A stretch of 64,000 nucleotides of DNA from an uncultured bacterium (GTDB lineage Bacteria > Chloroflexota > UBA5177 > JANWHV01). Shown piece by piece: positions 1-64,000 of the stretch. Under the pieces are notes generated by a model. It had not been told where the DNA came from. It searched no databases and was given only the letters and a program-made list of their open reading frames with translations. The stretch lies in the NCBI GenBank assembly GCA_963827235.1, contig CAWHAE010000011.1, positions 63,414-127,413 of the forward strand, given 5' to 3'. Positions within the stretch are counted from its first letter, which is position 1, and every line of letters starts with the position of its first letter. The translations under genes and the position numbers were made by a program.

Positions 1-2
1 CG

Positions 3-1166
3 CCCGCGGCGCTGGCGCACACGCTCAGCGAGAGCTTCTCGAACTGGCAGGTGAACGGCGCCGAGGTGCGCCTGCAGTTCACGGTGCCCGACCGCGAGGC
101 GAAGCGGCTCAGTGCTGACGGCAAGGAGCTGCCGTCGAACGAGGCGCTGGGCCGGTACATCGCCGAGCACGTCGGCGCCACGGCAGGCGGGCGCGACTGC
201 CCGCGCACCGAGGGGCCGCGGCCGATGAGCGCGATCGCAGACTTTCACCGCTACGAGCTCATCTACAAGTGCTCCTCGGCAGACGCGATCCACCTGCACT
301 CCTCGGTGCTGTTCGAGAAGGTCGCCTCGCACACCAATTTCGCCAAGATCCAGTCGGCCGACGGCGAGCTGTTCGAGCAGCTGATCATCCGCGACAACCA
401 GGACGTGCCTGCCTCCGGCGGCGCCGGCGAGAACGTGCTCGCGAGCGCCGGCTTCCTGAAGTTCATCGAACTCGGGCTGATGCACATCTTCACCGGCATC
501 GACCACATGTCGTTCATGCTGGGCTTGGTGCTGATCTCGCGGCGCGTGCGCGACCTGCTGTTCGTGGTCACGGGCTTCACGCTCGGCCACAGCGTGACGC
601 TCGGGCTCGCTGTCACCGGCATCCTGCGGCCCAATGCCGCCTACATCGACGCGCTCGTGGCGCTCACGATCGCGCTGATCGGCGCCGAGAATATCGGCGA
701 CTCGACGCAGCGTCCGCTGCCCGTGGCGCTCAGCCTCGGCGGCCTGCTGCTGACCTTCGCCGTGGCCAGGCTGCTTGGCTTCCCGGTCACCCTGCCGACG
801 TTGCTGCTCGTGGGCGGCGGCATCTTCTCGCTCAGTTACCTGCTGCTCACCGGCCACATGCGCGACGCCGGGCGCGTGCGGCTCGTGGTGACGCTGGTGT
901 TCGGGCTGATCCACGGCTTCGGCTTCGCCTCGAACCTGCTCGAGATGCAGCTCCCGCCGGGGCGCATCGCGGAGCTGCTGTTCGGCTTCAACCTGGGCGT
1001 GGAACTCGGCCAGGTGACCGTAGTGCTGACGGCGCTGGCCGCAGCCTGGGCGCTCGTGAAGCTGCGCCTCGCCCTGCCGCGGCCGCTGTTCACCGACATC
1101 GCCGCGGCCTTCCTCGTGGGCGAAGGCCTCTATTGGTTCGTGGGCCGCAGCGTGGCGCTCGGCTAG
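3..1166 (+). CDS. HupE/UreJ-family membrane protein with N-terminal periplasmic domain (5' end outside window)
   Basis: Frame is open from position 3 (..PAALAHTLSES, signal-peptide end). Motifs GLMHIFTGIDH, FTLGHSVTL, FGLIHGFGFA and FNLGVELGQ are typical of HupE/UreJ. Confidence 0.85.
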   Translation, partial: PAALAHTLSESFSNWQVNGAEVRLQFTVPDREAKRLSADGKELPSNEALGRYIAEHVGATAGGRDCPRTEGPRPMSAIADFHRYELIYKCSSADAIHLHSSVLFEKVASHTNFAKIQSADGELFEQLIIRDNQDVPASGGAGENVLASAGFLKFIELGLMHIFTGIDHMSFMLGLVLISRRVRDLLFVVTGFTLGHSVTLGLAVTGILRPNAAYIDALVALTIALIGAENIGDSTQRPLPVALSLGGLLLTFAVARLLGFPVTLPTLLLVGGGIFSLSYLLLTGHMRDAGRVRLVVTLVFGLIHGFGFASNLLEMQLPPGRIAELLFGFNLGVELGQVTVVLTALAAAWALVKLRLALPRPLFTDIAAAFLVGEGLYWFVGRSVALG

Positions 1167-1169
1167 CGC

Positions 1170-2232
1170 CTAGACCGTGGGCCGCGTGCCGTCGAAGGCG
1201 CGCTGCAGCAGTACGCGGATCGCGCCGCGCTCGACCGGCCGCGGGTTCCAGTACGGGTTCGAGGCCGCGATGTCGGCGGCCTTGTCGAGGTCTTCGGCCT
1301 TCATGCCGATGTCGCGCAGCGCATATGGCGCGCCGTTGTTGCGCGCCAGGTCGTAGAGCGCCGCGCCCGGCGTGGCACTGCCGAGCGCCCGGCCCATGCG
1401 CGCCAGCGCCTCAGGGATCGCCGGCGCGTTATAGGCGATGGCCTGCGGCAGCACCACGGTGTGCACCTCGGCGTGCGGCAGGTTGAAGCTGCCGCCGAGC
1501 GTGTGGCAGAGCTTGTGGTGCAGCGCCATGCCGACGTTGCCGAGCACCACGCCGCACAGCCAGGCGCCGTAGAGCGCCTGGGAGCGCGCCTCGATGTCGC
1601 GTCCGTCGCGCCTAATGCCCGGGATGGCGCTCGCGATCGCGCGGATGCCCTCCTCGGCCATCAGGCTCATGATCGGGTTGGCGTCCTGCGCATAGAGGCC
1701 CTCGGCCGCGTGCGCGATCGCGTTGAGCCCGCTGGTCACCGACATCTGCGGCGGCAGGCTGAACGTCAGCTCGGGGTCGTAGATGACCGTGCGCGGCAGC
1801 ACGCGCGGGTCGCGGCCGGTCTTCTTCAGGCCCGCCTCGGTGATTCCGTAGATCGGCGTCATCTCGGAGCCCGCGTAGGTCGTGGGGATCGCGATGATCG
1901 GCAGGCCCGAATCCATCGCGATCGCCTTGCCGAGGCCCGTGGTCGAGCCGCCGCCGATGGCGACCGCACAATCGGCGCCGAGCTGGCGCGCCACTTCGCG
2001 CGCCTCGCGCGCTGTCTCGATCGGCACATGCATGACCGCGCGCGCAAATACGCCCACGGCGCGCGCGCCGAGCCGGTCGGCGACGCGCTGCAGCGTCGCC
2101 CGCCTGCTCGGGCGTGGATAGCACCAGCGCCTTCGTGGCGCCTAGCTTCTCGATTTCTTCGGGCAGGCGCGCGATGGCGCCCGGCCCGAATATCACGCGC
2201 GAGGGCGCGGCGGTGTAGATGAAATCCTTCAC
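1170..2232 (-). CDS. hapF: Maleylacetate reductase (iron-containing ADH family); one frameshift near 2095
   Basis: GTG 2232 after AGGAGG. MKDFIYTAAPSRVIFGPG joins GGGSTTGLGKA, PTTYAGSEMT, HHKLCHTLGGSFNLPHAEVH and NPYWNPRP. Confidence 0.92.
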
Positions 2233-2260
2233 GCGAACCTCCTGACCCCAAGCTACGCCT

Positions 2261-3790
2261 TCAGCGCTGATACCACGGCGCAAGTTGCGCGTCGACGTTG
2301 ACCCACACCGACTTCACGGTCGTGTATTCGCGCATCGCCTCGAAGCCCATGTCGCGCCCGTACCCCGACTGGCCGACGCCGCCGAAGGGCGAGCCCGGAT
2401 GCACGCGCTTGTAGCTGTTGATCCAGACCATGCCGCTCTTCATCTCGCGCGCCATCTTGTGGGCGCGCGCGAGGTTGCTGGTCCACAGGCCGCCGCCCAG
2501 CCCGTATTCGGTGCCGTTGGCAATCTGCAGCGCTTCTTCGTCGTTCTTGAAGGTGAGCACCGTCACGAAGGGGCCGAAGACCTCCTCCTGGGCGACCGTG
2601 TCCTTGTAGCTCTTGGCGCGCACGACTGTGGGCTCGATGTAGAAGCCCTTGGCGAGCGCCGCATTGTCGGGGCCCTTGCCGCCCGTGATGACATCGCCGC
2701 CCTCGGCGCGCGCCTTGGCGACGTAGCCGAGCACGCGGTCACGGTGCAGCGCGCTGGTGAGCGGGCCCATCTCGGTGCCGGCATCGAGCGGGTTGCCGAG
2801 CCTGATCGACTTCGCCAGCGTCGTGAAGCGCTCGAGGAACTCGTCGGCGATGCGCTCGTGCAGCACCAGGCGCGAGCCGGCGATGCAGGCCTGGCCCTGG
2901 TTGTGGAAGATCGCCCAGGCCGCGCCATTGACGGCCGCGGGCAGGAAGGCATCGTCGAACACGATGTTGGCACCCTTGCCGCCGAGCTCGAGCTGCACCT
3001 TCTTGAGGTTGCCGGCCGAGGCCTGCACGATGCGCCGCCCCGTGGGCGTCGAGCCCGTGAAACAGATCTTGCCGATCTCGGCGTGCTCGGCGATGTACTG
3101 GCCGGCGACCGCGCCCAGGCCCGGCAGCACGTTGACCACGCCGTCGGGCACGCCCGCCTCGGCCATCAGCTCGGCCATGCGCAGCGAGGAGAGCGGCGTG
3201 ATCTCGGCGGGCTTCAGGACGATGCAATTGCCCGCCGCCAGCGCCGGCGCCATCTTCCAGCTCGTGAACATCAGCGGGAAGTTCCACGGCACCACCTGGC
3301 CGACGACGCCGATCGGCTCGCGCAGCAGGTAGTTGAGGAAGCCGCTCTCGACCGGCACCACCGAACCCTCGAATTTGTCGGCCATGCCGCCGAAGTAGCG
3401 GAAGCACAGCGCGGTGCGCGGCACGTCGAGTGCGCGCGAATCGCGCAGCGGGTGGCCGGTGTCGAGCGATTCGAGGCGAGCGAGCTCCTCGGTATTCGCC
3501 TCGATGAGGTCGGCGAGCCGCAGCAGGATGCGGCCGCGGTCGCTCGCGCCCATGCGGGCCCATGCCGGGAACGCGGCCTTGGCGGCAGCCACGGCCTTGT
3601 CGACGTCGGCCTTGCCGGCCATCGCCACGTCGGCGATCGGCGAGTTGTCGTGCGGATTCACCGAGGTCAGCGTCTCGCCGCTTTCGGCATCGACGAACTT
3701 GCCGCCGATGAACAGCTGGTGCTGGATGGTCTTCTTCAGGCCCGCAGTTTCCTGGGCGCGCTGGATGTTGCTGGCGTTGCTGGTGTTCAT
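2261..3790 (-). CDS. hapE: NAD-dependent aldehyde dehydrogenase, likely 4-hydroxymuconic semialdehyde dehydrogenase
   Basis: ALDH motifs PWNFP, FTGSTPTG, LELGGK, NQGQACIAG and EEVFGP. Lies between the HQ dioxygenase genes and maleylacetate reductase. Confidence 0.88.
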   Translation of the reverse strand: MNTSNASNIQRAQETAGLKKTIQHQLFIGGKFVDAESGETLTSVNPHDNSPIADVAMAGKADVDKAVAAAKAAFPAWARMGASDRGRILLRLADLIEANTEELARLESLDTGHPLRDSRALDVPRTALCFRYFGGMADKFEGSVVPVESGFLNYLLREPIGVVGQVVPWNFPLMFTSWKMAPALAAGNCIVLKPAEITPLSSLRMAELMAEAGVPDGVVNVLPGLGAVAGQYIAEHAEIGKICFTGSTPTGRRIVQASAGNLKKVQLELGGKGANIVFDDAFLPAAVNGAAWAIFHNQGQACIAGSRLVLHERIADEFLERFTTLAKSIRLGNPLDAGTEMGPLTSALHRDRVLGYVAKARAEGGDVITGGKGPDNAALAKGFYIEPTVVRAKSYKDTVAQEEVFGPFVTVLTFKNDEEALQIANGTEYGLGGGLWTSNLARAHKMAREMKSGMVWINSYKRVHPGSPFGGVGQSGYGRDMGFEAMREYTTVKSVWVNVDAQLAPWYQR

Positions 3791-3829
3791 GGTGACCCGC
3801 ACGGGTTTGGGAGGACGGAAGGCAGAGTA

Positions 3830-3990
3830 GTATAGCCCGTCACGACTGCGACGTACTGCTTGCCGTTCACCGAACGGGTGACCGGCGCGGAGCCGGCCAT
3901 ATCGCGCAGCCGCACCAACTACAGCTCGGAGCCATCGGCGGTGTCGTAGGGCCGGAACAGGCGATCCAGCGCGCCCGCGAACACGATGTC
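3830..3990 (-). pseudogene. Remnant of the C-terminus of a PQQ-dependent (quinoprotein) dehydrogenase
   Basis: Manual translation: DIVFAGALDRLFRPYDTADGSEL*LVRLRDMAGSAPVTRSVNGKQYVAVVTG. This is a PQQ-ADH C-terminal pattern with a stop at the conserved Trp. Confidence 0.7.
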
Positions 3991-4112
3991 GCGGCCGCGT
4001 CCGGCGCACCCGGCGGAGTTACTGTCTGGTGAAGACAACCTCGCAGGTGCCTGCCGATTCGGGCCGCAGCCTCCATCGGCGCGGGAGGGGCTGGTAAAAG
4101 TGCATCATCAGC

Positions 4113-4418
4113 TTAGTGCGACTCGAAGTCGGCCGAGCGCCGCTCGGTGCGCAGCGGGCCCACCAGGCCCCTGAAACGCTGGTGCAGAGGATGCACCTCA
4201 TAGCCCTCGAGCGCCTGCCAGCTGTCGAACTCGGTGTAGAGCACGAGGTCGGCAGCGTCGGCGCCGGGCAGCTGGTTGACGCCCAGCTCCAGGCGCAGCA
4301 GTCCGGGCACGCCCGCGCGCATCGCCTCGGCCTGCTCGCGCATCTGCGCGAGATCGAGCGGTTGGCCGTCGGCCATGGCCGCGGGCTTGAGCTTCCACAT
4401 AACGACATGATGGATCAC
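4113..4418 (-). CDS. Dabb (stress-responsive A/B barrel) protein
   Basis: GTG overlaps the cobT stop (GTGA). [11 protein letters not shown]...[23 protein letters not shown]. Confidence 0.8.
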
Positions 4419-6233
4419 GGCCTGGCTCGCGGTCTTGGCGGGGCGCGCCGACGCGCGCCGGGCCGCTCGAACAGCTCGAGCAGCTGGCCGACGATCGCCT
4501 CGCCCAGCGTATCCGAATTGGCGAGCGTCACGGCGCGCCGGTAATAGCGCGTCACGTCGTGACCGATGCCGATGGCCACGAGCTCGACCGGCGAGTGCTG
4601 CTCGATCGACTCGATCGTGGCCTGCAGATGCCGCTCGAGGTATTGCGGGTCGTTGGCATCGAGCGTCGCGTCGTCGAGCGGCGCGCCGTCGGAAATCACG
4701 ATCAGGATGCGACGGCGCTCGGGCCGGCTCATCATGCGCGCGTGCGCCCAGAGCAGCGCCTCGCCATCGACGTTCTCGCGCAGCATGTTTGAGTCGAGCA
4801 TCAGGCCGAGGCACTGGCGCGCGCGGCGCCAGGGCTCATCAGCCGACTTGTAGACCACGTGCAGCAGTTCGCTGACCCGGCCGGGGTTCGCCGGCCGGCC
4901 GGCCGCGACCCACTGCGCGCGCGCGCGCCCGCCGCGCCAGCCGCGCGTGGTGAACCCGAGGATCTCGGTCTTCACGCCGCAACGCTCGAGCACGCGGCCA
5001 AGCAGCTCGGCGCACAGTGCCGCGTTGGCGATCGGCACGCCGCGCATCGAGCCGGAATTGTCGATCAGCAGCGTCACCAGCGTGTCGGGGAATTCGCGCT
5101 CCTGCTCGATCTTGTAGGCTGAGCGGCTCGAAGGGATGCGTGACCAGGCGCGTGAGGCGCGCGGCATCGAGCACGCCTTCCTCGAGGTCGAACTGCCAGT
5201 AGCGCGTCTGCAGCGACTGCAGCCTGCGCTGCAGCTTGTGCGCCCAGCGCACCGCACCGTCGAGGCGGTTACCCACCAGGCGATCGAGCTCCTGGCGCAT
5301 GCGCTCGAGCGTGGCGGCATCGCGCATCGTCGCGGCGCGCTCGATCGCATCGAACTCGGTCGTGTAGATGCGATAGAGCGGGTAGGCCTGCGCAGCCTTC
5401 CCCCGGTGCCGGCGGCGGCTCGGGCTCGCGCAGCTGCACGCTGGCCAGCGGGTCGCCGGCGTCGGAGGTCTCTTGGATATCGCCACCGGCCTTCTCGACG
5501 CGCTGCGCGCGGTGCTCGGCCGGCGGCACGTCGGCGTCGGGCTCCTGGCTTTGCTGCGGCTGCTCGGATTTCGCGGCGCCTGCGAGGAAGGCCGCGATCA
5601 CGCTCAGCGACTGGCGCGCATAGGCCTGCTGGTCGCCGACCAGCTCGCGCAGCCGCTCCACCTCGGCCGGCTCGGCCTCGCGCAGCCAGCTGCGCCAGCC
5701 CTCGCGCAGGCTGGCGCGCGCCTGCTCGGGCAGCGGCGCATCGAGCGCGCCGCGCACCAGCAGCGCGAGCGTCTCGAGCCAGGCGGTCGGCGAGCTGCGC
5801 AACATCGACTCGGGACGCGAGCGCAGCCAGCGCTCGTGCGCCAGGCTGCCGAGGTTCTGCCGGGCGCCCGGGAACTCGCGCCCCGCCAGCAGCTCGACCC
5901 GCACCTGCTCGAGCAGCGAATAGAGCGTGCGCTCGGTGCGCGTCTGGGGCTCGAAGCGCGCGTAGCGGAGCCGGGTCGCTGTAGCGCTGCCGGAATGCGA
6001 GTGAATCGATGCGCCCGCGCCAGCGGCTGAGCGCCTCGGGCTTGGGCTGGCGCGGCAGCTCGGCCAGCACCATCTGCCAGTTGGCGCGCATTGCGCGCGG
6101 CCGGCTCGAGCGCGAGCGCCGCGCCCGGCGGCGTCGCGAGCGCGCGATACACGGCGCCGGTCGCCTCGCCGAGGCGCTGCGCGTCGCCGGTGCCCGCGCC
6201 CGCGCCGTGTTCCGCTACATCCGGACGCATCAT
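4415..6233 (-). CDS. cobT: CobT-like vWA protein; frameshifts near 6070, 5410 and 5120
   Basis: Segments [39 protein letters not shown] (MIDAS), [22 protein letters not shown] and [11 protein letters not shown]. Confidence 0.85.
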
Positions 6234-6267
6234 GGCAGCCGCCTGGACGGCCCGCCTGCCGCTCGGC

Positions 6268-7267
6268 TCAGAACTCGACCGGATACGGCGGGATCTCGCC
6301 GGCCTCGTGCATGCGCGGCAGGTCGGGGTTGGCGTTCTCCCAGACCAGCAGCATCGAGCGCTTGCGCGAATAGCCCTGGTGGCGAATGTCGGCCGGCATC
6401 GCGGCCACGTCGCCGGCCTTCATGCGCACCTTGGCGCGCGGGGCGCCGGTCTCGCGGTCCTCGATTTCCCAGTCGATCTCGTCGCTGAACTGCAGGAACC
6501 ATTCGACGCGATCGTTGCCATGCTTGATCGGCAGGATGTATTCCTCGGTGGTCGGGCAGAAGAGGCTGCGACCGCATACCGAGGTCACCGACGGGTTCCA
6601 CGTCACGTCCGAGCGCGACAGGTAGGCGAACAGGCTGAAGGCGTGGATCTTGCCCTCGAAGCCGGGTTCGGCCTCGATCACCGGCTCATTCTGCGGCACG
6701 TCGGCGAAGGCGCGATTCACGGGGTAGCCGTTCTTGTCGCTGCGCAGGCCGGCGTCGCCCGGGATGCCCGGCATGCGCTTGCACACCTCGCGCTCGCGCT
6801 CGATGGCCGCCTTGTTCTCGCCGTTCTTCGGGCCGATCCAGGCCTGGCCGGTTTCTTGCGGGGCAGCGAACGGGTCGAAGCCCTGGCTGGTCCAGTCGTC
6901 GAGGATCGCCTTGAACGTGGCCATGATGATTGGCGTGTCGAAGGTCTCGAGGATGTCGAGGCCCTTGTCATGGTATGCGGGGTGGAAGCGGCCGGCATAC
7001 ATCTCGACGCGCCCATAGAGGTTGCGCGTGCCGAACACCGCGTCGAAGTTGACCCAGCCGTAGAAGAAGCCCCAGGCGACGTCGCGCATCATCGCGCGCA
7101 GGAAAGCGTCGGCCGAAATGATGTGCGTCATCTTCTGGCCCTTGGCCTCCCACTCGACGCGCACGAAATACTCGTCACGGCTGAAAGTGAAACCGCCCAG
7201 CTGGAAGCTGCGGTAACCGGTCAGGTTACTGCCCGGAGTGGCTCGTACTGCGATTCTGCGTGCTCAT
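6268..7267 (-). CDS. hapD: Hydroquinone 1,2-dioxygenase large subunit, copy 1 (frameshift about 15 nt after ATG)
   Basis: FLRAMMRDVAWGFFYGWVNFD, CPTTEEYILPIKHGNDRVEWF and MPADIRHQGYS. The N-terminus GYRSFQLGGFTFSRDEYF lies upstream of the ORF-track start. Confidence 0.92.
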
Positions 7268-7324
7268 TGGATACATCCTCCTAATGCTGTGTCTGGTTGC
7301 GTCTGCGGGAAGGGAGCGCGCCCG

Positions 7325-7831
7325 TCAGGTGTAGCAGATCTCCGACCACTTCTCGACCGTCTGCTCGCCGACGATAGTCTGTATCAAGAACACACCCGGC
7401 TTCGCCGACTTGAAGCGGTAGGCGGCGCCCTGCGGCAGCAGTACCTGATGGCCGCGGCCCATCTTCACGCGGCCCATGCGCTGCCCAGCCGGCTCGCCGG
7501 CGAGCTTCTGCGAGCCTTTCTTGCCCTGCGCAACCACGCTCTCGGGCGTGGCAAGCTGAACAAGCTCGACCTCGATGTCGCCATCCATCACCAGCGCGAA
7601 CTCGTCGTGCGCGGCGGCATACCAGTTGGAAGTGCCCTCGGCGCGCACGGCCTCGATCACATACTCGAGGTTCTTGGCGACCGCCACTTTCTCGTAGGGC
7701 TTGGATTTCGACGCAACTTCGAACACGTTGGAGAACGTGTAGTACTTCGGGTTGTCGTTGATGATCTCGAGGTCACCTTTCTGGTAGTCGGCCAGTGACC
7801 CAAACACCGTGTTGTACTGCTGCTTGCTCAT
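7325..7831 (-). CDS. hapC: Hydroquinone 1,2-dioxygenase small subunit, copy 1
   Basis: TVFGSLADYQKGDLEIINDNPKYYTFSNVFEVASKSKPYEKVAVAKNLEYVIE. Confidence 0.92.
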   Translation of the reverse strand: MSKQQYNTVFGSLADYQKGDLEIINDNPKYYTFSNVFEVASKSKPYEKVAVAKNLEYVIEAVRAEGTSNWYAAAHDEFALVMDGDIEVELVQLATPESVVAQGKKGSQKLAGEPAGQRMGRVKMGRGHQVLLPQGAAYRFKSAKPGVFLIQTIVGEQTVEKWSEICYT

Positions 7832-7910
7832 CGCACATCACCCCATATTGACCGTGCAAATAATCGGTGAATGTCGCCGGGCGGCCCGGCCTGCTGGCTG
7901 GAGGGGTCGA

Positions 7911-8361
7911 TCAGACCCTCAGCCAAGGACGCCACCACGGGACCATGCTGAACATGACCAGATAGACGATCGAATAGCAGGCGAGCGCGATGCCATAGCG
8001 CGCGCTGTCGGACCAGCGCTTGCGGCCGAGCACACCGCCCGCAACGTGCATGCCGATGAAAGCCACGGCCATCACCGAGCCGTGCCGCACCCCGAAGAAC
8101 TCGACTTCGGAGTCCCGCAGGAGCCGCATCGCCCGTACTGAGCGCGATGGTCGTGAGCGGGCTCACGACCAGGTAGAGCGCCGCGCCGAGCAGCACCTGA
8201 ACGTCGACAGCGCGCAGGAACAGCTTGTTGAGCAGCGCGCCGCGCGGTGCCCAGGGTTGCCGGCGCACGAGTCCCCAGAGCAGCGCGAACAGCACCATTG
8301 CACCGCCGCCGATCACCGCCCAGCGCCAGGCCCCATGCAGTCTCAGCAGCAGCAGATACAT
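7911..8361 (-). CDS. Four-TM membrane protein with conserved His residues (cytochrome b-like hypothetical); frameshift near 8130
   Basis: LHGAWRW..., DVQVLLG, FFGVRHGSVM...GMH and PWWRPWLR, spread over two frames. Confidence 0.6.
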
Positions 8362-8454
8362 CGGTGTCGCCCCGCTCGCTTTCCTGCGTGGAATTGTAAC
8401 TGGGAGGCTTGCATTCCGTGCTGATGGGAACTGCCCTTTGGCGGCTAGCCGGCC

Positions 8455-8967
8455 TCAGGGCGCCGGCGCGGAGGAATTGGTGAAGGCGATGTAGCGGCCG
8501 CCGAAGATCACCGCGATCCACAGTGCCAGCGAGATCACAGAGATCACCTTGGCAAGGCTCGAAGTCTCCACCTTGTCCTGCCACCGATCGAGGTTCGTGA
8601 ATACGCCGAGCTCGAACCAGAGTGCATTCACGCCTGCGAGCAGGATGAACAGCAGCTTCCAGCGGAACGAGGGGTTGAACGCGTAGATGAACGGGTCGTG
8701 CATGAAGAACAGCACACCGCTGATCAGGTTCAGGCCGAAGCCGACCCAAGCCAGCGGCAGCAGACGGTGCAGGGGCCGGATTGGCAGCGACCTGGCCAGG
8801 CCCAGGGCGCGCAGATCGAGCAGGCCGACGATGCCGATCACCATCGCCATGCCGCAGAAATGCAGCGACTGCAGGGTCGGGAAGACCCACCAGTTGGAGC
8901 GCACGAACTCGCCGGGCGGCAGCGACTTGATCCACTCCAGGACGGGATAGTTGCTCGAGAGATCCAT
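8455..8967 (-). CDS. DUF6644-like membrane protein
   Basis: WVFPTLQSLHFCGMA, DLRALG, NPSFRWKL and SLALWIAVIFGGRYIAF. Confidence 0.75.
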   Translation of the reverse strand: MDLSSNYPVLEWIKSLPPGEFVRSNWWVFPTLQSLHFCGMAMVIGIVGLLDLRALGLARSLPIRPLHRLLPLAWVGFGLNLISGVLFFMHDPFIYAFNPSFRWKLLFILLAGVNALWFELGVFTNLDRWQDKVETSSLAKVISVISLALWIAVIFGGRYIAFTNSSAPAP

Positions 8968-8982
8968 GTTCTTGCCCCTCTC

Positions 8983-9486
8983 CTATTCGCCGACGCCGAT
9001 GTCGCCGTAAGTGTTGTAGGCCAGCCAGCGGCCGACGAAGATGGCGCTCGCCCATGCCAGCAGCGAAACCACGGCCAGCACTTTGGCCTGCGGCGGCGCG
9101 TCCGCGTCCCCGGCGGCGTACTCAGTGGTCTTGTTGAGCACTGTCGCGGTGATCCTCGCGCCCATGATCAGGCCGACGGCGATGAGCAGCAGCTTGGAGC
9201 GGAACAGCCAGCTGTAATAGTCCTTCTTCGCGTCGATGACGAACAGCATCACGCCGGACATGGCATTGCACCAGAAGCCGATCCAGACCACGGTCATCAG
9301 CTTGCGCAGGCCCGGCAACGCCGCGCCCTTGGCAAAGCCAAGCACACGCAGATCTATGACGACGAGCAGACCCACCAGCAGCGCCAGGCCGATCGAGTGC
9401 GCCGTGATCACAAGCGGATAGGCCGTCTCCTGGACCCACGTCGCGAACGCGCTGTTCTGCAGTGCCAAAAGTGTGTCGTCAAACAT
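8983..9486 (-). CDS. DUF6644-like membrane protein (paralog)
   Basis: YPLVITAHSIGLALLVG, DLRVLG, FRSKL and SLLAWASAIFVGRWLAY. Confidence 0.75.
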   Translation of the reverse strand: MFDDTLLALQNSAFATWVQETAYPLVITAHSIGLALLVGLLVVIDLRVLGFAKGAALPGLRKLMTVVWIGFWCNAMSGVMLFVIDAKKDYYSWLFRSKLLLIAVGLIMGARITATVLNKTTEYAAGDADAPPQAKVLAVVSLLAWASAIFVGRWLAYNTYGDIGVGE

Positions 9487-9627
9487 GACTTGGACCTGCC
9501 CTACTATGTTGTTGCTGTCCTGTCTGCCGGGCCGGAATGCAGCCTGCGCTCCTCGCGCCGCCGTCCTCCTCGAGCCTCGGGCGTCGGGCACGGCCCGCCG
9601 ACGATTGCCCGCCGGCGACTGCTTCGC

Positions 9628-10020
9628 TCAGCCGAAGGTGCCAGCCCACTTCCAGCCGTCGGACAGACGCTCGATGGAGCTCATGCGGATACGATGGTCG
9701 GCAGGGTTGCGGCCCGGGTTGCCGGTGATCTTCACCTTGTCGCCCGGCTTGAGGGTGTCATGTTTGACGCCCGCGTCGCCGAGCGCGCCACCTGCACCCC
9801 ACTCAACCGCCCAGCGCTGCATGACGCCGTTTTTGTCGGGCGCCATCACGTGCACGAAGGAGTGCGGATTGCGGAACAAGAATTGCACCACCGTGCCCTC
9901 GATCGTCACCTTCTCGTCGACCACGTAGGTGGCGGGGAACGAATGATGTGCCTGCACCGGTGCGACGGTCACCGCGCCCATCAGCGCGGCGCCAGCCAGA
10001 ATGCCGATAAACCTCTTCAT
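9628..10020 (-). CDS. DUF6152-like periplasmic protein
   Basis: Signal peptide followed by AHHSF, then NPHS, WAVE and LKPGDKVKITGNP. Confidence 0.8.
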   Translation of the reverse strand: MKRFIGILAGAALMGAVTVAPVQAHHSFPATYVVDEKVTIEGTVVQFLFRNPHSFVHVMAPDKNGVMQRWAVEWGAGGALGDAGVKHDTLKPGDKVKITGNPGRNPADHRIRMSSIERLSDGWKWAGTFG

Positions 10021-10046
10021 CTAGATTCTCCTAGCCGCGCGATCTG

Positions 10047-10076
10047 ATAGTTAATAACTTTCTACACAGTAACTAT
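10047..10076. promoter_or_regulatory. AT-rich operator-like inverted repeat (ATAGTTA...TAACTAT, overlapping AGTTA-A-TAACT)
   Basis: Seen directly upstream of the DUF6152 gene. Related motifs occur at 13055-13065 and 17285-17295. Confidence 0.5.
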
Positions 10077-10209
10077 TGGGGTCGAACATATCCACTGGCC
10101 GCGATGTTACATGGAAATGATGGCGGCGTCGCCTTCCCGCGGGCAACATACGCACTTATGCTGCATTGCGAGCGCCCTGGGGAGGCGGCTGCACCGGCGT
10201 GGCAGGGTC

Positions 10210-10977
10210 TCAGCCGCCGTGCGCCTTGCGCGTGCGTTCCTTCAGTTCGCGCAGCACGCGCAGCTCCTCGGCCGTTGGCGGCGGCGTTTCGCCGACCCGG
10301 GCCGCATACTTGAGCGGCCAGCCGCAGTTGGCCTGCAGTTGTTCGCGCGCCACGCCCCGATGGATCGAAACCACTGTCATTTCACGCGTTTCGGCGTCCG
10401 GCTCGAGCACGCACAGGTCGGTGATCAGGCGCGTCGGCCCCTTGGTCTTCAGGCCCAGGCGCTGGCGGTGATCGCCGCCGGTGCCATGACCCAGCGAGGT
10501 GATGAAGTCGAGGCTCGCGACATAAGATCGCACGCCCATGGCCATGGTGATGAACACCTCGCCGCATTGGCTGGCGATTTCCGGTGCGCCGCCGCCGCCG
10601 GGCAGGCGCACCTTCGGCTTCGCGTAATCACCCACCACCGTCGTGTTGAGATTTGCGAAGCGGTCGATCTGGGCGCCGCCGAGGAAGCCCACGGTGATGC
10701 GCCCGCCCTGCAGCCAGTAGCGGAACATCTCGGGGACCGAGACAGTGTTGAGCGCGGTGTCGCACAGCTCGCCGTCGCCGATCGACAGCGGCAGCACCGC
10801 AGGCCTGGTGCCGATCGTGCCCGACTCGTAGATCAGCGTGATATCCGGCGCGTGCGTGAGGCGCGCCAGGTTGCAGGCCGCCGACGGCGCGCCGATGCCG
10901 ACAAAGCAGACGTCGTCGTTGCGCAGCGCGCGCGCGGCCACCACGGTCATCATCTCGTTCCCGGAATAGGGGCTCAT
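10210..10977 (-). CDS. pcaJ: 3-oxoadipate CoA-transferase subunit B (CatJ/GctB type)
   Basis: CFVGIGAPS, LIYESGTIG, FLGGAQIDRFANLNTT and RLPGGGGAPEIA. Confidence 0.88.
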   Translation of the reverse strand: MSPYSGNEMMTVVAARALRNDDVCFVGIGAPSAACNLARLTHAPDITLIYESGTIGTRPAVLPLSIGDGELCDTALNTVSVPEMFRYWLQGGRITVGFLGGAQIDRFANLNTTVVGDYAKPKVRLPGGGGAPEIASQCGEVFITMAMGVRSYVASLDFITSLGHGTGGDHRQRLGLKTKGPTRLITDLCVLEPDAETREMTVVSIHRGVAREQLQANCGWPLKYAARVGETPPPTAEELRVLRELKERTRKAHGG

Positions 10978-11805
10978 GCCCCTGCCCCCTGCTGCGCGAG
11001 CACGTTGGCCTTCATCCAGGCCAGAAAGCTGTCGCGCTCGCGCGCGATCTTGTCCCAGGCGATGTAGAAGCCGTTGTCACGCTGGTAATAACCGTGCGCA
11101 TAAGATGGATGCGCCCCGCGCGGCGCAATGACAATGGCGGTGATCGTCCACGAAGGCAGGATCACGGCATTGAAGGATCGGGGCCCCAGATCCTCGACGA
11201 TCTCCTCGACCGTGACGATCGAGCGCTTCGCGGCCAGCACCGCCTGCTTCTGCACGCCGACGATGCCCTCGAGCAGCACGTTGCCCTGGGCGTCAGCCTT
11301 CTGCGCGTGGATCACTGCCACGTCGGGGCGGATCGCCGGCACCGCGGCCAGCACCTCGCCGGTGAACGGGCAGGTCACGCTGCGGATCAGCGGATTGACC
11401 TTCGGCAGGTCGGCGCCGACGTAGCCGCGCAGCATCGCGAACGGCAGGTTGGCGGCGCCGGCAGTCATAGGCATTGGCCATCGCCGCATGCGAATGCTCG
11501 ACGAGCGCCAGCGGATTGGGCCAGCCGTTCTCGACGGCATCGCGTAGCCGGTGCAAGCTGCCCACGCCGGGATTGCCGCCCCAGGAGAACACCAGCCGTT
11601 CGGCGCAGCCCATGCCAATCAACTGGTCGTAGATCAGGTCGGGGGTCATGCGGTACAGCGTCAGGCGCTTGCGCGCCCTGGCGGATCACCTCGTGGCCCG
11701 CGGCGAACGGGATCAGGTGTGTGAAGCCCTCGAAGGCGACGCTGTCCCCGTCATGGATGCACTCTTCGACTGCCGCGGCGAGCGATAGCACCCTGGCCCG
11801 ATTGC

Positions 11806-11809
<4 letters not shown>
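10974..11809 (-). CDS. pcaI: 3-oxoadipate CoA-transferase subunit A; frameshifts near 11670 and 11465
   Basis: EGFTHLIPFAAGHE, MTPDLIYDQLIG, FSWGGNPGVGSLHRLRDA, CPFTGE and HPSYAHGYYQRDN. Confidence 0.88.
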
Positions 11810-13023
<1,214 letters not shown>

Positions 13024-13290
13024 GGTGATCCTGTGTGCCCCAGGCGTGGACCGGTATTAATAACTCGCCGATAATAAATGAAATTTGGCCCCGGCGGCAG
13101 GTGCGGCGGCGGGCGACGAGTTCTATGCGGTCTCCTCGGGCCTCAGGCGCATCTCCGCCGTCGGTTGCAAGGAAATCGCCAAACCGCTGCGCTTCGAGCA
13201 GTTCACGGGGTTAACGTCCGACAACGTGTACGCCAGCGCCGGGGGGGCCGGTGCACTGCGAGGCGCACCGGCCTTCTTCATGGCGCGGGC

Positions 13291-14275
13291 TTAAGCAGTG
13301 GGCAGCTCGGTGCCGAAGACGCGCTGGTAGAGCTCGGCGACCGTGGCGCGCTCGGCCTCGTCGCACTTGTTGAGGAACGAGAGCGCGAAGGCGCGCTCCA
13401 TGGGCTGGAACAGCTGCGCGTTCTCGGCCCAGTGGATCACCGTGCGTGGCGACATCACAGTCGAGAGTTCGCCGGCCATGAAGGCCGTGCGCGTGAGCCC
13501 CGCGAGCGCCACCAGGCGCGCCACGACCTCGCGCCCGGCTGGCGTATCGTAGGCGGGCACCCGCGCAAGCACGATCTGCTGCTCGGCCGCGGCGGGCAGG
13601 TAGTCGAGCGTGGTGACGATTTGCCAGCGGTCCATCTGCCCCTGGTTGATCGGCTGCGTGCCGTGATACATGCCGCTCGCGTCGCCGAGGCCGATCGTGT
13701 TGGCGGTCGCGAACAGCCGGAACGCCGGGTGCGGATCGAGCACGCGGCTCTGGTCGAGCAACGTGAGCTTGCCGTCGGCCTCCAGCACACGCTGCAGCAC
13801 GAACATCACGTCGGGCCGGCCGGCGTCGTATTCGTCGAGCACCAATGCGACGCAGCGCTGCAGCGCCCAGGGCAGGATGCCCTCGCGGAACTCGGTGACC
13901 TGCTGGCCCTCGCGCAGCGTGACGACATCCTTGCCGATCAGGTCAATGCGACTTACATGGCCGTCGAGGTTCACGCGCACGCATGGCCAGTTGAGGCGCG
14001 CGGCCACTTGCTCGATGTGGCTCGACTTGCCGGTGCCATGGTAGCCCTGGACCATAACGCGGCGGTTGTACATGAAGCCCGCGAGGATCGCGAGCGTGGT
14101 GTCGCTGATCGAAGCGGTAGGCCGGATCGACGGCCGGCACGTGATCGCTGCGCACGCTGAACGCCGGGCACACAAGGTCGCTGTCGACGCCGAAGGTCGC
14201 GCGCACCGAAGCGCTCGTGTCGGGCACCGAAGCAAGAAGCTCCGGCTCGGTGGGCGTGACGGGCCGGCGCGCCAT
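13291..14275 (-). CDS. cobS: CobS-like AAA+ ATPase; frameshift near 14107
   Basis: [11 protein letters not shown], Walker A GYHGTGKS, Walker [34 protein letters not shown] and [12 protein letters not shown]. Confidence 0.9.
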
Positions 14276-14644
14276 CAGCCCTCACCCACGCGAATCTCGC
14301 CGCCCGCGACCTCGATCGGCACGCGGTCGAGGCCCATGCCCTGGGCCGGCCCCTCGGTGCAGAAGCCGTCGTGCAGCCGGAAGACCGCGCAATGGTAGGC
14401 GCACATCACGCGTTCTCCGGGCAGCAGCAGGAACTTGTCAGGCTGGGAATTGAGCGGCAGCGAGAAATGCGGGCAGTTGTTCACCCAAGCACGCACCTGC
14501 GCACCCTGTCGCCAGACGCAGGACGCTGAAGGCGTTTTCGTCGTCGCCATACTTGACCTCGCGGCACGCGCCTTCGGGCACGGCATCGAGGCGACATAGC
14601 AGGCTGCCCGGCGCGGGCGCCAGTCGGTGGGAGTTCCAGGCCAC
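14275..14644 (-). CDS. Rieske [2Fe-2S] ferredoxin; frameshift near 14520
   Basis: NNCPHFSLPL and CAYHCAVFRLHDGFCTEGP. The stop abuts the cobS start codon. Confidence 0.85.
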
Positions 14645-14703
14645 GTGGGAGCGGAAGTCGACCCGGACTGGTGCCAGTGCGCTTAAGGGTAGCCTGCTCC
14701 CGC

Positions 14704-15714
14704 TCAGAACTCGACCGGGTAGGGCTTCAGCTTGCCCGACTCGTACATCTCGGGCAGGCCCGGGGAGGCGTTCTCCCAGACGAGCAGCATCGAGCGCTTC
14801 TTCGAGTAGCCCTGGTGGCGGATGTCGGCCGGCATGGCCGCCACGTCGCCGGGCTTCATCTTCACCTTGGCGCGCGGCGCGCCGGTGTGCTTGTCCTCGA
14901 TCTCCCACTCGATCTCGTCGGAGAGCTGCACGAACCATTCGACGCGATCGTTGCCGTGCTTGATCGGCAGGATGTATTCCTCGGTGGTCGGGCAGAAGAG
15001 GCTGCGGCCACAGACCGAGGAGACCGAGGGGTTCCACGTCACGTCGGAGCGCGACAGGTAGGCGAACAGGTTGATCGCATGCACCTCGCCCTCGAAGCCG
15101 GGCTCGGCCTTGATGACGGGAGCATCCTGCGCGACGTCGGCGAACGCGCGGTTAACCGGGTAGCCGTTGGCATCGCTGCGCAGCTCGGCGTCGCCCGGGA
15201 GGCCCGGCATGCGCTTGCAAGCCTGGCGCTCACGCTCAATCGCGACGATGTTGCTGCCGTTCTTGTGGCCCACCCACGCGGTGCCGGTTTCTTCAGGCGA
15301 GGCGAAGGGATCGAAGCCGGCGTTGGTCCAGTCGGCCATGATGGCCTTGAAGGTCGCCATGACCAGCGGCGTGTCGAAGGTCTCGACCCTGTCGAGGCCC
15401 TTGTCCTTGTAAGAGGGATGATAGGTGCCGCAGTACACCTCGACCCGGCCGTAGAGGTTGCGCGTGCCGACCACGGCGTCGAAGTTGACCCAGCCGTAGA
15501 AGAAGCCCCAGGCGACGTCGCGCATCATGGCGCGCAGGAAAGCGTCGGCGGAGACGATGTGGGTGAGTTGCTGGCCCTTGGCCTCCCACTTGACGCGTAC
15601 GAAATACTCGTCGCGCGAGAAGTTGAAGCCGCCGAGCGTGAAGCTGCGGTAACCAGTCTGGTTGCTGGCCGGCGAAGCCTGGACCGCTGGCTCCTGGACC
15701 GTCTGAGTGCTCAT
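14704..15714 (-). CDS. hapD: Hydroquinone 1,2-dioxygenase large subunit, copy 2
   Basis: Close paralog of 6268-7267. HGNDRVEWF and DIRHQGY metal-ligand motifs are intact. Confidence 0.93.
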   Translation of the reverse strand: MSTQTVQEPAVQASPASNQTGYRSFTLGGFNFSRDEYFVRVKWEAKGQQLTHIVSADAFLRAMMRDVAWGFFYGWVNFDAVVGTRNLYGRVEVYCGTYHPSYKDKGLDRVETFDTPLVMATFKAIMADWTNAGFDPFASPEETGTAWVGHKNGSNIVAIERERQACKRMPGLPGDAELRSDANGYPVNRAFADVAQDAPVIKAEPGFEGEVHAINLFAYLSRSDVTWNPSVSSVCGRSLFCPTTEEYILPIKHGNDRVEWFVQLSDEIEWEIEDKHTGAPRAKVKMKPGDVAAMPADIRHQGYSKKRSMLLVWENASPGLPEMYESGKLKPYPVEF

Positions 15715-15804
15715 GGCTATGCCCTCAATACTTTGAATGAGTCGCGAAGAAAAATGTGCAGCAGATTCAAGCGCTGGTGCCGCGAACGCGAATCACCTGC
15801 ATTT

Positions 15805-16314
15805 TCACTTGTAGCATATCTCGGCCCATTTCTGCACCGAGAGATCGCCCATGATCGTCTGCATCATGATGACGCCGGGCTTGCTCGGGCTGCGGAAGCG
15901 GTAGGCGGCGCCTTTAGGCAGCAGCACTTGGTGGCCGCGGCCAGCCTGCACCACGCCCATCTTCTTGCCCTGCGGTTCGCCCTTCACGAGCACGGCACCC
16001 TTCTTGTCGGGGGCCACGACGCTGTCGGGGGCATCGAGCTTGACCAGATCGACCTCGACGCAGCCATCCATGACGAGCGCGAATTCGTCATGCGCGGCCG
16101 CGTACCAGGGCGAGTTGCCCTCGGCGCGCAGCGTCTCGATCACGTATTCGAGGTTGATCGCGACCACGACTTTCTCGTACGGCTTCGATTTGGCCGCCAC
16201 GTCGAACATGTTCGAGAAGGCGTAGTGCATCGGCTTGTCGTTGACGATCTCGAGATCGCCTTTCGCGTAATCGGCCAGAGAGCCGAACACCGTCGTGTAT
16301 TGCTGCTTGCTCAT
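15805..16314 (-). CDS. hapC: Hydroquinone 1,2-dioxygenase small subunit, copy 2
   Basis: MSKQQYTTVFGSLADYAKGDLEIVND...; paralog of 7325-7831. Confidence 0.93.
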   Translation of the reverse strand: MSKQQYTTVFGSLADYAKGDLEIVNDKPMHYAFSNMFDVAAKSKPYEKVVVAINLEYVIETLRAEGNSPWYAAAHDEFALVMDGCVEVDLVKLDAPDSVVAPDKKGAVLVKGEPQGKKMGVVQAGRGHQVLLPKGAAYRFRSPSKPGVIMMQTIMGDLSVQKWAEICYK

Positions 16315-16694
16315 CGTCATCACCCCGCTAACGATCGCCTTGTAAGAAACGAAGTGCCAGGCAACCGGCCCTCCGGAAGCGTCGCGCAGCACCGCCCTCG
16401 AGACCCGGCGGTGTGCGTCGCAGCAATGGCCCTGTACCTCACCGTGCCCCTCCTCGGGAGCGTTGCCACATTAAGGCGCGAGTCCTTCCGCCCTAGGTGC
16501 GCTTCGCGGCGCGTGCGCTCGCGTCGCGGCAGGAACCTGGAACCTGGAACGGCTCGCGACAGATCACGTCGGGCACGGCACCACGGAATGGCGGCCGCCT
16601 CCCGATGGACGAACACTGGGATTGTAACTGAGGAGTCAGGAATCCGGAAGCGCTTGCCCCACCGTCGCGGTGGCGGCTCCCGGTGTGTGGGGCT

Positions 16695-17267
16695 TTACAG
16701 AACGAGGCGCACGATGTCGCGCACGTACTTGCGGTCGGAGGCCGCCGTGCTGCGCAGGCCACCCAGGTATACGTGCATGTAGCGCGCCTCGATGGCGCCG
16801 AGCATGGTATCGGCGGCCGCCAAGGCGGCCGCCGCAGGTACCGCCTTCGAGCGCGCCAGCCACTGCGTGAGCGCCGCGCGCAGCCGCAGCAGCATCGGAT
16901 CGGCCTTGCTCTTGCCGCGCACCTTGGTCGGCCGCTTCCGCACGCCGGCGGAAATAAGCATGAACAGCGCTGGAACCGCTATCGCAAAGTAGGAATTGAG
17001 GCCAGTGAGGATCGCCACCAGCTGCTCGTCAACCGGCGCTCTTTGGATCGGTCCACGTTGTAGCTGCATCAGCTCGGGCGGATCGTCCGGCCAGAGCGCC
17101 ATCATCAACAGCTTGTCTTTTGTGCGCACGCGGTGAAAGATCGATGCCGGGCTGACCTTCAGCCGCTTGGCGATCACGCCCACCGAAACCTGAGGGCCTT
17201 TCTCGAGGAAAACGCGGCGCGCGGTGGCAACCAGGTCCTCGTCGCTCACCTGCTTGGGTCTGGCCAT
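16695..17267 (-). CDS. TetR/AcrR-family transcriptional regulator
   Basis: MARPKQVSDEDLVATARRVFLEKG...IAKRLKVSPASIFHRVRTKDKLL. Confidence 0.85.
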   Translation of the reverse strand: MARPKQVSDEDLVATARRVFLEKGPQVSVGVIAKRLKVSPASIFHRVRTKDKLLMMALWPDDPPELMQLQRGPIQRAPVDEQLVAILTGLNSYFAIAVPALFMLISAGVRKRPTKVRGKSKADPMLLRLRAALTQWLARSKAVPAAAALAAADTMLGAIEARYMHVYLGGLRSTAASDRKYVRDIVRLVL

Positions 17268-17344
17268 AGCGGAAACCTTCCTTGAGTTAGTAAGTGGTGA
17301 TCAAGAATGGCACGAGCGACGCGCCGGGGCAAATCCGGCGACAG

Positions 17345-17531
17345 CGGGGAAATGGAGCAGCGTGATCGGCGATGCCAAGATGATGACGGCGTTGCTATGG
17401 CCGGCTAACCCGTCGCTGCGCCATCATCGAAACCGGCAATGACAGCTACCGATTCAAGAATAGAAAATAGCCCTGCACTCCTGGTAAATCTTGGACGCTG
17501 GTAGCTGGTCAAAGTTGGACGCCCGTTGACA
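17345..17531 (+). mobile_element. IS21-family remnant: decayed istB 3' end plus right terminal repeat
   Basis: Translates as GKWSSVIGDAKMMTALL / [22 protein letters not shown], similar to the istB C-terminus at 52799. The reverse complement of 17480-17531 (TGTCAACGGGCGTCCAACTTTGACCAGC...) matches 52637-52688. Confidence 0.85.
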
Positions 17532-17813
17532 CGCGATGGTTTTGGTGCACCTAGGCGGCATCGGGTAGGCTAGCGGGCCGGCTCTGCGCCAGGTGTCGGA
17601 TGTTGATGAAACCTATCGCCCAAGATCCGATCTACTGTAAACGTAGTTTCGACACCGACATCATCGAACTCTGCGATGGCGGTAGCGTTCTTGTTGCTAG
17701 CCAGTACTGGGCAACTTCGTACGCGCTGGATCGCGCGACGTGCGTAAATGGGGTTTGGCCGTGGTGGCCAAGCGAATAGCAGTAGTCGTTATCCTTTCCG
17801 GTGGTATTGAGTC

Positions 17814-18194
17814 ATGAAAATCTGGGGCGCGGCACTTGCATTGACGCTGCTGTTCACGATCGACGCCGTGGCTCACCACTCGGAAGCGGCTTTTGATCAA
17901 GACCAGATCATCACCGTGAGCGGTACGGTGAAGGAATACCTGTGGATCAATCCTCATGTTCTGATCTACCTCGAGATCAGCGATGCCCGCGGTCGATCCG
18001 ATGTGACCATCTTTCAGGGAGGTCCTCCCGTCGACATGAAGCGCGCAGGCTGGTCACGGGATTCCCTGAAGGCGGGTGACAGGTTAACGATCACCTATTA
18101 CCCGAGGCGCGACACGAAGCCGGGCGGGATGTTGGTCACTGCAACTCTGACAGATGGCAAGGTGCTGGGTTGGCGATCGGCGACCAAGTCGTGA
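17814..18194 (+). CDS. DUF6152-like periplasmic protein
   Basis: Signal peptide followed by AHHS, then WINPHV and LKAGDRLTI. Confidence 0.8.
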   Translation: MKIWGAALALTLLFTIDAVAHHSEAAFDQDQIITVSGTVKEYLWINPHVLIYLEISDARGRSDVTIFQGGPPVDMKRAGWSRDSLKAGDRLTITYYPRRDTKPGGMLVTATLTDGKVLGWRSATKS

Positions 18195-18246
18195 GCGCCG
18201 TGGCGACCATTCGGTGGCGTGCCTAATCGCCTTCTTGACGTACATC

Positions 18247-20408
18247 ATGTCCCGCATGTCATCCAGCCCTCGCCAACCTCTCGGCTCGTATCGCTCCTGT
18301 ATCGGGATTCTCGGGCTGATCACTGTGTTGAGCAGTTCACAGACGCTCGCACAGCGAGCCGATCAACCGTCCGCCGCGGAAATCATGGTAAGCCCATCGA
18401 CGGCGCCGAATGAAGTGGGCGTCGATGTCGAGGAAGTGGTCGTGACGGGCGAGCGGCGTGGCCTGATCGGCACTGCGACTACCGCCAGCGAGGGCGTTGT
18501 CGTCAACGACGAGCTTGCGCTCACGCCGGCGTACCGGCCGGGCCAGTTGCTCGAGACCGTCCCGGGGCTCGTGGTCACCTCCCATAGCGGCGAAGGCAAG
18601 GCCAATCAGTACCTGATGCGTGGCTTCAACCTCGACCACGGCACAAACCTCGGCGTCTATGTCGACGGTATGCCAATCAATGAGCCGACCAATGCGCACG
18701 GCCAGGGGTACACGGATCTGAATTTCATGATCCCGGAGCTTGCCACCAACATTCGATACACGAAGGGCACCTATTACGCCGCGGAAGGCGATTTTTCTTC
18801 CGTGGGCTCCGTCCACGTGAGTTACTTAGACACAATCGCGCCTGAGGTGACGGTCGCGGTAGGTACTCTGGGCTTATCAGCGCGGCTTCACGGCTGGATC
18901 CACGGCGCTCGGCGAGGGCGTGATGCTCGGGGCTCTGGAATTGCAGCACTACGACGGCCCCTGGGACAACCCGGACGGTCAAAGGAAGATCAATGCCGTG
19001 CTGCGGTACAGCGCGGGCGATGAGCGCGATGGCTATTCACTCAGCGGAATGTTCTATCACGGTGCGTGGAACGCCACGACCGACCAGCCACTGCGAGCAA
19101 TCAGCTCCGATCTGATCAGCCGCTACGGCTCGTTGGATCCGTCGGACGGAGGTCTGGCCCAACGCGCGAGCCTTTCCGGGCAGCTCTTCAGGCGGGCCGG
19201 CGAAGGCCAGCTCGCAGTCGATGCCTACGTGATCAGCAATCATATGACTCTGATCAATGACTTTACGCATTTCCTCGTGGACCCGGTCAATGGGGACCAA
19301 GAAGCGCAACATGAAGACCGCACGACGCTGGGTGGCGCCGTCAGCTACTCTCGTATGGACCGGCCGCTGGGGTTCAATACGGACTGGGTCGCCGGGGCGC
19401 AGCTGCGATTCGACGACGTGCGAGTATCGCGCCTGCCGACCAAGGACCGCCAGCCGCTGCCCGTGACTGATGATCCCCTGAGTTTCAGCGAATCCGACGA
19501 GGCTCAGCTCAGGGATATCGGCCTCTATGCTGCAAGCCACCACCCATTGGAATCAGTGGTTCCGAAGCGTGCTGGGTGTTCGTGAGGAGTTCTATGGTGG
19601 ACATGATGCCGGCACCAATGCGGGCGCCACCAGCGCATCCCTGTTCCAGCCCAAAGCCAGCCTGATCTTCACTCCGGTCGCCACAACCGAATTCTATTTC
19701 AGCGCCGGAAGGGGCTTTCACAGCGACGACATCCGCGGCGTGAACCAGGGAGCCATAGGTGGAACGGCGGTCGCGCCGCTCCTCGCCTCGCAGACCGGCG
19801 AAGAGGTTGGCCTTCGACAGCAGATCACGCGTCGGCTCACGGTCACGCTGGCTGCCTTCAATCTCGATGCGCAGTCGGAGGTGACCTATAATCCTGACGT
19901 GGGCCAGGACAACGCAGGGCCCTCGAGTCGGCGTCGCGGATTCGAGATTAACGCCACGCTTCAGGCCTTTCGCTGGCTAGAGTTCTACGGCAGTTACTCC
20001 GGAAACCATGCGCGCTTCAAGACACCATATGACGATGGTACCGGCCATGTGGGGACGTTTCTGGCGAACGCCCCTTTTGCTACCGGCTCCTTCGCCGCAT
20101 ACGTGAAGGATCTCGGCCCCTGGAGTGGGGGCCTGGAGTACCGCTATCTCAGCGCCTTTCCGCTGTCCGCTGACAACGCGATTCAGGGATCAGGATATGG
20201 CGAGTGGAACAGCAATCTCCGTTGCGCCTTTGCGAGCAGCTGGGGCCTCGCGCTCGGCCTCTACAACATCCTCAATACCCGCGCGAACGCGGCGGAGTTC
20301 TGGTACGTCGACAGGCTGCCGGGCGAACCGGCGGGGGGCGTCGCGGATCGTCATGTGCATCCGCTCGAGCCACGCACCATGCGCATCACGGTATCGAAGA
20401 ACTTCTGA
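18247..20408 (+). CDS. TonB-dependent receptor (Ni/Co-associated type); frameshifts near 18875 and 19530
   Basis: EEVVVTG, plug SHSGEGKANQYLMRGFNLDHGT, HGQGYTDLNF and C-terminal HVHPLEPRTMRITVSKNF. Confidence 0.85.
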
Positions 20409-20755
20409 TGGTGCACGCCCAACAGCGGAAGTGGCTGTGAGTTCGGCCTATCGGTGGCAACCTGCCGCCTTATTGCATCATCGTCAAGATTGAGCGAAAG
20501 TTCTTGCAGACGCGAGATCGTCCGCAGCCCTGTGCGGAGCGTGGATCGCGTATCACCGGTGATCGTATTTGTCGGTCTGAACCGTCAAGAACGTTGGGGT
20601 TCGGCCTGCCGGTCGCCCCCGACGACCCGGTTCCGGAAGCCCTTGGATTAGGCAACCCGCCTCAGACCTGGGCGGCTACGCACGCGTTAGCCGATCGACC
20701 GACTAGCAAGAGCACTCGTTGCGGTCGCGGCCCCACCATCCTTAACGGTTCCTGG

Positions 20756-20928
20756 GGAACTTGAACGACATTGGGGCGTCGGCCGACGCGTCTCGCAACC
20801 GCCTGGCGTCGGCCGGGAACGGCTTACCTCTGTCTCTCGCACATTCAATAGGTTGCAACTGCGCCGGCCAGCCTTGCCCCCATGGATCTCGATTGACGAC
20901 GACGCGCCCCCAATGTCGTTCAAGTTCC
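20756..20928. repeat. 173-bp element bounded by perfect 21-bp inverted repeats
   Basis: GGAACTTGAACGACATTGGGG (20756-20776) and CCCCAATGTCGTTCAAGTTCC (20908-20928). Confidence 0.85.
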
Positions 20929-21090
20929 TCACAATCACTGCTCTGTCTGAGCCGCAGGTTTCGAATCGGCGGATCCCTGCCCTGCGTATAAGCCGTGATG
21001 GCGTTGCGGAACTGGCAGTCTAGCCTCTGCATGGGGGCGCACCGCGATTTCTCGTGGCATGTCGACTCCCGCTAACGGAGGCATGTCGTC

Positions 21091-21489
21091 ATGAAAAGTT
21101 TCTTGATCGTCGCAGCGGCCGCTGTGGGTGCGTTCGCTGTAAGCAATCCGTCCGCAGCCGCAGATCCGGCCAAACTCCCGCAGGTACGAGTCGAAACATC
21201 CCGCATCGTCACAGCCGAAGCTGGCAAGACGTATACCGGACTGCCGATCAGCAACGTCTCGCTTAGCTACGAGGTGAATCTCGACGATCTCAACCTCGCG
21301 ACCGCGACGGGCGCCGCCACTGCGGAGAAACGTATCCAGACTGCCGCTGCGGCCGCCTGCGACGAGATTGAAAAGGCACATCCCAGTGCGTCGCCGTCGA
21401 ACGCCGAGTGCGCGAAGAAGGCCGCCGCCGGGCCGCTCACGAAGGTGCGGGCCGCCGTCGCCGCGGCACAGAAGACGACGTCCAAGTAG
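21091..21489 (+). CDS. UrcA-family secreted protein
   Basis: Signal peptide, VNLDDLNLATATGA...RIQTAAAAAC and a second Cys (ECAKKA). Confidence 0.75.
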   Translation: MKSFLIVAAAAVGAFAVSNPSAAADPAKLPQVRVETSRIVTAEAGKTYTGLPISNVSLSYEVNLDDLNLATATGAATAEKRIQTAAAAACDEIEKAHPSASPSNAECAKKAAAGPLTKVRAAVAAAQKTTSK

Positions 21490-22085
21490 CGGATCCCGGC
21501 CTACTGCGTGGCGCGTGTCCCTCGCGCTGGCGGCAACGGGCTCAGCAACCGGTCGCCGACGGCCGTACCGCCACGGATCAGAGTTGAGCCGCTGACGCAC
21601 GGCCGCGCGTCGGGCACGGCGCGTTGACCCACGCCCGGGCGCACCACTGTGCGACCGTGGCGCAGGCGGCGAAGCACGCCGCTGAGCCATCGGCCCGTGT
21701 TCGAGGTCGGCAGGTCCGGAAGCGCGCCGCGGGGCTCGGCCCGCGGCCGTCCGACACGCTCGAAAGGGACCGGCTCCGGAAGTGGTGATTGAATTGCGCC
21801 GAACCGTCAGCGTCGCGGAGCGGCCACGTTAGGAACTAGAGGCGCCTGCCAGAAATCGCGTGGTCGCCGATGGGCCTGTTGCGCGACATCACCGTCGCAA
21901 TTGATCGATCCGGTCGGGTACGACTGCACGCGGCCGTCAGGGGCTCGGCGGAGCAGCCGCGCTAGAATTTCTTGATCCTGCGGGCGAGCTGCATGAGTTC
22001 ACCCTCGCACGAGCAGCCACCGCTCGCTTTGTTGGTCTCGCTCATTGGTGGCAACTCGCCGTTAATTGCTTGATTGACACACACG

Positions 22086-22499
22086 TCAGTGCTTACCGGC
22101 ATCCAATGCCACGCCCCGGCGCTCGTAGGTGACATAGGCCTGCAGCGCAATCATTTTCGGGTCATCCGCGGCGAGCGCCTTGCCTTCGAGGGGGTTTCGC
22201 AGGCACCAGTTGATCATTTCCCAGAGTGGTACGACCCGACCAAGCTGCTTCTGGAACTTCGGATAGGTCTCCGGGTGCGTGTTCGCCGCATTAGGGTGGC
22301 ACCTCGCGCACGTCACGCCGTTGGCGCCGAGTTTGCCGTCGCTCCAGAGCGCGCGCCCCGCCTCCACAACGGTCATGAACTGCGCCTGCCAGCGCGTCAC
22401 ATCGTCCTGCGTGAACTCGTCCGCGGCTGCTGTTTGCGAGACCACTACCGTGCACAGCGTCAGGACAGCGATGCAGTGTCGGCAATTGCGTGTCGTCAT
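22086..22499 (-). CDS. Monohaem cytochrome c
   Basis: Signal peptide, CARCH, HPETYPKFQ and MINWC. Confidence 0.85.
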   Translation of the reverse strand: MTTRNCRHCIAVLTLCTVVVSQTAAADEFTQDDVTRWQAQFMTVVEAGRALWSDGKLGANGVTCARCHPNAANTHPETYPKFQKQLGRVVPLWEMINWCLRNPLEGKALAADDPKMIALQAYVTYERRGVALDAGKH

Positions 22500-22515
22500 C
22501 GCGCGTCTCCAGCGA

Positions 22516-23589
22516 TCAGTAATGCTGCTGTGGCGGAATTCGGGCGTCGGGGGCCTGATACGAAGCATCGGCCGGCTCGCCTGTCGCCGCATTGAACGCT
22601 ACCGTTCGGGCCGAATTGTTGTACAGGTTGTAATACAGCTCAGCCTTGCCAGTCGCCAGGTTCACGAACTGCCAACCCGTTCCGTCGCGATCGAAGAACG
22701 GGTCCGCTCGGTTCATCGGCACCGTGAGCTTGGGCAGGTAGCTCTGTGCCTGCGAATAGCTCTGCGGATAGGGATAAGGCCACGCCGTGGCCATCATCGA
22801 GTGGAAGGAGATGTTGCCGATCTGGTTGTACTGCAGCTGATGCACGTGCCCGTAGATAACGGTCACCTTGTCAAAGGGCTTCAGTAACGCCAACACTTCG
22901 TCGGCATCCTCCGTCCAGAAGTTCCATGGCTTGAAGATCTTCTGCAGCGGCGCGTGGGACACGACCACCACCGGCGTCTGCTTGCGGACCTTCCTGAGGT
23001 CCTCGCCAAGCCAGGCGCGTTGTTTCTCCCCGACCATGAACGGCGAACCGTTTGGACTGTCGAGGATGCCAATCTCCCGCATGCGCTCCTCAGCCGTCGG
23101 CCAGCGACTGAGGGTCCAGTCGTCGTACGTCAGCACGCTGTTCAAGACGACGAAATGGACGCCCTTGTGGTCAAAGCTGTACCACTGGGGCCCGAACAGT
23201 CGCGACCAGTACTCGCCCAGATCCAAGTAGTAGTCGTGCTCGCCCATCACGTAACGTACTGGTGGCCGCAGGCGCGACAGGATCTCCGCGCCGTGATCCA
23301 ACTCCGCCCTGGTACCCCGCTCGGCGAGATCGCCACCGAAGATCACAAAGTCAGGGGCCGGGTTCAGCAGACTGGTCTCCGCAACGGCACGAATGAGTCC
23401 GCGGTCCCAGTTCCGTACGAACACGCTGCCCTGTATCTGCTCCATGTGCGCGTCGGAAATGACGGCAAAGGAAAAGTTGTCGGTCTCCTTCGCAAACGCG
23501 AGTTCGACCTGCGTCACGGGTACGGTCGCCGCGAGCACGGCCGCGCCGCCATTTCTGAGAAAGGTCCGCCGGTTGAGCAGCGCCCTCAC
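22516..23589 (-). CDS. Tat-exported calcineurin-like metallophosphoesterase
   Basis: RRTFL Tat motif; SDAH, GGDL, GEHD, SH and GHVH. Confidence 0.85.
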   Translation of the reverse strand: MRALLNRRTFLRNGGAAVLAATVPVTQVELAFAKETDNFSFAVISDAHMEQIQGSVFVRNWDRGLIRAVAETSLLNPAPDFVIFGGDLAERGTRAELDHGAEILSRLRPPVRYVMGEHDYYLDLGEYWSRLFGPQWYSFDHKGVHFVVLNSVLTYDDWTLSRWPTAEERMREIGILDSPNGSPFMVGEKQRAWLGEDLRKVRKQTPVVVVSHAPLQKIFKPWNFWTEDADEVLALLKPFDKVTVIYGHVHQLQYNQIGNISFHSMMATAWPYPYPQSYSQAQSYLPKLTVPMNRADPFFDRDGTGWQFVNLATGKAELYYNLYNNSARTVAFNAATGEPADASYQAPDARIPPQQHY

Positions 23590-23662
23590 CGCGCCGCCCT
23601 TGGCGCAGAAAATGCGACTGGTGTCCGGGCAGGTTCCGCCAACTCGTGACGGGCGCTCGGAT

Positions 23663-24823
23663 TCACCGCGTGTCCAGCCGTGCCGCGAGGGCTGCGAATT
23701 GCGGGCTGGTCAGCGACTCGAGAAATGCAATCAGGTCGGTGATCTGCTGTTGCGTGAGGTTCAGGGGGCGAATACCGCCGCTCAGGTAATCAGTCGGCTG
23801 ATCGTCCTTGTCGATGACACCACCATGGTCGTAGAACTCGACTACGTCGCGCAGCGTCTCGAGACTGCCGTCGTGCATGTACGGCGCCGTGACCGCGACG
23901 TTGCGAAGTGTTGGGGTCTTGAATGCGCCGAGGTCGTCAACGGTGTCGCTGAGGGCAAATCGACCGAGCTCGGCAGTCTTGCCGCTCGACAGCACCGTCT
24001 TGTCCATGTTGACCCCACGCGCTTTCGCGAGCAGCAGCGCCGACTCGAGCTGCGGCAGATTCTTCTCGATTCTGCTGATGCCGATACCGATGTTGTGGAA
24101 TCGATTGTCAGTAAACAGCGCGAAGTCCTGCTCGATAGTGTGACAGGAGACGCAGCGTCCGTCCTCGAGGAAGACCTTGAACCCTCGCTGCGCGGATTCA
24201 CTGATCGCGCGCTTGTCGCCGCCGTAGTACCAGCGGTCGAACGGCGAGTCTCCAAAGATCAGCGTGCGCTCGTAAGTTGCGATGGCCTGCATGACCTCGG
24301 TCATGCCAACCGCAGCTGGCTCCTTGCCGAACGCGTCACGGAACATGCGCACGTATTCCGAATCGGATCGAACGATCTGGATGATCGGCTCACGATCGTG
24401 CAGCCCCATCTCGACGGGATTCACGAATGGCAGCCGCGACTGATCCTCGAGGTCCTTCGCGCGACCGTCCCAGAACAGGCGCTTCATGTAGGCGGCGTTG
24501 GCCAGGGTTGGCGCGTTACGCGTACCGGTCAGGTGGTGGACGCCTTCGGAGGTCTGCAGCGGGCTGTCCGTAAACGCCTTCGCCGGTGCATGGCAGGTCG
24601 AGCAGCTGATCTCGCCGGTACTGCTGAATCGTGTATCGGTAAAGAGTTTTGCGCCGAGTGCCGCCTTGGCAGAGCTGAGCGGGTTGCCAGCAGGCACCGG
24701 TACGGGCGGCAGGCCCAGCGGCGGCGGCGCGGCAAGACTCGCCCCGGTGACGGCCAACAGGCCGAGGAGAACGCCGCTGACCAATCTCAATTGAAACGGC
24801 ACAACGAACTGCCAAACGTGCAT
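23663..24823 (-). CDS. Dihaem cytochrome c peroxidase superfamily protein (MauG/BthA/MbnH-like)
   Basis: CSTCH, RNAPT, LFWDGRA, NPVEM, CVSCH and FKTPTLRNVAVTAPYMHDGSLETLRDVVEFY. Confidence 0.88.
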   Translation of the reverse strand: MHVWQFVVPFQLRLVSGVLLGLLAVTGASLAAPPPLGLPPVPVPAGNPLSSAKAALGAKLFTDTRFSSTGEISCSTCHAPAKAFTDSPLQTSEGVHHLTGTRNAPTLANAAYMKRLFWDGRAKDLEDQSRLPFVNPVEMGLHDREPIIQIVRSDSEYVRMFRDAFGKEPAAVGMTEVMQAIATYERTLIFGDSPFDRWYYGGDKRAISESAQRGFKVFLEDGRCVSCHTIEQDFALFTDNRFHNIGIGISRIEKNLPQLESALLLAKARGVNMDKTVLSSGKTAELGRFALSDTVDDLGAFKTPTLRNVAVTAPYMHDGSLETLRDVVEFYDHGGVIDKDDQPTDYLSGGIRPLNLTQQQITDLIAFLESLTSPQFAALAARLDTR

Positions 24824-25036
24824 TCTAGGTCCCGCCTACTATAGCCAAGCGCGCCTGGCAGCAGCTGACTATCGCCAGTTCCGCGCCCCCGGATCTATTG
24901 GGCCGTTGTCGCTGGTGCCGAATCTCAGTGTCGCACAGCGCCGCACGCGGCCCGGATGGGAAGCACGACATCGCCCCAGTCGAAGCCAATTCCTGAAGAT
25001 ACGCCCCGACGTTCAGCCTGCCGAGTACGTCGGTCG

Positions 25037-26100
25037 TCATAGTGCGTCCAGCTCATCGAGTTCGAACGGTTCAGGCGCGTCCGTGGCGTAAACGAGCTCG
25101 CGTTCCGGTCAGCGCATCGCGGCCAGTCGTCCATGGAAGGGCGGCTCGTGATTGAGGCGCCGCTGCTTGTAGCGTGAGGCGGCGCTGAATTCGACGCATA
25201 ACGCGCAGTGATGATCCGCCATGAAGGGGCCGACCGGATCGTCGGCAAAGAGCTGAGGCTCCCCTTTGCTGACGGTCGGATGGACCGCCGGATCCTACCA
25301 GCGCCAGTAGTGCCCAAAGAGCAAAGGGGACCTCGCTCTGGTAATCGTGCCACCACGCGACCCGATCGACGAACCGCCACTGGCCGGAGGCGACGAACGG
25401 CTTCCCGGTCGCGCGCTCGACCCCGGAGGTGATGACCCGGACGGGGTTGCCCCTCCGGCAGAACTCATCGTACCGACCGACTGCCGTCGCAGTCGGTGCG
25501 ATGGCCGGGTCCTTGAGCGCTGCGCCAAGTCTCGCCACCTCCTCCGCGTACCGCGCTTCGATCGCCGGAAACCGAGTCCGCTGATGCAGGGTATCGTCGA
25601 ACACTTCATAGGCCACATCCGGCGGGACGTAGAGGCCACGGCACTCCGTGACCGCGGGCTCAATCCACGCGGCGTGCACGATCCGAAGGTCCGGGCGCTC
25701 GAGCGCAATCGGCATCGATCTCAGGAAAGAGAGGGTCGGCCCCCACTCTGCCGTCGAGATGGCAACCGCTGCTCCGAACTCTGGGTGCGATGCAACGCCG
25801 TAGAACCAGTGGTTGCCGTGCTTGCGCTCTGCGCGGAGGAGGTTGAGCTCGTGATTGCCGGCGCCGGCTTGGGCACGGCCGGCGTCGACGAGCGACTGGA
25901 CGATCCGGACCACTCCCGGGCTGTCGGGTCCCCGGTCGCAGAGGTCCCCGACGAATACGAGTCGGCGCTCGTTCTCGTGTCGTCCGACAGGGTCGTAGCC
26001 GAGCTTCTCGAGCAATGTCTCGAGCGCTTGCCGCACTTCGTGAATGTCGCCGATGACATCGAGCGGCCCGTCGCGAAAGTCCCTTCGCTCTAGCGTACCG
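25037..26100 (-). pseudogene. PPP/ApaH-like metallophosphoesterase pseudogene
   Basis: GDIHE, GDLCDRGPDS, GNHE and VHAAW. There is a frameshift near 25325 and two in-frame stops at likely Trp positions (HYWRW*DP; AMR*PERE). Confidence 0.75.
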
Positions 26101-26416
26101 AACGTCGAACTCGGATCGAGTCTTGGACTGCCTGCGAACCAGTTACGGAAACTTTCCGTATTACTGAAATTGGCGCTTGGCAAAGGCGGAAAGCAGCTGG
26201 CCTGTCGGACAGTTTTGGCTCCTGATTCAACCGGTTACACCCAACGAATGTTCCACGCCGTGTTCCACGCCGCGACTGGTGGGCTGTAGTCAGCCAATGC
26301 GCAGCCCGGGTTGTCGGGATCGTGCTTTCACACCGCTCCCCTCCCCTGTCGGAGCATTCGCGAACGGCCGCAGGCCATGATCTTCTCCATCTCCAGAATC
26401 CTAAGAACCTCTATTC

Positions 26417-27442
26417 CTAAATCCCTCCTGCAGCGCTGCACGACTCGGGCAGCGCGCGGCTCGCACCCCAATCCGGCGGCATCCGGTGCGGCATCGACCA
26501 GGCCCCTTCGCGGATCTTCTTGAGCGCGACGTTGATGGCGAGCGGTGCCGGAAATCTCGCGAGCGCCCCCTCCTCCACCGCGAACAGCACCTCGCGCATG
26601 AGACTCGCGTTGGGTGCCGTACCCGCAGCCGCGGCGAGCGTCCGCAGCGACTTCTGCAGCTTCACGATCTCGAGCGCGGCGAGCCGGCGGGGGCCCGAGG
26701 GCCTGCGGGCGGTCGCGGCCGTGGCGGAATCCGTGGGCGTCGCGGTCGGTCGCGCGCGGGCCAGGGATTCGAGCGTCGCGAGCACGTGGCCACGCTCTGC
26801 AGGGCCGAGTCGCGTGTCGGCGTCGAACTCGAGGTTCGAGCGGCGCTGGCGCGAGGCCTCGGCAAAACGAGCCCGTTCGCCGGCGGAGAGGCGCGCAAAG
26901 ATCGCCCGGGATTCATCGCGCGGAACCGCGGTATTTGCAGGCTCCGCGGCTCCCCTGCCCTGCCGGATTTCGGGCTCGGGCGCTGCGATCGGCCGACGCT
27001 CCAGCGCGTGCCTCGTGGACCGGACGCGGGCGGCTCGGCTCGCGGCCGAGCGTCGTCAGGAGCTCGCGCGGGATCCGCACTTCGGTGACCGCGGTCGGCC
27101 TGCTGGAACGGGTTCGCGGGGTCGCGGCCCGGGTCCTCGCGGCGAACGAGCTCGAGGCGCTTCAGGAGCTGGTACGCGCGGGTCACCGTCGCGGGATCGA
27201 GGCAGCACTCGCGGCCGACGATCCGGATCGGGACCTGGCTGCACCAGGTGCCGTTCCGGTTGCCGATGTCCCAGTGGTACCAGTAGACGCGCTCGGCCGA
27301 GGCCGGGATCCCCTGCTGCCAGAGCCAGCGCTCGAGCGGCTTCGGCCGCATGGAGAAGAACTTCTCGCGCGCGAGCCGCGTGCGCGGGTCCCGGCTTTCT
27401 ATCGAGGCGCACGGCTCCCGTGCGCAGGTTTTGGGCGGACAT
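26417..27442 (-). CDS. Putative plasmid replication initiator, HTH protein not recognisable as RepC; several frameshifts
   Basis: ATG 27442 after GAAGGG. HTH-like segment PIRIVGRECCLDPATVTRAYQLLKRLELVRR. Third gene of a parA-parB-X unit. Confidence 0.55.
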
Positions 27443-27499
27443 GGAATCCCCTTCGTTCTGCACGATATCGTGAAAACCGGCGATCGACGGGGTTTGCTA

Positions 27500-27528
27500 T
27501 TGACCCGGGGAAGCCGGGCAACTAGCCT
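27500..27528 (+). promoter_or_regulatory. Sigma70-like promoter antisense to the par/rep unit
   Basis: TTGACC (27500-27505), 17-bp spacer, TAGCCT (27523-27528). Confidence 0.6.
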
Positions 27529-27534
27529 TGATTT

Positions 27535-27612
27535 GCGACGGCTGGCTAGTTTCGCGTTAACCCGCGAACCGATCCTCGAAATGGAAAGGCCCCCGCCAGG
27601 GGGCTTTTTCAT
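27535..27612 (+). ncRNA. Predicted counter-transcribed (antisense) RNA of about 75 nt in the rep leader
   Basis: Lies between the antisense promoter and the intrinsic terminator, at the position occupied by repABC ctRNAs. Confidence 0.5.
27586..27612 (+). terminator. Rho-independent terminator
   Basis: AAGGCCCCC-GCCA-GGGGGCTTTTTC hairpin with T-tract on the + strand. Confidence 0.7.
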
Positions 27613-27753
27613 TTGGGTGGTGGCATGAGCCCTCCGGTCGAACTTTCGAACACCCTGAAACGGCGAAGGGCCGGTAGAACCGGCCCTTCGTGATCGATGC
27701 TGAGGCATGACCGCCCTGGCGGTGGCCCCCGCCGGGGCCGCCGATCTAACGCG

Positions 27754-28921
27754 CTAAATTGATGCGCGGCCGGCATCCGGGCGACGATTTTCAACGCGTT
27801 GAAAATCGGGCCCCGGCTTCCGTCGGTGCTTGCCGGGGCCGCATTCGAACCGATTTTTAACGCGTTGAAAAAGCCCATTTAACTGGCTCCCCAGGCGCTT
27901 CGAAAGCAGCCGCTCGGCCGCCTCCTTGATCGCGTCGCCGACTTCCTGCTGGAAGCCCCGGTCGATGGTCTTGCCGAACTTGACCGTGACCCGGCCGCCG
28001 CGCCGCGTCAGGCTGAAGGCGATCTTGCCCTTGATCTTGACGGTCTCCTCGCGCGAGGAGCCGGTCGCGCTTGGGCTTCTCGATCCCGAGCTCGCGAGTT
28101 CGCGCTGAACGGCATCCGGGAGCGGGCGCGGATTTCGGGCCGCGATCTCGCGGGCCATCGCCTTCGACGGCCGCACCGTCATGCTTGAGCGCCCGGGCCA
28201 GCTCCGCGACCCAGCGCAGCGCGATGCTGCGCGGGTCGCCGAAGGCCGCAATGCACCTCGGCGGGAAGCTCGGCGACCTGCAGGTACTTGGTGACCGAGC
28301 TGTCGACGAGGCCTACGGCCTTCGCGAGCTCGCCCTGCCGCTGGAATACCTTTGGCGTCGAGCCAGGACTGGAACATCCGGCCGTACTCGTAGGGCGAGA
28401 GGTCCATGCGTTCCGCGTTCTCGCGGTACATCTTGAGGACGAGGTTCTTCGCGTCCTTGGCCGCCGGCATCGAGCCGGGCGAGGATCTGAAAGCCCCCGT
28501 CGGTCTCCTTGTCGAGCGCGAGACAGGCGGCGTGGCGCCGGTGTCCCTCGACGAGTTCATAGGGCTTGGCAGCGCCGGCCGCGGCGGGGCGCACGCGGAC
28601 CGGCGTGTCCTGGCCGTGCGTGCGAATGCTGTCCTTGAGCGCCTTGAAGCTCTCGTCGGAGGTGTCGAGGCCGAGCGCGTGGCGGTTCGCGAACTCCGTG
28701 AGCGCGATCGTCTTGGGGTCGAGACGCAGGAGCACGAGGCCCGATTCGCGCTCGCGCTCGAGTTCCTCGACGCGGGCGGCGTAGCCTTGCGCGACCTGCT
28801 GGCCGGCCTGGCCGATGAACGTGTTCATCGGGCGGGGCCGGGGAGTCGCGGCCTCGGCCGGGGCCTCCCGGTTCATGAGCTTGCCGAGCACGCGCTGGGC
28901 GATTTCGTCGCGCTTGCTCAT
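27754..28921 (-). CDS. parB: ParB/RepB-family partition protein; frameshifted, true stop may be near 27880
   Basis: SIRTHGQDTPVRVR, YELVEGHRRHAAC and RENAERMDLSPYEYG. ATGA overlap with parA. Confidence 0.88.
27785..27871. repeat. parS-like palindromes (two copies) flanking a GC hairpin
   Basis: Perfect 24-bp CGATTTTCAACGCGTTGAAAATCG (27785-27808) and TTTTTAACGCGTTGAAAA (27854-27871). Confidence 0.75.
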
Positions 28922-30185
28922 GCGTTGTTCCCGCGGCGGGGCGCCGTCTGCTTGGACGGCCACTGCGCCCGGATGACCTCCTCGATCTCACCGTTGACGC
29001 CGTTCAGGTACTCGATGGCGCGGGCGAGCGTGCGGCGGTCGCCGTCGTAGCGGTCGATCTCGTAGGCGGTCTTGATGTCGGCGCCGACCCGGACGACCGT
29101 CGACATGCCCATGGTGTTCACGAGCACGCGCTTCGCGAACGCGGCGCGGAGCCAGTCGTGGATCGCGACATGCGCGGCGTTCTTGGGCTCGAACTTCGAG
29201 ACGAGAAGGCCGAGGAAGTCGAAGCGCTTCGGCGTCGCCTCGATCTGGTTGGTCGAGGCGAGGAGCTCCGATAGCAGCTGGAAGAAGCTCGACGGACGAG
29301 GCGAAGTCCATCATCGCCGGCGGCACCGGCATGACGATGCCGTTCGCGGCGTAAATCGCGTTGCGTCGTCAGGAACGAGAGCGAGGGCGGCGTGTCGATG
29401 ATGATCACGTCGTAGGCGTCGCTGACGGTCTTGATGCCTTCCTGGAGCACGGTCCAGAAGCGGAAGTTCGGCTCGTTGGCGCGGCGCGCGGAGATCGCGA
29501 ACTCGGCGCCATAGAGCTGCAGGTTCGCGGCGATCAGGTCGAGCCCATGCCAGTAGGTGGGCTGGATCGCGGTTGCGAGCGTGCCGGTCCAGTCGGCCGG
29601 GTCGTCGACGAGATCGGGACCCCGCAGCCACGGCGAGAGCGTGTGCTTGGGCTCGACGTCCGCGTCGGGGCGAAGACCGAAGAGGGTCGTGAGGCTGCCC
29701 TGCGCATCCGCATCGATCATCAGCGTCCGATAGCCGCGCAGCGCGAGGTACTGGCCGAGATGGATCGAGGTCGAGGTCTTGGCGACGCCGCCCTTGAAGT
29801 TCGCGACCGCGACGACGATCGGCGGGTCGGTCTTCGGGTCGCGCCAGGGGAGGAGGCCGAGCTTCTCCTGGATCTGGTGCACTTCCTCGAGCGTGAAGAG
29901 GCGCCTTCCCGTCGCGACGCGCTCGCCGCCGGGGAACTTGCCGTCATCGATGCCGCGCTCGAGCGTCTTGCGGGAGAGGCCGAGGAGCTCCGAGACCTCC
30001 TTGAGGTTCCACTTGCGGAGGACCTTGCGGTTGGCGGGCTCAAGCGCCGCGGCCAGCGCTTCCTTTAAGATGTCCGCTGCCTGGTCGGCGAGAATCTGGA
30101 TGTCGTCGGCGTTCGCCGGCGGGATGCGGCGGGTCGGACTGACATCCGAGCGGGGTAGGGCGGTGTCGTCCGGGTTGGCGGCCAT
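28918..30185 (-). CDS. parA: ParA/RepA type Ia ATPase with N-terminal HTH; frameshifts at about 29295-29360
   Basis: LKEVSELLGLSRKTL HTH, NFKGGVAKT, DADAQGSLT and YDVIIIDTPPSL. Confidence 0.92.
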
Positions 30186-30469
30186 AGGCTACTGTGGTGC
30201 GGTCCGAGCAGACATAAGTTGCCGCACTATAGTCCTCCTGTCTCACGTTTGACAAGATGGCACTCCTTTCATGCGACATCTGCGTCCTGCACGGGCGTGC
30301 TAATTCTCCTGTCGCGGTCGGCGTGCGGGTTGCTGCCGGTCGAGGGCGCGCGGCACGGGGCTGATCCACGCAGCAGTCGTTCCCGCGAAGGATTCTTGCC
30401 GGCCAACGTCGCCACCGGTCCCGGCAAACCTGCTGTAGTATTACTTCGAGATTCCGAGGTATTACTTCC

Positions 30470-30697
30470 ATGTCGACGACGCTCACGTCCAAGGGCCAGG
30501 TCACGATCCCGAAGCCCGTCCGTGACCACCTCGGGCTCAAGGCCGGGGCGGCGGTGAGTTTCGAGCTCAACGCGGCGGGAGAGGTCGTGGTTCGAGCCGC
30601 GGCGCGCCGGCCGAAGAGCCGGTTCGGCAAGCTCCGCGGCCGGGCCACCGTCAAGATGCGGACCGAGGACATCCTGCTCCTGACCCGGGGCGGCTGA
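30470..30697 (+). CDS. AbrB/MazE-type antitoxin
   Basis: TLTSKGQVTIPKPVRDHLGL. Confidence 0.88.
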   Translation: MSTTLTSKGQVTIPKPVRDHLGLKAGAAVSFELNAAGEVVVRAAARRPKSRFGKLRGRATVKMRTEDILLLTRGG

Positions 30698-30704
30698 GGT
30701 CTCA

Positions 30705-31106
30705 ATGGTCCTCGTCGACACCAACGTGCTCCTTGACGTCGTCGAGGACGATCCGACCTGGGCGGACTGGTCGCAGCGTCAGCTCGATGCCTGGAGTCTC
30801 CGGGGGCGGCTCGTCATCAACCCGATCATCTATGCCGAGCTTTCGATGGCCTTTGCGCGGATCGAGGAGCTCGAGGACGTGCTGAAGGAGGGCGGGCTCA
30901 GTATCGAACCGATCCCGCACGAGGCGTTGTTCCTCGCCGGCAAGGCGTTTCTGAAATATCGGCAGCGCAAAGGCGCCAAGACCAACGTGCTGCCAGACTT
31001 CCTGGTCGGTGCCCATGCGGCTGTCGCGGGATTGACGATCCTGACGAGGGACGTCGGCCGCTACCGGAGCTACTTTCCGAGCGTCTCGCTCGTGACGCCG
31101 GAATGA
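30705..31106 (+). CDS. vapC: VapC PIN-domain toxin
   Basis: LVDTNVLLD, IYAEL, LPDFLVGAHA and ILTRD. Confidence 0.9.
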   Translation: MVLVDTNVLLDVVEDDPTWADWSQRQLDAWSLRGRLVINPIIYAELSMAFARIEELEDVLKEGGLSIEPIPHEALFLAGKAFLKYRQRKGAKTNVLPDFLVGAHAAVAGLTILTRDVGRYRSYFPSVSLVTPE

Positions 31107-31123
31107 TCCGGCGCCGCGCAAAC

Positions 31124-31137
31124 TTCAACGCGTTGAA
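31124..31137. repeat. Third parS-like palindrome TTCAACGCGTTGAA
   Basis: Same core as 27790-27803. Confidence 0.7.
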
Positions 31138-31369
31138 AACACCTCCCTATGCCAGCGTGCGAAGTCCCGCGGGCACTCTAGCGGCTACTGTGGGTCACCA
31201 TCGACACGCGTCCAAGACCGGTCGATGGCGCATCGGCGTTCACAGCGGTATTTTCCAGACGGGGACCACGCCGCAATCGGATCCAATGCCGCCGCGGGGA
31301 GGGGCTGGATATCCGCCACGTGCCACATGAATGCGAACGCACAAGGAAGCGCGGCGCAGCCGGCCGTGA

Positions 31370-31615
31370 GAAACGGTCCTTCGGCGGTCCGAACAACTCC
31401 CGGTCATCCTTGCAGGTTAGCGCGTTGTCGAGCCACCGCCTGAACATCCTCGAGTCGAAGTCCCCAGCGTCGACCTTGGCGTGGACGATCGCGCCGGCGA
31501 GGATCTTGCGGCGGGTAACGTCCTTGCGGGCCCGAGCGGGTTTCAGGTAGGCGAGGCGAGCGTTGAGGCGTGCCTGGCGGGCCTTGAACTGCTCGAGCCG
31601 ACGCGCTCGGCTGCC
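31370..31615 (-). pseudogene. Small mobilization accessory protein remnant (RSF1010 MobC/TraD-like)
   Basis: LEQFKARQARL...RKDVTRRKILAGA...WLDNALTCKDDRELFG. No clear start codon. Confidence 0.55.
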
Positions 31616-31643
31616 GTCAGTTCCGAAGCGGCGGGGGAGTCCA

Positions 31644-32210
31644 TCAACGTCTCCTGGCCAGGGTATAGAACGCAAACGTTGACCAGCTGCCATCCGGCTT
31701 CTGGGCCTCGAGGAGGAGGGTCCCGCTAGAGCCATCGGCGGCGAGTGTCAGCGTGTCCCGGAACGAGGATTCCTCGTACGGGAACGTGAGCACGAGCGTA
31801 TGACCCTCGCGGTGGCCGGTCGCGACAACGCGGGCACCGGCGGCGCCGAACTGATCTAGCCAGTGGGCGATGTAGTCGCCGGCCTTGGCGTCAAAGCCGA
31901 GGAACACGTCCGCCTGGTAGCCGGGAGGCTTTGCGCGGTCGACGAGCGCGAGGCGTAGCCAGCCGCCGTTCAGAACCCAGGTGGCGTCACCGCGGTAGCG
32001 GGCCGGCTGGCCGCGGACGGACCCGGTGAGCGTCCAGCGTCCGGCCAGCTGCGCCAGGAACGGATCGTGCGCCGGCGGGGAGGGGGCCTCTGCATGGACT
32101 GCCGAACCGATCAGGACGAGAAGCGCCGCAGCAGTACTTGCTGTTGCCCCGCGCCAGCGGCGCGCGGCCACGCTGAGTTCACGGAGTCTGGTGGGCAGCA
32201 TCGGCATCAT
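31644..32210 (-). CDS. Secreted beta-barrel hypothetical protein (DUF1579-like)
   Basis: Signal peptide, LAGRWTLTG, WVLNGGWL and YIAHWLDQFG. Confidence 0.6.
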   Translation of the reverse strand: MMPMLPTRLRELSVAARRWRGATASTAAALLVLIGSAVHAEAPSPPAHDPFLAQLAGRWTLTGSVRGQPARYRGDATWVLNGGWLRLALVDRAKPPGYQADVFLGFDAKAGDYIAHWLDQFGAAGARVVATGHREGHTLVLTFPYEESSFRDTLTLAADGSSGTLLLEAQKPDGSWSTFAFYTLARRR

Positions 32211-32443
32211 CGGGTCCTCCGTCTGACCACTTGAGCCCGTTCGCCGGGCACCTCACGGGCTGCTGCTCGCGTCACGGCGAAGCGCCGCGTCGTGATGTGG
32301 CGCCAAGAGCTCCGGCGTAAGCCGATCTCACACCCTTGTCGAGCACGCTCCGGCATCCCGTGGGCCGCGGCGCGCTTCTGACGGGGCTTGCGGCCCGGGT
32401 GAGCGTAGCGAATCATCACACGCGACGGAAATGGAGACGACGA

Positions 32444-32842
32444 ATGAGCGTGCAGCGCGAGACGCAGATGGAGATCCGGGCCCTGGAGGAGCGCCTGGCC
32501 AACCCCGGGCCTGGCGACTCGCCGGAGTCACTGGCGGCAATCTTTGCGGCGGATTTCCGCGAGTTCGGAAGCTCCGGACGCGTCTTCGACACCGAGACGG
32601 TGCTCGGTGCTCTCGGGACGGTCGCCCAGCGGCCGAGCCGGGCGCCAATCAGCCTGGAGGGCCTTCGGATGGAGCGGGTCGCGCCAAACGTGGTCCTCGC
32701 GACCTACCTCGCGCGCGTACCGGCCGGCCCGGGCTGGAAGCCGCCGACGCTCAGGAGCTCGCTCTGGTGCAAGCGGGAAGGTCGCTGGCAGATCGTATTC
32801 CACCAGGGGACGCCGACACCGGCAGAGGGTGCGGCGCGTTGA
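32444..32842 (+). CDS. DUF4440/NTF2-like protein
   Basis: DFREFGSSGRVF, RSSLW and WQIVFHQGT. Confidence 0.8.
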   Translation: MSVQRETQMEIRALEERLANPGPGDSPESLAAIFAADFREFGSSGRVFDTETVLGALGTVAQRPSRAPISLEGLRMERVAPNVVLATYLARVPAGPGWKPPTLRSSLWCKREGRWQIVFHQGTPTPAEGAAR

Positions 32843-32865
32843 GGCATGCCGATCGGGAGTGGGAC

Positions 32866-33291
32866 GTGACGGACTATTCAGGTGGATGCCATTGCGGGGC
32901 GGTTGCCGTGACGTTTAGGACCGAGCGCGAACCGCGCAGGTGGCCGATGCGGCGGTGCACCTGCTCGTTCTGCATCCGCTTCGGGGGTGTCTACACCTCC
33001 GATCCGGCGGGCGAGATCGCTCTTCGGAGCACGAGCGTGCTTCGGACATACCAGTTCGGCCAACGCACCGCGGATTTCCTGTTCTGCCCGACGTGCGGCG
33101 TCTACTTCGGCGCGATGGCGGAGATCGACGGTAAGAAGCTCGCTGTCCTCAATGTCCGGGTGCTCGACGGGGTGACGCTCGACCACGCTGCTGCCCAGCC
33201 GATGGACTTCGACGATGAGTCGGTCGAGCTACGCTCCGCGCGGCGGCTCCGGCACTGGACACCTCTCTCGCTATCAGTGACGACTGCGTAG
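32866..33291 (+). CDS. GFA/CENP-V family (aldehyde-activating) protein
   Basis: GGCHCGAV, CTCSFC and FCPTCGVY. Confidence 0.85.
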   Translation: MTDYSGGCHCGAVAVTFRTEREPRRWPMRRCTCSFCIRFGGVYTSDPAGEIALRSTSVLRTYQFGQRTADFLFCPTCGVYFGAMAEIDGKKLAVLNVRVLDGVTLDHAAAQPMDFDDESVELRSARRLRHWTPLSLSVTTA

Positions 33292-33419
33292 CGCACGTGG
33301 CGATCGGTGCCATGAGTCGGATAGCGCCGGGGAGGCGCAGAGGCTGGCGCCGTCCCGGGAAATTGTCAGCCTGCATACAGTATTCTTCAGTGCACGTTAC
33401 TGTATGAAATGCCCACAGG

Positions 33420-33740
33420 ATGCACACAGCAGATGTGCGCTACCGTCGCGTTCCGGACAGGGGACGCGATGTGCACGGGCAGCGGGGAGTCATCAGCATT
33501 GGAACGTTCGCTGAATGTCTGCGCTACGACCACGGTGTCGCGGTGTTCTGTCCGAAATGCCGGCGCTGGGCCGACCTCGATCTCCAGTGTCTCGTTGACC
33601 GCGGTTACGGAGCCCTGCCGCTGCGGGGATGTCGCACTCGCTGCCAGTTGTGCCAGGGCCTGGGGCAAATCCAGCTGCGCGCGCCGATGCCGGAGTGGCG
33701 TGGACCTGCTTGGCATGGCAATGCGACACTCGTCGCCTAG
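33420..33740 (+). CDS. Small Zn-ribbon-like hypothetical protein (start uncertain)
   Basis: VFCPKCRRWADLDL...RCQLCQG. Confidence 0.5.
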   Translation: MHTADVRYRRVPDRGRDVHGQRGVISIGTFAECLRYDHGVAVFCPKCRRWADLDLQCLVDRGYGALPLRGCRTRCQLCQGLGQIQLRAPMPEWRGPAWHGNATLVA

Positions 33741-33883
33741 ATGGCCGTCGATTGAATGATCGGGGCCCCGGCGCGTTGCGCCGTCGGGCTCCTCCGGGTT
33801 CGATTGCGCTCATCCGCACTTCGCGCGGACGCTTCGCGCCCTGCGGCTCCCTGGCCCTGGGAACTCCGCGGTGAGGTGGGGCA

Positions 33884-34028
33884 GGGCGGGCTTGTCTGTC
33901 TTTGTCAGTGTGCCACGCGGTTCTCAGCCGTCAAGGGCTACGCGTTTCGCACTTGCGGCCTTCGGCCGGCTTCGCCCCCTGACGGCTGCGCTGCCGCGTG
34001 CCCTCCGGCATCCCGGGCAAGCCCGCCC
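33884..34028 (+). promoter_or_regulatory. Frpo/ssi-like nested stem-loop, copy 1
   Basis: Nested arms GGGCGGGCTTG/CAAGCCCGCCC, CACGCGG/CCGCGTG and CAGCCGTCA/TGACGGCTG. Homologous to 36638-36783. Confidence 0.55.
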
Positions 34029-34064
34029 AGGACTGGGGAGACCGGACCATGGACGAGAAACCTT

Positions 34065-34240
34065 TTCGAAAAGGTAGGCCTTGGGGTCTGACTCAACCCG
34101 CGAGGCCTCCAGGTACTCATTCAGGTGGGTGTCGAGCAGGTGATGGCAGTGCATCTCGTGTCGCTTGCCACCTTTCTCGTGGACCGGGACCCACGGCCCG
34201 CGGCTCTGCGCTTGTACCGTCGGTACCTCGTTCTGTCGGC
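34065..34240 (-). pseudogene. Tyrosine recombinase fragment
   Basis: WVPVHEKGGKRHEMHCHHLLDTHLNEYL...DPKAYLF. Confidence 0.65.
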
Positions 34241-34314
34241 GCAGGGGATTCCCATCTTCCTCCCGGGATCGCGTACGCTGCATCGGACCGACACGTCGTC
34301 ACTCCGGAACGTCG

Positions 34315-35252
34315 ATGCTGCATCCTGAGAGCCAATCCCTTCTCCAGTTGATCGAACAACGCGGGCTCCCCGCGACGCACACGCTGAGCCCGGCGGATGC
34401 CCGCGCGTTCTACCGCGAGCGGCGCGTCGTGACTCAACCGGCACCGCCCGAGGTCGCGTCGGTGGAGGAACTCGAGGCGAGCGGGCCAAATGGGGCGATT
34501 TCGCTCAGGCTCTACCGGCCACTTGGCGGATCGGGCGGAGCGCTGCTGCCCGTACTCGTCTACTACCATGGAGGCGGCTGGGTCATCGGTGATCTCGATA
34601 CACACGACACGCTGTGTCGGGAGCTGTGCAACCTCTCCGGTTGCGCGGTGGTCACCGTCGACTATCGGCTGGGTCCCGAGCATCGCTTTCCGGCGGCGGT
34701 GATCGATTGCATGGCGGCGACGCGCTGGGTGAATGCGCACGCGGGGAGCTCAGACTCGATGCATCGCGCCTCGCGGTCGGTGGCGACAGCGCCGGCGGCA
34801 ACCTCGCGGCGGTCGTCGCGATCGATGCGCGCGACCGCGCGGACGTGCCGATCGCGTTCCAGCTCCTGATCTATCCCGCGACCGACCAGCACCGCTCGGC
34901 ACCCTCGCACGCGGAGAACGGCCAGGGCTATCTGCTGACTACCGAGACGATGGAGTATTTCACAGGTCACTATATCGACGACCCGCGCCACTACGACGAC
35001 TGGCGTGCATCGCCACTGGTGCATCCGGATCTGTCAAAGCTCCCGCCCGCCCTCGTCCTGACCGCCGGGTTCGATCCGCTGCGCGACGAGGGCGCGATGT
35101 ATGCCGAGCGGCTCACCGCAGCCGGCAATCGGGCGAGCTGCGTGCTCTTCCCGCGACAGATCCACGGGTTCGTGACCATGGGGAAAGTCATCGACGAGGC
35201 GAACACCGCGGTTGCGCTCTGTGCCGCGGAGCTGCGGCGAGCGCTGAGGTAA
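34315..35252 (+). CDS. HSL/Aes-family alpha/beta hydrolase; frameshift near 34748
   Basis: HGGGW, DYRLGPEHRFP, GDSAGGNL, DPLRDEG and HGF. Confidence 0.88.
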
Positions 35253-35600
35253 CCAGCTCCAGCGAGGCGCTGCTGACCGGTCTTCGGGCGGGCGAAGGCT
35301 TGCTGGCGGCGGGCGGTCCGGAGCCCGAGGACGACCGCGAGGTTGCCCTCGCGGTCGACAGCTCCCAGGCTCAGTCAGCAAGAAGGGTCGGGAACTGCAA
35401 CCAAGGTAGCGGCATCGCGGCGCCGCACGCGATCATCCAAAGGATGAATTGCGTCGCAGTTCTTCCGCGGCTATAGGGTAGGCGTCCCCGTAGTCGCGAC
35501 CCGGCAAGCGGTGCGGCGACCAGGGCGCCGACGTCCGGTCGATAATATTCATGAGTCCGAGAATTTCTTTGCGCGTCGGCGCCTATGCCGAATGGAGACG

Positions 35601-35783
35601 TCAGCGGGCTGAGCGCCGGCGGCGCGGCTTCTTGATCGTCAGGTGCTGATAGACCGACGCGCGGGTACGGCCGAGTGCGCGGGCGATCTCGGCGCCACTT
35701 GCGCCGCGCTCATGAAGCACGAAGAGCTTGCGTTCGTCGGACTTCGTCCAGGCGCTGCCGTGATGCGAGGGCTTTCTGGGCAT
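35601..35783 (-). CDS. Small HTH protein (GcrA-like N-terminus)
   Basis: WTKSDERKL...GASGAEIARALGRTRASV. Confidence 0.55.
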   Translation of the reverse strand: MPRKPSHHGSAWTKSDERKLFVLHERGASGAEIARALGRTRASVYQHLTIKKPRRRRSAR

Positions 35784-35872
35784 GGGAGTGGGCCGGTCGT
35801 GAGCGAGGCGCGCAGGATAACCGCGCCGGCCTTCGCCGGTCCATCGTGGAGGCTACGGACTGCCCGATCCGT

Positions 35873-36283
35873 TCAGCGGCGGCGTGCGTCGGCTTGCGCG
35901 GCCTGCGCACGGCGCATCAGGCTCGCGTGCAGGACGCCGAGTTTCGGTGAATGGCCGAACGGCCGGCCGGGGGCGACGTCGAACCACTCGCCGGTATACG
36001 GCAGGTCGACCGACTTCTGGAGATTGAATTTCGTCGGGTAGCTCAATCCAGCGGCCCGAAACGCCGGCCCGTCGGCGGGCTCGATCAGGAACTCGCCGGC
36101 ATACCGCCGGGTCGTCTTCTGGCTCGTGCCGAAGGCGACCGTGACGGCTGGCTCACCGGCGAGCGCGCCGACCGCCACCACAAGACCAGGCCGCGGCTTC
36201 GGGCCAGGCGACCTTTCAAAATCCTGTGGGAGCCGACAGCAGACGAGATCGCCCGGCGCCGGCAATGGGAACGGTGCGCGCAC
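35873..36283 (-). CDS. PemK/MazF-like toxin
   Basis: PGDLVCCRLP...PGPKPRPGLVV, VAFGTSQ and AGLSYPTKF. Confidence 0.7.
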   Translation of the reverse strand: MRAPFPLPAPGDLVCCRLPQDFERSPGPKPRPGLVVAVGALAGEPAVTVAFGTSQKTTRRYAGEFLIEPADGPAFRAAGLSYPTKFNLQKSVDLPYTGEWFDVAPGRPFGHSPKLGVLHASLMRRAQAAQADARRR

Positions 36284-36568
36284 TCAGAAGAGGCGCTGCG
36301 TGACGACCATCTTGCGCTGGGGAACACGCTGCCTGATGGCAGTCAGCGTCCTGCCGCTGATCGCGCCGTCGTCGCGCGGATACTGCGGCAGGTGCTTCGC
36401 AGCGAGCTCGGCAAGCGCCAGATGGATGACCTGGGTTTCGGTGAGCCCCAGTTCGTCGGAGAGACGCGTCGCGGTCTTGCGCGACACGCCGAACGGCGTA
36501 TCGCGGTCGCGGTAGCGCAGCAGGACATTGCTCGTGCGGCGTCGGGTGCCGGGCGGGGAGGAGGCCAT
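36284..36568 (-). CDS. Cognate antitoxin (RHH-like)
   Basis: Directly abuts the toxin gene. LSDELGLTETQVIHLAL...YPRDDG. Confidence 0.6.
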   Translation of the reverse strand: MASSPPGTRRRTSNVLLRYRDRDTPFGVSRKTATRLSDELGLTETQVIHLALAELAAKHLPQYPRDDGAISGRTLTAIRQRVPQRKMVVTQRLF

Positions 36569-36637
36569 GGCGGGCGTGCCTGGGCACGATTCGGTAGATA
36601 TCCATTAGATATCAGAGGGGGGCGATCGAAGCAAGAG

Positions 36638-36783
36638 CGGGCTTGCCTCGCGTGTTCGAGCGTGACCGGCCGTTCTCGGCGTCAAGGTTCTGCGCTCGGG
36701 CTTCGCCCGTGCTCGACGGAGTCGCTACGCGAACCTTGACGGCCGCGCTGCGGCGGGTGGCCGGGGGCCACAGGCAATCCCGC
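36638..36783 (+). promoter_or_regulatory. Frpo/ssi-like nested stem-loop, copy 2, upstream of DUF932
   Basis: CGTCAAGGTTC (36680-36690) pairs with GAACCTTGACG (36731-36741). Outer arms CGGGCTTGCCT/AGGCAATCCCG. Confidence 0.6.
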
Positions 36784-36810
36784 CCGGAGATGGCCCGAGT
36801 AGGCCCGATC

Positions 36811-37572
36811 ATGAACACTCTCACCGTTGATTCCGTTTCCAGTTTCGACGATGCGTTTCGTCCGGGGCTCAGCGTTGGGCGCCTGCGTTCGCAGGCGCCG
36901 GCGGCGTTCGCCGAGAGCCCGTTCGGCAAGGTGAGTCCGGCCTACGGATTCATCTCGACGCGCGAGCTCGTCGGGGCGTTACTCGATGCCGGGTTTGCGG
37001 CGACCGAGGCCCGGCAGGCGCGCGCTCGCGCAGAGCGGGCAGGGTATGCGCGGCACCTGTTGCGGTTCCGGCCGGTTCGGACCGAGGTCGCGCTCGATGA
37101 GGCGATCCCGGAAGTGATCATCGTCAACAGCCACGACGGCACGAGCGCCTACCAGATGCGGGCGGGGCTCTACCGGCCGATTTGCACCAATGGGCTCATG
37201 GCCAAGCTCGGCGACTTCGGGGTGATCCACGTGCCGCACCGGGGGAATATCGTCGCGAACGTCGTCGAGGCTGCGACGCGGATCCTCACGCAGTTCGAGC
37301 TGGTTGCCGTTGCGGTCAAGGGCATGGTGGCGACGTACCGGTCCGATCGGGCGCAACTCGAGTTCGCGGAGGAGGCAGTTGCGATCCGCTGGCGCGGCGA
37401 GATGCCGGTGCAGCCGCGGCGGCTCTTGGAGGCCCGTCGGCCGGCGGATGTCGGCGATGACCTGTGGCGGGTGTTCAACACCGTGCAGGAGAACGTGATC
37501 CGCGGCGGTGTCACGAGCCGGGCGGCGAGCGGGAGGCTCACGCGCACGCGCGGCATCCGGGCGATCAAGGAG
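36811..37572 (+). pseudogene. DUF932 (DUF945) protein, 5' part, interrupted by a RIT element
   Basis: HLLRFR, PEVIIVNSHDGTSAYQMRAGLYRPICTNGL and DLWRVFNTVQEN. Confidence 0.88.
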
Positions 37573-37724
37573 TAATGGCGAGCTCACCATTACTCGCGTT
37601 ATGACGAGGTCGCAGTAATGGCGAGGACGTGGCCTGTTGCCGCGATGGATCGCCGATAAGGCGCAGTTTCCTTCGCATTATTTCCAGCTCAGGCTGCTTC
37701 ACGGGACCTCAACGAGGAGCAGCC

Positions 37725-38999
37725 ATGGACACGTCCAGATCGGGTGATGTCGAGTCGATCGCCGTCTACCGTCGCCGTCTTGAGGAGGCTCGGTACAACG
37801 CCAAGAGCATCCGGGTCCAGGTCGCGGCCGTTACGCGGTTCTTAGCAGAGCTTCGCGCGCGCGGACTGTCGCTCGAGCATGTTGACGAGGCGTACGTTGC
37901 GGCCTACTGGCGACGGCGAAGGCTCACCTACGAGCGCGAGCGCGGCGCAGCCGCCGTGCCGCGGACGCAGTGGGCGCGGGCGGCCCGCGCCGCCGTTCGT
38001 GGGTACCTGCGAGCGCGTCTCGGATCGATTCCAGTGCCGCCGCCGCCACCTGGGTCACCTGCCGAGCGAGCGGCGGCATTGGTCGAGGCCTACCGGGCCC
38101 ACCTGTGCGCCACCCGGCACCTCGGCGCCGACACACTCACCGGCGTCGTACGTGAGGCGAGCCATTTCCTGGACTGGTGCGCATCGCGGGCACTGGTCAC
38201 AGCCAACGGCGTGCTGTGTAGCGCCGGCGACGTCGATGCCTATCAGCGCGCTCGCGCCGTGCAGTTGCGGCGTACGACCCTCAGCCTCGTCACCCGCCGG
38301 CTGAGGGCACTGCTGGCGTTCCTCTACGCCTCCGGTCGCCTCCGCAGCGACCTCGCCACTCGCGTCATTGCGCCGACGCTCTACCAGTATGAGGGGCTAC
38401 CAGCCGTACTAACCGACGGGCAGATCAAGGCCGTTCTATCAATGACTCGTCGCGATCGTTCCGCAAAGGGCCGGCGCGACTATGCGATGTTGACCCTGCT
38501 CGCGACCTACGGCATTCGCTCGAGCGAGCTTGTCGGGCTGCGCCTCGCCGATATCGACTGGCGCAGTGAGACGATAACGATTACCCAGGGCAAGACGTAC
38601 GATACGATCGTCGTCCCACTGTTACCGCACGTCGCCGCAGCATTTCTCGCCTATCTGCGACACGGCCGCCCGCGCACGCCTGCACGGGAGCTGTTTCTGC
38701 GGATGCGTCCGCCGCACCGCGGCCTCGCCAGGCGCGCCAGTGTATATGGCGTCGTTACCACTCGTTTGCGCGCCGCCGGCATCGTCCTAACCGGCAAGCG
38801 TGGCCCACACCTCTTTCGTCACGCACGTGCGGTGTCACTGCTGCGCGCCCGCGTACCCGTCAAGGCGATCGCGGACATCCTCGGACATCGCTCGCTGCGT
38901 TCCACCGCGACCTATCTGAAGCTCCAGGACGAGGACCTGCGCGGCGTAGCGCTTCCGGTTCCGGCGATCGAGGAGGTGTCCCATGGACCGCTGGCCTGA
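37725..38999 (+). CDS. ritA: RIT tyrosine recombinase A
   Basis: RDYAML...YGIRSSE, GPHLFRHARA and LGHRSLRSTATY. Confidence 0.9.
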   Translation: MDTSRSGDVESIAVYRRRLEEARYNAKSIRVQVAAVTRFLAELRARGLSLEHVDEAYVAAYWRRRRLTYERERGAAAVPRTQWARAARAAVRGYLRARLGSIPVPPPPPGSPAERAAALVEAYRAHLCATRHLGADTLTGVVREASHFLDWCASRALVTANGVLCSAGDVDAYQRARAVQLRRTTLSLVTRRLRALLAFLYASGRLRSDLATRVIAPTLYQYEGLPAVLTDGQIKAVLSMTRRDRSAKGRRDYAMLTLLATYGIRSSELVGLRLADIDWRSETITITQGKTYDTIVVPLLPHVAAAFLAYLRHGRPRTPARELFLRMRPPHRGLARRASVYGVVTTRLRAAGIVLTGKRGPHLFRHARAVSLLRARVPVKAIADILGHRSLRSTATYLKLQDEDLRGVALPVPAIEEVSHGPLA

Positions 39000-40353
39000 T
39001 TCGGACGGCGCGGCGATCGACCGCTATCTTGCCACGCAGCACTGGCGCCACCCATCCACGCGGAGAGTCTACGGGCTGGCTCTGCGGGCATTCCAACGTT
39101 TTTCCGACGCGAGGCAGACTCGTGCCGGCGTCGCCGAAGGCACTCTCGTCGAGTGGGTTGAGCGCCAGGCGCAGGTGCTCTCGACCGTCGTCTTGTGCAA
39201 CCGCATGACGCAGTTGAACCGTTTCTTAGACGATCTCGTCCAACGTGGATCGCTGGCGGCTAACCCGTTCGCAGCGCTGCAGTCCCGGCATTCGATTCCC
39301 CACATCGGCCCCCTCGTGCGTGCGCTGGCAGCCCCGGATCGCGCCCGAGCCCTTGCGGCGGCTCGCGTCCCCGTCCACTGGGGCAGTCCCTTAGGTCCGA
39401 TGCTGCGCGAGCACGTTGAGACGATGCAGACGCTCGGCTATCGCTATCAGGCGCAGGAAGGCCGACTCCGGCAGTTCGACCGCTTCCTGCAGGACCGCCC
39501 CGAGCTCAGCGGCTGTGATCTGGCGACCCTCATGGATGCCTTTCGCGGCGATCGGCCCACATCGGAGCACCTGTGGGCAAGCGAACGCCTTGCGAGTGAT
39601 CTGAGCTACGCGTGGAGCCGAGCGCAGCCTGCGGTCTCCCGCCACCGACTCGACCGCGCGCTGCGCCGGCGCCTCGACCGCGATCGACGGCGACCCCATG
39701 TTTACTCGCCGGAGGAGATTGAACGCCTGCTCACCGCGGCACTTGCGGCGCCAGCACCACGCTCGCCGCTCGTGCCGGCAACGACGTTCACGATGGTCGC
39801 GCTGGCGTACAGTGCCGGATTGCGGATCGGTGAGATTGTTCGGCTCTTGCTCGAGGACGTTCGGCTCGAGGAGGGCGTACTCCTCATTCGCAACAGCAAG
39901 TTCTTTAAGTCCCGCCGGATCCCGCTACATCCGACAGCGATTGCGGCACTCAGACGCTACCTCTCGCAGCGCCAGGCCAGCGGTGCTGACCAGCACCCAA
40001 GCGCGCCTTTGTTCTGGCAGGAGGCGCGCTTCGGTGGTTACTCCCGGGCCGGAGCCCAAGATCTCGTGATCGGCGCACTGCGCCGAGCGGCCCTCAAGCC
40101 CGCCCGCGGCAAGCGCGGCCCGCGGATCCATGACTTGCGCCACACCTTCGTCGTTCACCGTCTGCTCGCATGGTACCGCGAAGGCCGGTCTCCAGAGCCT
40201 CTGCTGCCATTCCTCGCCACGTACCTGGGCCATCGGAGCATCCACTCCACGCTCATCTACATCACGGTCACCCGTGAGCTGATGGCTGAGGCTTCTGAGC
40301 GTTTTCGCGCGGTTGGCGCCGCCCATCTCCGGGCGGATCGGAGCTCGTCATGA
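38983..40353 (+). CDS. ritB: RIT tyrosine recombinase B
   Basis: GLRIGE, SKFFKSRRIP, RIHDLRHTFVV and YLGH...TLIY. Confidence 0.9.
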   Translation: MDRWPDSDGAAIDRYLATQHWRHPSTRRVYGLALRAFQRFSDARQTRAGVAEGTLVEWVERQAQVLSTVVLCNRMTQLNRFLDDLVQRGSLAANPFAALQSRHSIPHIGPLVRALAAPDRARALAAARVPVHWGSPLGPMLREHVETMQTLGYRYQAQEGRLRQFDRFLQDRPELSGCDLATLMDAFRGDRPTSEHLWASERLASDLSYAWSRAQPAVSRHRLDRALRRRLDRDRRRPHVYSPEEIERLLTAALAAPAPRSPLVPATTFTMVALAYSAGLRIGEIVRLLLEDVRLEEGVLLIRNSKFFKSRRIPLHPTAIAALRRYLSQRQASGADQHPSAPLFWQEARFGGYSRAGAQDLVIGALRRAALKPARGKRGPRIHDLRHTFVVHRLLAWYREGRSPEPLLPFLATYLGHRSIHSTLIYITVTRELMAEASERFRAVGAAHLRADRSSS

Positions 40354-41348
40354 CCACCACCATTTCCCTGTCCGCGTTGCTGCATCGCTTCTTTCAGGAC
40401 TGGCTCGGTCGCCAGCGCGACCTCTCGGCGCACACTGTCCTCAGCTACCGCGACTCCTGGCGGCTGCTTCTGCGATTCCTCGCAGCTCGTCACGGTCGGG
40501 CGGTTACGCATCTGCGGATTGACGATGTGACTGCGCCCGCGGTGCTCGCATTTCTCGACGGGCTCGAGGGTCGCGGCGACAGTGTAGGTACGCGCAACTG
40601 CAGGCTGTCTGCCTTGCGGTCGTTCTTCGCCTACGCAGTGCGGGAGGAGCCCGCTCTCGCGGCGCAGGCAGCGGCGATCCTTGCGCTGCCGCGCAAGCGC
40701 ACGGTCCGACCCGTCATTACGAGCCTCGATGGTGACGAGGTCGATGCCGTCCTCGCGCAACCCGACCGCAGCACGCTCGCCGGACAGCGCGACCACCTGC
40801 TTCTGTCGCTGCTCTACAACACCGGCGCGCGTATTCAGGAGGCGCTCGACGTACGGCCGCAGGCCATCCGCTTCGATCCACCCGCGACGGTGCGCCTGCT
40901 CGGCAAGGGCCGCAAGGAGCGGACGTGCCCGCTGTGGCCAGAGACCGTGCAACTGATCCGGGCCTTCCGGCACCGGGATCCGCGCCCCGATGATGCCTTG
41001 CTCTTCGTCAATCGGTATGGCGATCCGCTCAGCGCCAGCGGCTTGCGCTTCAAGCTGGCGCAATACGTTGCCAAGGCGGCGGCGACGACGCCTTCACTTG
41101 CCCACAAGCGGATCTCGCCGCACACGTTCCGGCACTCAACCGCAGTGGCTCTCGTCAGCGTTGGAGCCGATACCACGGTGATCCGCGACTTGCTCGGTCA
41201 CGTCGAGCTCGACACGACGGCCCGCTACGCGCGAGCAGACCTCGCCGCGAAGCGCCGCGCCCTGGAGCAAGTTCATCGGCCTCCGCGTGGTTCGGCGAGA
41301 CGGTGGCGGAAGGACGCCGATCTCCTCGCGTGGCTCGACTCGTTGTGA
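40350..41348 (+). CDS. ritC: RIT tyrosine recombinase C
   Basis: SYRDSWRLL, LYNTGARIQE, GKGRKER, SPHTFRHS, LLGH...TTARY and LLAWLDSL. Confidence 0.9.
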   Translation: MTTTISLSALLHRFFQDWLGRQRDLSAHTVLSYRDSWRLLLRFLAARHGRAVTHLRIDDVTAPAVLAFLDGLEGRGDSVGTRNCRLSALRSFFAYAVREEPALAAQAAAILALPRKRTVRPVITSLDGDEVDAVLAQPDRSTLAGQRDHLLLSLLYNTGARIQEALDVRPQAIRFDPPATVRLLGKGRKERTCPLWPETVQLIRAFRHRDPRPDDALLFVNRYGDPLSASGLRFKLAQYVAKAAATTPSLAHKRISPHTFRHSTAVALVSVGADTTVIRDLLGHVELDTTARYARADLAAKRRALEQVHRPPRGSARRWRKDADLLAWLDSL

Positions 41349-41459
41349 CGCGGCCCGGTCGACCGCTGCCCTCTAATAATGTGCAGGGCAGCGGGTCGAT
41401 CTCCGCTAAAAATGCTGAGTCGGATCGCCGTGCTTCGCATTACGGTGTCCTCCTCATAA

Positions 41460-41522
41460 AAGGAGGACGTCCGGATCAACACGCAGCTGTGGCAGGCAGC
41501 GGTCGCGCGGGTCGGGGCGTGA
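41460..41522 (+). pseudogene. DUF932 3' remainder
   Basis: KEDVRINTQLWQAAVARVGA* continues ...TRGIRAIKE in frame. Confidence 0.85.
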
Positions 41523-41560
41523 CCGGCCGGGGCGCGGTGGTCAGCTGCCGCGCCCCGCTT

Positions 41561-42064
41561 TCAGAGGCCGGCGAGCTCCCGAAAGTCGGCGTCCGCGTGC
41601 TCAAACTCAACGGCGTGATGGCGCGCGCAGGCGGCAATCAGGATGTCGGAGGGAGGGACCGACTTCCCGGCGCTTCTCCGCGCGACGCGCAAGGTCGTGG
41701 GCCTCACGCCAGACGTCGTCGTCGATCGGAAGTTCCGGGAGCAGGCGCTCGAAGTCGCGCAGCACCTACTTCTCGCGATCACCACCAGCGCCGTTCCACA
41801 GCTCGAGCCGCACGATCGGACACCAGCACGCCTCGCCCGCCTCGAGCGCCCGCTGCACACGCTCGCGCTCTAAACAACATCGCCGCGGGGACGCAACAGG
41901 TGGATCCACGATGACGTGTCGACGAGGAGCACGCCTCAACCCCTGCGGCGCTGGGCGACGGGCTCGGAAATGCTGACGAGATTGTCGCAGGTGCCGGGCG
42001 TGCTTGACGAGCTCGGCCATACGTCGGCGCGCTCGGCATCGGGAATATCAACGGTGGTTTTCAT
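41561..42064 (-). pseudogene. Decayed vapBC pair
   Basis: MKTTVDIPD (42064, shortened) and MLLVDTSSWIHLLR (41932)...DILIAACA...ADADF, with stops and frameshifts. Confidence 0.75.
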
Positions 42065-42285
42065 GATTCCAATATTCGCCTCTTGGGAATATCAATCAAC
42101 GATAATGGAATCCACAGATTCAGAGAACGGAGTTCTGCATGCAAACGCCGTGGCGCCTGACCTCGGGGTTGCCTCTTGCGTCCGCCTTCGCCCAGAGAGC
42201 TGTCGGAACGGGCCGGCCGTACTCGCCAGGGGCCCACCGGGGCGGCGCAATGGTCGAGGCGTTGCGCCGCCATGTGGCCGCGCGG

Positions 42286-42666
42286 TCAGGGTGGTGGCGT
42301 CTCAGGCCCTAGGAGCCACTTGAGTGCAGCAGCTTCCTCGGTAAACACACCCACAACGGCGCCGCGGTTGCGGGCCACGGTCTCAGCAAAGTGGTCTACG
42401 ACGGCCCGTGTGGCGATGACGGCAACCTTGATGCCGAGGAGGAGGCGGCCTGCCGCCACGCCGATCTCGTACCGGTCCATGGTCGAAAGACTGAGGGGAA
42501 CGGCCGTCAAGTCGACCAGGGTACGCGGGATTCCCCGTGACCCGGCCTCGTCTGCAACGCGTTGTATCAGGCGACCGAAGCGTGCTCGCGTGTAGGGCCC
42601 GCTTACGGTCATGCGAACGAAGCCGTGGTCTGCGGTAACCACCGTCTGAAAGTCGTCTCCGTCCAT
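42286..42666 (-). CDS. STAS/SpoIIAA-like hypothetical protein
   Basis: TLVDLT, FAETVARNRG and FTEEAAALKWL. Confidence 0.6.
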   Translation of the reverse strand: MDGDDFQTVVTADHGFVRMTVSGPYTRARFGRLIQRVADEAGSRGIPRTLVDLTAVPLSLSTMDRYEIGVAAGRLLLGIKVAVIATRAVVDHFAETVARNRGAVVGVFTEEAAALKWLLGPETPPP

Positions 42667-42885
42667 GCTTGCTGTTCTGAGAGACGCTTGAGTGGATGTC
42701 GTCCGGCTCGGTCCCAATCGAGTGCCGGCGACTCGTGGCGAAGAAGACAGGCTAAGCCAAGGGGGCGCAGCGCGCGAATGTCAGCTGCGCCTCCTTCGGA
42801 ACCTCGATTCCGCCGATACCGTGCGCCCAGACGGGCCAGCGATCGCCCGGGGACAAGTCCGAAGGCACCGATGAGAGCCGCCGCA

Positions 42886-43428
42886 CTAGTAATGCGGACG
42901 ACTACGGGCGGGCTGGTTTGGGTAAGTGTCCTCGTCCTCGAGGTCGATCGCAGCCGAAGGCGGCAACTTGGCGATGATGTCCTCGAGCATTCGAACGTGC
43001 TCAGCCTCTTCTGCCCGCAGCTCCTCGAACAGCGCCCGGACATCCGGCTGGTTCACGTGGCGCACGGTTTGGTCGTAGAACGCGAAGGCCTTCTTCTCGG
43101 AGGACAGCGCCACTTGATAAGCCTTCAGCGGGGACATGCTCCAGCGCGGTGCGCCGATCTCGGGGGCCTCGACATCGAAGATGTCGTCAAGCTTGACCTT
43201 TGGTCGTTGGTCGCCGAAGAGCGCCACGCGACGCTCCGCAAGCTGCTCGCCGTGCTTACTCTCGTTGACGGCCATCGCTTCGAATACCGCACCGGGGTCG
43301 TCAGCATCACGGCTGCCAAGGCGTTCTGCGAATTCCGTGTACCGCTTGAACGCTTCGAGCTCGATCAGGGCGGCGAGATCGAGGGCATCCATCAGAGTGA
43401 GTTTGGACAGATCGAGTCTCGTTGCCAT
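42886..43428 (-). CDS. Ferritin-like/rubrerythrin-family protein
   Basis: ALIELEA, NESKH, SEKKAFAFY and EEAEH di-iron motifs. Confidence 0.8.
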   Translation of the reverse strand: MATRLDLSKLTLMDALDLAALIELEAFKRYTEFAERLGSRDADDPGAVFEAMAVNESKHGEQLAERRVALFGDQRPKVKLDDIFDVEAPEIGAPRWSMSPLKAYQVALSSEKKAFAFYDQTVRHVNQPDVRALFEELRAEEAEHVRMLEDIIAKLPPSAAIDLEDEDTYPNQPARSRPHY

Positions 43429-44010
43429 GGGTTCTCCTGCTACACCGCAATACGTCCTGTCACGCGGGCGTGCGCCTGGCGCGCGAGCTAGTCGTGAGCA
43501 CTACCGCCGTTTGCTTGGAACATAGGCGGCGCCACGCCGACCATCCGGCCGAAACAAGCTCTTACCACGGCCAGGACGGGCTCATGCATCAGGGCTGAAC
43601 GCAGACTGGGACGGTCTGGGATTTTCTCGTTCCATGGCACTTGTCGTAGTTCCTTACTGACCGGACTGGTGCACTAGCGCGGCACGAGAAGAAACAGGCA
43701 CTTGGCGCACGGGTCCTGGTGCCTCAAACACGGGGATAGCTTTGCTTTATGAACCAGAACAAAGAAAGCATCACATTGGTAATCAAATGCTACGAACGGG
43801 GATGCGAGGCCAACGGTCCCTAGGCGGGTCGGGAGCCCCCTGGCGTTCGGAATCGGCACGTTGCGCTCTGACCCGCAGGTGGAAAGGCGGACGAGTGTTC
43901 GGCAATTGAAGGAACCGTTCCGGATCCGCGGCACCGCATTGCGGTGATCTCGGAGCAACGACAAGTGACCGGCGTGGTGAAGGTTTGGAGGGGTGCTCTG
44001 TGGTAGGGAT

Positions 44011-44020
44011 GGCAGGATAG
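44011..44020 (-). other. MOBP/IncP-type oriT nic site
   Basis: Minus strand CTATCCTG^CC matches the RP4-type nick sequence and lies about 55 bp upstream of mobC. Confidence 0.65.
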
Positions 44021-44074
44021 ACTGGCGTCCGCTTATGTGATACGAAGGGTGAGGCGTGTACTAGCGAGCACACA

Positions 44075-44626
44075 GTGAGATCAATTCGACAACTCGCGAC
44101 TTGGGTTACGCCGGCAATCCACGCGCGGGTTGGGGCAATCGCGGCTCAGCGCGGCATTACTGTTTCCAGCCTCCTGAATCAGCTCATTGAGAACGGCGTC
44201 CAGGGCGTCCAGGGCGTCCAGGGCGTCTTGGACGACGTCCGCACGGCCCGTGGCCGGGAGGACCCAAGTACTGAGCGAGTGACAGTTCGGTTCCGGCCGG
44301 GCGACGTGGCGATTATTAGACGACGCGCCTCGACGCGACGGATGAAGCCATCAACTTATATCGCGGCGCTTGTCCGATCCCACCTAGTTGAGGATCCGCC
44401 AGTTCCGGCGGCCGAGCTGGCGTTGATCGAGCGTGCGATTGCCGAGGTCTCGGCCGTTGGTCGCAATCTTAATCAACTCGCCCGGGCAGTCAACTCTGGG
44501 GTCGCCGCGCCGGCCGGCACCGCGGAGCTCGTCCTGCGCTCTGTCGATGCCGTTGAAGTTGTGCGAGCCACCACCAAGCTATACGCCCGCAAGGCTGTAG
44601 CGAGCTGGCACGCGCCGCTCCTATAA
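44075..44626 (+). CDS. mobC: Relaxosome accessory protein MobC
   Basis: Two RHH-like segments and AVGRNLNQLARAVN. Confidence 0.8.
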   Translation: MRSIRQLATWVTPAIHARVGAIAAQRGITVSSLLNQLIENGVQGVQGVQGVLDDVRTARGREDPSTERVTVRFRPGDVAIIRRRASTRRMKPSTYIAALVRSHLVEDPPVPAAELALIERAIAEVSAVGRNLNQLARAVNSGVAAPAGTAELVLRSVDAVEVVRATTKLYARKAVASWHAPLL

Positions 44627-45049
44627 AGGCGGGCGTAAGCCTTGTGCTGACGCTGGCGATTTTCGGATTTCCGGATTCAGAGTTCACTGGCTCACCGGCG
44701 GGTCGAAGAATGAATACCGGCCGTCCCAGACCGCTGAAAATAAGGGCTCCCGCTCAATAATGTACGTTCGTTAAGGCTCCTGCGCGGCGTTGGAAATGCC
44801 AATCTTGACGCGAAAGTAGGCCTACGCTGATCCTCCGGAAGCTCGGGGCATCGCGGACCCCGCAAGCCTTTGAGCTCGAGGCCTACTCCGTCTACGAGGA
44901 GTTCAGGCCCGCGATCCGGCTTGCGAGGCCGGTTGGGAGACGGCCGGGACGCTATCGCCCGAGACGATCGAAATCCTCGCGAAAAGGTGTGCGAGAAACT
45001 AGATTTCGAGCGGCCACGCGAGGCGGTTTCCCCTTAGCAAGTCCTGGTT

Positions 45050-45982
45050 CTAGCAACCGGCGGGTTCCGGAAAGCCCAGTGCAGTCGTCGGTTCGCGCAA
45101 GGCCTCGATGGTCGGCCGGAGTCCAAGCGCGTGGCAGATCGCGTACGTGAGTTCCGCCCGGTTGAGGGTGTAGAAATGGAACTGCTCGACTCCCTCGCGC
45201 TCCAGCGCGGTGACAAGATCGATGGCAACCGCAGCTGAAATCATCTGGCGCGTTTCGTGGTCATCGTCGAGGCCGTGGAACCTGCGGGCGAGCCAGTCGG
45301 GGACGGATGCACCGCAGCGAGCGGCGAAGCGCTGAAGTTGCGGGAACCGGGTGACCGGAAGGATTCCGGGCACGATTGGTACGCGGATGCCGAGCTGACT
45401 GCAGCGGTCGCGGAATCGCAGGAAGACGTCGGACTCGAAGAAGAACTGCGTGATCACCCGCGTCGCACCGGCATCCACCTTTGCCTTCAGGCAGTAAAGA
45501 TCAGCGGTCGCCGAGCGGGACTCGGGATGGACCTCAGGGTACCCGGCCACGCTGATCTCGAAATCGGCGACCGCCTTGAGGCCCGCGACGAGCTCCGAAG
45601 CGTATGCGAAGCCGGCTGCCGCGGGCCGGTAGGAACCGGACCCGTCAGCCGGGTCCCCGCGGAGTGCGACAATGTGGCGAACCCCCGAGGCCCAGTACTC
45701 ACGGGCGATTGCGGCGATCTCTGTCCGCGTGGCCCCGACGCAGGTCAGGTGTGGCACAGGGGTGAGCTCGGTCTCCCGGAAGACGCGGCGGATCAGCGAA
45801 TGGGTCCGATCCCGCGTCGAGCCGTCGGCGCCGTAGGTTACGGACACGAAGCTCGGGCTCAGTGGGGCCAAGCGACGCACGGACGTCCAGAGCGTTCGTT
45901 CCATCGCCTCGTCACCCGGCGGAAAGAACTCGAACGAGACGGACGGAGCGTCGGGTGGCGAGAGCGTCGGGCGAAACGGCAT
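45050..45982 (-). CDS. metF: 5,10-methylenetetrahydrofolate reductase
   Basis: SFEFFPP, SVTYGA, PHLTC, ALRGD, AGYPEVH, ITQFFF and HFYTLNR. Confidence 0.95.
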   Translation of the reverse strand: MPFRPTLSPPDAPSVSFEFFPPGDEAMERTLWTSVRRLAPLSPSFVSVTYGADGSTRDRTHSLIRRVFRETELTPVPHLTCVGATRTEIAAIAREYWASGVRHIVALRGDPADGSGSYRPAAAGFAYASELVAGLKAVADFEISVAGYPEVHPESRSATADLYCLKAKVDAGATRVITQFFFESDVFLRFRDRCSQLGIRVPIVPGILPVTRFPQLQRFAARCGASVPDWLARRFHGLDDDHETRQMISAAVAIDLVTALEREGVEQFHFYTLNRAELTYAICHALGLRPTIEALREPTTALGFPEPAGC

Positions 45983-46060
45983 GCGGCACCTCGTGAGACG
46001 AAGCGCCGGCATCGAACCAGCCTGCGGGAGCGTTGCGTGCCGCACTTGGCGGCACTCGCT

Positions 46061-46116
46061 TCGCTTTAGCGGAATTTCTAACGCGCCCGCAAGCTGAACT
46101 TCAAATCGGCGCGAGA
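46061..46116 (-). ncRNA. SAM-II-class riboswitch
   Basis: Minus strand TCGCGCCGATTTGAAG..CTTGCGGGCGCG..AAAT..GCTAAAG matches the SAM-II pseudoknot pattern, about 80 nt upstream of metF. Confidence 0.8.
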
Positions 46117-46571
46117 GCACGTTACCACACGGCCCATTACAGCCAAGTGGCTGCCGCAATAGACGTCGCGACCACCGGTACCAAGGCGTTTGAACGCGCA
46201 TTCGACGGAATAAGCAGCGCGAGGCGAGTTCTGCGGCATTGATTGAATGGACGTTCAAGCTAGTTAGCGTACCAACCCAAACTACTAGTTATGGCGATCG
46301 ACCAAATCGCCCGAGTGGACACTCGCTGGTCCGGTATTCTTGCGATCCGGCGCCGGCGTGGCCCCTGCGGTTGCTCGCCCTATGCATCAGGGCCCCGGAT
46401 GCCCGCCACAGATCCTGTGCGGACTCGAAGCGTCGCCGGGGCAACGCTCACCGGTGGCGACGCGGGCCGTCCAGTGCAGACGCGTAATGGATTCAAAAGG
46501 CAAGCCAGCTTGCGCACCCGCTCCCGTCGAACGTTAAGTCGCCGCGCGCAGTCCGAGGTCAATTGCCTAAC

Positions 46572-49500
46572 ATGACGCGGCTCCGCGAGATCCCGTACAA
46601 CTACACGTCGTTCTCCGACCGCGAAATCACCACGCGGCTCCTGGGGGATGCTGGCTGGCGGCTGGTCAGCGAGCTCAGGTCCGAGCGACGGACCGGGCGC
46701 TCGGCGCGGATGCTCTACGAGGTGCTCGGCGACATCTGGGTCGTCGAGCGAAACCCATACCTTGAGGACGATCTTCTCGACAATGCCAAGCGCCGAGCGC
46801 TCCTCATCGAGGCGCTCAATCACCGGCTTGGCGAGATCGACCGGCGACGCGATCGGAGCGATGCGACCCAGGACCAGAGGGTAGGCGAGCTTCTCACGCT
46901 CTCACGGGATGCAGTGGCGCGCTTCGATCGCCGCTTCCTCGAGACCGATCGGCTTCGGCGCCGTGCGCGGCTACTGCTGGGGCGCCATACGCGAAGCGAC
47001 AACGTCTGCTTCGATGCAGTCGCGCGTGTCTCGCACGTCACCGACGCAACTGACTGGCGGGTCGAATACCCGTTCGTAGTGCTGTGCCCGGACGACGAAA
47101 CGGAGATCCCGGGTCTCGTCCGAGCCTGTACGGACCTCGGGCTCACAATCATCCCCAGAGGTGGCGGCACGGGCTACACGGGCGGGGCGATCCCGTTGAC
47201 GCCGCTCTCGGCAGTCATCAATACCGAGAAGCTCGAGTTCCTCGGCGATGTCGAGAGGATCGAGCTGCCGGGGCGGTTACGACCCGTTCCGACGATCCTG
47301 ACGGGCGCCGGTGTCGTGACGAAGCGAGTCTCGGATGCCGCCGAGCGCGCGGAGCTTATCTTCGCCGTCGATCCGACCTCCGCAGAGGCGTCCTGCATCG
47401 GCGGCAACGTTGCCGTTAACGCCGGCGGTAAGAAGGCGGTCCTCTGGGGAACCGCTGTCGACAACCTCGCTTGGTGGCGCATGGTCGAACCGGATGGCAA
47501 CTGGCTGGAGGTGACCCGGATCGGCCACAACCTCGGCAAGATCCACGAGGTCGAGACGGTGGAATTCGACCTGACCTGGAAGGACGGTCGCAAGTCACCT
47601 GAGAAGGCGCGCGTTCTGCGGACGAAACGGCTCGCGATTCCCGGCGGGGCGTTCCGCAAGGCGGGGCTCGGTAAGGATGCGACCGACAAGTTCCTCGGCG
47701 GTCTGCCGGGCGTACAGAAGGAAGGAACCGACGGCATCGTTACCGCCGCCCGCTGGGTGCTCCACCGGATGCCAAAGCACACACGCACCGTGTGTCTCGA
47801 GTACTTCGGCGAGGCGCGTGCCGCGATTCCGTCCATCGTCGAGATCCGGGACTTCCTCGCCGCAGAGGCCGGACGGACCGGTGTGCAGCTCGCCGGCCTC
47901 GAGCATCTCGACGATCGTTACCTGCGGGCAGTCGGCTACGTCAGCAAGTCGAAGCGGGGCGGTCTTCCGAAGATGGCGCTCTTCGGGGACATCGCCGGTG
48001 ACGACCCCGACGCGGTTGCCGCGGCGACCTCCCAGGTAGTTCGCATCGCGAACGCACGGGGTGGCGAGGGGTTTGTTGCCGTGAGTCCCGACGCGCGAAA
48101 GAAATTTTGGCTGGACCGGGCGAGGACGGCGGCGATCGCCCGGCATACGAACGCCTTCAAGATCAATGAGGACGTCGTCATACCACTCGAGCGGATGGGC
48201 GACTACACCGACGCAATCGAGCGGATCAACATCGAGCTCTCGACGCGGAACAAGCTCCGGCTCCTTGACGAGCTCGAGGCGTTCCTGGCCGGTCCTGTTC
48301 CCGTCAGCAAGACCGAGGACGCCGAATCCGAGAACCTGCCGCGGGAGGAGCTCGTTGGCAGCCGGATTGAGGAGGCACGGACGATCGTCCGCACGGCTCG
48401 CGAGCGCTGGCAATTCGTGCTGGGCTCCCTGGACCAGAGGCTCGCGGACATCGAGCCCATGCTCTGTGGCCTCGGCTATGGGGCGCTCGCTCCTGAGTTT
48501 GCTCGAACGAGCGCCGCCAACCCGGACGCGCGGCTCATCGACATCGTCCAGGATCGGACGCTTCGGATCTCATGGAAAAGCGAGGTGCGTGCGAAGCTCG
48601 CCGAAGTGCTCGCCGGACCGCTTTCCGGGGCGCTCGCCGAGTGCGAGGCCATCCACCGCCGGGTGCTGACGAGCCGCGTCTTCGTTGCACTCCACATGCA
48701 TGCGGGCGACGGCAACGTCCACACGAACATCCCGGTCAATTCAGACGACTACGCGATGTTGCAGGAGGCCAATGCCGCGGTCGCGAAGATCATGCGGATC
48801 GCCCGCGATCTTGGCGGCGTCATCTCTGGGGAGCACGGCATCGGAATCACGAAATATGAGTTCCTGACGGACGCCGAGACCGCCGAGTTCCGGGCCTACA
48901 AGGAGCGGGTCGACGCCACCGGGCGATTCAATGCTGGGAAACTACTGCCCGGTGGCGACTTGCGGCGCGCCTACACGCCGAGCTTCAACCTCCTCGGCCA
49001 CGAATCACTGATCATGAAGCAGTCCGAGATCGGGGCGATCTCGCACGCCATCAAGGATTGCCTGCGCTGCGGCAAATGCAAGCCCGTCTGCGCAACGCAC
49101 GTGCCGCGTGCAAATCTTCTGTACTCGCCGCGCAACAAGATCCTCGCGACCTCGCTGCTCATCGAGGCCTTTCTTTACGAGGAGCAAACGCGGCGGGGCA
49201 TCTCGATCCGCCACTGGGACGAATTCGGCGACGTCGCGGATCACTGCACCGTGTGCCATAAGTGCGCCAAGCCCTGTCCGGTCGACATCGACTTCGGCGA
49301 CGTGTCGATGGCGATGCGCGATCTGCTGCGACGGATGGACAAGAAGCGCTTCCGCCCCGTGGCCGCGGCGGCGGCGTTCTTCCTCGAGGCGACGAATCCG
49401 AAGACGATCAAGCTCGCACGCGCTGCAATGATCGGCGTCGGGTATCGGGCACAACGCCTCGCGAACCGCCTCCTCGGTGCGGCGGCGCGCGCCCAGACGA

Positions 49501-50471
49501 GGCGGCCACCGGCGACTACCGGCCGGCCGACGATGCACGAGCAGGTCGTGCATTTCGTCAACAAGCGGATGCCCGGGGGCCTGCCGAGTCGCACGGCCCG
49601 CGCACTCCTCGATATAGAGGACCGGGCCTATGTTCCGATCATCCGGGACCCGCGGGCGACGAGCGCCGACAGCGAGGCGGTGTTCTATTTTCCCGGCTGC
49701 GGCTCAGAGCGACTCTTCTCGCAGGTGGGCCTTGCGACACAGGCGATGCTCTGGCACGTCGGCGCACAAACGGTGCTGCCGCCTGGCTACCTGTGCTGCG
49801 GCTATCCCCAGCGCGGGAGCGGCGACGCCGACAAGGCCAACCGGATCACGACGGACAATCGCGTGCTGTTCCACCGCGTCGCGAATACGCTCAATTACCT
49901 AGACATCAAGACGGTCGTCGTCAGCTGCGGGACCTGCTACGACCAGCTCGCGGGATATGAGTTCGAGCAGATCTTCCCGGGCTCGCGGATCATCGACATC
50001 CACGAGTACCTGATGGAGAAGGGAGTTCAGCTCGAGGGCGTCACGGGCGTGAGGTATCTCTATCACGATCCCTGCCATACGCCGATCAAGCAGCACGACC
50101 CACTACGGGTGGTGAACACGCTCCTCAATTCCAAGATCAACGGCCGGGTTGCCAAGAATGACCGCTGCTGCGGGGAATCCGGCACTTTCGCTGTCACGCG
50201 GCCGGACATCGCGACTCAGGTGAGATTTCGAAAGGAGCAGGAGCTCAAGCGAGGCGTCGAGGACCTGAGAATTCATGGCGCCACGGAACCGGTCAAGATC
50301 CTCACCTCGTGCCCATCCTGCCTGCAGGGACTCGCGCGATACCAGGACGACGTCGCGCTCGACGCGGACTATGTCGTCGTCGAAATCGCAAAGCACGTCC
50401 TGGGCGCCGACTGGCTACCCGATTACGTGCGACGCGCAAACGCCGGCGGAATCGAGCGCGTTCTTCTCTAG
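46572..50471 (+). CDS. Large FAD-linked/Fe-S oxidoreductase (DUF3683-FAD-GlcD/GlcF-like fusion)
   Basis: [63 protein letters not shown] and CCG motifs. Confidence 0.88.
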
Positions 50472-50688
50472 CAACGGCGACTGAGCGGCGGTTCGGTTGC
50501 TTTGGTCATCATAAGCGCTGGCTATTGGTCCGACGGGCAGTCGTTTTCCATCATGACGTGTTCGAAGAAGGTGCTGGAGGGTCGATGCGTGGGGTCTTGC
50601 CCGCGATTGCGGGCGCTTGCTTCAGGAAGTGGAAGGCCGACGGGACACTCGGCGCGCGGCACGTTGACGTGCGGTCGGAGTCGATCTC

Positions 50689-51699
50689 GTGACACTGACA
50701 CAACTGCGCTACCTCGCCGCGGTGGTCCAGAGCGATTTCAACATTTCGCACGCCGCCCCGAAGCTCTACAAGACTCAGCCCGGCGTCAGCAAGCAGCTCA
50801 AACTGCTCGAGGATGAGCTCGGGTTTGCTCTGTTCGAGCGCGACGGGCGGGCCTTCACCGGCCTCACTGCGGGCGGACGCGAGGTAGTCGATCAGACCCT
50901 CAAAATCCTCGCGGCAGTCCAGAATATCCGGGGCATGTCCCAGGACGTCGCCGATGACGGAGTAGGCACCCTCGCGATCGGTACGACCGGGACCCAGGCG
51001 AGGTACGTGCTGCCGCCGATCGTCAAGGCGTTTCGCGAGGAGTATCCGCAGGTCGACCTGCACCTTCATCAGGGGACCGCGGAACAGGTCGCGGACCTCG
51101 TCAAGCTCCAGCGCATCGACATCGCCATTGCAACGGGATCACACGAGTTGTTTCCGGGAATGTGCCTTCTGCCGTGCTTTCGCTGGAACCGACGTGTCGT
51201 CGTGCCGAAGGACCACCCGCTGGTTGCCGGTCCGCCGCTGACACTTCAGGCGCTATCGCATCATCCGATAGTGACCTACACGTTCAGTTTCAGCGGGCGG
51301 TCGTCGCTTCCGGCTCTGTTCGAAAGCAAAGGACTGCCACTTAAGGTGGCCTTTACGGCCAGCGATGCGGATGTCATCAAGACCTATGTCCGGCTGGGGC
51401 TTGGTGTCGGAATAGTCGCCAGCATGGCGATCGACCCGAAGGACACTGATCTTGTTGCGCTCGACGCAGACCACCTTTTCGCCCCGCACCTGACCTGGAT
51501 CGGAGTGCGGCGGGGGCAGATCCTGCGCGGCTACGCGTACGAGTTCATTCGGATGCTCGGCCCGCACCTGACGCGCCGCCTCGTCAACCAGGCCGTGCGG
51601 ACCAGGAGTGACGCCGAGCTAGCGGAAGTGTTTGAAGCCCTGGAAATCCCGTGGCAGACGCAGAAACCTGGGATTGTCGATAAACAGGCATCGCCATGA
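50689..51699 (+). CDS. cysB: CysB/Cbl-family LysR regulator
   Basis: TLTQLRY, TQPGVSKQLKLLEDELG, TQARYVLP and DADVIKTYVRLGLGVGI. Confidence 0.85.
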   Translation: MTLTQLRYLAAVVQSDFNISHAAPKLYKTQPGVSKQLKLLEDELGFALFERDGRAFTGLTAGGREVVDQTLKILAAVQNIRGMSQDVADDGVGTLAIGTTGTQARYVLPPIVKAFREEYPQVDLHLHQGTAEQVADLVKLQRIDIAIATGSHELFPGMCLLPCFRWNRRVVVPKDHPLVAGPPLTLQALSHHPIVTYTFSFSGRSSLPALFESKGLPLKVAFTASDADVIKTYVRLGLGVGIVASMAIDPKDTDLVALDADHLFAPHLTWIGVRRGQILRGYAYEFIRMLGPHLTRRLVNQAVRTRSDAELAEVFEALEIPWQTQKPGIVDKQASP

Positions 51700-51735
51700 C
51701 ATGGGCCTGGTGATATATCGCACATCGCACGGGTC

Positions 51736-52113
51736 TCAAAGATTGGCCGACAGGCGAGTCGTCGAAACCGGTGGGATTCGGTCAAGTGCGCGTTGAAGAA
51801 AGTCGCCAACCGGCGCTGATCGCCGCGGGCGGGTTCTCAACACGTCTCGAAGCGCTTCCAGGGTTGGAATGAGCACGCGCGCTTCGTCGCGTTCGAGCGA
51901 GTCTGCTTCGGCACGCCGATACAGACGCAGGAGGTCGAGTGTCAGGTCCTCGGCGAGTTCCGACACCGCTGCCAAGACGGACGGGGCCGCTGGCGATTCC
52001 TCGCGATTTGCTTGGCGCAAAAGCTCCATCAGTCGTCGCCGGTAACCCAAGAGGCATGCGCGGACGGCCTCGGAAGTCTGACGCCGCCCGCGATCCCTCG
52101 GTCTCGATGTCAT
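51736..52113 (-). CDS. Hypothetical helical protein
   Basis: Open frame from MTSRPRD with plausible composition; no family recognised. Confidence 0.35.
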   Translation of the reverse strand: MTSRPRDRGRRQTSEAVRACLLGYRRRLMELLRQANREESPAAPSVLAAVSELAEDLTLDLLRLYRRAEADSLERDEARVLIPTLEALRDVLRTRPRRSAPVGDFLQRALDRIPPVSTTRLSANL

Positions 52114-52316
52114 CGTAGAATGACCACCACTGCGCCCCCTTGTCCGTGTTCGGCGTGTGGCGCCCCAGCCTCGGCGCAGCATGCCATCGCGCCACATGCT
52201 GAACGACGTGGGCGCTCGGCGGTATTGCGGCTTGTCATGACGCGATAACCAGAAGCACTGACAAAGAAGCCGCGCGGACGGCCAATTCTCCACCGTGCCA
52301 CCTACAATCAAGCGCT

Positions 52317-52636
52317 ATGGATGCCCCCTTCCTCTATAGCGCCGCGGGCCTGGCAGTTGGCGTGCTGATCGGCCTCACTGGCGTCGGCGGTGGATCGCTG
52401 ATGACGCCGGTCCTCGTACTGCTGTTCGGGCAGTCCCCTGCGGTTGCGGTTGGCACGGACCTCGTCTTCACGGCGACGACGAAAGTCGTCGCGACGGCAT
52501 CTTTCGGGTACAGCCGCCGAGTGGACTGGGGCATCGTCCGCAGGCTTGCAATCGGCAGTGTCCCCGGGGCAGTGGGCGTAATTCTGTGGTTCTTCCTGAC
52601 ACGGCAAGCGCCGGCGAGCGTCGACCGGCTGGTACT
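52317..52636 (+). pseudogene. TauE/SafE sulfite-exporter family gene truncated by IS21
   Basis: GLTGVGGGSLMTP, AVGTDL and VDWGIV. Similarity ends at the TGTCAAC IS end. Confidence 0.85.
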
Positions 52637-52798
52637 TGTCAACGGGCGTCCAACATTGACCAGCGATCGGCGTCCAACTTTGACCAGGCCTTGGGGTGGG
52701 TTTGGGGTCCGGTCGGGGTCCGGCTCTTGGCTTGCACTGATGGTCTGACGGATCCCGCGGTCTGCCGTGTCAGCGGCAGAACGTCTTGCGGCTTCGGT

Positions 52799-53524
52799 TC
52801 ATTTCCGGGTCTTGAACCGGTAGCTGTCGTTGCCGGTCTCGATGATGTCGCAGCGATGCGTGAGGCGATCCAGGAGCGCCGTGGTCATCTTGGCGTCGCC
52901 GAACACGGTGCTCCACTCCCCGAACGACAGGTTGGTCGTCACGATCAGCGAGACGCGCTCGTAGAGCTTGCTGATCAGGTGGAACAGCAGAGCGCCGCCG
53001 TCCTGGGCGAACGGCAGGTAGCCGAGTTCGTCGAGCACGATCGCGTTCTGGTTGAGCAGTCGGTTTGCGAGCTGCCCGGCGCGGCCGTTGCGCTTCTCGG
53101 CATCGAGCTGGTTGACGAGGTCGACGACGCTGTAGAACCGCGCCCGCATGCCCTTCAGGACGACCTCCCGGGCGAGCGCGGTGGCGAGGTGCGTCTTGCC
53201 GGTGCCGGTGCCGCCCACGAACACGATGTTGCGCGCGGTGGTCAGGTATTCGCCGGTGTAGAGCTGGCGGACCTGGGTTTCGTTGACCGGCGAGTCCTTG
53301 AAGTCGAAGCTATCGAGGTCCCTCGGCATCGGGAAGTTGGCGAGCCGGAGCTGGTATTGGTACGAGCGCGCCTGGCGGTCGGCGATCTCGGCGTGCAGCA
53401 GCTGCTCCAGCCAGCTGGTCGGCGCGAGCTTCTTCTGGCTCAGCGCCGTCAGGCTGTCATCGAGCGCACTCGCCATGCCGCGCAGCCGCAGCGTTTTCAA
53501 CAGGTCGATCAGTTTCTCTTTCAT
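52799..53524 (-). CDS. istB: IS21 helper ATPase IstB
   Basis: [19 protein letters not shown] and TALLDRLTH. Confidence 0.95.
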
Positions 53525-53534
53525 CGGCAGTCTC

Positions 53535-54820
53535 CTACGGTGGATCAACAGGGACGAACGTTGCCGGCCAGGCACGCAGGAGCTGGTTGTAGCGGTCGCA
53601 GTTGGCGGCCGGCTCGACGGCGAGCTTCAGCGCCTCCGGCACCTGCAGCGCCGGCAACCGCGGCGGTGCCGCCGCCCGGTGCAGCAGGTTCACGACGTGC
53701 GCGCTGCTGACGACCTGCTCCTCGAGCGCCACCGCACAGGCGTCGCTGACAGCTTCGAGGCCGTAGAGCGCGACCATCGACAGGATGTCGACGAACTGGC
53801 GGTCGCCGTCCGCGTGTTTGGCGAGGCGCTCCCGCAGCCGGGTCATCGACGCCGGCAGGTTCCAGTCCTTGAAGGGCGCGCCGTTACGCAGCGCGCCGGG
53901 CTTGCGCGCCAGCGCCGCGACGTAGTGCCAGGGGTTGTATTTCGTCTCACCGCGGCCGAAGCAGCGCGGATGCTCACCGGCAACCTCGCCGTTGCAGACG
54001 ACGATGATCCGCTCGGCGTAGGCGCGGACCGTCGCCACCTGGCGCACGTATCGACACTCGACGCTGTAGCGGTTGCGGTCGAAGTTGACCAGGCACATCG
54101 TCGACACGAGCGCGGACTTCTCGGCATAACCGTCGAACGGGATCGGCATCGTGCGCAAGGCGGCACGCTCCTCGTCCCAGAGCTCGACGACCTTGCGCTC
54201 CGATTGCTCCGGATGGTTGCGCTCACGCGCGATCTGCAGGCAGCGCGCTGCAAGATGCGCGTTCAACTCCGCCAGATCCTTGCAGCGGACCTTCGGCGTG
54301 AACAGCCACTCGCGGACGTTGCCGACCTGGTTCTCGACCTGACCCTTCTCCCAGCCCGACGCTGGCGTGCACGCCGTCGGCTCGATCAGGTAGTGATTGC
54401 ACATCACGAGGAACCGGCGGTTGTAGCGCCGCGCCCGGCCGACGAAGATCGCGTCGACCGCGGGCTTCAGGTTGTCGTAGATGCCACGACGCGGCACGCC
54501 GCCAAAGAACTCGAACGCCCGCGCATGCGAGTCGAACACCATCTCCTGGCTCTCGCGCGGGTATGCGGCCAGGAAGAACGCCCGGCTGTGGCACAGCCGC
54601 ACGTGCGCGACCTTGACGACCTGGTGGACGCCGCCGAGCTCGACGTGCTCGTGGCTCCAGTCGAACTGGTAGGCCTCGCCAGGCGCGAACGTCTGCGGGA
54701 TGAACGCCGTCGTGTCCGGCCGCCGCCGCCGCTCAAAGCCTCGAGCGTATCGGCGCACGGCGTCGACTGCGCCCGTGTACCCCTCGAGGCGCAGCCCCTC
54801 GTAGAGCCGCTGCGCGGTCC
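53535..54820 (-). pseudogene. istA: IS21 transposase IstA, N-terminally truncated
   Basis: YQFDWS, YDNLK, WEKGQVE and RNRYSV. The coding sequence is cut at 54820. Confidence 0.9.
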
Positions 54821-55151
54821 GGGGTAGGCGTCAGGTTTGTGCAAAAAGTAGCGGTTTCCTGTGCATAACTCGGGGTGACTTCTCGAAGGGGACCATTAGG
54901 AGGGCAAGACACGAACGTATCCGTCCGACAATCCGTGTAGCACCATGGTGAGAGAGCGCGCCATGACCAGTCGGTCGGTCGCTGGCAGGCCATTCCGCAG
55001 CGGGGACCAACCCTGACGCCGCTTACCCTCGACGGTCCGCTACCGACGCAACGTCCAGGTCCACCTCATGAGCTGCAAGCAATTGCCGCCAAGAAATATC
55101 CAGAATTGGCCGGCCCCGCGATCCCAAATTCCAGCGCTTGCCCAGCCCCGT

Positions 55152-55709
55152 CTAATGCTTTGAACCCATTTTTCCAGAACCAAACTTGCAAGTTCCGGTG
55201 TAACGGAATGTAGGGTTTCCATCTGCAGTCTTTCCGGTGCCAGTCACCTCAAGTTCGCACCTAACGTGCGGTCCCGCGATGTGGTCAAATAGATATACCG
55301 CGCCGCGATCCGCGCCGGTAGCAAGGTTCACTTCAAATCGAAATTTCGAATCATGGAGCATAACCGGCTCTGAGCCTGCGATCGTGCCCGAGAATACTTG
55401 GTCACCGGTATTGACCAATGTGCCCTTCTGATTGTCGATCACCGTAGTAACGTGATAAAGAATCTTCCCGCTCAGATCTCCACGTAGTTCAACGATCTCA
55501 GTGCCTCTCTGAAGTTCGCCTGTCGCCGTCGGCCTCTTCGAGTGGACGATTGCGCCGCTAAGCAAATCGGTTCCTGTGCCGCTGACCTGAACAGTCCGAT
55601 TAACAATTGGTTCATCAGCCGCAGCAACACTGCCAATCGATGCCGTTATCGCGGCGACAAGAAATAAGCCCCTCGCCGTGATTCCTTGGAAGCTTCTCAT
55701 CATGTCCAC
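55152..55709 (-). CDS. Secreted beta-rich hypothetical protein (transposon cargo)
   Basis: Signal peptide ending AAAD and a Cys pair near the C-terminus. Confidence 0.65.
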   Translation of the reverse strand: MDMMRSFQGITARGLFLVAAITASIGSVAAADEPIVNRTVQVSGTGTDLLSGAIVHSKRPTATGELQRGTEIVELRGDLSGKILYHVTTVIDNQKGTLVNTGDQVFSGTIAGSEPVMLHDSKFRFEVNLATGADRGAVYLFDHIAGPHVRCELEVTGTGKTADGNPTFRYTGTCKFGSGKMGSKH

Positions 55710-55823
55710 CCTCCCTACCTACAGACGAAATTGCTTTGGCATGCGCATTACCCTCGCCAATATTATCCCCGACGGCGGCTTTCTGGTCGTGACTCTATGG
55801 CGTCGAGTGGCAAGTTCGGGCCG

Positions 55824-56558
55824 TCAAGAGACCAGCGACTCACCAAACGCAATCCATGCTGGCGTTTTGGTGAGGTAGAGCGCCACGTGAAATGCGCCGA
55901 CGAACAGCGAAGCCCCCCACGCAAAAGCTGGGTGCAGTCGGCGATGCCAAAGCGTGTCGAGCCCGACAAAGAGCAATATGAACACATCCAGTCCCACCAT
56001 GATGCGTAGGTTGAGCTCTGCCTCCGTCGCTTGGGTCATAAAGCTGACGGGGAGCCGCGCGAGCGCGTCCGGCAGCATGCAGGCGATGGTCAAGAGCATC
56101 AGCCGTTTGTGATAGTCGGGGCGATGGCGCTGCCAGATCGCAATTGCGACGAACGCCGCAAAGAACAGCATCTGAAGCAAATCCAGACTCGTAATGGTGA
56201 CCTGAGCGGCAGCGAAGTCCGTGTGACCGCGCACTTCGCGCGCCGCAGCGTGCAACGTCGTAATCGATCCCAGAATGACAACCAGCGCCGCCCAAACGGC
56301 CCCGAATACCCCGAGCCACCGATGCCACTGGACACGACGAGCGGCGATCAGACTGGTTTGAACAACGAGCAGCGCGACCCATCCGCTCATCACCGCGCCG
56401 TGAACGTGTAGCAACGCAGACAGCGGAGGCGTACCGAAGAACGGCTTTAGATAGAAGGTGCGCGCAAATGTCCAGAAGACCAGCGCGAGGAAGATGAGAC
56501 TGGCAGCCAGATACAGACGGCGAGCAAAGCGACGTGGCGATCGAACGACAGCGTTCAT
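55824..56558 (-). CDS. Multi-pass membrane protein (cargo)
   Basis: HVHG, WHRWLG, HKRLMLL and LHPA; about 7 TM segments. Confidence 0.75.
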   Translation of the reverse strand: MNAVVRSPRRFARRLYLAASLIFLALVFWTFARTFYLKPFFGTPPLSALLHVHGAVMSGWVALLVVQTSLIAARRVQWHRWLGVFGAVWAALVVILGSITTLHAAAREVRGHTDFAAAQVTITSLDLLQMLFFAAFVAIAIWQRHRPDYHKRLMLLTIACMLPDALARLPVSFMTQATEAELNLRIMVGLDVFILLFVGLDTLWHRRLHPAFAWGASLFVGAFHVALYLTKTPAWIAFGESLVS

Positions 56559-56771
56559 CGACGATTCCCCAAGCTACGCGGCGCGGTCTCGTTTCACGAT
56601 TTCCAGCACCGTATTCTTACTCAAACCCAGCCGATGACCAATTTCCCAATAAGACTGGCCTTCACCGACTAGCTTTAGAGGAGAAGACACGAAACGGAAT
56701 TTTACGCACCCTAAGCACGGCACCGAATCCGGCAGTTAGCGGTGACCTCAAGAAAGGGACCATTACGTACG

Positions 56772-57653
56772 CTAAGGAACGGCGGCTTTCCTTTTACCCC
56801 ACCACAGCCACATGCTGACAGCCAACAGAACGGGTAAAAGCAAGCAAAAGAGACTTCCCTCTGGGCCCGTTACCCCTCCGCTCCATCGAGGATCCCCGAC
56901 CGGGTGGGTCGTAAACAAGTGCCCTTGGATCAACATTCCGCTGTCTGGCGTTCCGTAGAAATAGGACTCAGACCAATCCCAACCGGCATGGAAACCGACC
57001 GCCCAAAACAGCGACTTGGTGTACCAAAGGCTTAAACAGAACACCATACCGAGCGCGCCCGTCTGAAATAATCCCAAGGCTGACTCGCCGGCAAGAAATG
57101 CGTGAAGCAGCACAAAGACGATCGAAAGAATCAAAGCCGACCACCAAAATCCGACGGCTTGCGACAACGTGTACTGCAGATAGCCACGAGTTTCCGATTC
57201 TTCCGCGAATCCAACGAGAATGAACATCAGCCCCCACGCGATCCCATACGTCCACGCAGTCGTTCCACTTAGCGAACGCCCATCGAAGACCAGATAGCCG
57301 CATTGCCATAAAACACCGATCAACAACGATAGGCTTAAGAATCCCCAGGCGATGCCACTTGCCAGTCTGAGCAGCTTTCTTTGATCGATGTAACCATAGG
57401 AGAATACACTTCGCTTTTCGATACGCGCCATCACCCAAGTTGCGATGAACACGAGCAGAACGAGCCACGACTCCCGAATCAGCGCCGGCGACGGCGGATT
57501 TGGCTCGGATTGCGAAAGTACGATAAGGGATCCGAGCGCGGGACCTGTGCCCATTCGAAGGGCTACAAAAAGCCCCACGAACAACAACGCTTTCCACCCA
57601 ACGCGGATGTCTTGACCATTGAGGAAGACCGATCGCAAATTAAAGCGATTCAC
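56772..57653 (-). CDS. CPBP/Abi-family intramembrane metalloprotease (cargo)
   Basis: EESETRGY, FVLLH, GFHAGWD and GPEGS. Confidence 0.85.
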   Translation of the reverse strand: MNRFNLRSVFLNGQDIRVGWKALLFVGLFVALRMGTGPALGSLIVLSQSEPNPPSPALIRESWLVLLVFIATWVMARIEKRSVFSYGYIDQRKLLRLASGIAWGFLSLSLLIGVLWQCGYLVFDGRSLSGTTAWTYGIAWGLMFILVGFAEESETRGYLQYTLSQAVGFWWSALILSIVFVLLHAFLAGESALGLFQTGALGMVFCLSLWYTKSLFWAVGFHAGWDWSESYFYGTPDSGMLIQGHLFTTHPVGDPRWSGGVTGPEGSLFCLLLPVLLAVSMWLWWGKRKAAVP

Positions 57654-57712
57654 AATAATGAACCTTCACGCCGCCGTATGGATGTCGCCCTCACCTCAAG
57701 GAACCCCTCTGT

Positions 57713-58316
57713 TTACGCTGCACGGTCACGTTTGACGATTTGGAGAACGGTGTTTTTGCTCAGGCCGAGCCGATGACTGATTTCCCTGTATGACTGGCCT
57801 TCGCCGACGAGCTTCAACACTTTCGGCGCGAACCGATCCGCTTTTATGCGCTGACCCGGACGCCGGCCGAACACCACTCCGCGTTTTTGTGCTGCGGCGA
57901 TTCCGGAGCGGACTCGCTCGCGCAGGAGATCCCGCTCGAATTCAGCCAAGCGCCGCCATCAGGGATGCAATGAGTTTTCCTTGAGCGCTGCGCAAGTCGA
58001 ACTGCAGACCGGTCTGGGCGACGAGTGAGACGTCCCACGCTTGCAGGTCCTGCAGTGTGTGGAACAAGTCGAGCATCGATCGACCCCAGCGGGTTAGCTC
58101 GGTGACCAGGATCACGTCGACCTTACGGGCTTGGGCAAGCGCGAGGACTTCTTTGCGCTGAGCGCGATCGTCCTTGGCTCCCGAGCCGGTCTCCTTCCAG
58201 ACGCCGACGATTTTGTAGCCCGCCTTCTTGGCGAAGGCGCGCAAGTCCCGCTCCTGGCGGGCGCAGGTCTGATCAGCAGTCGATACCCGGCAATAGAGCG
58301 CTGCAGACTGTCCCAA
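57713..58316 (-). CDS. tnpR: Serine resolvase; frameshift near 57950
   Basis: LYCRVSTADQ, ELTRWGRS, AEFERDLLRERVRSG and a C-terminal HTH. Confidence 0.9.
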
Positions 58317-58470
58317 TTGAACCCTCGGCGCCAAACAGTCCGGAAAAGCTTCTTTTCCCGTGGCAAAGTGTCGGTCTGTTCTAAGTATACTTCAATAGGG
58401 ACAGCGGATCGAGATTGGACGCGCCGCCCGACCGCGCTACGCTCGCTCGCCCTGACGGGGAGGAAGCACC

Positions 58471-61380
58471 ATGCGTCGCATCCATTCCACGTACCTCGGC
58501 CGCACGACCGTCCCGCGCGAGCTCACGGACTTCGAGATGCGCGAGTTCTTCACACTGACCGCCGCCGACAAGCGCGCCTTGCGCGTTGCCGTCCGAACGC
58601 GACTGCGACTCGGGGTCGCTTTGCAGCTCGGATTCCTCAGAATGACGGGCACGACACTCGTGGCGCTCGACTACGTCCCCCGTGACCTGCTCGAGTTCCT
58701 CGGGAAACAGGTGGGCCGTCCAGCACCGATGCTGGCGACACTACGCGGCCTGTACCGGCGGCGGATGTCGCTGTTTCGGCACCAGTCCTGGGCTCTCGAG
58801 CACCTCGGCATACACCGGTTCGGCAGCGACGACGAGGCGAGCATCATCGAAACTCTCGCCTCCGAGACGCGGTCGACGATCGATCGTGACCGGTTGGCGG
58901 CGCGAGTCAGGGACTTCCTGTACGCCCGACGATGCTGCATTCCGGGTCGCCGCGTCGTGGACGATCTTGTTCGGAGTGTGCTCCGCGGGGTTGAGCTTGC
59001 GGACGCCGAGGCACTTCAGTCGGACGTGGGTCGATCTGCGACGGATGCCTGGTATGAGCAGCTGATGGAGCTTCGGCTTGATGGGAAGTCCCGGCTCGAG
59101 TGGGTCCGCCAACCACCCGGGCGCCGTTCGCCGAAGGCGCTCGAGGGCGCGATCGCAAAACTACTGTACCTACGCGATTTTCCGAAACTTACCAATGGGC
59201 CGACCTCAATTCCGCCGGAGCGCTTGCGCGCCTATGGCCGCCGTCTGCGCCGGCGCAGGCCGGCTCATCTGAAGGCGATCGTCGAGCCTAGGCGAACGCT
59301 TGAGGTCGCCGGGTTCCTGCATTCGGCGCTCGCCAGCGAGGCCGACCGTGTCCTGCGAATGATCGAGATGCGCATCGCCCAGATCTGGCGGTGGGCTTAC
59401 GGGGTCACCGAGCCATCGATGCCGGGCGGTCAGGGATCCGACGGCCTGCTCATGGAGCTCTGGAAGAACGCCGCGGACCCGACCGTGTCAGATGCGTCGT
59501 TCCGAGAGCAAGCGAGGGCGCGACTCGAGGTGTGGGCCTCGGCTCGGCCGACCGCCACGCTTAGCCGTGCCGCTCAGGTGCGCAAGGCTCTCGCGTCGGA
59601 CACGCGCCGGGTCCGCCGCCTGCTGAAGCAGATCCTCTCTCTGCAGCTGGACGGACCCTGGCGCGACCCGGTTCTGGTAGCGCTTAGAGAGCTCGCAGAC
59701 AGTTACGAGCACGACTGGCTGACGCTGCACCCGGAGGCGACCGTATCGTTCGCTCGCGCGTGGCAGCCGCTGGTCGACGACTACGATCGCGAGCGGGCCT
59801 TTCGGGCCTATGAAGCCGCGACGCTGTTGGCCGTACGGCGAGGCCTGCGCAGCGGGACGCTGTTTCTGCGCTATGCGCAGGAATACCGTGGCAAGGAGCG
59901 ACTCCTCCTGCCCGCCGCCACCTGGAGCCAGCACCAGGCAGCCTTTTGCGCGCGGCGCCAACTGCCGGAAACCGCCGATCCGTTCCTGGATCGTGTCCTC
60001 GATCAGATCAAGGTGGGGCTCTCCGCCATGGACGAGGCGGTAGCCGCAGGCGAGGTCCGGATCGAGGATTATGGAGTCCACCTGAAGGACGATCCGGCCT
60101 GGTACTCGGAGCCAACGGCGGCTGACGAATTGCGCCAGCGGCTCTACACACGGGTGGGTCGCGTGCAGCTGCCGGAACTCCTCCTGGCGGTCGACAGCGA
60201 CACGCGCTTTTCGTGGCAATTACTCGGGCGCGAGCCACGCTCGGCAGAGGAGCTCGTCACCGTCTATGCCGGCGTACTCGCCGCCGCCGGCAACCTCGAC
60301 GCAAGCACCATGGCCCTAATGATTCCGGGGGAGAGGCCCTCGTCGATACGCCGCGCGATGGGGTTGCTCGAGGAAGAGGGTGCCCTGCGGCGCGCGAACG
60401 ACGCGATCATCGAAGCCCTTCGGGCTCTGCCTCTCGTCGGTGCCTGGGGCGACGGCTACGAGGCGTCGTCCGACTTGGTCAGTCTCGACACCTCTCGCAA
60501 CCTTTGGGCGGCCCGCGTTGACCCAAAGCGCCGCCGCTTCGCGGTCGGGACCTACGCCCACGTGCTCAACCAGTGGGGCATCGCCTACGATCAGCCGCTG
60601 TTGCTGGCCACGCGCCAGTCAGGCGCTGCCATCGAAGGCGCGGTTCGCCAGTCCGTGACGCGCATCGAGCGCGTCGCCGTCGATACCCACGGGTACACGG
60701 ATTTCGGCATGGGGGTCGCAAAACTATCGAAGTTCGACCTGTGTCCGCGGCTGCGCAGCATGCGTGACCGCAAGCTACACGTGCCCCGGGGATTCAGCGT
60801 GCCGGCGTCTATTGCGGCGCAAACGGTCCGCGATGTGTCGATTCAGATCATCCGCGAGAACTGGCCATCGCTCCTGCGCGTTGCCGCGACGATCGATGAA
60901 GGCTGGACAAGCGCGACGCAACTGCTTGAGCGATTTGGTTCCGCGGCTCGTGGCGAGGATCTCTACCGAGCCGGCACGGCACTCGGTCAGTTGCTACGCA
61001 CGATATACCTTTGCGACTACTTCACGCTCCCGGATTTCCGGCGCGGAATCCACCGCATCCTCGATCGCGGCGAATCCGTGCACGCGCTGCAGAGGATCAT
61101 TCACTACGGCGCGATTCCGGTGGCACGCGGTCGGGATCCTGTAGAGCTCGGCGTGATCTCAGGTGCGCTCACGCTCGTGACCAATGCCGTCATGATGTGG
61201 AATGCAACGCGACTTCAGAAGGCCGTTGACGCGGAGGTTTCGCTCGGCACCGCCAGAGTCGCATCCATTGACGCGTTGAGCCACATCGGACCGGTGGCGT
61301 ACGCCCATATCAACTTCCGGGGGACCTACCGATTTCCGGTCGAGCGGTACGCTGCACGGCTGCTTCGGGCCGCGGCGTAA
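58471..61380 (+). CDS. tnpA: Tn3-family transposase, IS1071-like
   Basis: YLGRTTVPRELTDFEMREFFT, LQLGFLRMTG, SSDLVSL, VDTHGYTD, RGESVHALQR and HINFRGTYRF. Confidence 0.93.
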   Translation: MRRIHSTYLGRTTVPRELTDFEMREFFTLTAADKRALRVAVRTRLRLGVALQLGFLRMTGTTLVALDYVPRDLLEFLGKQVGRPAPMLATLRGLYRRRMSLFRHQSWALEHLGIHRFGSDDEASIIETLASETRSTIDRDRLAARVRDFLYARRCCIPGRRVVDDLVRSVLRGVELADAEALQSDVGRSATDAWYEQLMELRLDGKSRLEWVRQPPGRRSPKALEGAIAKLLYLRDFPKLTNGPTSIPPERLRAYGRRLRRRRPAHLKAIVEPRRTLEVAGFLHSALASEADRVLRMIEMRIAQIWRWAYGVTEPSMPGGQGSDGLLMELWKNAADPTVSDASFREQARARLEVWASARPTATLSRAAQVRKALASDTRRVRRLLKQILSLQLDGPWRDPVLVALRELADSYEHDWLTLHPEATVSFARAWQPLVDDYDRERAFRAYEAATLLAVRRGLRSGTLFLRYAQEYRGKERLLLPAATWSQHQAAFCARRQLPETADPFLDRVLDQIKVGLSAMDEAVAAGEVRIEDYGVHLKDDPAWYSEPTAADELRQRLYTRVGRVQLPELLLAVDSDTRFSWQLLGREPRSAEELVTVYAGVLAAAGNLDASTMALMIPGERPSSIRRAMGLLEEEGALRRANDAIIEALRALPLVGAWGDGYEASSDLVSLDTSRNLWAARVDPKRRRFAVGTYAHVLNQWGIAYDQPLLLATRQSGAAIEGAVRQSVTRIERVAVDTHGYTDFGMGVAKLSKFDLCPRLRSMRDRKLHVPRGFSVPASIAAQTVRDVSIQIIRENWPSLLRVAATIDEGWTSATQLLERFGSAARGEDLYRAGTALGQLLRTIYLCDYFTLPDFRRGIHRILDRGESVHALQRIIHYGAIPVARGRDPVELGVISGALTLVTNAVMMWNATRLQKAVDAEVSLGTARVASIDALSHIGPVAYAHINFRGTYRFPVERYAARLLRAAA

Positions 61381-61531
61381 CCCTTATATAGAGTCGCCGG
61401 GGCGGCCTGGGGGTCCAGCGCCGACGTTTGGGCCGGCCGTGAACGTAAGCTGCTGATTGTCATGGCCGGAGCGCGGCGACCAGAGCCGATCGAGAAACCG
61501 CTACTTTTTGCACGAATCTGACGCCTACCCC

Positions 61532-62807
61532 AGGAATATCTCGCGCGGTGACTATCGTGCGCGGTCACAGAGATCGGGCATGAAGTCACCGACGAAATTG
61601 CGCGAGGTCGCTTGTCCGCCTTAGCGAATTCACCTTTCGGGTCGTTCGGCGGCCAGTCGTCTCCTGGGGGTACAGAATCTGCCGGGGTGATTGAGAGGAA
61701 CTCGCTTTCGAGCCTCGCGGCCATCGCGCCTCGCTTGGCTTGGCTCCCCGTGAATACATCCCCACCATCCTCGGCGTCTTCCACCCTGCGTCCCGCATGA
61801 TCGCGGCGTCGGATGCGCCGTCCTCGACGAGATCGTGCGTCGCGCCAATTCTCGCGGAGTGGCTGCTGATCTGGGCTGGCTCGAGGTCCGGCAGGTTGAG
61901 CATCCGGGCGATTCGCTTGAACGCATCCCACGCTCTGCGGTGTCAGCCTCGCTCGCGCCCCTCCCCGGGCAGAGTCGAGCCTGAGGAACACCGCCCCCTT
62001 CTCTATCTGTGCCGCGGCAAGCCAATCTCCCACCACCGCCATGACTTCCGGCGACAGGTAGTTGGTCGCCCGCTCCCCGGTCTTCAGCCGCTCGAACGAG
62101 ACGGTCGCGCTCCCGTCGGCGTGGATCTCGAAATCCTCCACATTCAGCGCCACCAGCTCCGACCGCCTGGCCATCAGGGTGTAGGCCAATAGAAGGAGTG
62201 CCCGGTCCCGCTTCCCCTGCAGGTCGTTCGGCAGGGAGATGAGCGCCTGGCGGATATGCTCGAACCCGAGAGCCGCTTTCTGGGCCGGCCGGTCGAGCCC
62301 GCGCCGCAGAACGCGCCACACGGCCAGGACTTCGGGGTCTCGAGTCGGATCGGGGTGCCCTCCATCTATGTGGAGCTTCGACAGCGTCCCCAGGTACCGG
62401 GCGAGCGTCGCATAGCGCTTCGCCGGCTCGCCATTCGGGGTGACCCCAGTCTTCAGGACCTCGAAATCCCCTCCCCTGGTGACCCGGATCGGCGGCGCCT
62501 GCGCCTGCAGAAACGCCGCCACGTCCGCCGGATCCGCCGGATACGGCTTCCGGGCCGCTTCTGCGCCGCGCACCACGTCTTCCAGACCTTGTAGTTCGCG
62601 CGGATCGCGAGCCGCGTGTTCGCGGCCTTCGAGGCGATCGATCGCAGCACGCGATCGGGCAGCTCCAGGCAGTCCTGGAAGCGGTTTGCCCGCAGGTGCA
62701 GGACGACGTCGGTGACTGCCGGCGTGCGTGGCCACGAGCGCCTTGGAGGGCTTCCGGAGCGCCTTCCGGGGTGTGGTCACTTTCGAGGGTCGCTTTTTCC
62801 GAGCCAT
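61532..62807 (-). CDS. Tyrosine recombinase (Cre-like); frameshifted, 3' end runs into the transposon IR
   Basis: RDRALLLLAYTLMARRSEL, SSHSARIGATHDL and AGWKTPRMVGMY. Confidence 0.8.
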
Positions 62808-63037
62808 GCCCAAGCCTACCAGATCGGCCGACGCTATCGATCTTGTACACATATCGATAGCCGATGAAATATCTTGGGTCAGATATGCACACATACAACG
62901 TAGTTGCTACATAACATCTTATGGCCGATAATGGTTAAATTCCAACAGAGGTACGTAATCTCTCACAGGATTTTGCCTAACCGCAGGATCGCAAAGGCAT
63001 TCGGGGCATTTGGCTCGGTCCCAATTCCGAGGCCCGT

Positions 63038-63923
63038 TCAGTCGATCAGTTTTGGGGGGTTGATTCCGACGAAATATCTGAGTTTGTCCTCGGATAAATC
63101 ATATTCGCCCAGAGGTTGACATGCTCCCAGGACACCGCCGAGCCATGGGCGAAGGCCTCTAGAAATTCGGCCCGTTTCACCAGATCAGTGATCTCGGCGA
63201 GTTCTGCGACAAGTACAGGTAATTCCAGCAGATGATACAGTTTTTCACGAGCCGTTTGCACGCCTCGGCTATCTCCTGATCTTCTTTTTCGGCCTGCGAG
63301 AAATTCGCGCGGGTTGCCGACCGAGACGGCGCGGGTAAAGCGATGCACGTGCTCGATGCCATAGAGCACTTTCTCGATGGACATGCGCAACCCCGGTTCG
63401 TCGATCTAGCGCAAAATGAAGAGGCTTTTGCGGCTGTCCGAATGCCTTCAACGCCTGGTACAGGCCATGTTGCTTGGAATAGGAGTTGAGCCGGCGAAAA
63501 AGGTCCGATGCGGTCGTTTCCTTGAGCTTGATGGTGGCGATAAACCGCAGGATGTCGTCCCAGAACTGCGATGATCGGCTCCTCATCGCGATAGGCGTCG
63601 GGCTTGATTTTTAGGTCGATGGTCGGCCCGTTGCCGGCTACTGAAGATATAACGCCGTTGCCGCTTGAGATTCTTGAAACGCGGCGCGTACGCAACGCCG
63701 CCAGAAAGCTGGCGGTGAAGATCGCCTCGGTGTAACCAAATGCGTCGGTGGAGTGGATGTCGCTCTTGACCACATCGTTGTGCATCAGGCCGTCGATCAC
63801 GTAGGCGCTTTCGCGGTCTGCCACGCTAAAGACCAGCGAGTGCCATAGCAGATCGCGCTCGTCGCGAAAGGTGTAGACACTGACGCCCTGATCCTTGCCG
63901 AAATACTTGAACGAGCGGTTGGC
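63038..63923 (-). pseudogene. tnpA: Decayed second Tn3-family transposase (C-terminal part)
   Basis: SFKYFG, ESAYVIDGL, HSTDAFGYT, WDDILRF, RRLNSYS and WEHVNL, with multiple frameshifts. Confidence 0.85.
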
Positions 63924-64000
63924 CTCCCCGTACACTTGATGCAAAAAGTACGGAATTAGACTGTTGAGGCTTGATTTCAGAGCCGTTTCTCGCGACCCAC

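Follow-up and report, generated by a model that had tools for sequence, protein, structure and literature searches.

A diverged CobS/CobT-like gene pair in a hydroquinone supercluster as a putative dioxygenase activase

What would a relative of CobS and CobT, the ATP-driven AAA+/vWA motor of the aerobic cobaltochelatase CobNST of vitamin B12 synthesis, do inside a gene cluster for the hydroquinone (HQ) pathway? This question is raised by the window, by which we mean the whole 64,000-nucleotide stretch of DNA that was analysed; the genome from which it comes (7.98 Mb, 95.9% complete) was covered in full by profile searches. All genes of the cluster lie on the minus strand (Table 1). Downstream of the copy-2 HQ dioxygenase come a Rieske ferredoxin and cobS, and downstream of copy 1 come cobT and a Dabb gene. 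cobS and cobT are thus about 7 kb apart, unlike in most relatives, and mobile-element genes are found near the cluster within the window. As a whole, the window would be a catabolic supercluster of the hydroquinone pathway into which the CobS/CobT-like pair, the Rieske ferredoxin and Dabb are built. Its predicted enzymes are two PnpCD-type Fe(II) hydroquinone 1,2-dioxygenases, an aldehyde dehydrogenase, a maleylacetate reductase, a 3-oxoadipate CoA-transferase and a thiolase. The aldehyde dehydrogenase is likely a 4-hydroxymuconic semialdehyde dehydrogenase, and the Fe-ADH family protein is likely the maleylacetate reductase. Two ORFs between the cluster halves had no family match in the profile searches; from their translations, our guess is that they encode membrane proteins.

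Table 1. Predicted features of the cluster, with positions in the window, strand and evidence
Feature	Position	Strand	Evidence
TetR-family regulator, cluster head	16695..17267	-	PF00440, E 2.3e-07
HQ dioxygenase small subunit, copy 2	15805..16314	-	translation; aligns with small subunits of 29 loci
Hydroquinone 1,2-dioxygenase large subunit, copy 2 (PnpD/HapD type)	14704..15714	-	PF18191, E 4.1e-69
Rieske [2Fe-2S] ferredoxin	14275..14659 (main-frame ORF 14275-14586)	-	PF00355; CxH...CxxH motif
CobS-like MoxR AAA+ ATPase	13291..14275	-	CobS_N frame 13943-14275, AAA_5 frame 13291-14235; Walker A, B present
Thiolase (3-oxoadipyl-CoA thiolase-like)	11806..13023	-	Thiolase_N + Thiolase_C
Two 3-oxoacid CoA-transferase subunits	10210..11806	-	PF01144 twice; upstream subunit split over three frames
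DUF6152, DUF6644 and two other ORFs, between cluster halves	7828..10020	-	PF19649, PF20349
HQ dioxygenase small subunit, copy 1	7325..7831	-	translation; alignment
HQ dioxygenase large subunit, copy 1	6268..7263	-	PF18191, E 2e-55; tblastn
CobT-like vWA/MIDAS protein	4415..6233	-	CobT_C, E 7.6e-82; MIDAS motif DNSGS present
Dabb (stress-responsive alpha/beta barrel) protein, right after cobT	4113..4418	-	PF07876, E 3.1e-17; 58% identical to L005 Dabb
Aldehyde dehydrogenase	2261..3796	-	PF00171, E 1.2e-175; 83% identical to L005 homologue
Fe-ADH family protein	1170..2232	-	PF00465, PF25137; two frames, extra base at 2092 vs L088

The presence of PF18191 in both large subunits confirms the earlier description of two paralogous HQ dioxygenase copies. 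The copy-2 large subunit matches PDB 4zxa_W (E 1.4e-154) and the TTNP3 enzyme (5m21) over its full length, and the start region of its copy-1 counterpart is disturbed by three extra bases (7255, 7272 and 7291) relative to the metagenome contig L088. Since protein identity between the copies is 80.7% for the large and 70.5% (about 71%) for the small subunit, they are old paralogues rather than products of a fresh duplication.

The window CobS is 82% identical to the intact CobS of locus L005, and CobS is 70-75% identical to alphaproteobacterial proteins; CobT itself has few switch columns relative to the latter. Walker A and Walker B are kept in 23/23 CobS and DxSxS in 20/20 CobT sequences. The first-pass annotation had proposed that this CobST was repurposed, to be tested by phylogeny against chelatase CobST, and the trees come out in its favour: 21 CobT rows (UFBoot 100, SH-aLRT 99) and 23 CobS rows including the window's (99/96) fall on one side of a branch, apart from alphaproteobacterial CobST, where genomes with and without CobN mix. 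Against the NCBI equivalog models (TIGR01650 and TIGR01651), HQ-linked CobS proteins score 398-554 bits (cut-off 558.55) and HQ-linked CobT proteins 293-582 bits (cut-off 759.05), whereas both cut-offs are exceeded by three alphaproteobacterial controls, whether or not CobN is present.

The window had been described as free of cobN, and this extends to the whole genome, in which profile searches found neither CobN nor CbiC, and one CobT_C and one CobS_N. The claim that the pair is not linked to cobN holds more widely too, as CobN was not found in 9 of 14 further carrier genomes. The other five contain a CobN-family gene, and the four examined (all but that of G061) comprise three CobN-like genes beside a TonB receptor and ExbB and one BchH in a photosynthesis cluster, contexts that led us to reject cobalamin CobN as their identity. 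One carrier, G068, has two CobST pairs, one linked to HQ dioxygenase and the other 3-5 kb from genes for BtuR, cobalamin-5-phosphate synthase and DMB-PRT. The CobS/CobT-like pair belongs to a separate clade in Steroidobacteraceae-like Gammaproteobacteria, a group of soil bacteria, and no cobalamin CobN partner was found for it. Since the carriers lack a B12 chelatase partner, the pair probably serves the iron-dependent dioxygenase.

The genes around the pair point in the same direction. We surveyed 80 species-level genome loci of the HQ large subunit, counting CobS within 10 kb, and found it in 15, all of them from Steroidobacteraceae-like Gammaproteobacteria; the isolate Povalibacter uvarum DSM 26723 is one of the carriers. 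The genes are most often arranged as small–large–(aldehyde dehydrogenase)–Rieske–CobS–CobT–Dabb. Among metagenome loci, 7 of the 8 that share at least 51% CobT identity with L005 also have the HQ large subunit, the eighth being a 5.9-kb contig, so that the suggested linkage to hapCD is conserved across a deep clade. It persists where CobT identity drops to 37-50%, despite several rearrangements. No HQ, Rieske or Dabb match came from the other 72 loci of the metagenome CobT scan, nor from the 78 loci of alphaproteobacterial type in the CobS scan. Nearly every pair of this clade shares an operon with the dioxygenase, and stop and start codons often overlap. In L169, L178 and L005, 4 nt are shared both by CobS and CobT and by CobT and Dabb, in L171 by CobS and CobT alone. 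Two MAGs of Steroidobacteraceae lack CobST at their first HQ locus and carry it elsewhere, one of them within a second complete HQ cluster. Exceptions to the linkage are G055, with a lone CobT amid unrelated genes, and L006, L087 and L254, where (Rieske)-CobS-CobT follows the aldehyde dehydrogenase and the sequenced stretch holds no HQ dioxygenase. Dabb is present in 8/15 CobS-bearing HQ loci and 0/65 others; in the group of L184, L185, L188 and L195 it is absent and CobT ends the operon. Within the genus of the window, the four other genomes lack the pair. Because all carriers come from one bacterial lineage, the conserved synteny partly reflects shared ancestry.

In 14/15 CobS-bearing genome loci and in 7/7 clade metagenome loci that hold CobS, the immediate upstream neighbour of CobS is the Rieske gene, and the first-pass annotation had counted its product with the CobST pair, as reductant. 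A module specific to CobST that includes it is not supported, as the same family occurs in 48/65 HQ loci without CobS, for example in Burkholderia. The Rieske ferredoxin is a general member of HQ clusters. In the window, L088 and L167, CobT or CobS comes straight after a dioxygenase large subunit, without an intervening Rieske gene.

A CobS hexamer and a CobT vWA/MIDAS adaptor could act together as an ATP-driven accessory factor (‘activase’) of the HQ dioxygenase, comparable to NorQ/NorD and CbbQ/CbbO in their service to other enzymes. The task of such an activase would be either to insert or exchange the labile non-haem Fe(II) or to remodel enzyme that O2, H2O2 or substrate has inactivated, and the Rieske ferredoxin may supply the electron for repair of Fe(III) to Fe(II). 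The available text on the TTNP3 HQ dioxygenase (PMC3222310) reports that activity is lost in O2 and with H2O2, that Fe(II) plus ascorbate partly restores it, and that the enzyme's own substrate causes suicide inactivation. Loading or repair of the Fe(II) site by CobST is plausible, and we regard the full reading, in which the diverged pair is a putative dioxygenase activase encoded by intact genes, as tentative, its chances being close to even. The pair is not generally required, since 65/80 HQ loci lack it and HQ dioxygenases have, according to the same available text, been purified in active form (PMC3222310); those of Pseudomonas, Burkholderia and Sphingomonas function without CobST. An obvious adapted docking surface was not found when switch columns of CobS-linked and unlinked loci were compared: the large subunits (19 linked, 65 unlinked) gave a single clade-specific column, R282K, and the small subunits none.

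The client could also be another protein of the cluster. The pair would then still serve the HQ pathway, by way of the Rieske ferredoxin, Dabb or the aldehyde dehydrogenase, and the position of the Rieske gene upstream of CobS, the restriction of Dabb to CobS-bearing loci and the dioxygenase-free contigs L006, L087 and L254 all fit this. We nevertheless consider it doubtful: the Rieske protein does not need CobST, since its family so often occurs without it, Dabb is missing from the L184 group, and the window, L088 and L167 join the dioxygenase directly to CobT or CobS. It is quite unlikely that the pair is an ordinary cobaltochelatase-type or ‘orphan’ motor riding a mobile catabolic island, with no role in hydroquinone metabolism. 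It does have the Pfam domains CobS_N, CobT and CobT_C with conserved core motifs, mobile-element genes are close by, five carriers have a CobN-family gene, and CobST without CobN is common (23/48 alphaproteobacterial genomes; Caulobacter). However, an ordinary motor sits poorly with a linkage that outlasts divergence and rearrangement, with the pair's absence from the four other genomes of the genus, with scores under the equivalog cut-offs, with CobN-family genes that on examination were not cobalamin CobN, and with the separate pair that G068 keeps in a B12 context.

There is also the condition of the genes themselves. The first-pass annotation had placed cobS after copy 2 and the Rieske gene, and cobT 34 nt after copy 1, meeting the Dabb gene. 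This arrangement stands: the Rieske stop and cobS start overlap as TGATG (14277-14273), the ATG of cobT at 6233 lies 34 nt past the copy-1 stop at 6268, and the cobT stop at 4415 adjoins or lies within Dabb. However, in the window sequence neither cobS nor cobT nor the Rieske gene is a single open frame. The frame changes near 14104 in cobS, where an extra C is visible, and near 14518 in the Rieske gene, where one extra base puts the N-terminal part in another frame, as seen by tblastn with the Rieske proteins of L005 and L006; cobT lies in pieces in three frames, broken by four extra bases (6088, 5970, 5395 and 5118). Together with the unusual distance between cobS and cobT, this could indicate decaying pseudogenes and a split that marks loss of the system, which we find very improbable. 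Similar splits affect the genes for maleylacetate reductase, one CoA-transferase subunit and a TonB receptor. L088, 95.6% identical to the window over 7.26 kb, was the indel reference for that stretch; in 10/10 one-base indels it is the window that has the additional base, with sites between genes and in the one for maleylacetate reductase too, and L088, with the same large-subunit-to-CobT junction, encodes CobT in one intact 601-aa frame. Among the indels listed, the base at 11675 is absent from contigs of four soil or peat runs. The genome's ‘contamination’ figure of 9% would also fit split genes. We read the breaks as sequencing or assembly insertion errors rather than pseudogenes, those of cobS and the Rieske gene probably included, and thus take the genes to be intact in the organism.

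The dioxygenase activase reading can be set beside known systems. Like PnpCD, HapCD and HqdAB, both window enzymes have small and large subunits and PF18191, and share the H, N, E and H columns that are invariant in the alignment; copy 2 matches both the solved PnpD (4zxa) and the TTNP3 HQ dioxygenase (5m21). The window differs from the characterised Pseudomonas, Burkholderia and Sphingomonas clusters in having two paralogous copies in one cluster and in its CobST and Dabb partners, which those clusters lack. XylT-type ferredoxins, which reactivate catechol 2,3-dioxygenases, are likewise small [2Fe-2S] proteins of ring-cleavage operons whose enzyme is inactivated by Fe(II) oxidation, as is the HQ dioxygenase, but XylT is a plant-type ferredoxin with four Cys whereas the window protein is of the Rieske type (CxH...CxxH). 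The available text of PMC3222310 cites XylT-like reactivation as an idea for HQ dioxygenase.

With the CobNST motor, the HQ-linked pair has in common its domain set (CobS_N plus AAA_5; CobT N-domain plus CobT_C vWA), adjacent genes, Walker A/B and the MIDAS DxSxS. It differs in being embedded in an operon for aromatic ring cleavage instead of a cob neighbourhood, and in forming a separate clade, below the TIGR01650 and TIGR01651 cut-offs, in a genome without cobalamin CobN and CbiC. The orphan CobST of Alphaproteobacteria also occur without CobN (the Caulobacter control genome matches CobS_N and CobT_C and not CobN, and 23/48 alphaproteobacterial genomes gave no CobN match), and the Caulobacter CobST genes are essential; unlike the HQ-linked pair, these proteins score above the equivalog cut-offs, branch in line with the species tree and lack HQ, Rieske and Dabb genes as neighbours. 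Finally, NorQ/NorD, which insert the non-haem FeB of NO reductase, and the Rubisco activase CbbQ/CbbO each combine a MoxR AAA+ ATPase with a vWA/MIDAS adaptor, encoded beside the enzyme that they mature or reactivate. The accessible part of a preprint on CobST (10.64898/2026.10.09.757910) groups CobST with these two systems, placing CobS with NorQ and CbbQ among the MoxR ATPases and naming the MIDAS face of CobT as the presumed client site. Relative to both, the HQ-linked pair belongs to a different ATPase and adaptor subfamily, and its presumed client would be a cupin-type Fe(II) ring-cleavage dioxygenase.

Every gene of the hydroquinone (HQ)/CobST cluster lies on the minus strand, and the order in the table below runs from right to left. 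The gene junctions are as the first-pass annotation had described them: the stop of the Rieske gene and the start of cobS overlap as TGATG, the ATG of cobT (6233) lies 34 nt past the stop of dioxygenase copy 1, and the Dabb gene abuts the cobT stop. A promoter and terminator scan of window positions 1000-17600 gave signals no higher than those in shuffled sequence. Sequence-word overlap with sequencing runs was 9-16% in six metatranscriptome runs, and no run exceeded 25%.

Genes in and around the HQ dioxygenase/CobST cluster of the window, from right to left
Gene or product	Position	Strand	Domain matches
TetR regulator	16695-17267	-	
Dioxygenase small subunit, copy 2	15805-16314	-	
Dioxygenase large subunit, copy 2	14704-15714	-	PF18191, E 4e-69
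Rieske protein	14275-14659	-	PF00355
cobS	13291-14275	-	Pfam CobS_N, AAA_5, CbbQ_C
Thiolase	11806-13023	-	
Two CoA-transferase subunits	10210-11806	-	
DUF6152, DUF6644, two unassigned ORFs (possibly membrane proteins)	7828-10020	-	
Dioxygenase small subunit, copy 1	7325-7831	-	
Dioxygenase large subunit, copy 1	6268-7263	-	PF18191
cobT	4415-6233	-	Pfam CobT N-domain + vWA (CobT_C)
Dabb protein	4113-4418	-	
Aldehyde dehydrogenase	2261-3796	-	
Fe-ADH family, maleylacetate-reductase-like	1170-2232	-	

DUF6152 genes occur at 9628-10020 and at 17814-18194, the second just upstream of a TonB-dependent receptor gene, and further DUF6152 genes lie close to HQ clusters in the gammaproteobacterial clade (loci L086, L167, L170-L172, L174, L176, L177, L179, L184, L185, L188, L195, L252 and L254); the family may be part of an uptake system. 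A membrane protein gene of the HupE/UreJ_2 family, a putative metal permease family, adjoins the cluster (51-1166, plus strand) and is also found at L088, L090 and L178. We rejected it as a cluster member because only 3 of the 254 loci have it.

The dioxygenase has the features of a type II two-subunit HQ 1,2-dioxygenase, namely small and large subunits, PF18191 (twice) and the cupin metal-ligand columns. The copy-2 large subunit matches the solved PnpD structure 4zxa_W over its full length (E 1.4e-154), and also matches the Sphingomonas TTNP3 enzyme 5m21. Large-subunit columns H252, N254, E258 and H299 (numbered as in L171, the cluster of the isolate Povalibacter uvarum DSM 26723), which we take to be the iron ligands of PnpCD, are invariant in 35 rows that include both window copies. 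The two copies are, judging from their identity to each other (80.7% in the large and about 71% in the small subunit), old paralogues. Two copies per genome were seen in three genomes: that of the window, a MAG with L173 and L179, and the MAG G069 with L175 and L253. CobST is joined to only one copy in the two MAGs, and in the window the pair is divided, with cobS after one copy and cobT after the other.

As assembled, the window's cobS, cobT and Rieske genes are not open frames. The N-domain and AAA domain of CobS lie in different frames and the pieces of CobT are spread over three; tblastn with intact relatives as queries showed that the genes for maleylacetate reductase and one CoA-transferase subunit are also broken, and the TonB receptor gene at 18154-20408 is split into three ORFs. 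L088, a metagenome contig that is 95.6% identical to window positions 146-7406 and shares the large-subunit-to-CobT junction, encodes CobT as one 601-aa protein. In a base-level alignment of this contig with the window, each of the 10 one-base indels is an additional base on the window side (7291, 7272, 7255, 6088, 5970, 5395, 5118, 4080, 4033 and 2092), some of them intergenic. The cobS break (about 14104) is a single extra C between two in-frame stretches, and further breaks lie at about 11475, at 11675 and, in the Rieske gene, at about 14518. The base at 11675 is absent from contigs of four soil or peat runs, and related contigs aligned over 13985-14835 show two or three gaps. Since the errors run in one direction, with about 1.4 single-base insertions per kb (window 1-20500), the frame breaks point to a long-read assembly artefact rather than gene decay; for the sites in cobS and the Rieske gene, which lie outside the stretch aligned with L088, this is the probable reading. 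The HQ/CobST cluster is real once assembly errors are allowed for, and gene calls on this genome will come out fragmented owing to the inserted bases.

A scan of species genomes with CobS returned two close gammaproteobacterial loci, L005 (82%) and L006 (77%), and 78 loci of alphaproteobacterial type at 70-75%. The gene order of L005 is small subunit, large subunit, Rieske, CobS (331 aa), CobT (613 aa) and Dabb, followed by aldehyde dehydrogenase, maleylacetate reductase and intradiol dioxygenase; that of L006 is aldehyde dehydrogenase, Rieske, CobS, CobT. When metagenomes were scanned with CobT, eight loci had a CobT at least 51% identical to that of L005, seven of them with an HQ large subunit and seven with a Rieske gene, and the remaining 72 loci of that scan had no HQ, Rieske or Dabb match. 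A search that started from the dioxygenase yielded 80 loci, 15 of which have CobS within 10 kb. These 15 all belong to Steroidobacteraceae-like or unclassified Gammaproteobacteria and are among the 30 closest matches, including the top seven; their commonest order is small subunit, large subunit, aldehyde dehydrogenase, Rieske, CobS, CobT, Dabb. The same search found no CobS at HQ loci of Burkholderia, Paraburkholderia, Cupriavidus, Achromobacter, Binatia or Myxococcales, and three non-gammaproteobacterial HQ genomes had no CobT. Two Steroidobacteraceae MAGs whose first HQ locus lacks CobST carry it elsewhere, in one case within a second full HQ cluster. There are exceptions to the linkage: in genome G055, CobS follows the large subunit and CobT stands alone on another contig, and L254 has aldehyde dehydrogenase, CobS and CobT with no dioxygenase on the available stretch. 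Among known plasmids, a search with the CobT of L088 yielded no member of the clade (best match 43%, all of alphaproteobacterial type). CobS and CobT are adjacent or overlapping, and adjoin the HQ dioxygenase, in 15 genome loci and seven metagenome loci.

NCBIfam equivalog models split these proteins cleanly from alphaproteobacterial CobST. All HQ-linked proteins tested fall under the cut-offs, both for CobS (TIGR01650, 558.55 bits; scores of 534.7, 515.2, 554.2 and 398, and 478.6 for the window's AAA part alone) and for CobT (TIGR01651, 759.05 bits; scores of 532, 454.3, 526.7, 582.4 and 292.9), whereas three alphaproteobacterial controls pass both (CobS 601-625, CobT 829-916 bits), with or without CobN in the genome. 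The clade nevertheless keeps the CobST architecture (in Pfam terms, CobS_N and AAA+ in CobS, N-domain and vWA in CobT), with Walker A and B in 23/23 CobS and the MIDAS motif DxSxS in 20/20 CobT, and its machinery looks functional on these motifs.

The window's own genome (7.98 Mb, 95.9% complete) contains exactly one CobT_C and one CobS_N by profile search, and had no match to CobN (PF02514) or to CbiC/CobH (PF02570). The absence of cobN that had been noted for the 64-kb window therefore holds genome-wide, and the CobST neighbours are HQ-pathway genes, not corrin biosynthesis genes. Carriers G005 and G006 likewise had no CobN match, nor did nine of another 14 carriers, one of them the isolate Povalibacter uvarum (6.3 Mb). 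Together with the conserved HQ linkage, these counts answer in favour of hapCD the question of hapCD versus cobN co-occurrence that the first-pass annotation had posed. The other five carriers have CobN-family positives; in the four examined (all but G061), three are TonB/ExbB-linked CobN-like genes and one is BchH. The former, in three Steroidobacteraceae-like genomes, lie between a TonB-dependent receptor gene and ExbB/MotA plus DUF2149 (L246 7909-11802, L247 8126-12100, L248 7287-11675). These clusters are of the scavenging type, not for corrin synthesis, and their CobN-like genes are presumably HmuS-like. As other partners of CobN-family genes, ChlI/ChlD gave strong matches that were ComM-like only, none of them beside CobN. 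One HQ-CobST carrier, the genome of L178, has a photosynthesis cluster with puhA, pucC, bchL/N/B, bchH and bchF (L249, G063:C26:40000-59900).

Genome G068 offers a natural contrast of HQ and cobalamin contexts, as it has two CobS/CobT pairs: one is HQ-linked (L195), and the other (L251, G068:C164:1-9000) is 3-5 kb from genes for BtuR/CobO, a His-phosphatase, cobalamin-5-phosphate synthase and DMB phosphoribosyltransferase. In a CobT tree of 46 rows, 20 HQ-linked sequences and the lone G055 CobT are on one side of a branch with support of 100 (UFBoot) and 99 (SH-aLRT), a split present in 100% of 200 bootstrap trees, and the CobT of G068's cobalamin-context pair is a long-branch sister of this clade. 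CobN-positive and CobN-negative alphaproteobacteria are intermixed. The CobS tree (48 rows) had the same outcome, with 23 rows including the window CobS and support of 99/96. Both phylogenies thus place HQ-linked CobST apart from the alphaproteobacterial proteins, as had been predicted.

The Rieske ferredoxin, which the first-pass annotation had grouped with CobST, fared differently. Its family (PF00355; signature CPHF...MCAxH, with CxH...CxxH in 22/22 clade members) is found in 62 of the 80 HQ loci. Of the 65 loci that lack CobS, 48 have it, usually after the intradiol dioxygenase gene, so that it belongs to HQ clusters in general, where it has drawn little comment, rather than to CobST in particular. 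In Burkholderia, Paraburkholderia, Cupriavidus and Achromobacter, the last gene of the HQ cluster encodes a small Rieske ferredoxin of this family (CPHF...MCAHH; L196-L245, for example L202 14062-14337 and L219 13990-14307). In four papers on pnp/HQ clusters (PMC4871426, 10.1101/749879, PMC3871574, PMC3727088), a term search gave no hit for a Rieske protein or ferredoxin. Of the 15 HQ loci with CobS, 8 also have Dabb, which is absent from the remaining 65; its nearest relatives with solved structures are of unknown function.

The window's HQ cluster looks accessory, since CobT was absent from the four other available genomes of the genus (five genomes in all represent its family and order in the search) and the window contains mobile genes. 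To the right of the cluster are a ParA-like gene (29121-30188), a MazE/PIN toxin-antitoxin pair (30365-31103), DUF932 (36598-37572), three tandem tyrosine recombinases (37605-41345), IS21 IstA/IstB (52802-54830) and a Tn3 transposase (58456-61377). Third-position GC in the HQ cluster region is 0.83-0.95, above the rest of the window.

A distinct CobS/CobT-like pair is co-operonic with a two-subunit Fe(II) HQ dioxygenase, with no cobalamin chelatase. Dioxygenases of the extradiol and hydroquinone types have a notoriously short working life, since they lose their Fe(II) or have it oxidised. According to a study of the TTNP3 enzyme (PMC3222310), activity is lost in air and with H2O2 and partly recovers with Fe(II) plus ascorbate, hydroquinone causes suicide inactivation, and ferredoxin-mediated reduction is cited as a repair route for such dioxygenases. 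Another paper (10.64898/2026.10.09.757910) places CobS among the MoxR ATPases, together with NorQ and CbbQ, and describes a CobT vWA finger threading the CobS pore and the MIDAS face toward the client. The CobST pair could be an ATP-driven activase or metallochaperone of the HQ dioxygenase, with the Rieske protein as a possible reductant. We consider it plausible, if somewhat short of probable, that CobS/CobT motors are not tied to tetrapyrrole chelatases and that this clade is a dedicated ATP-driven dioxygenase activase, which would load or renew non-haem Fe(II) together with the Rieske ferredoxin and Dabb.

Against an activase, the carriers all come from one lineage and the HQ dioxygenase works without CobST elsewhere. 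Furthermore, comparison of linked and unlinked sequences revealed almost no clade-specific residues in the dioxygenase or in CobT, and hence, at the level of sequence, no adapted surface in either. A co-fold of the L171 dioxygenase (both subunits) and the vWA part of CobT scored 0.00 in a run without controls, which weighs neither way on binding. The original proposal of a CobST repurposed to load iron into the dioxygenase, or to repair it, is supported as far as comparative genomics goes; its mechanistic core, the client and the iron loading, is not supported.

If the activase reading is true, it would be the first ATP-driven activase or chaperone of a dioxygenase for aromatic catabolism, and could improve heterologous expression of pathways degrading hydroquinone, p-nitrophenol and alkylphenols. 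It would also mean that a CobS/CobT-type motor without CobN has a definite client to which it is linked genetically. Many Alphaproteobacteria have CobST but no CobN, for which the literature searched offered no explanation, and the clade would be a tractable model for this. The idea is directly testable, because a cultured carrier, Povalibacter uvarum DSM 26723, exists.

With regard to known systems, both window copies share with the PnpCD/HapCD type the subunit pair, the PnpD N-domain and the cupin ligand columns. XylT, a reactivating ferredoxin, is a plant-type 4-Cys [2Fe-2S] protein, whereas the HQ-cluster protein is Rieske-type. The clade's CobST shares domain architecture and Walker and MIDAS motifs with the CobNST chelatase motor, but differs in scoring below the equivalog cut-offs, in the CobN-less genome of the window and in having no corrin context. 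No paper that connects CobS/CobT or cobaltochelatase to hydroquinone dioxygenase turned up in our literature search, and the association is an apparently unreported variant within the MoxR/vWA maturation theme, to which it would add a new class of client. As in the NorQD and CbbQO pairs, genes for a MoxR-type ATPase and a vWA/MIDAS protein lie beside those of the presumed client.
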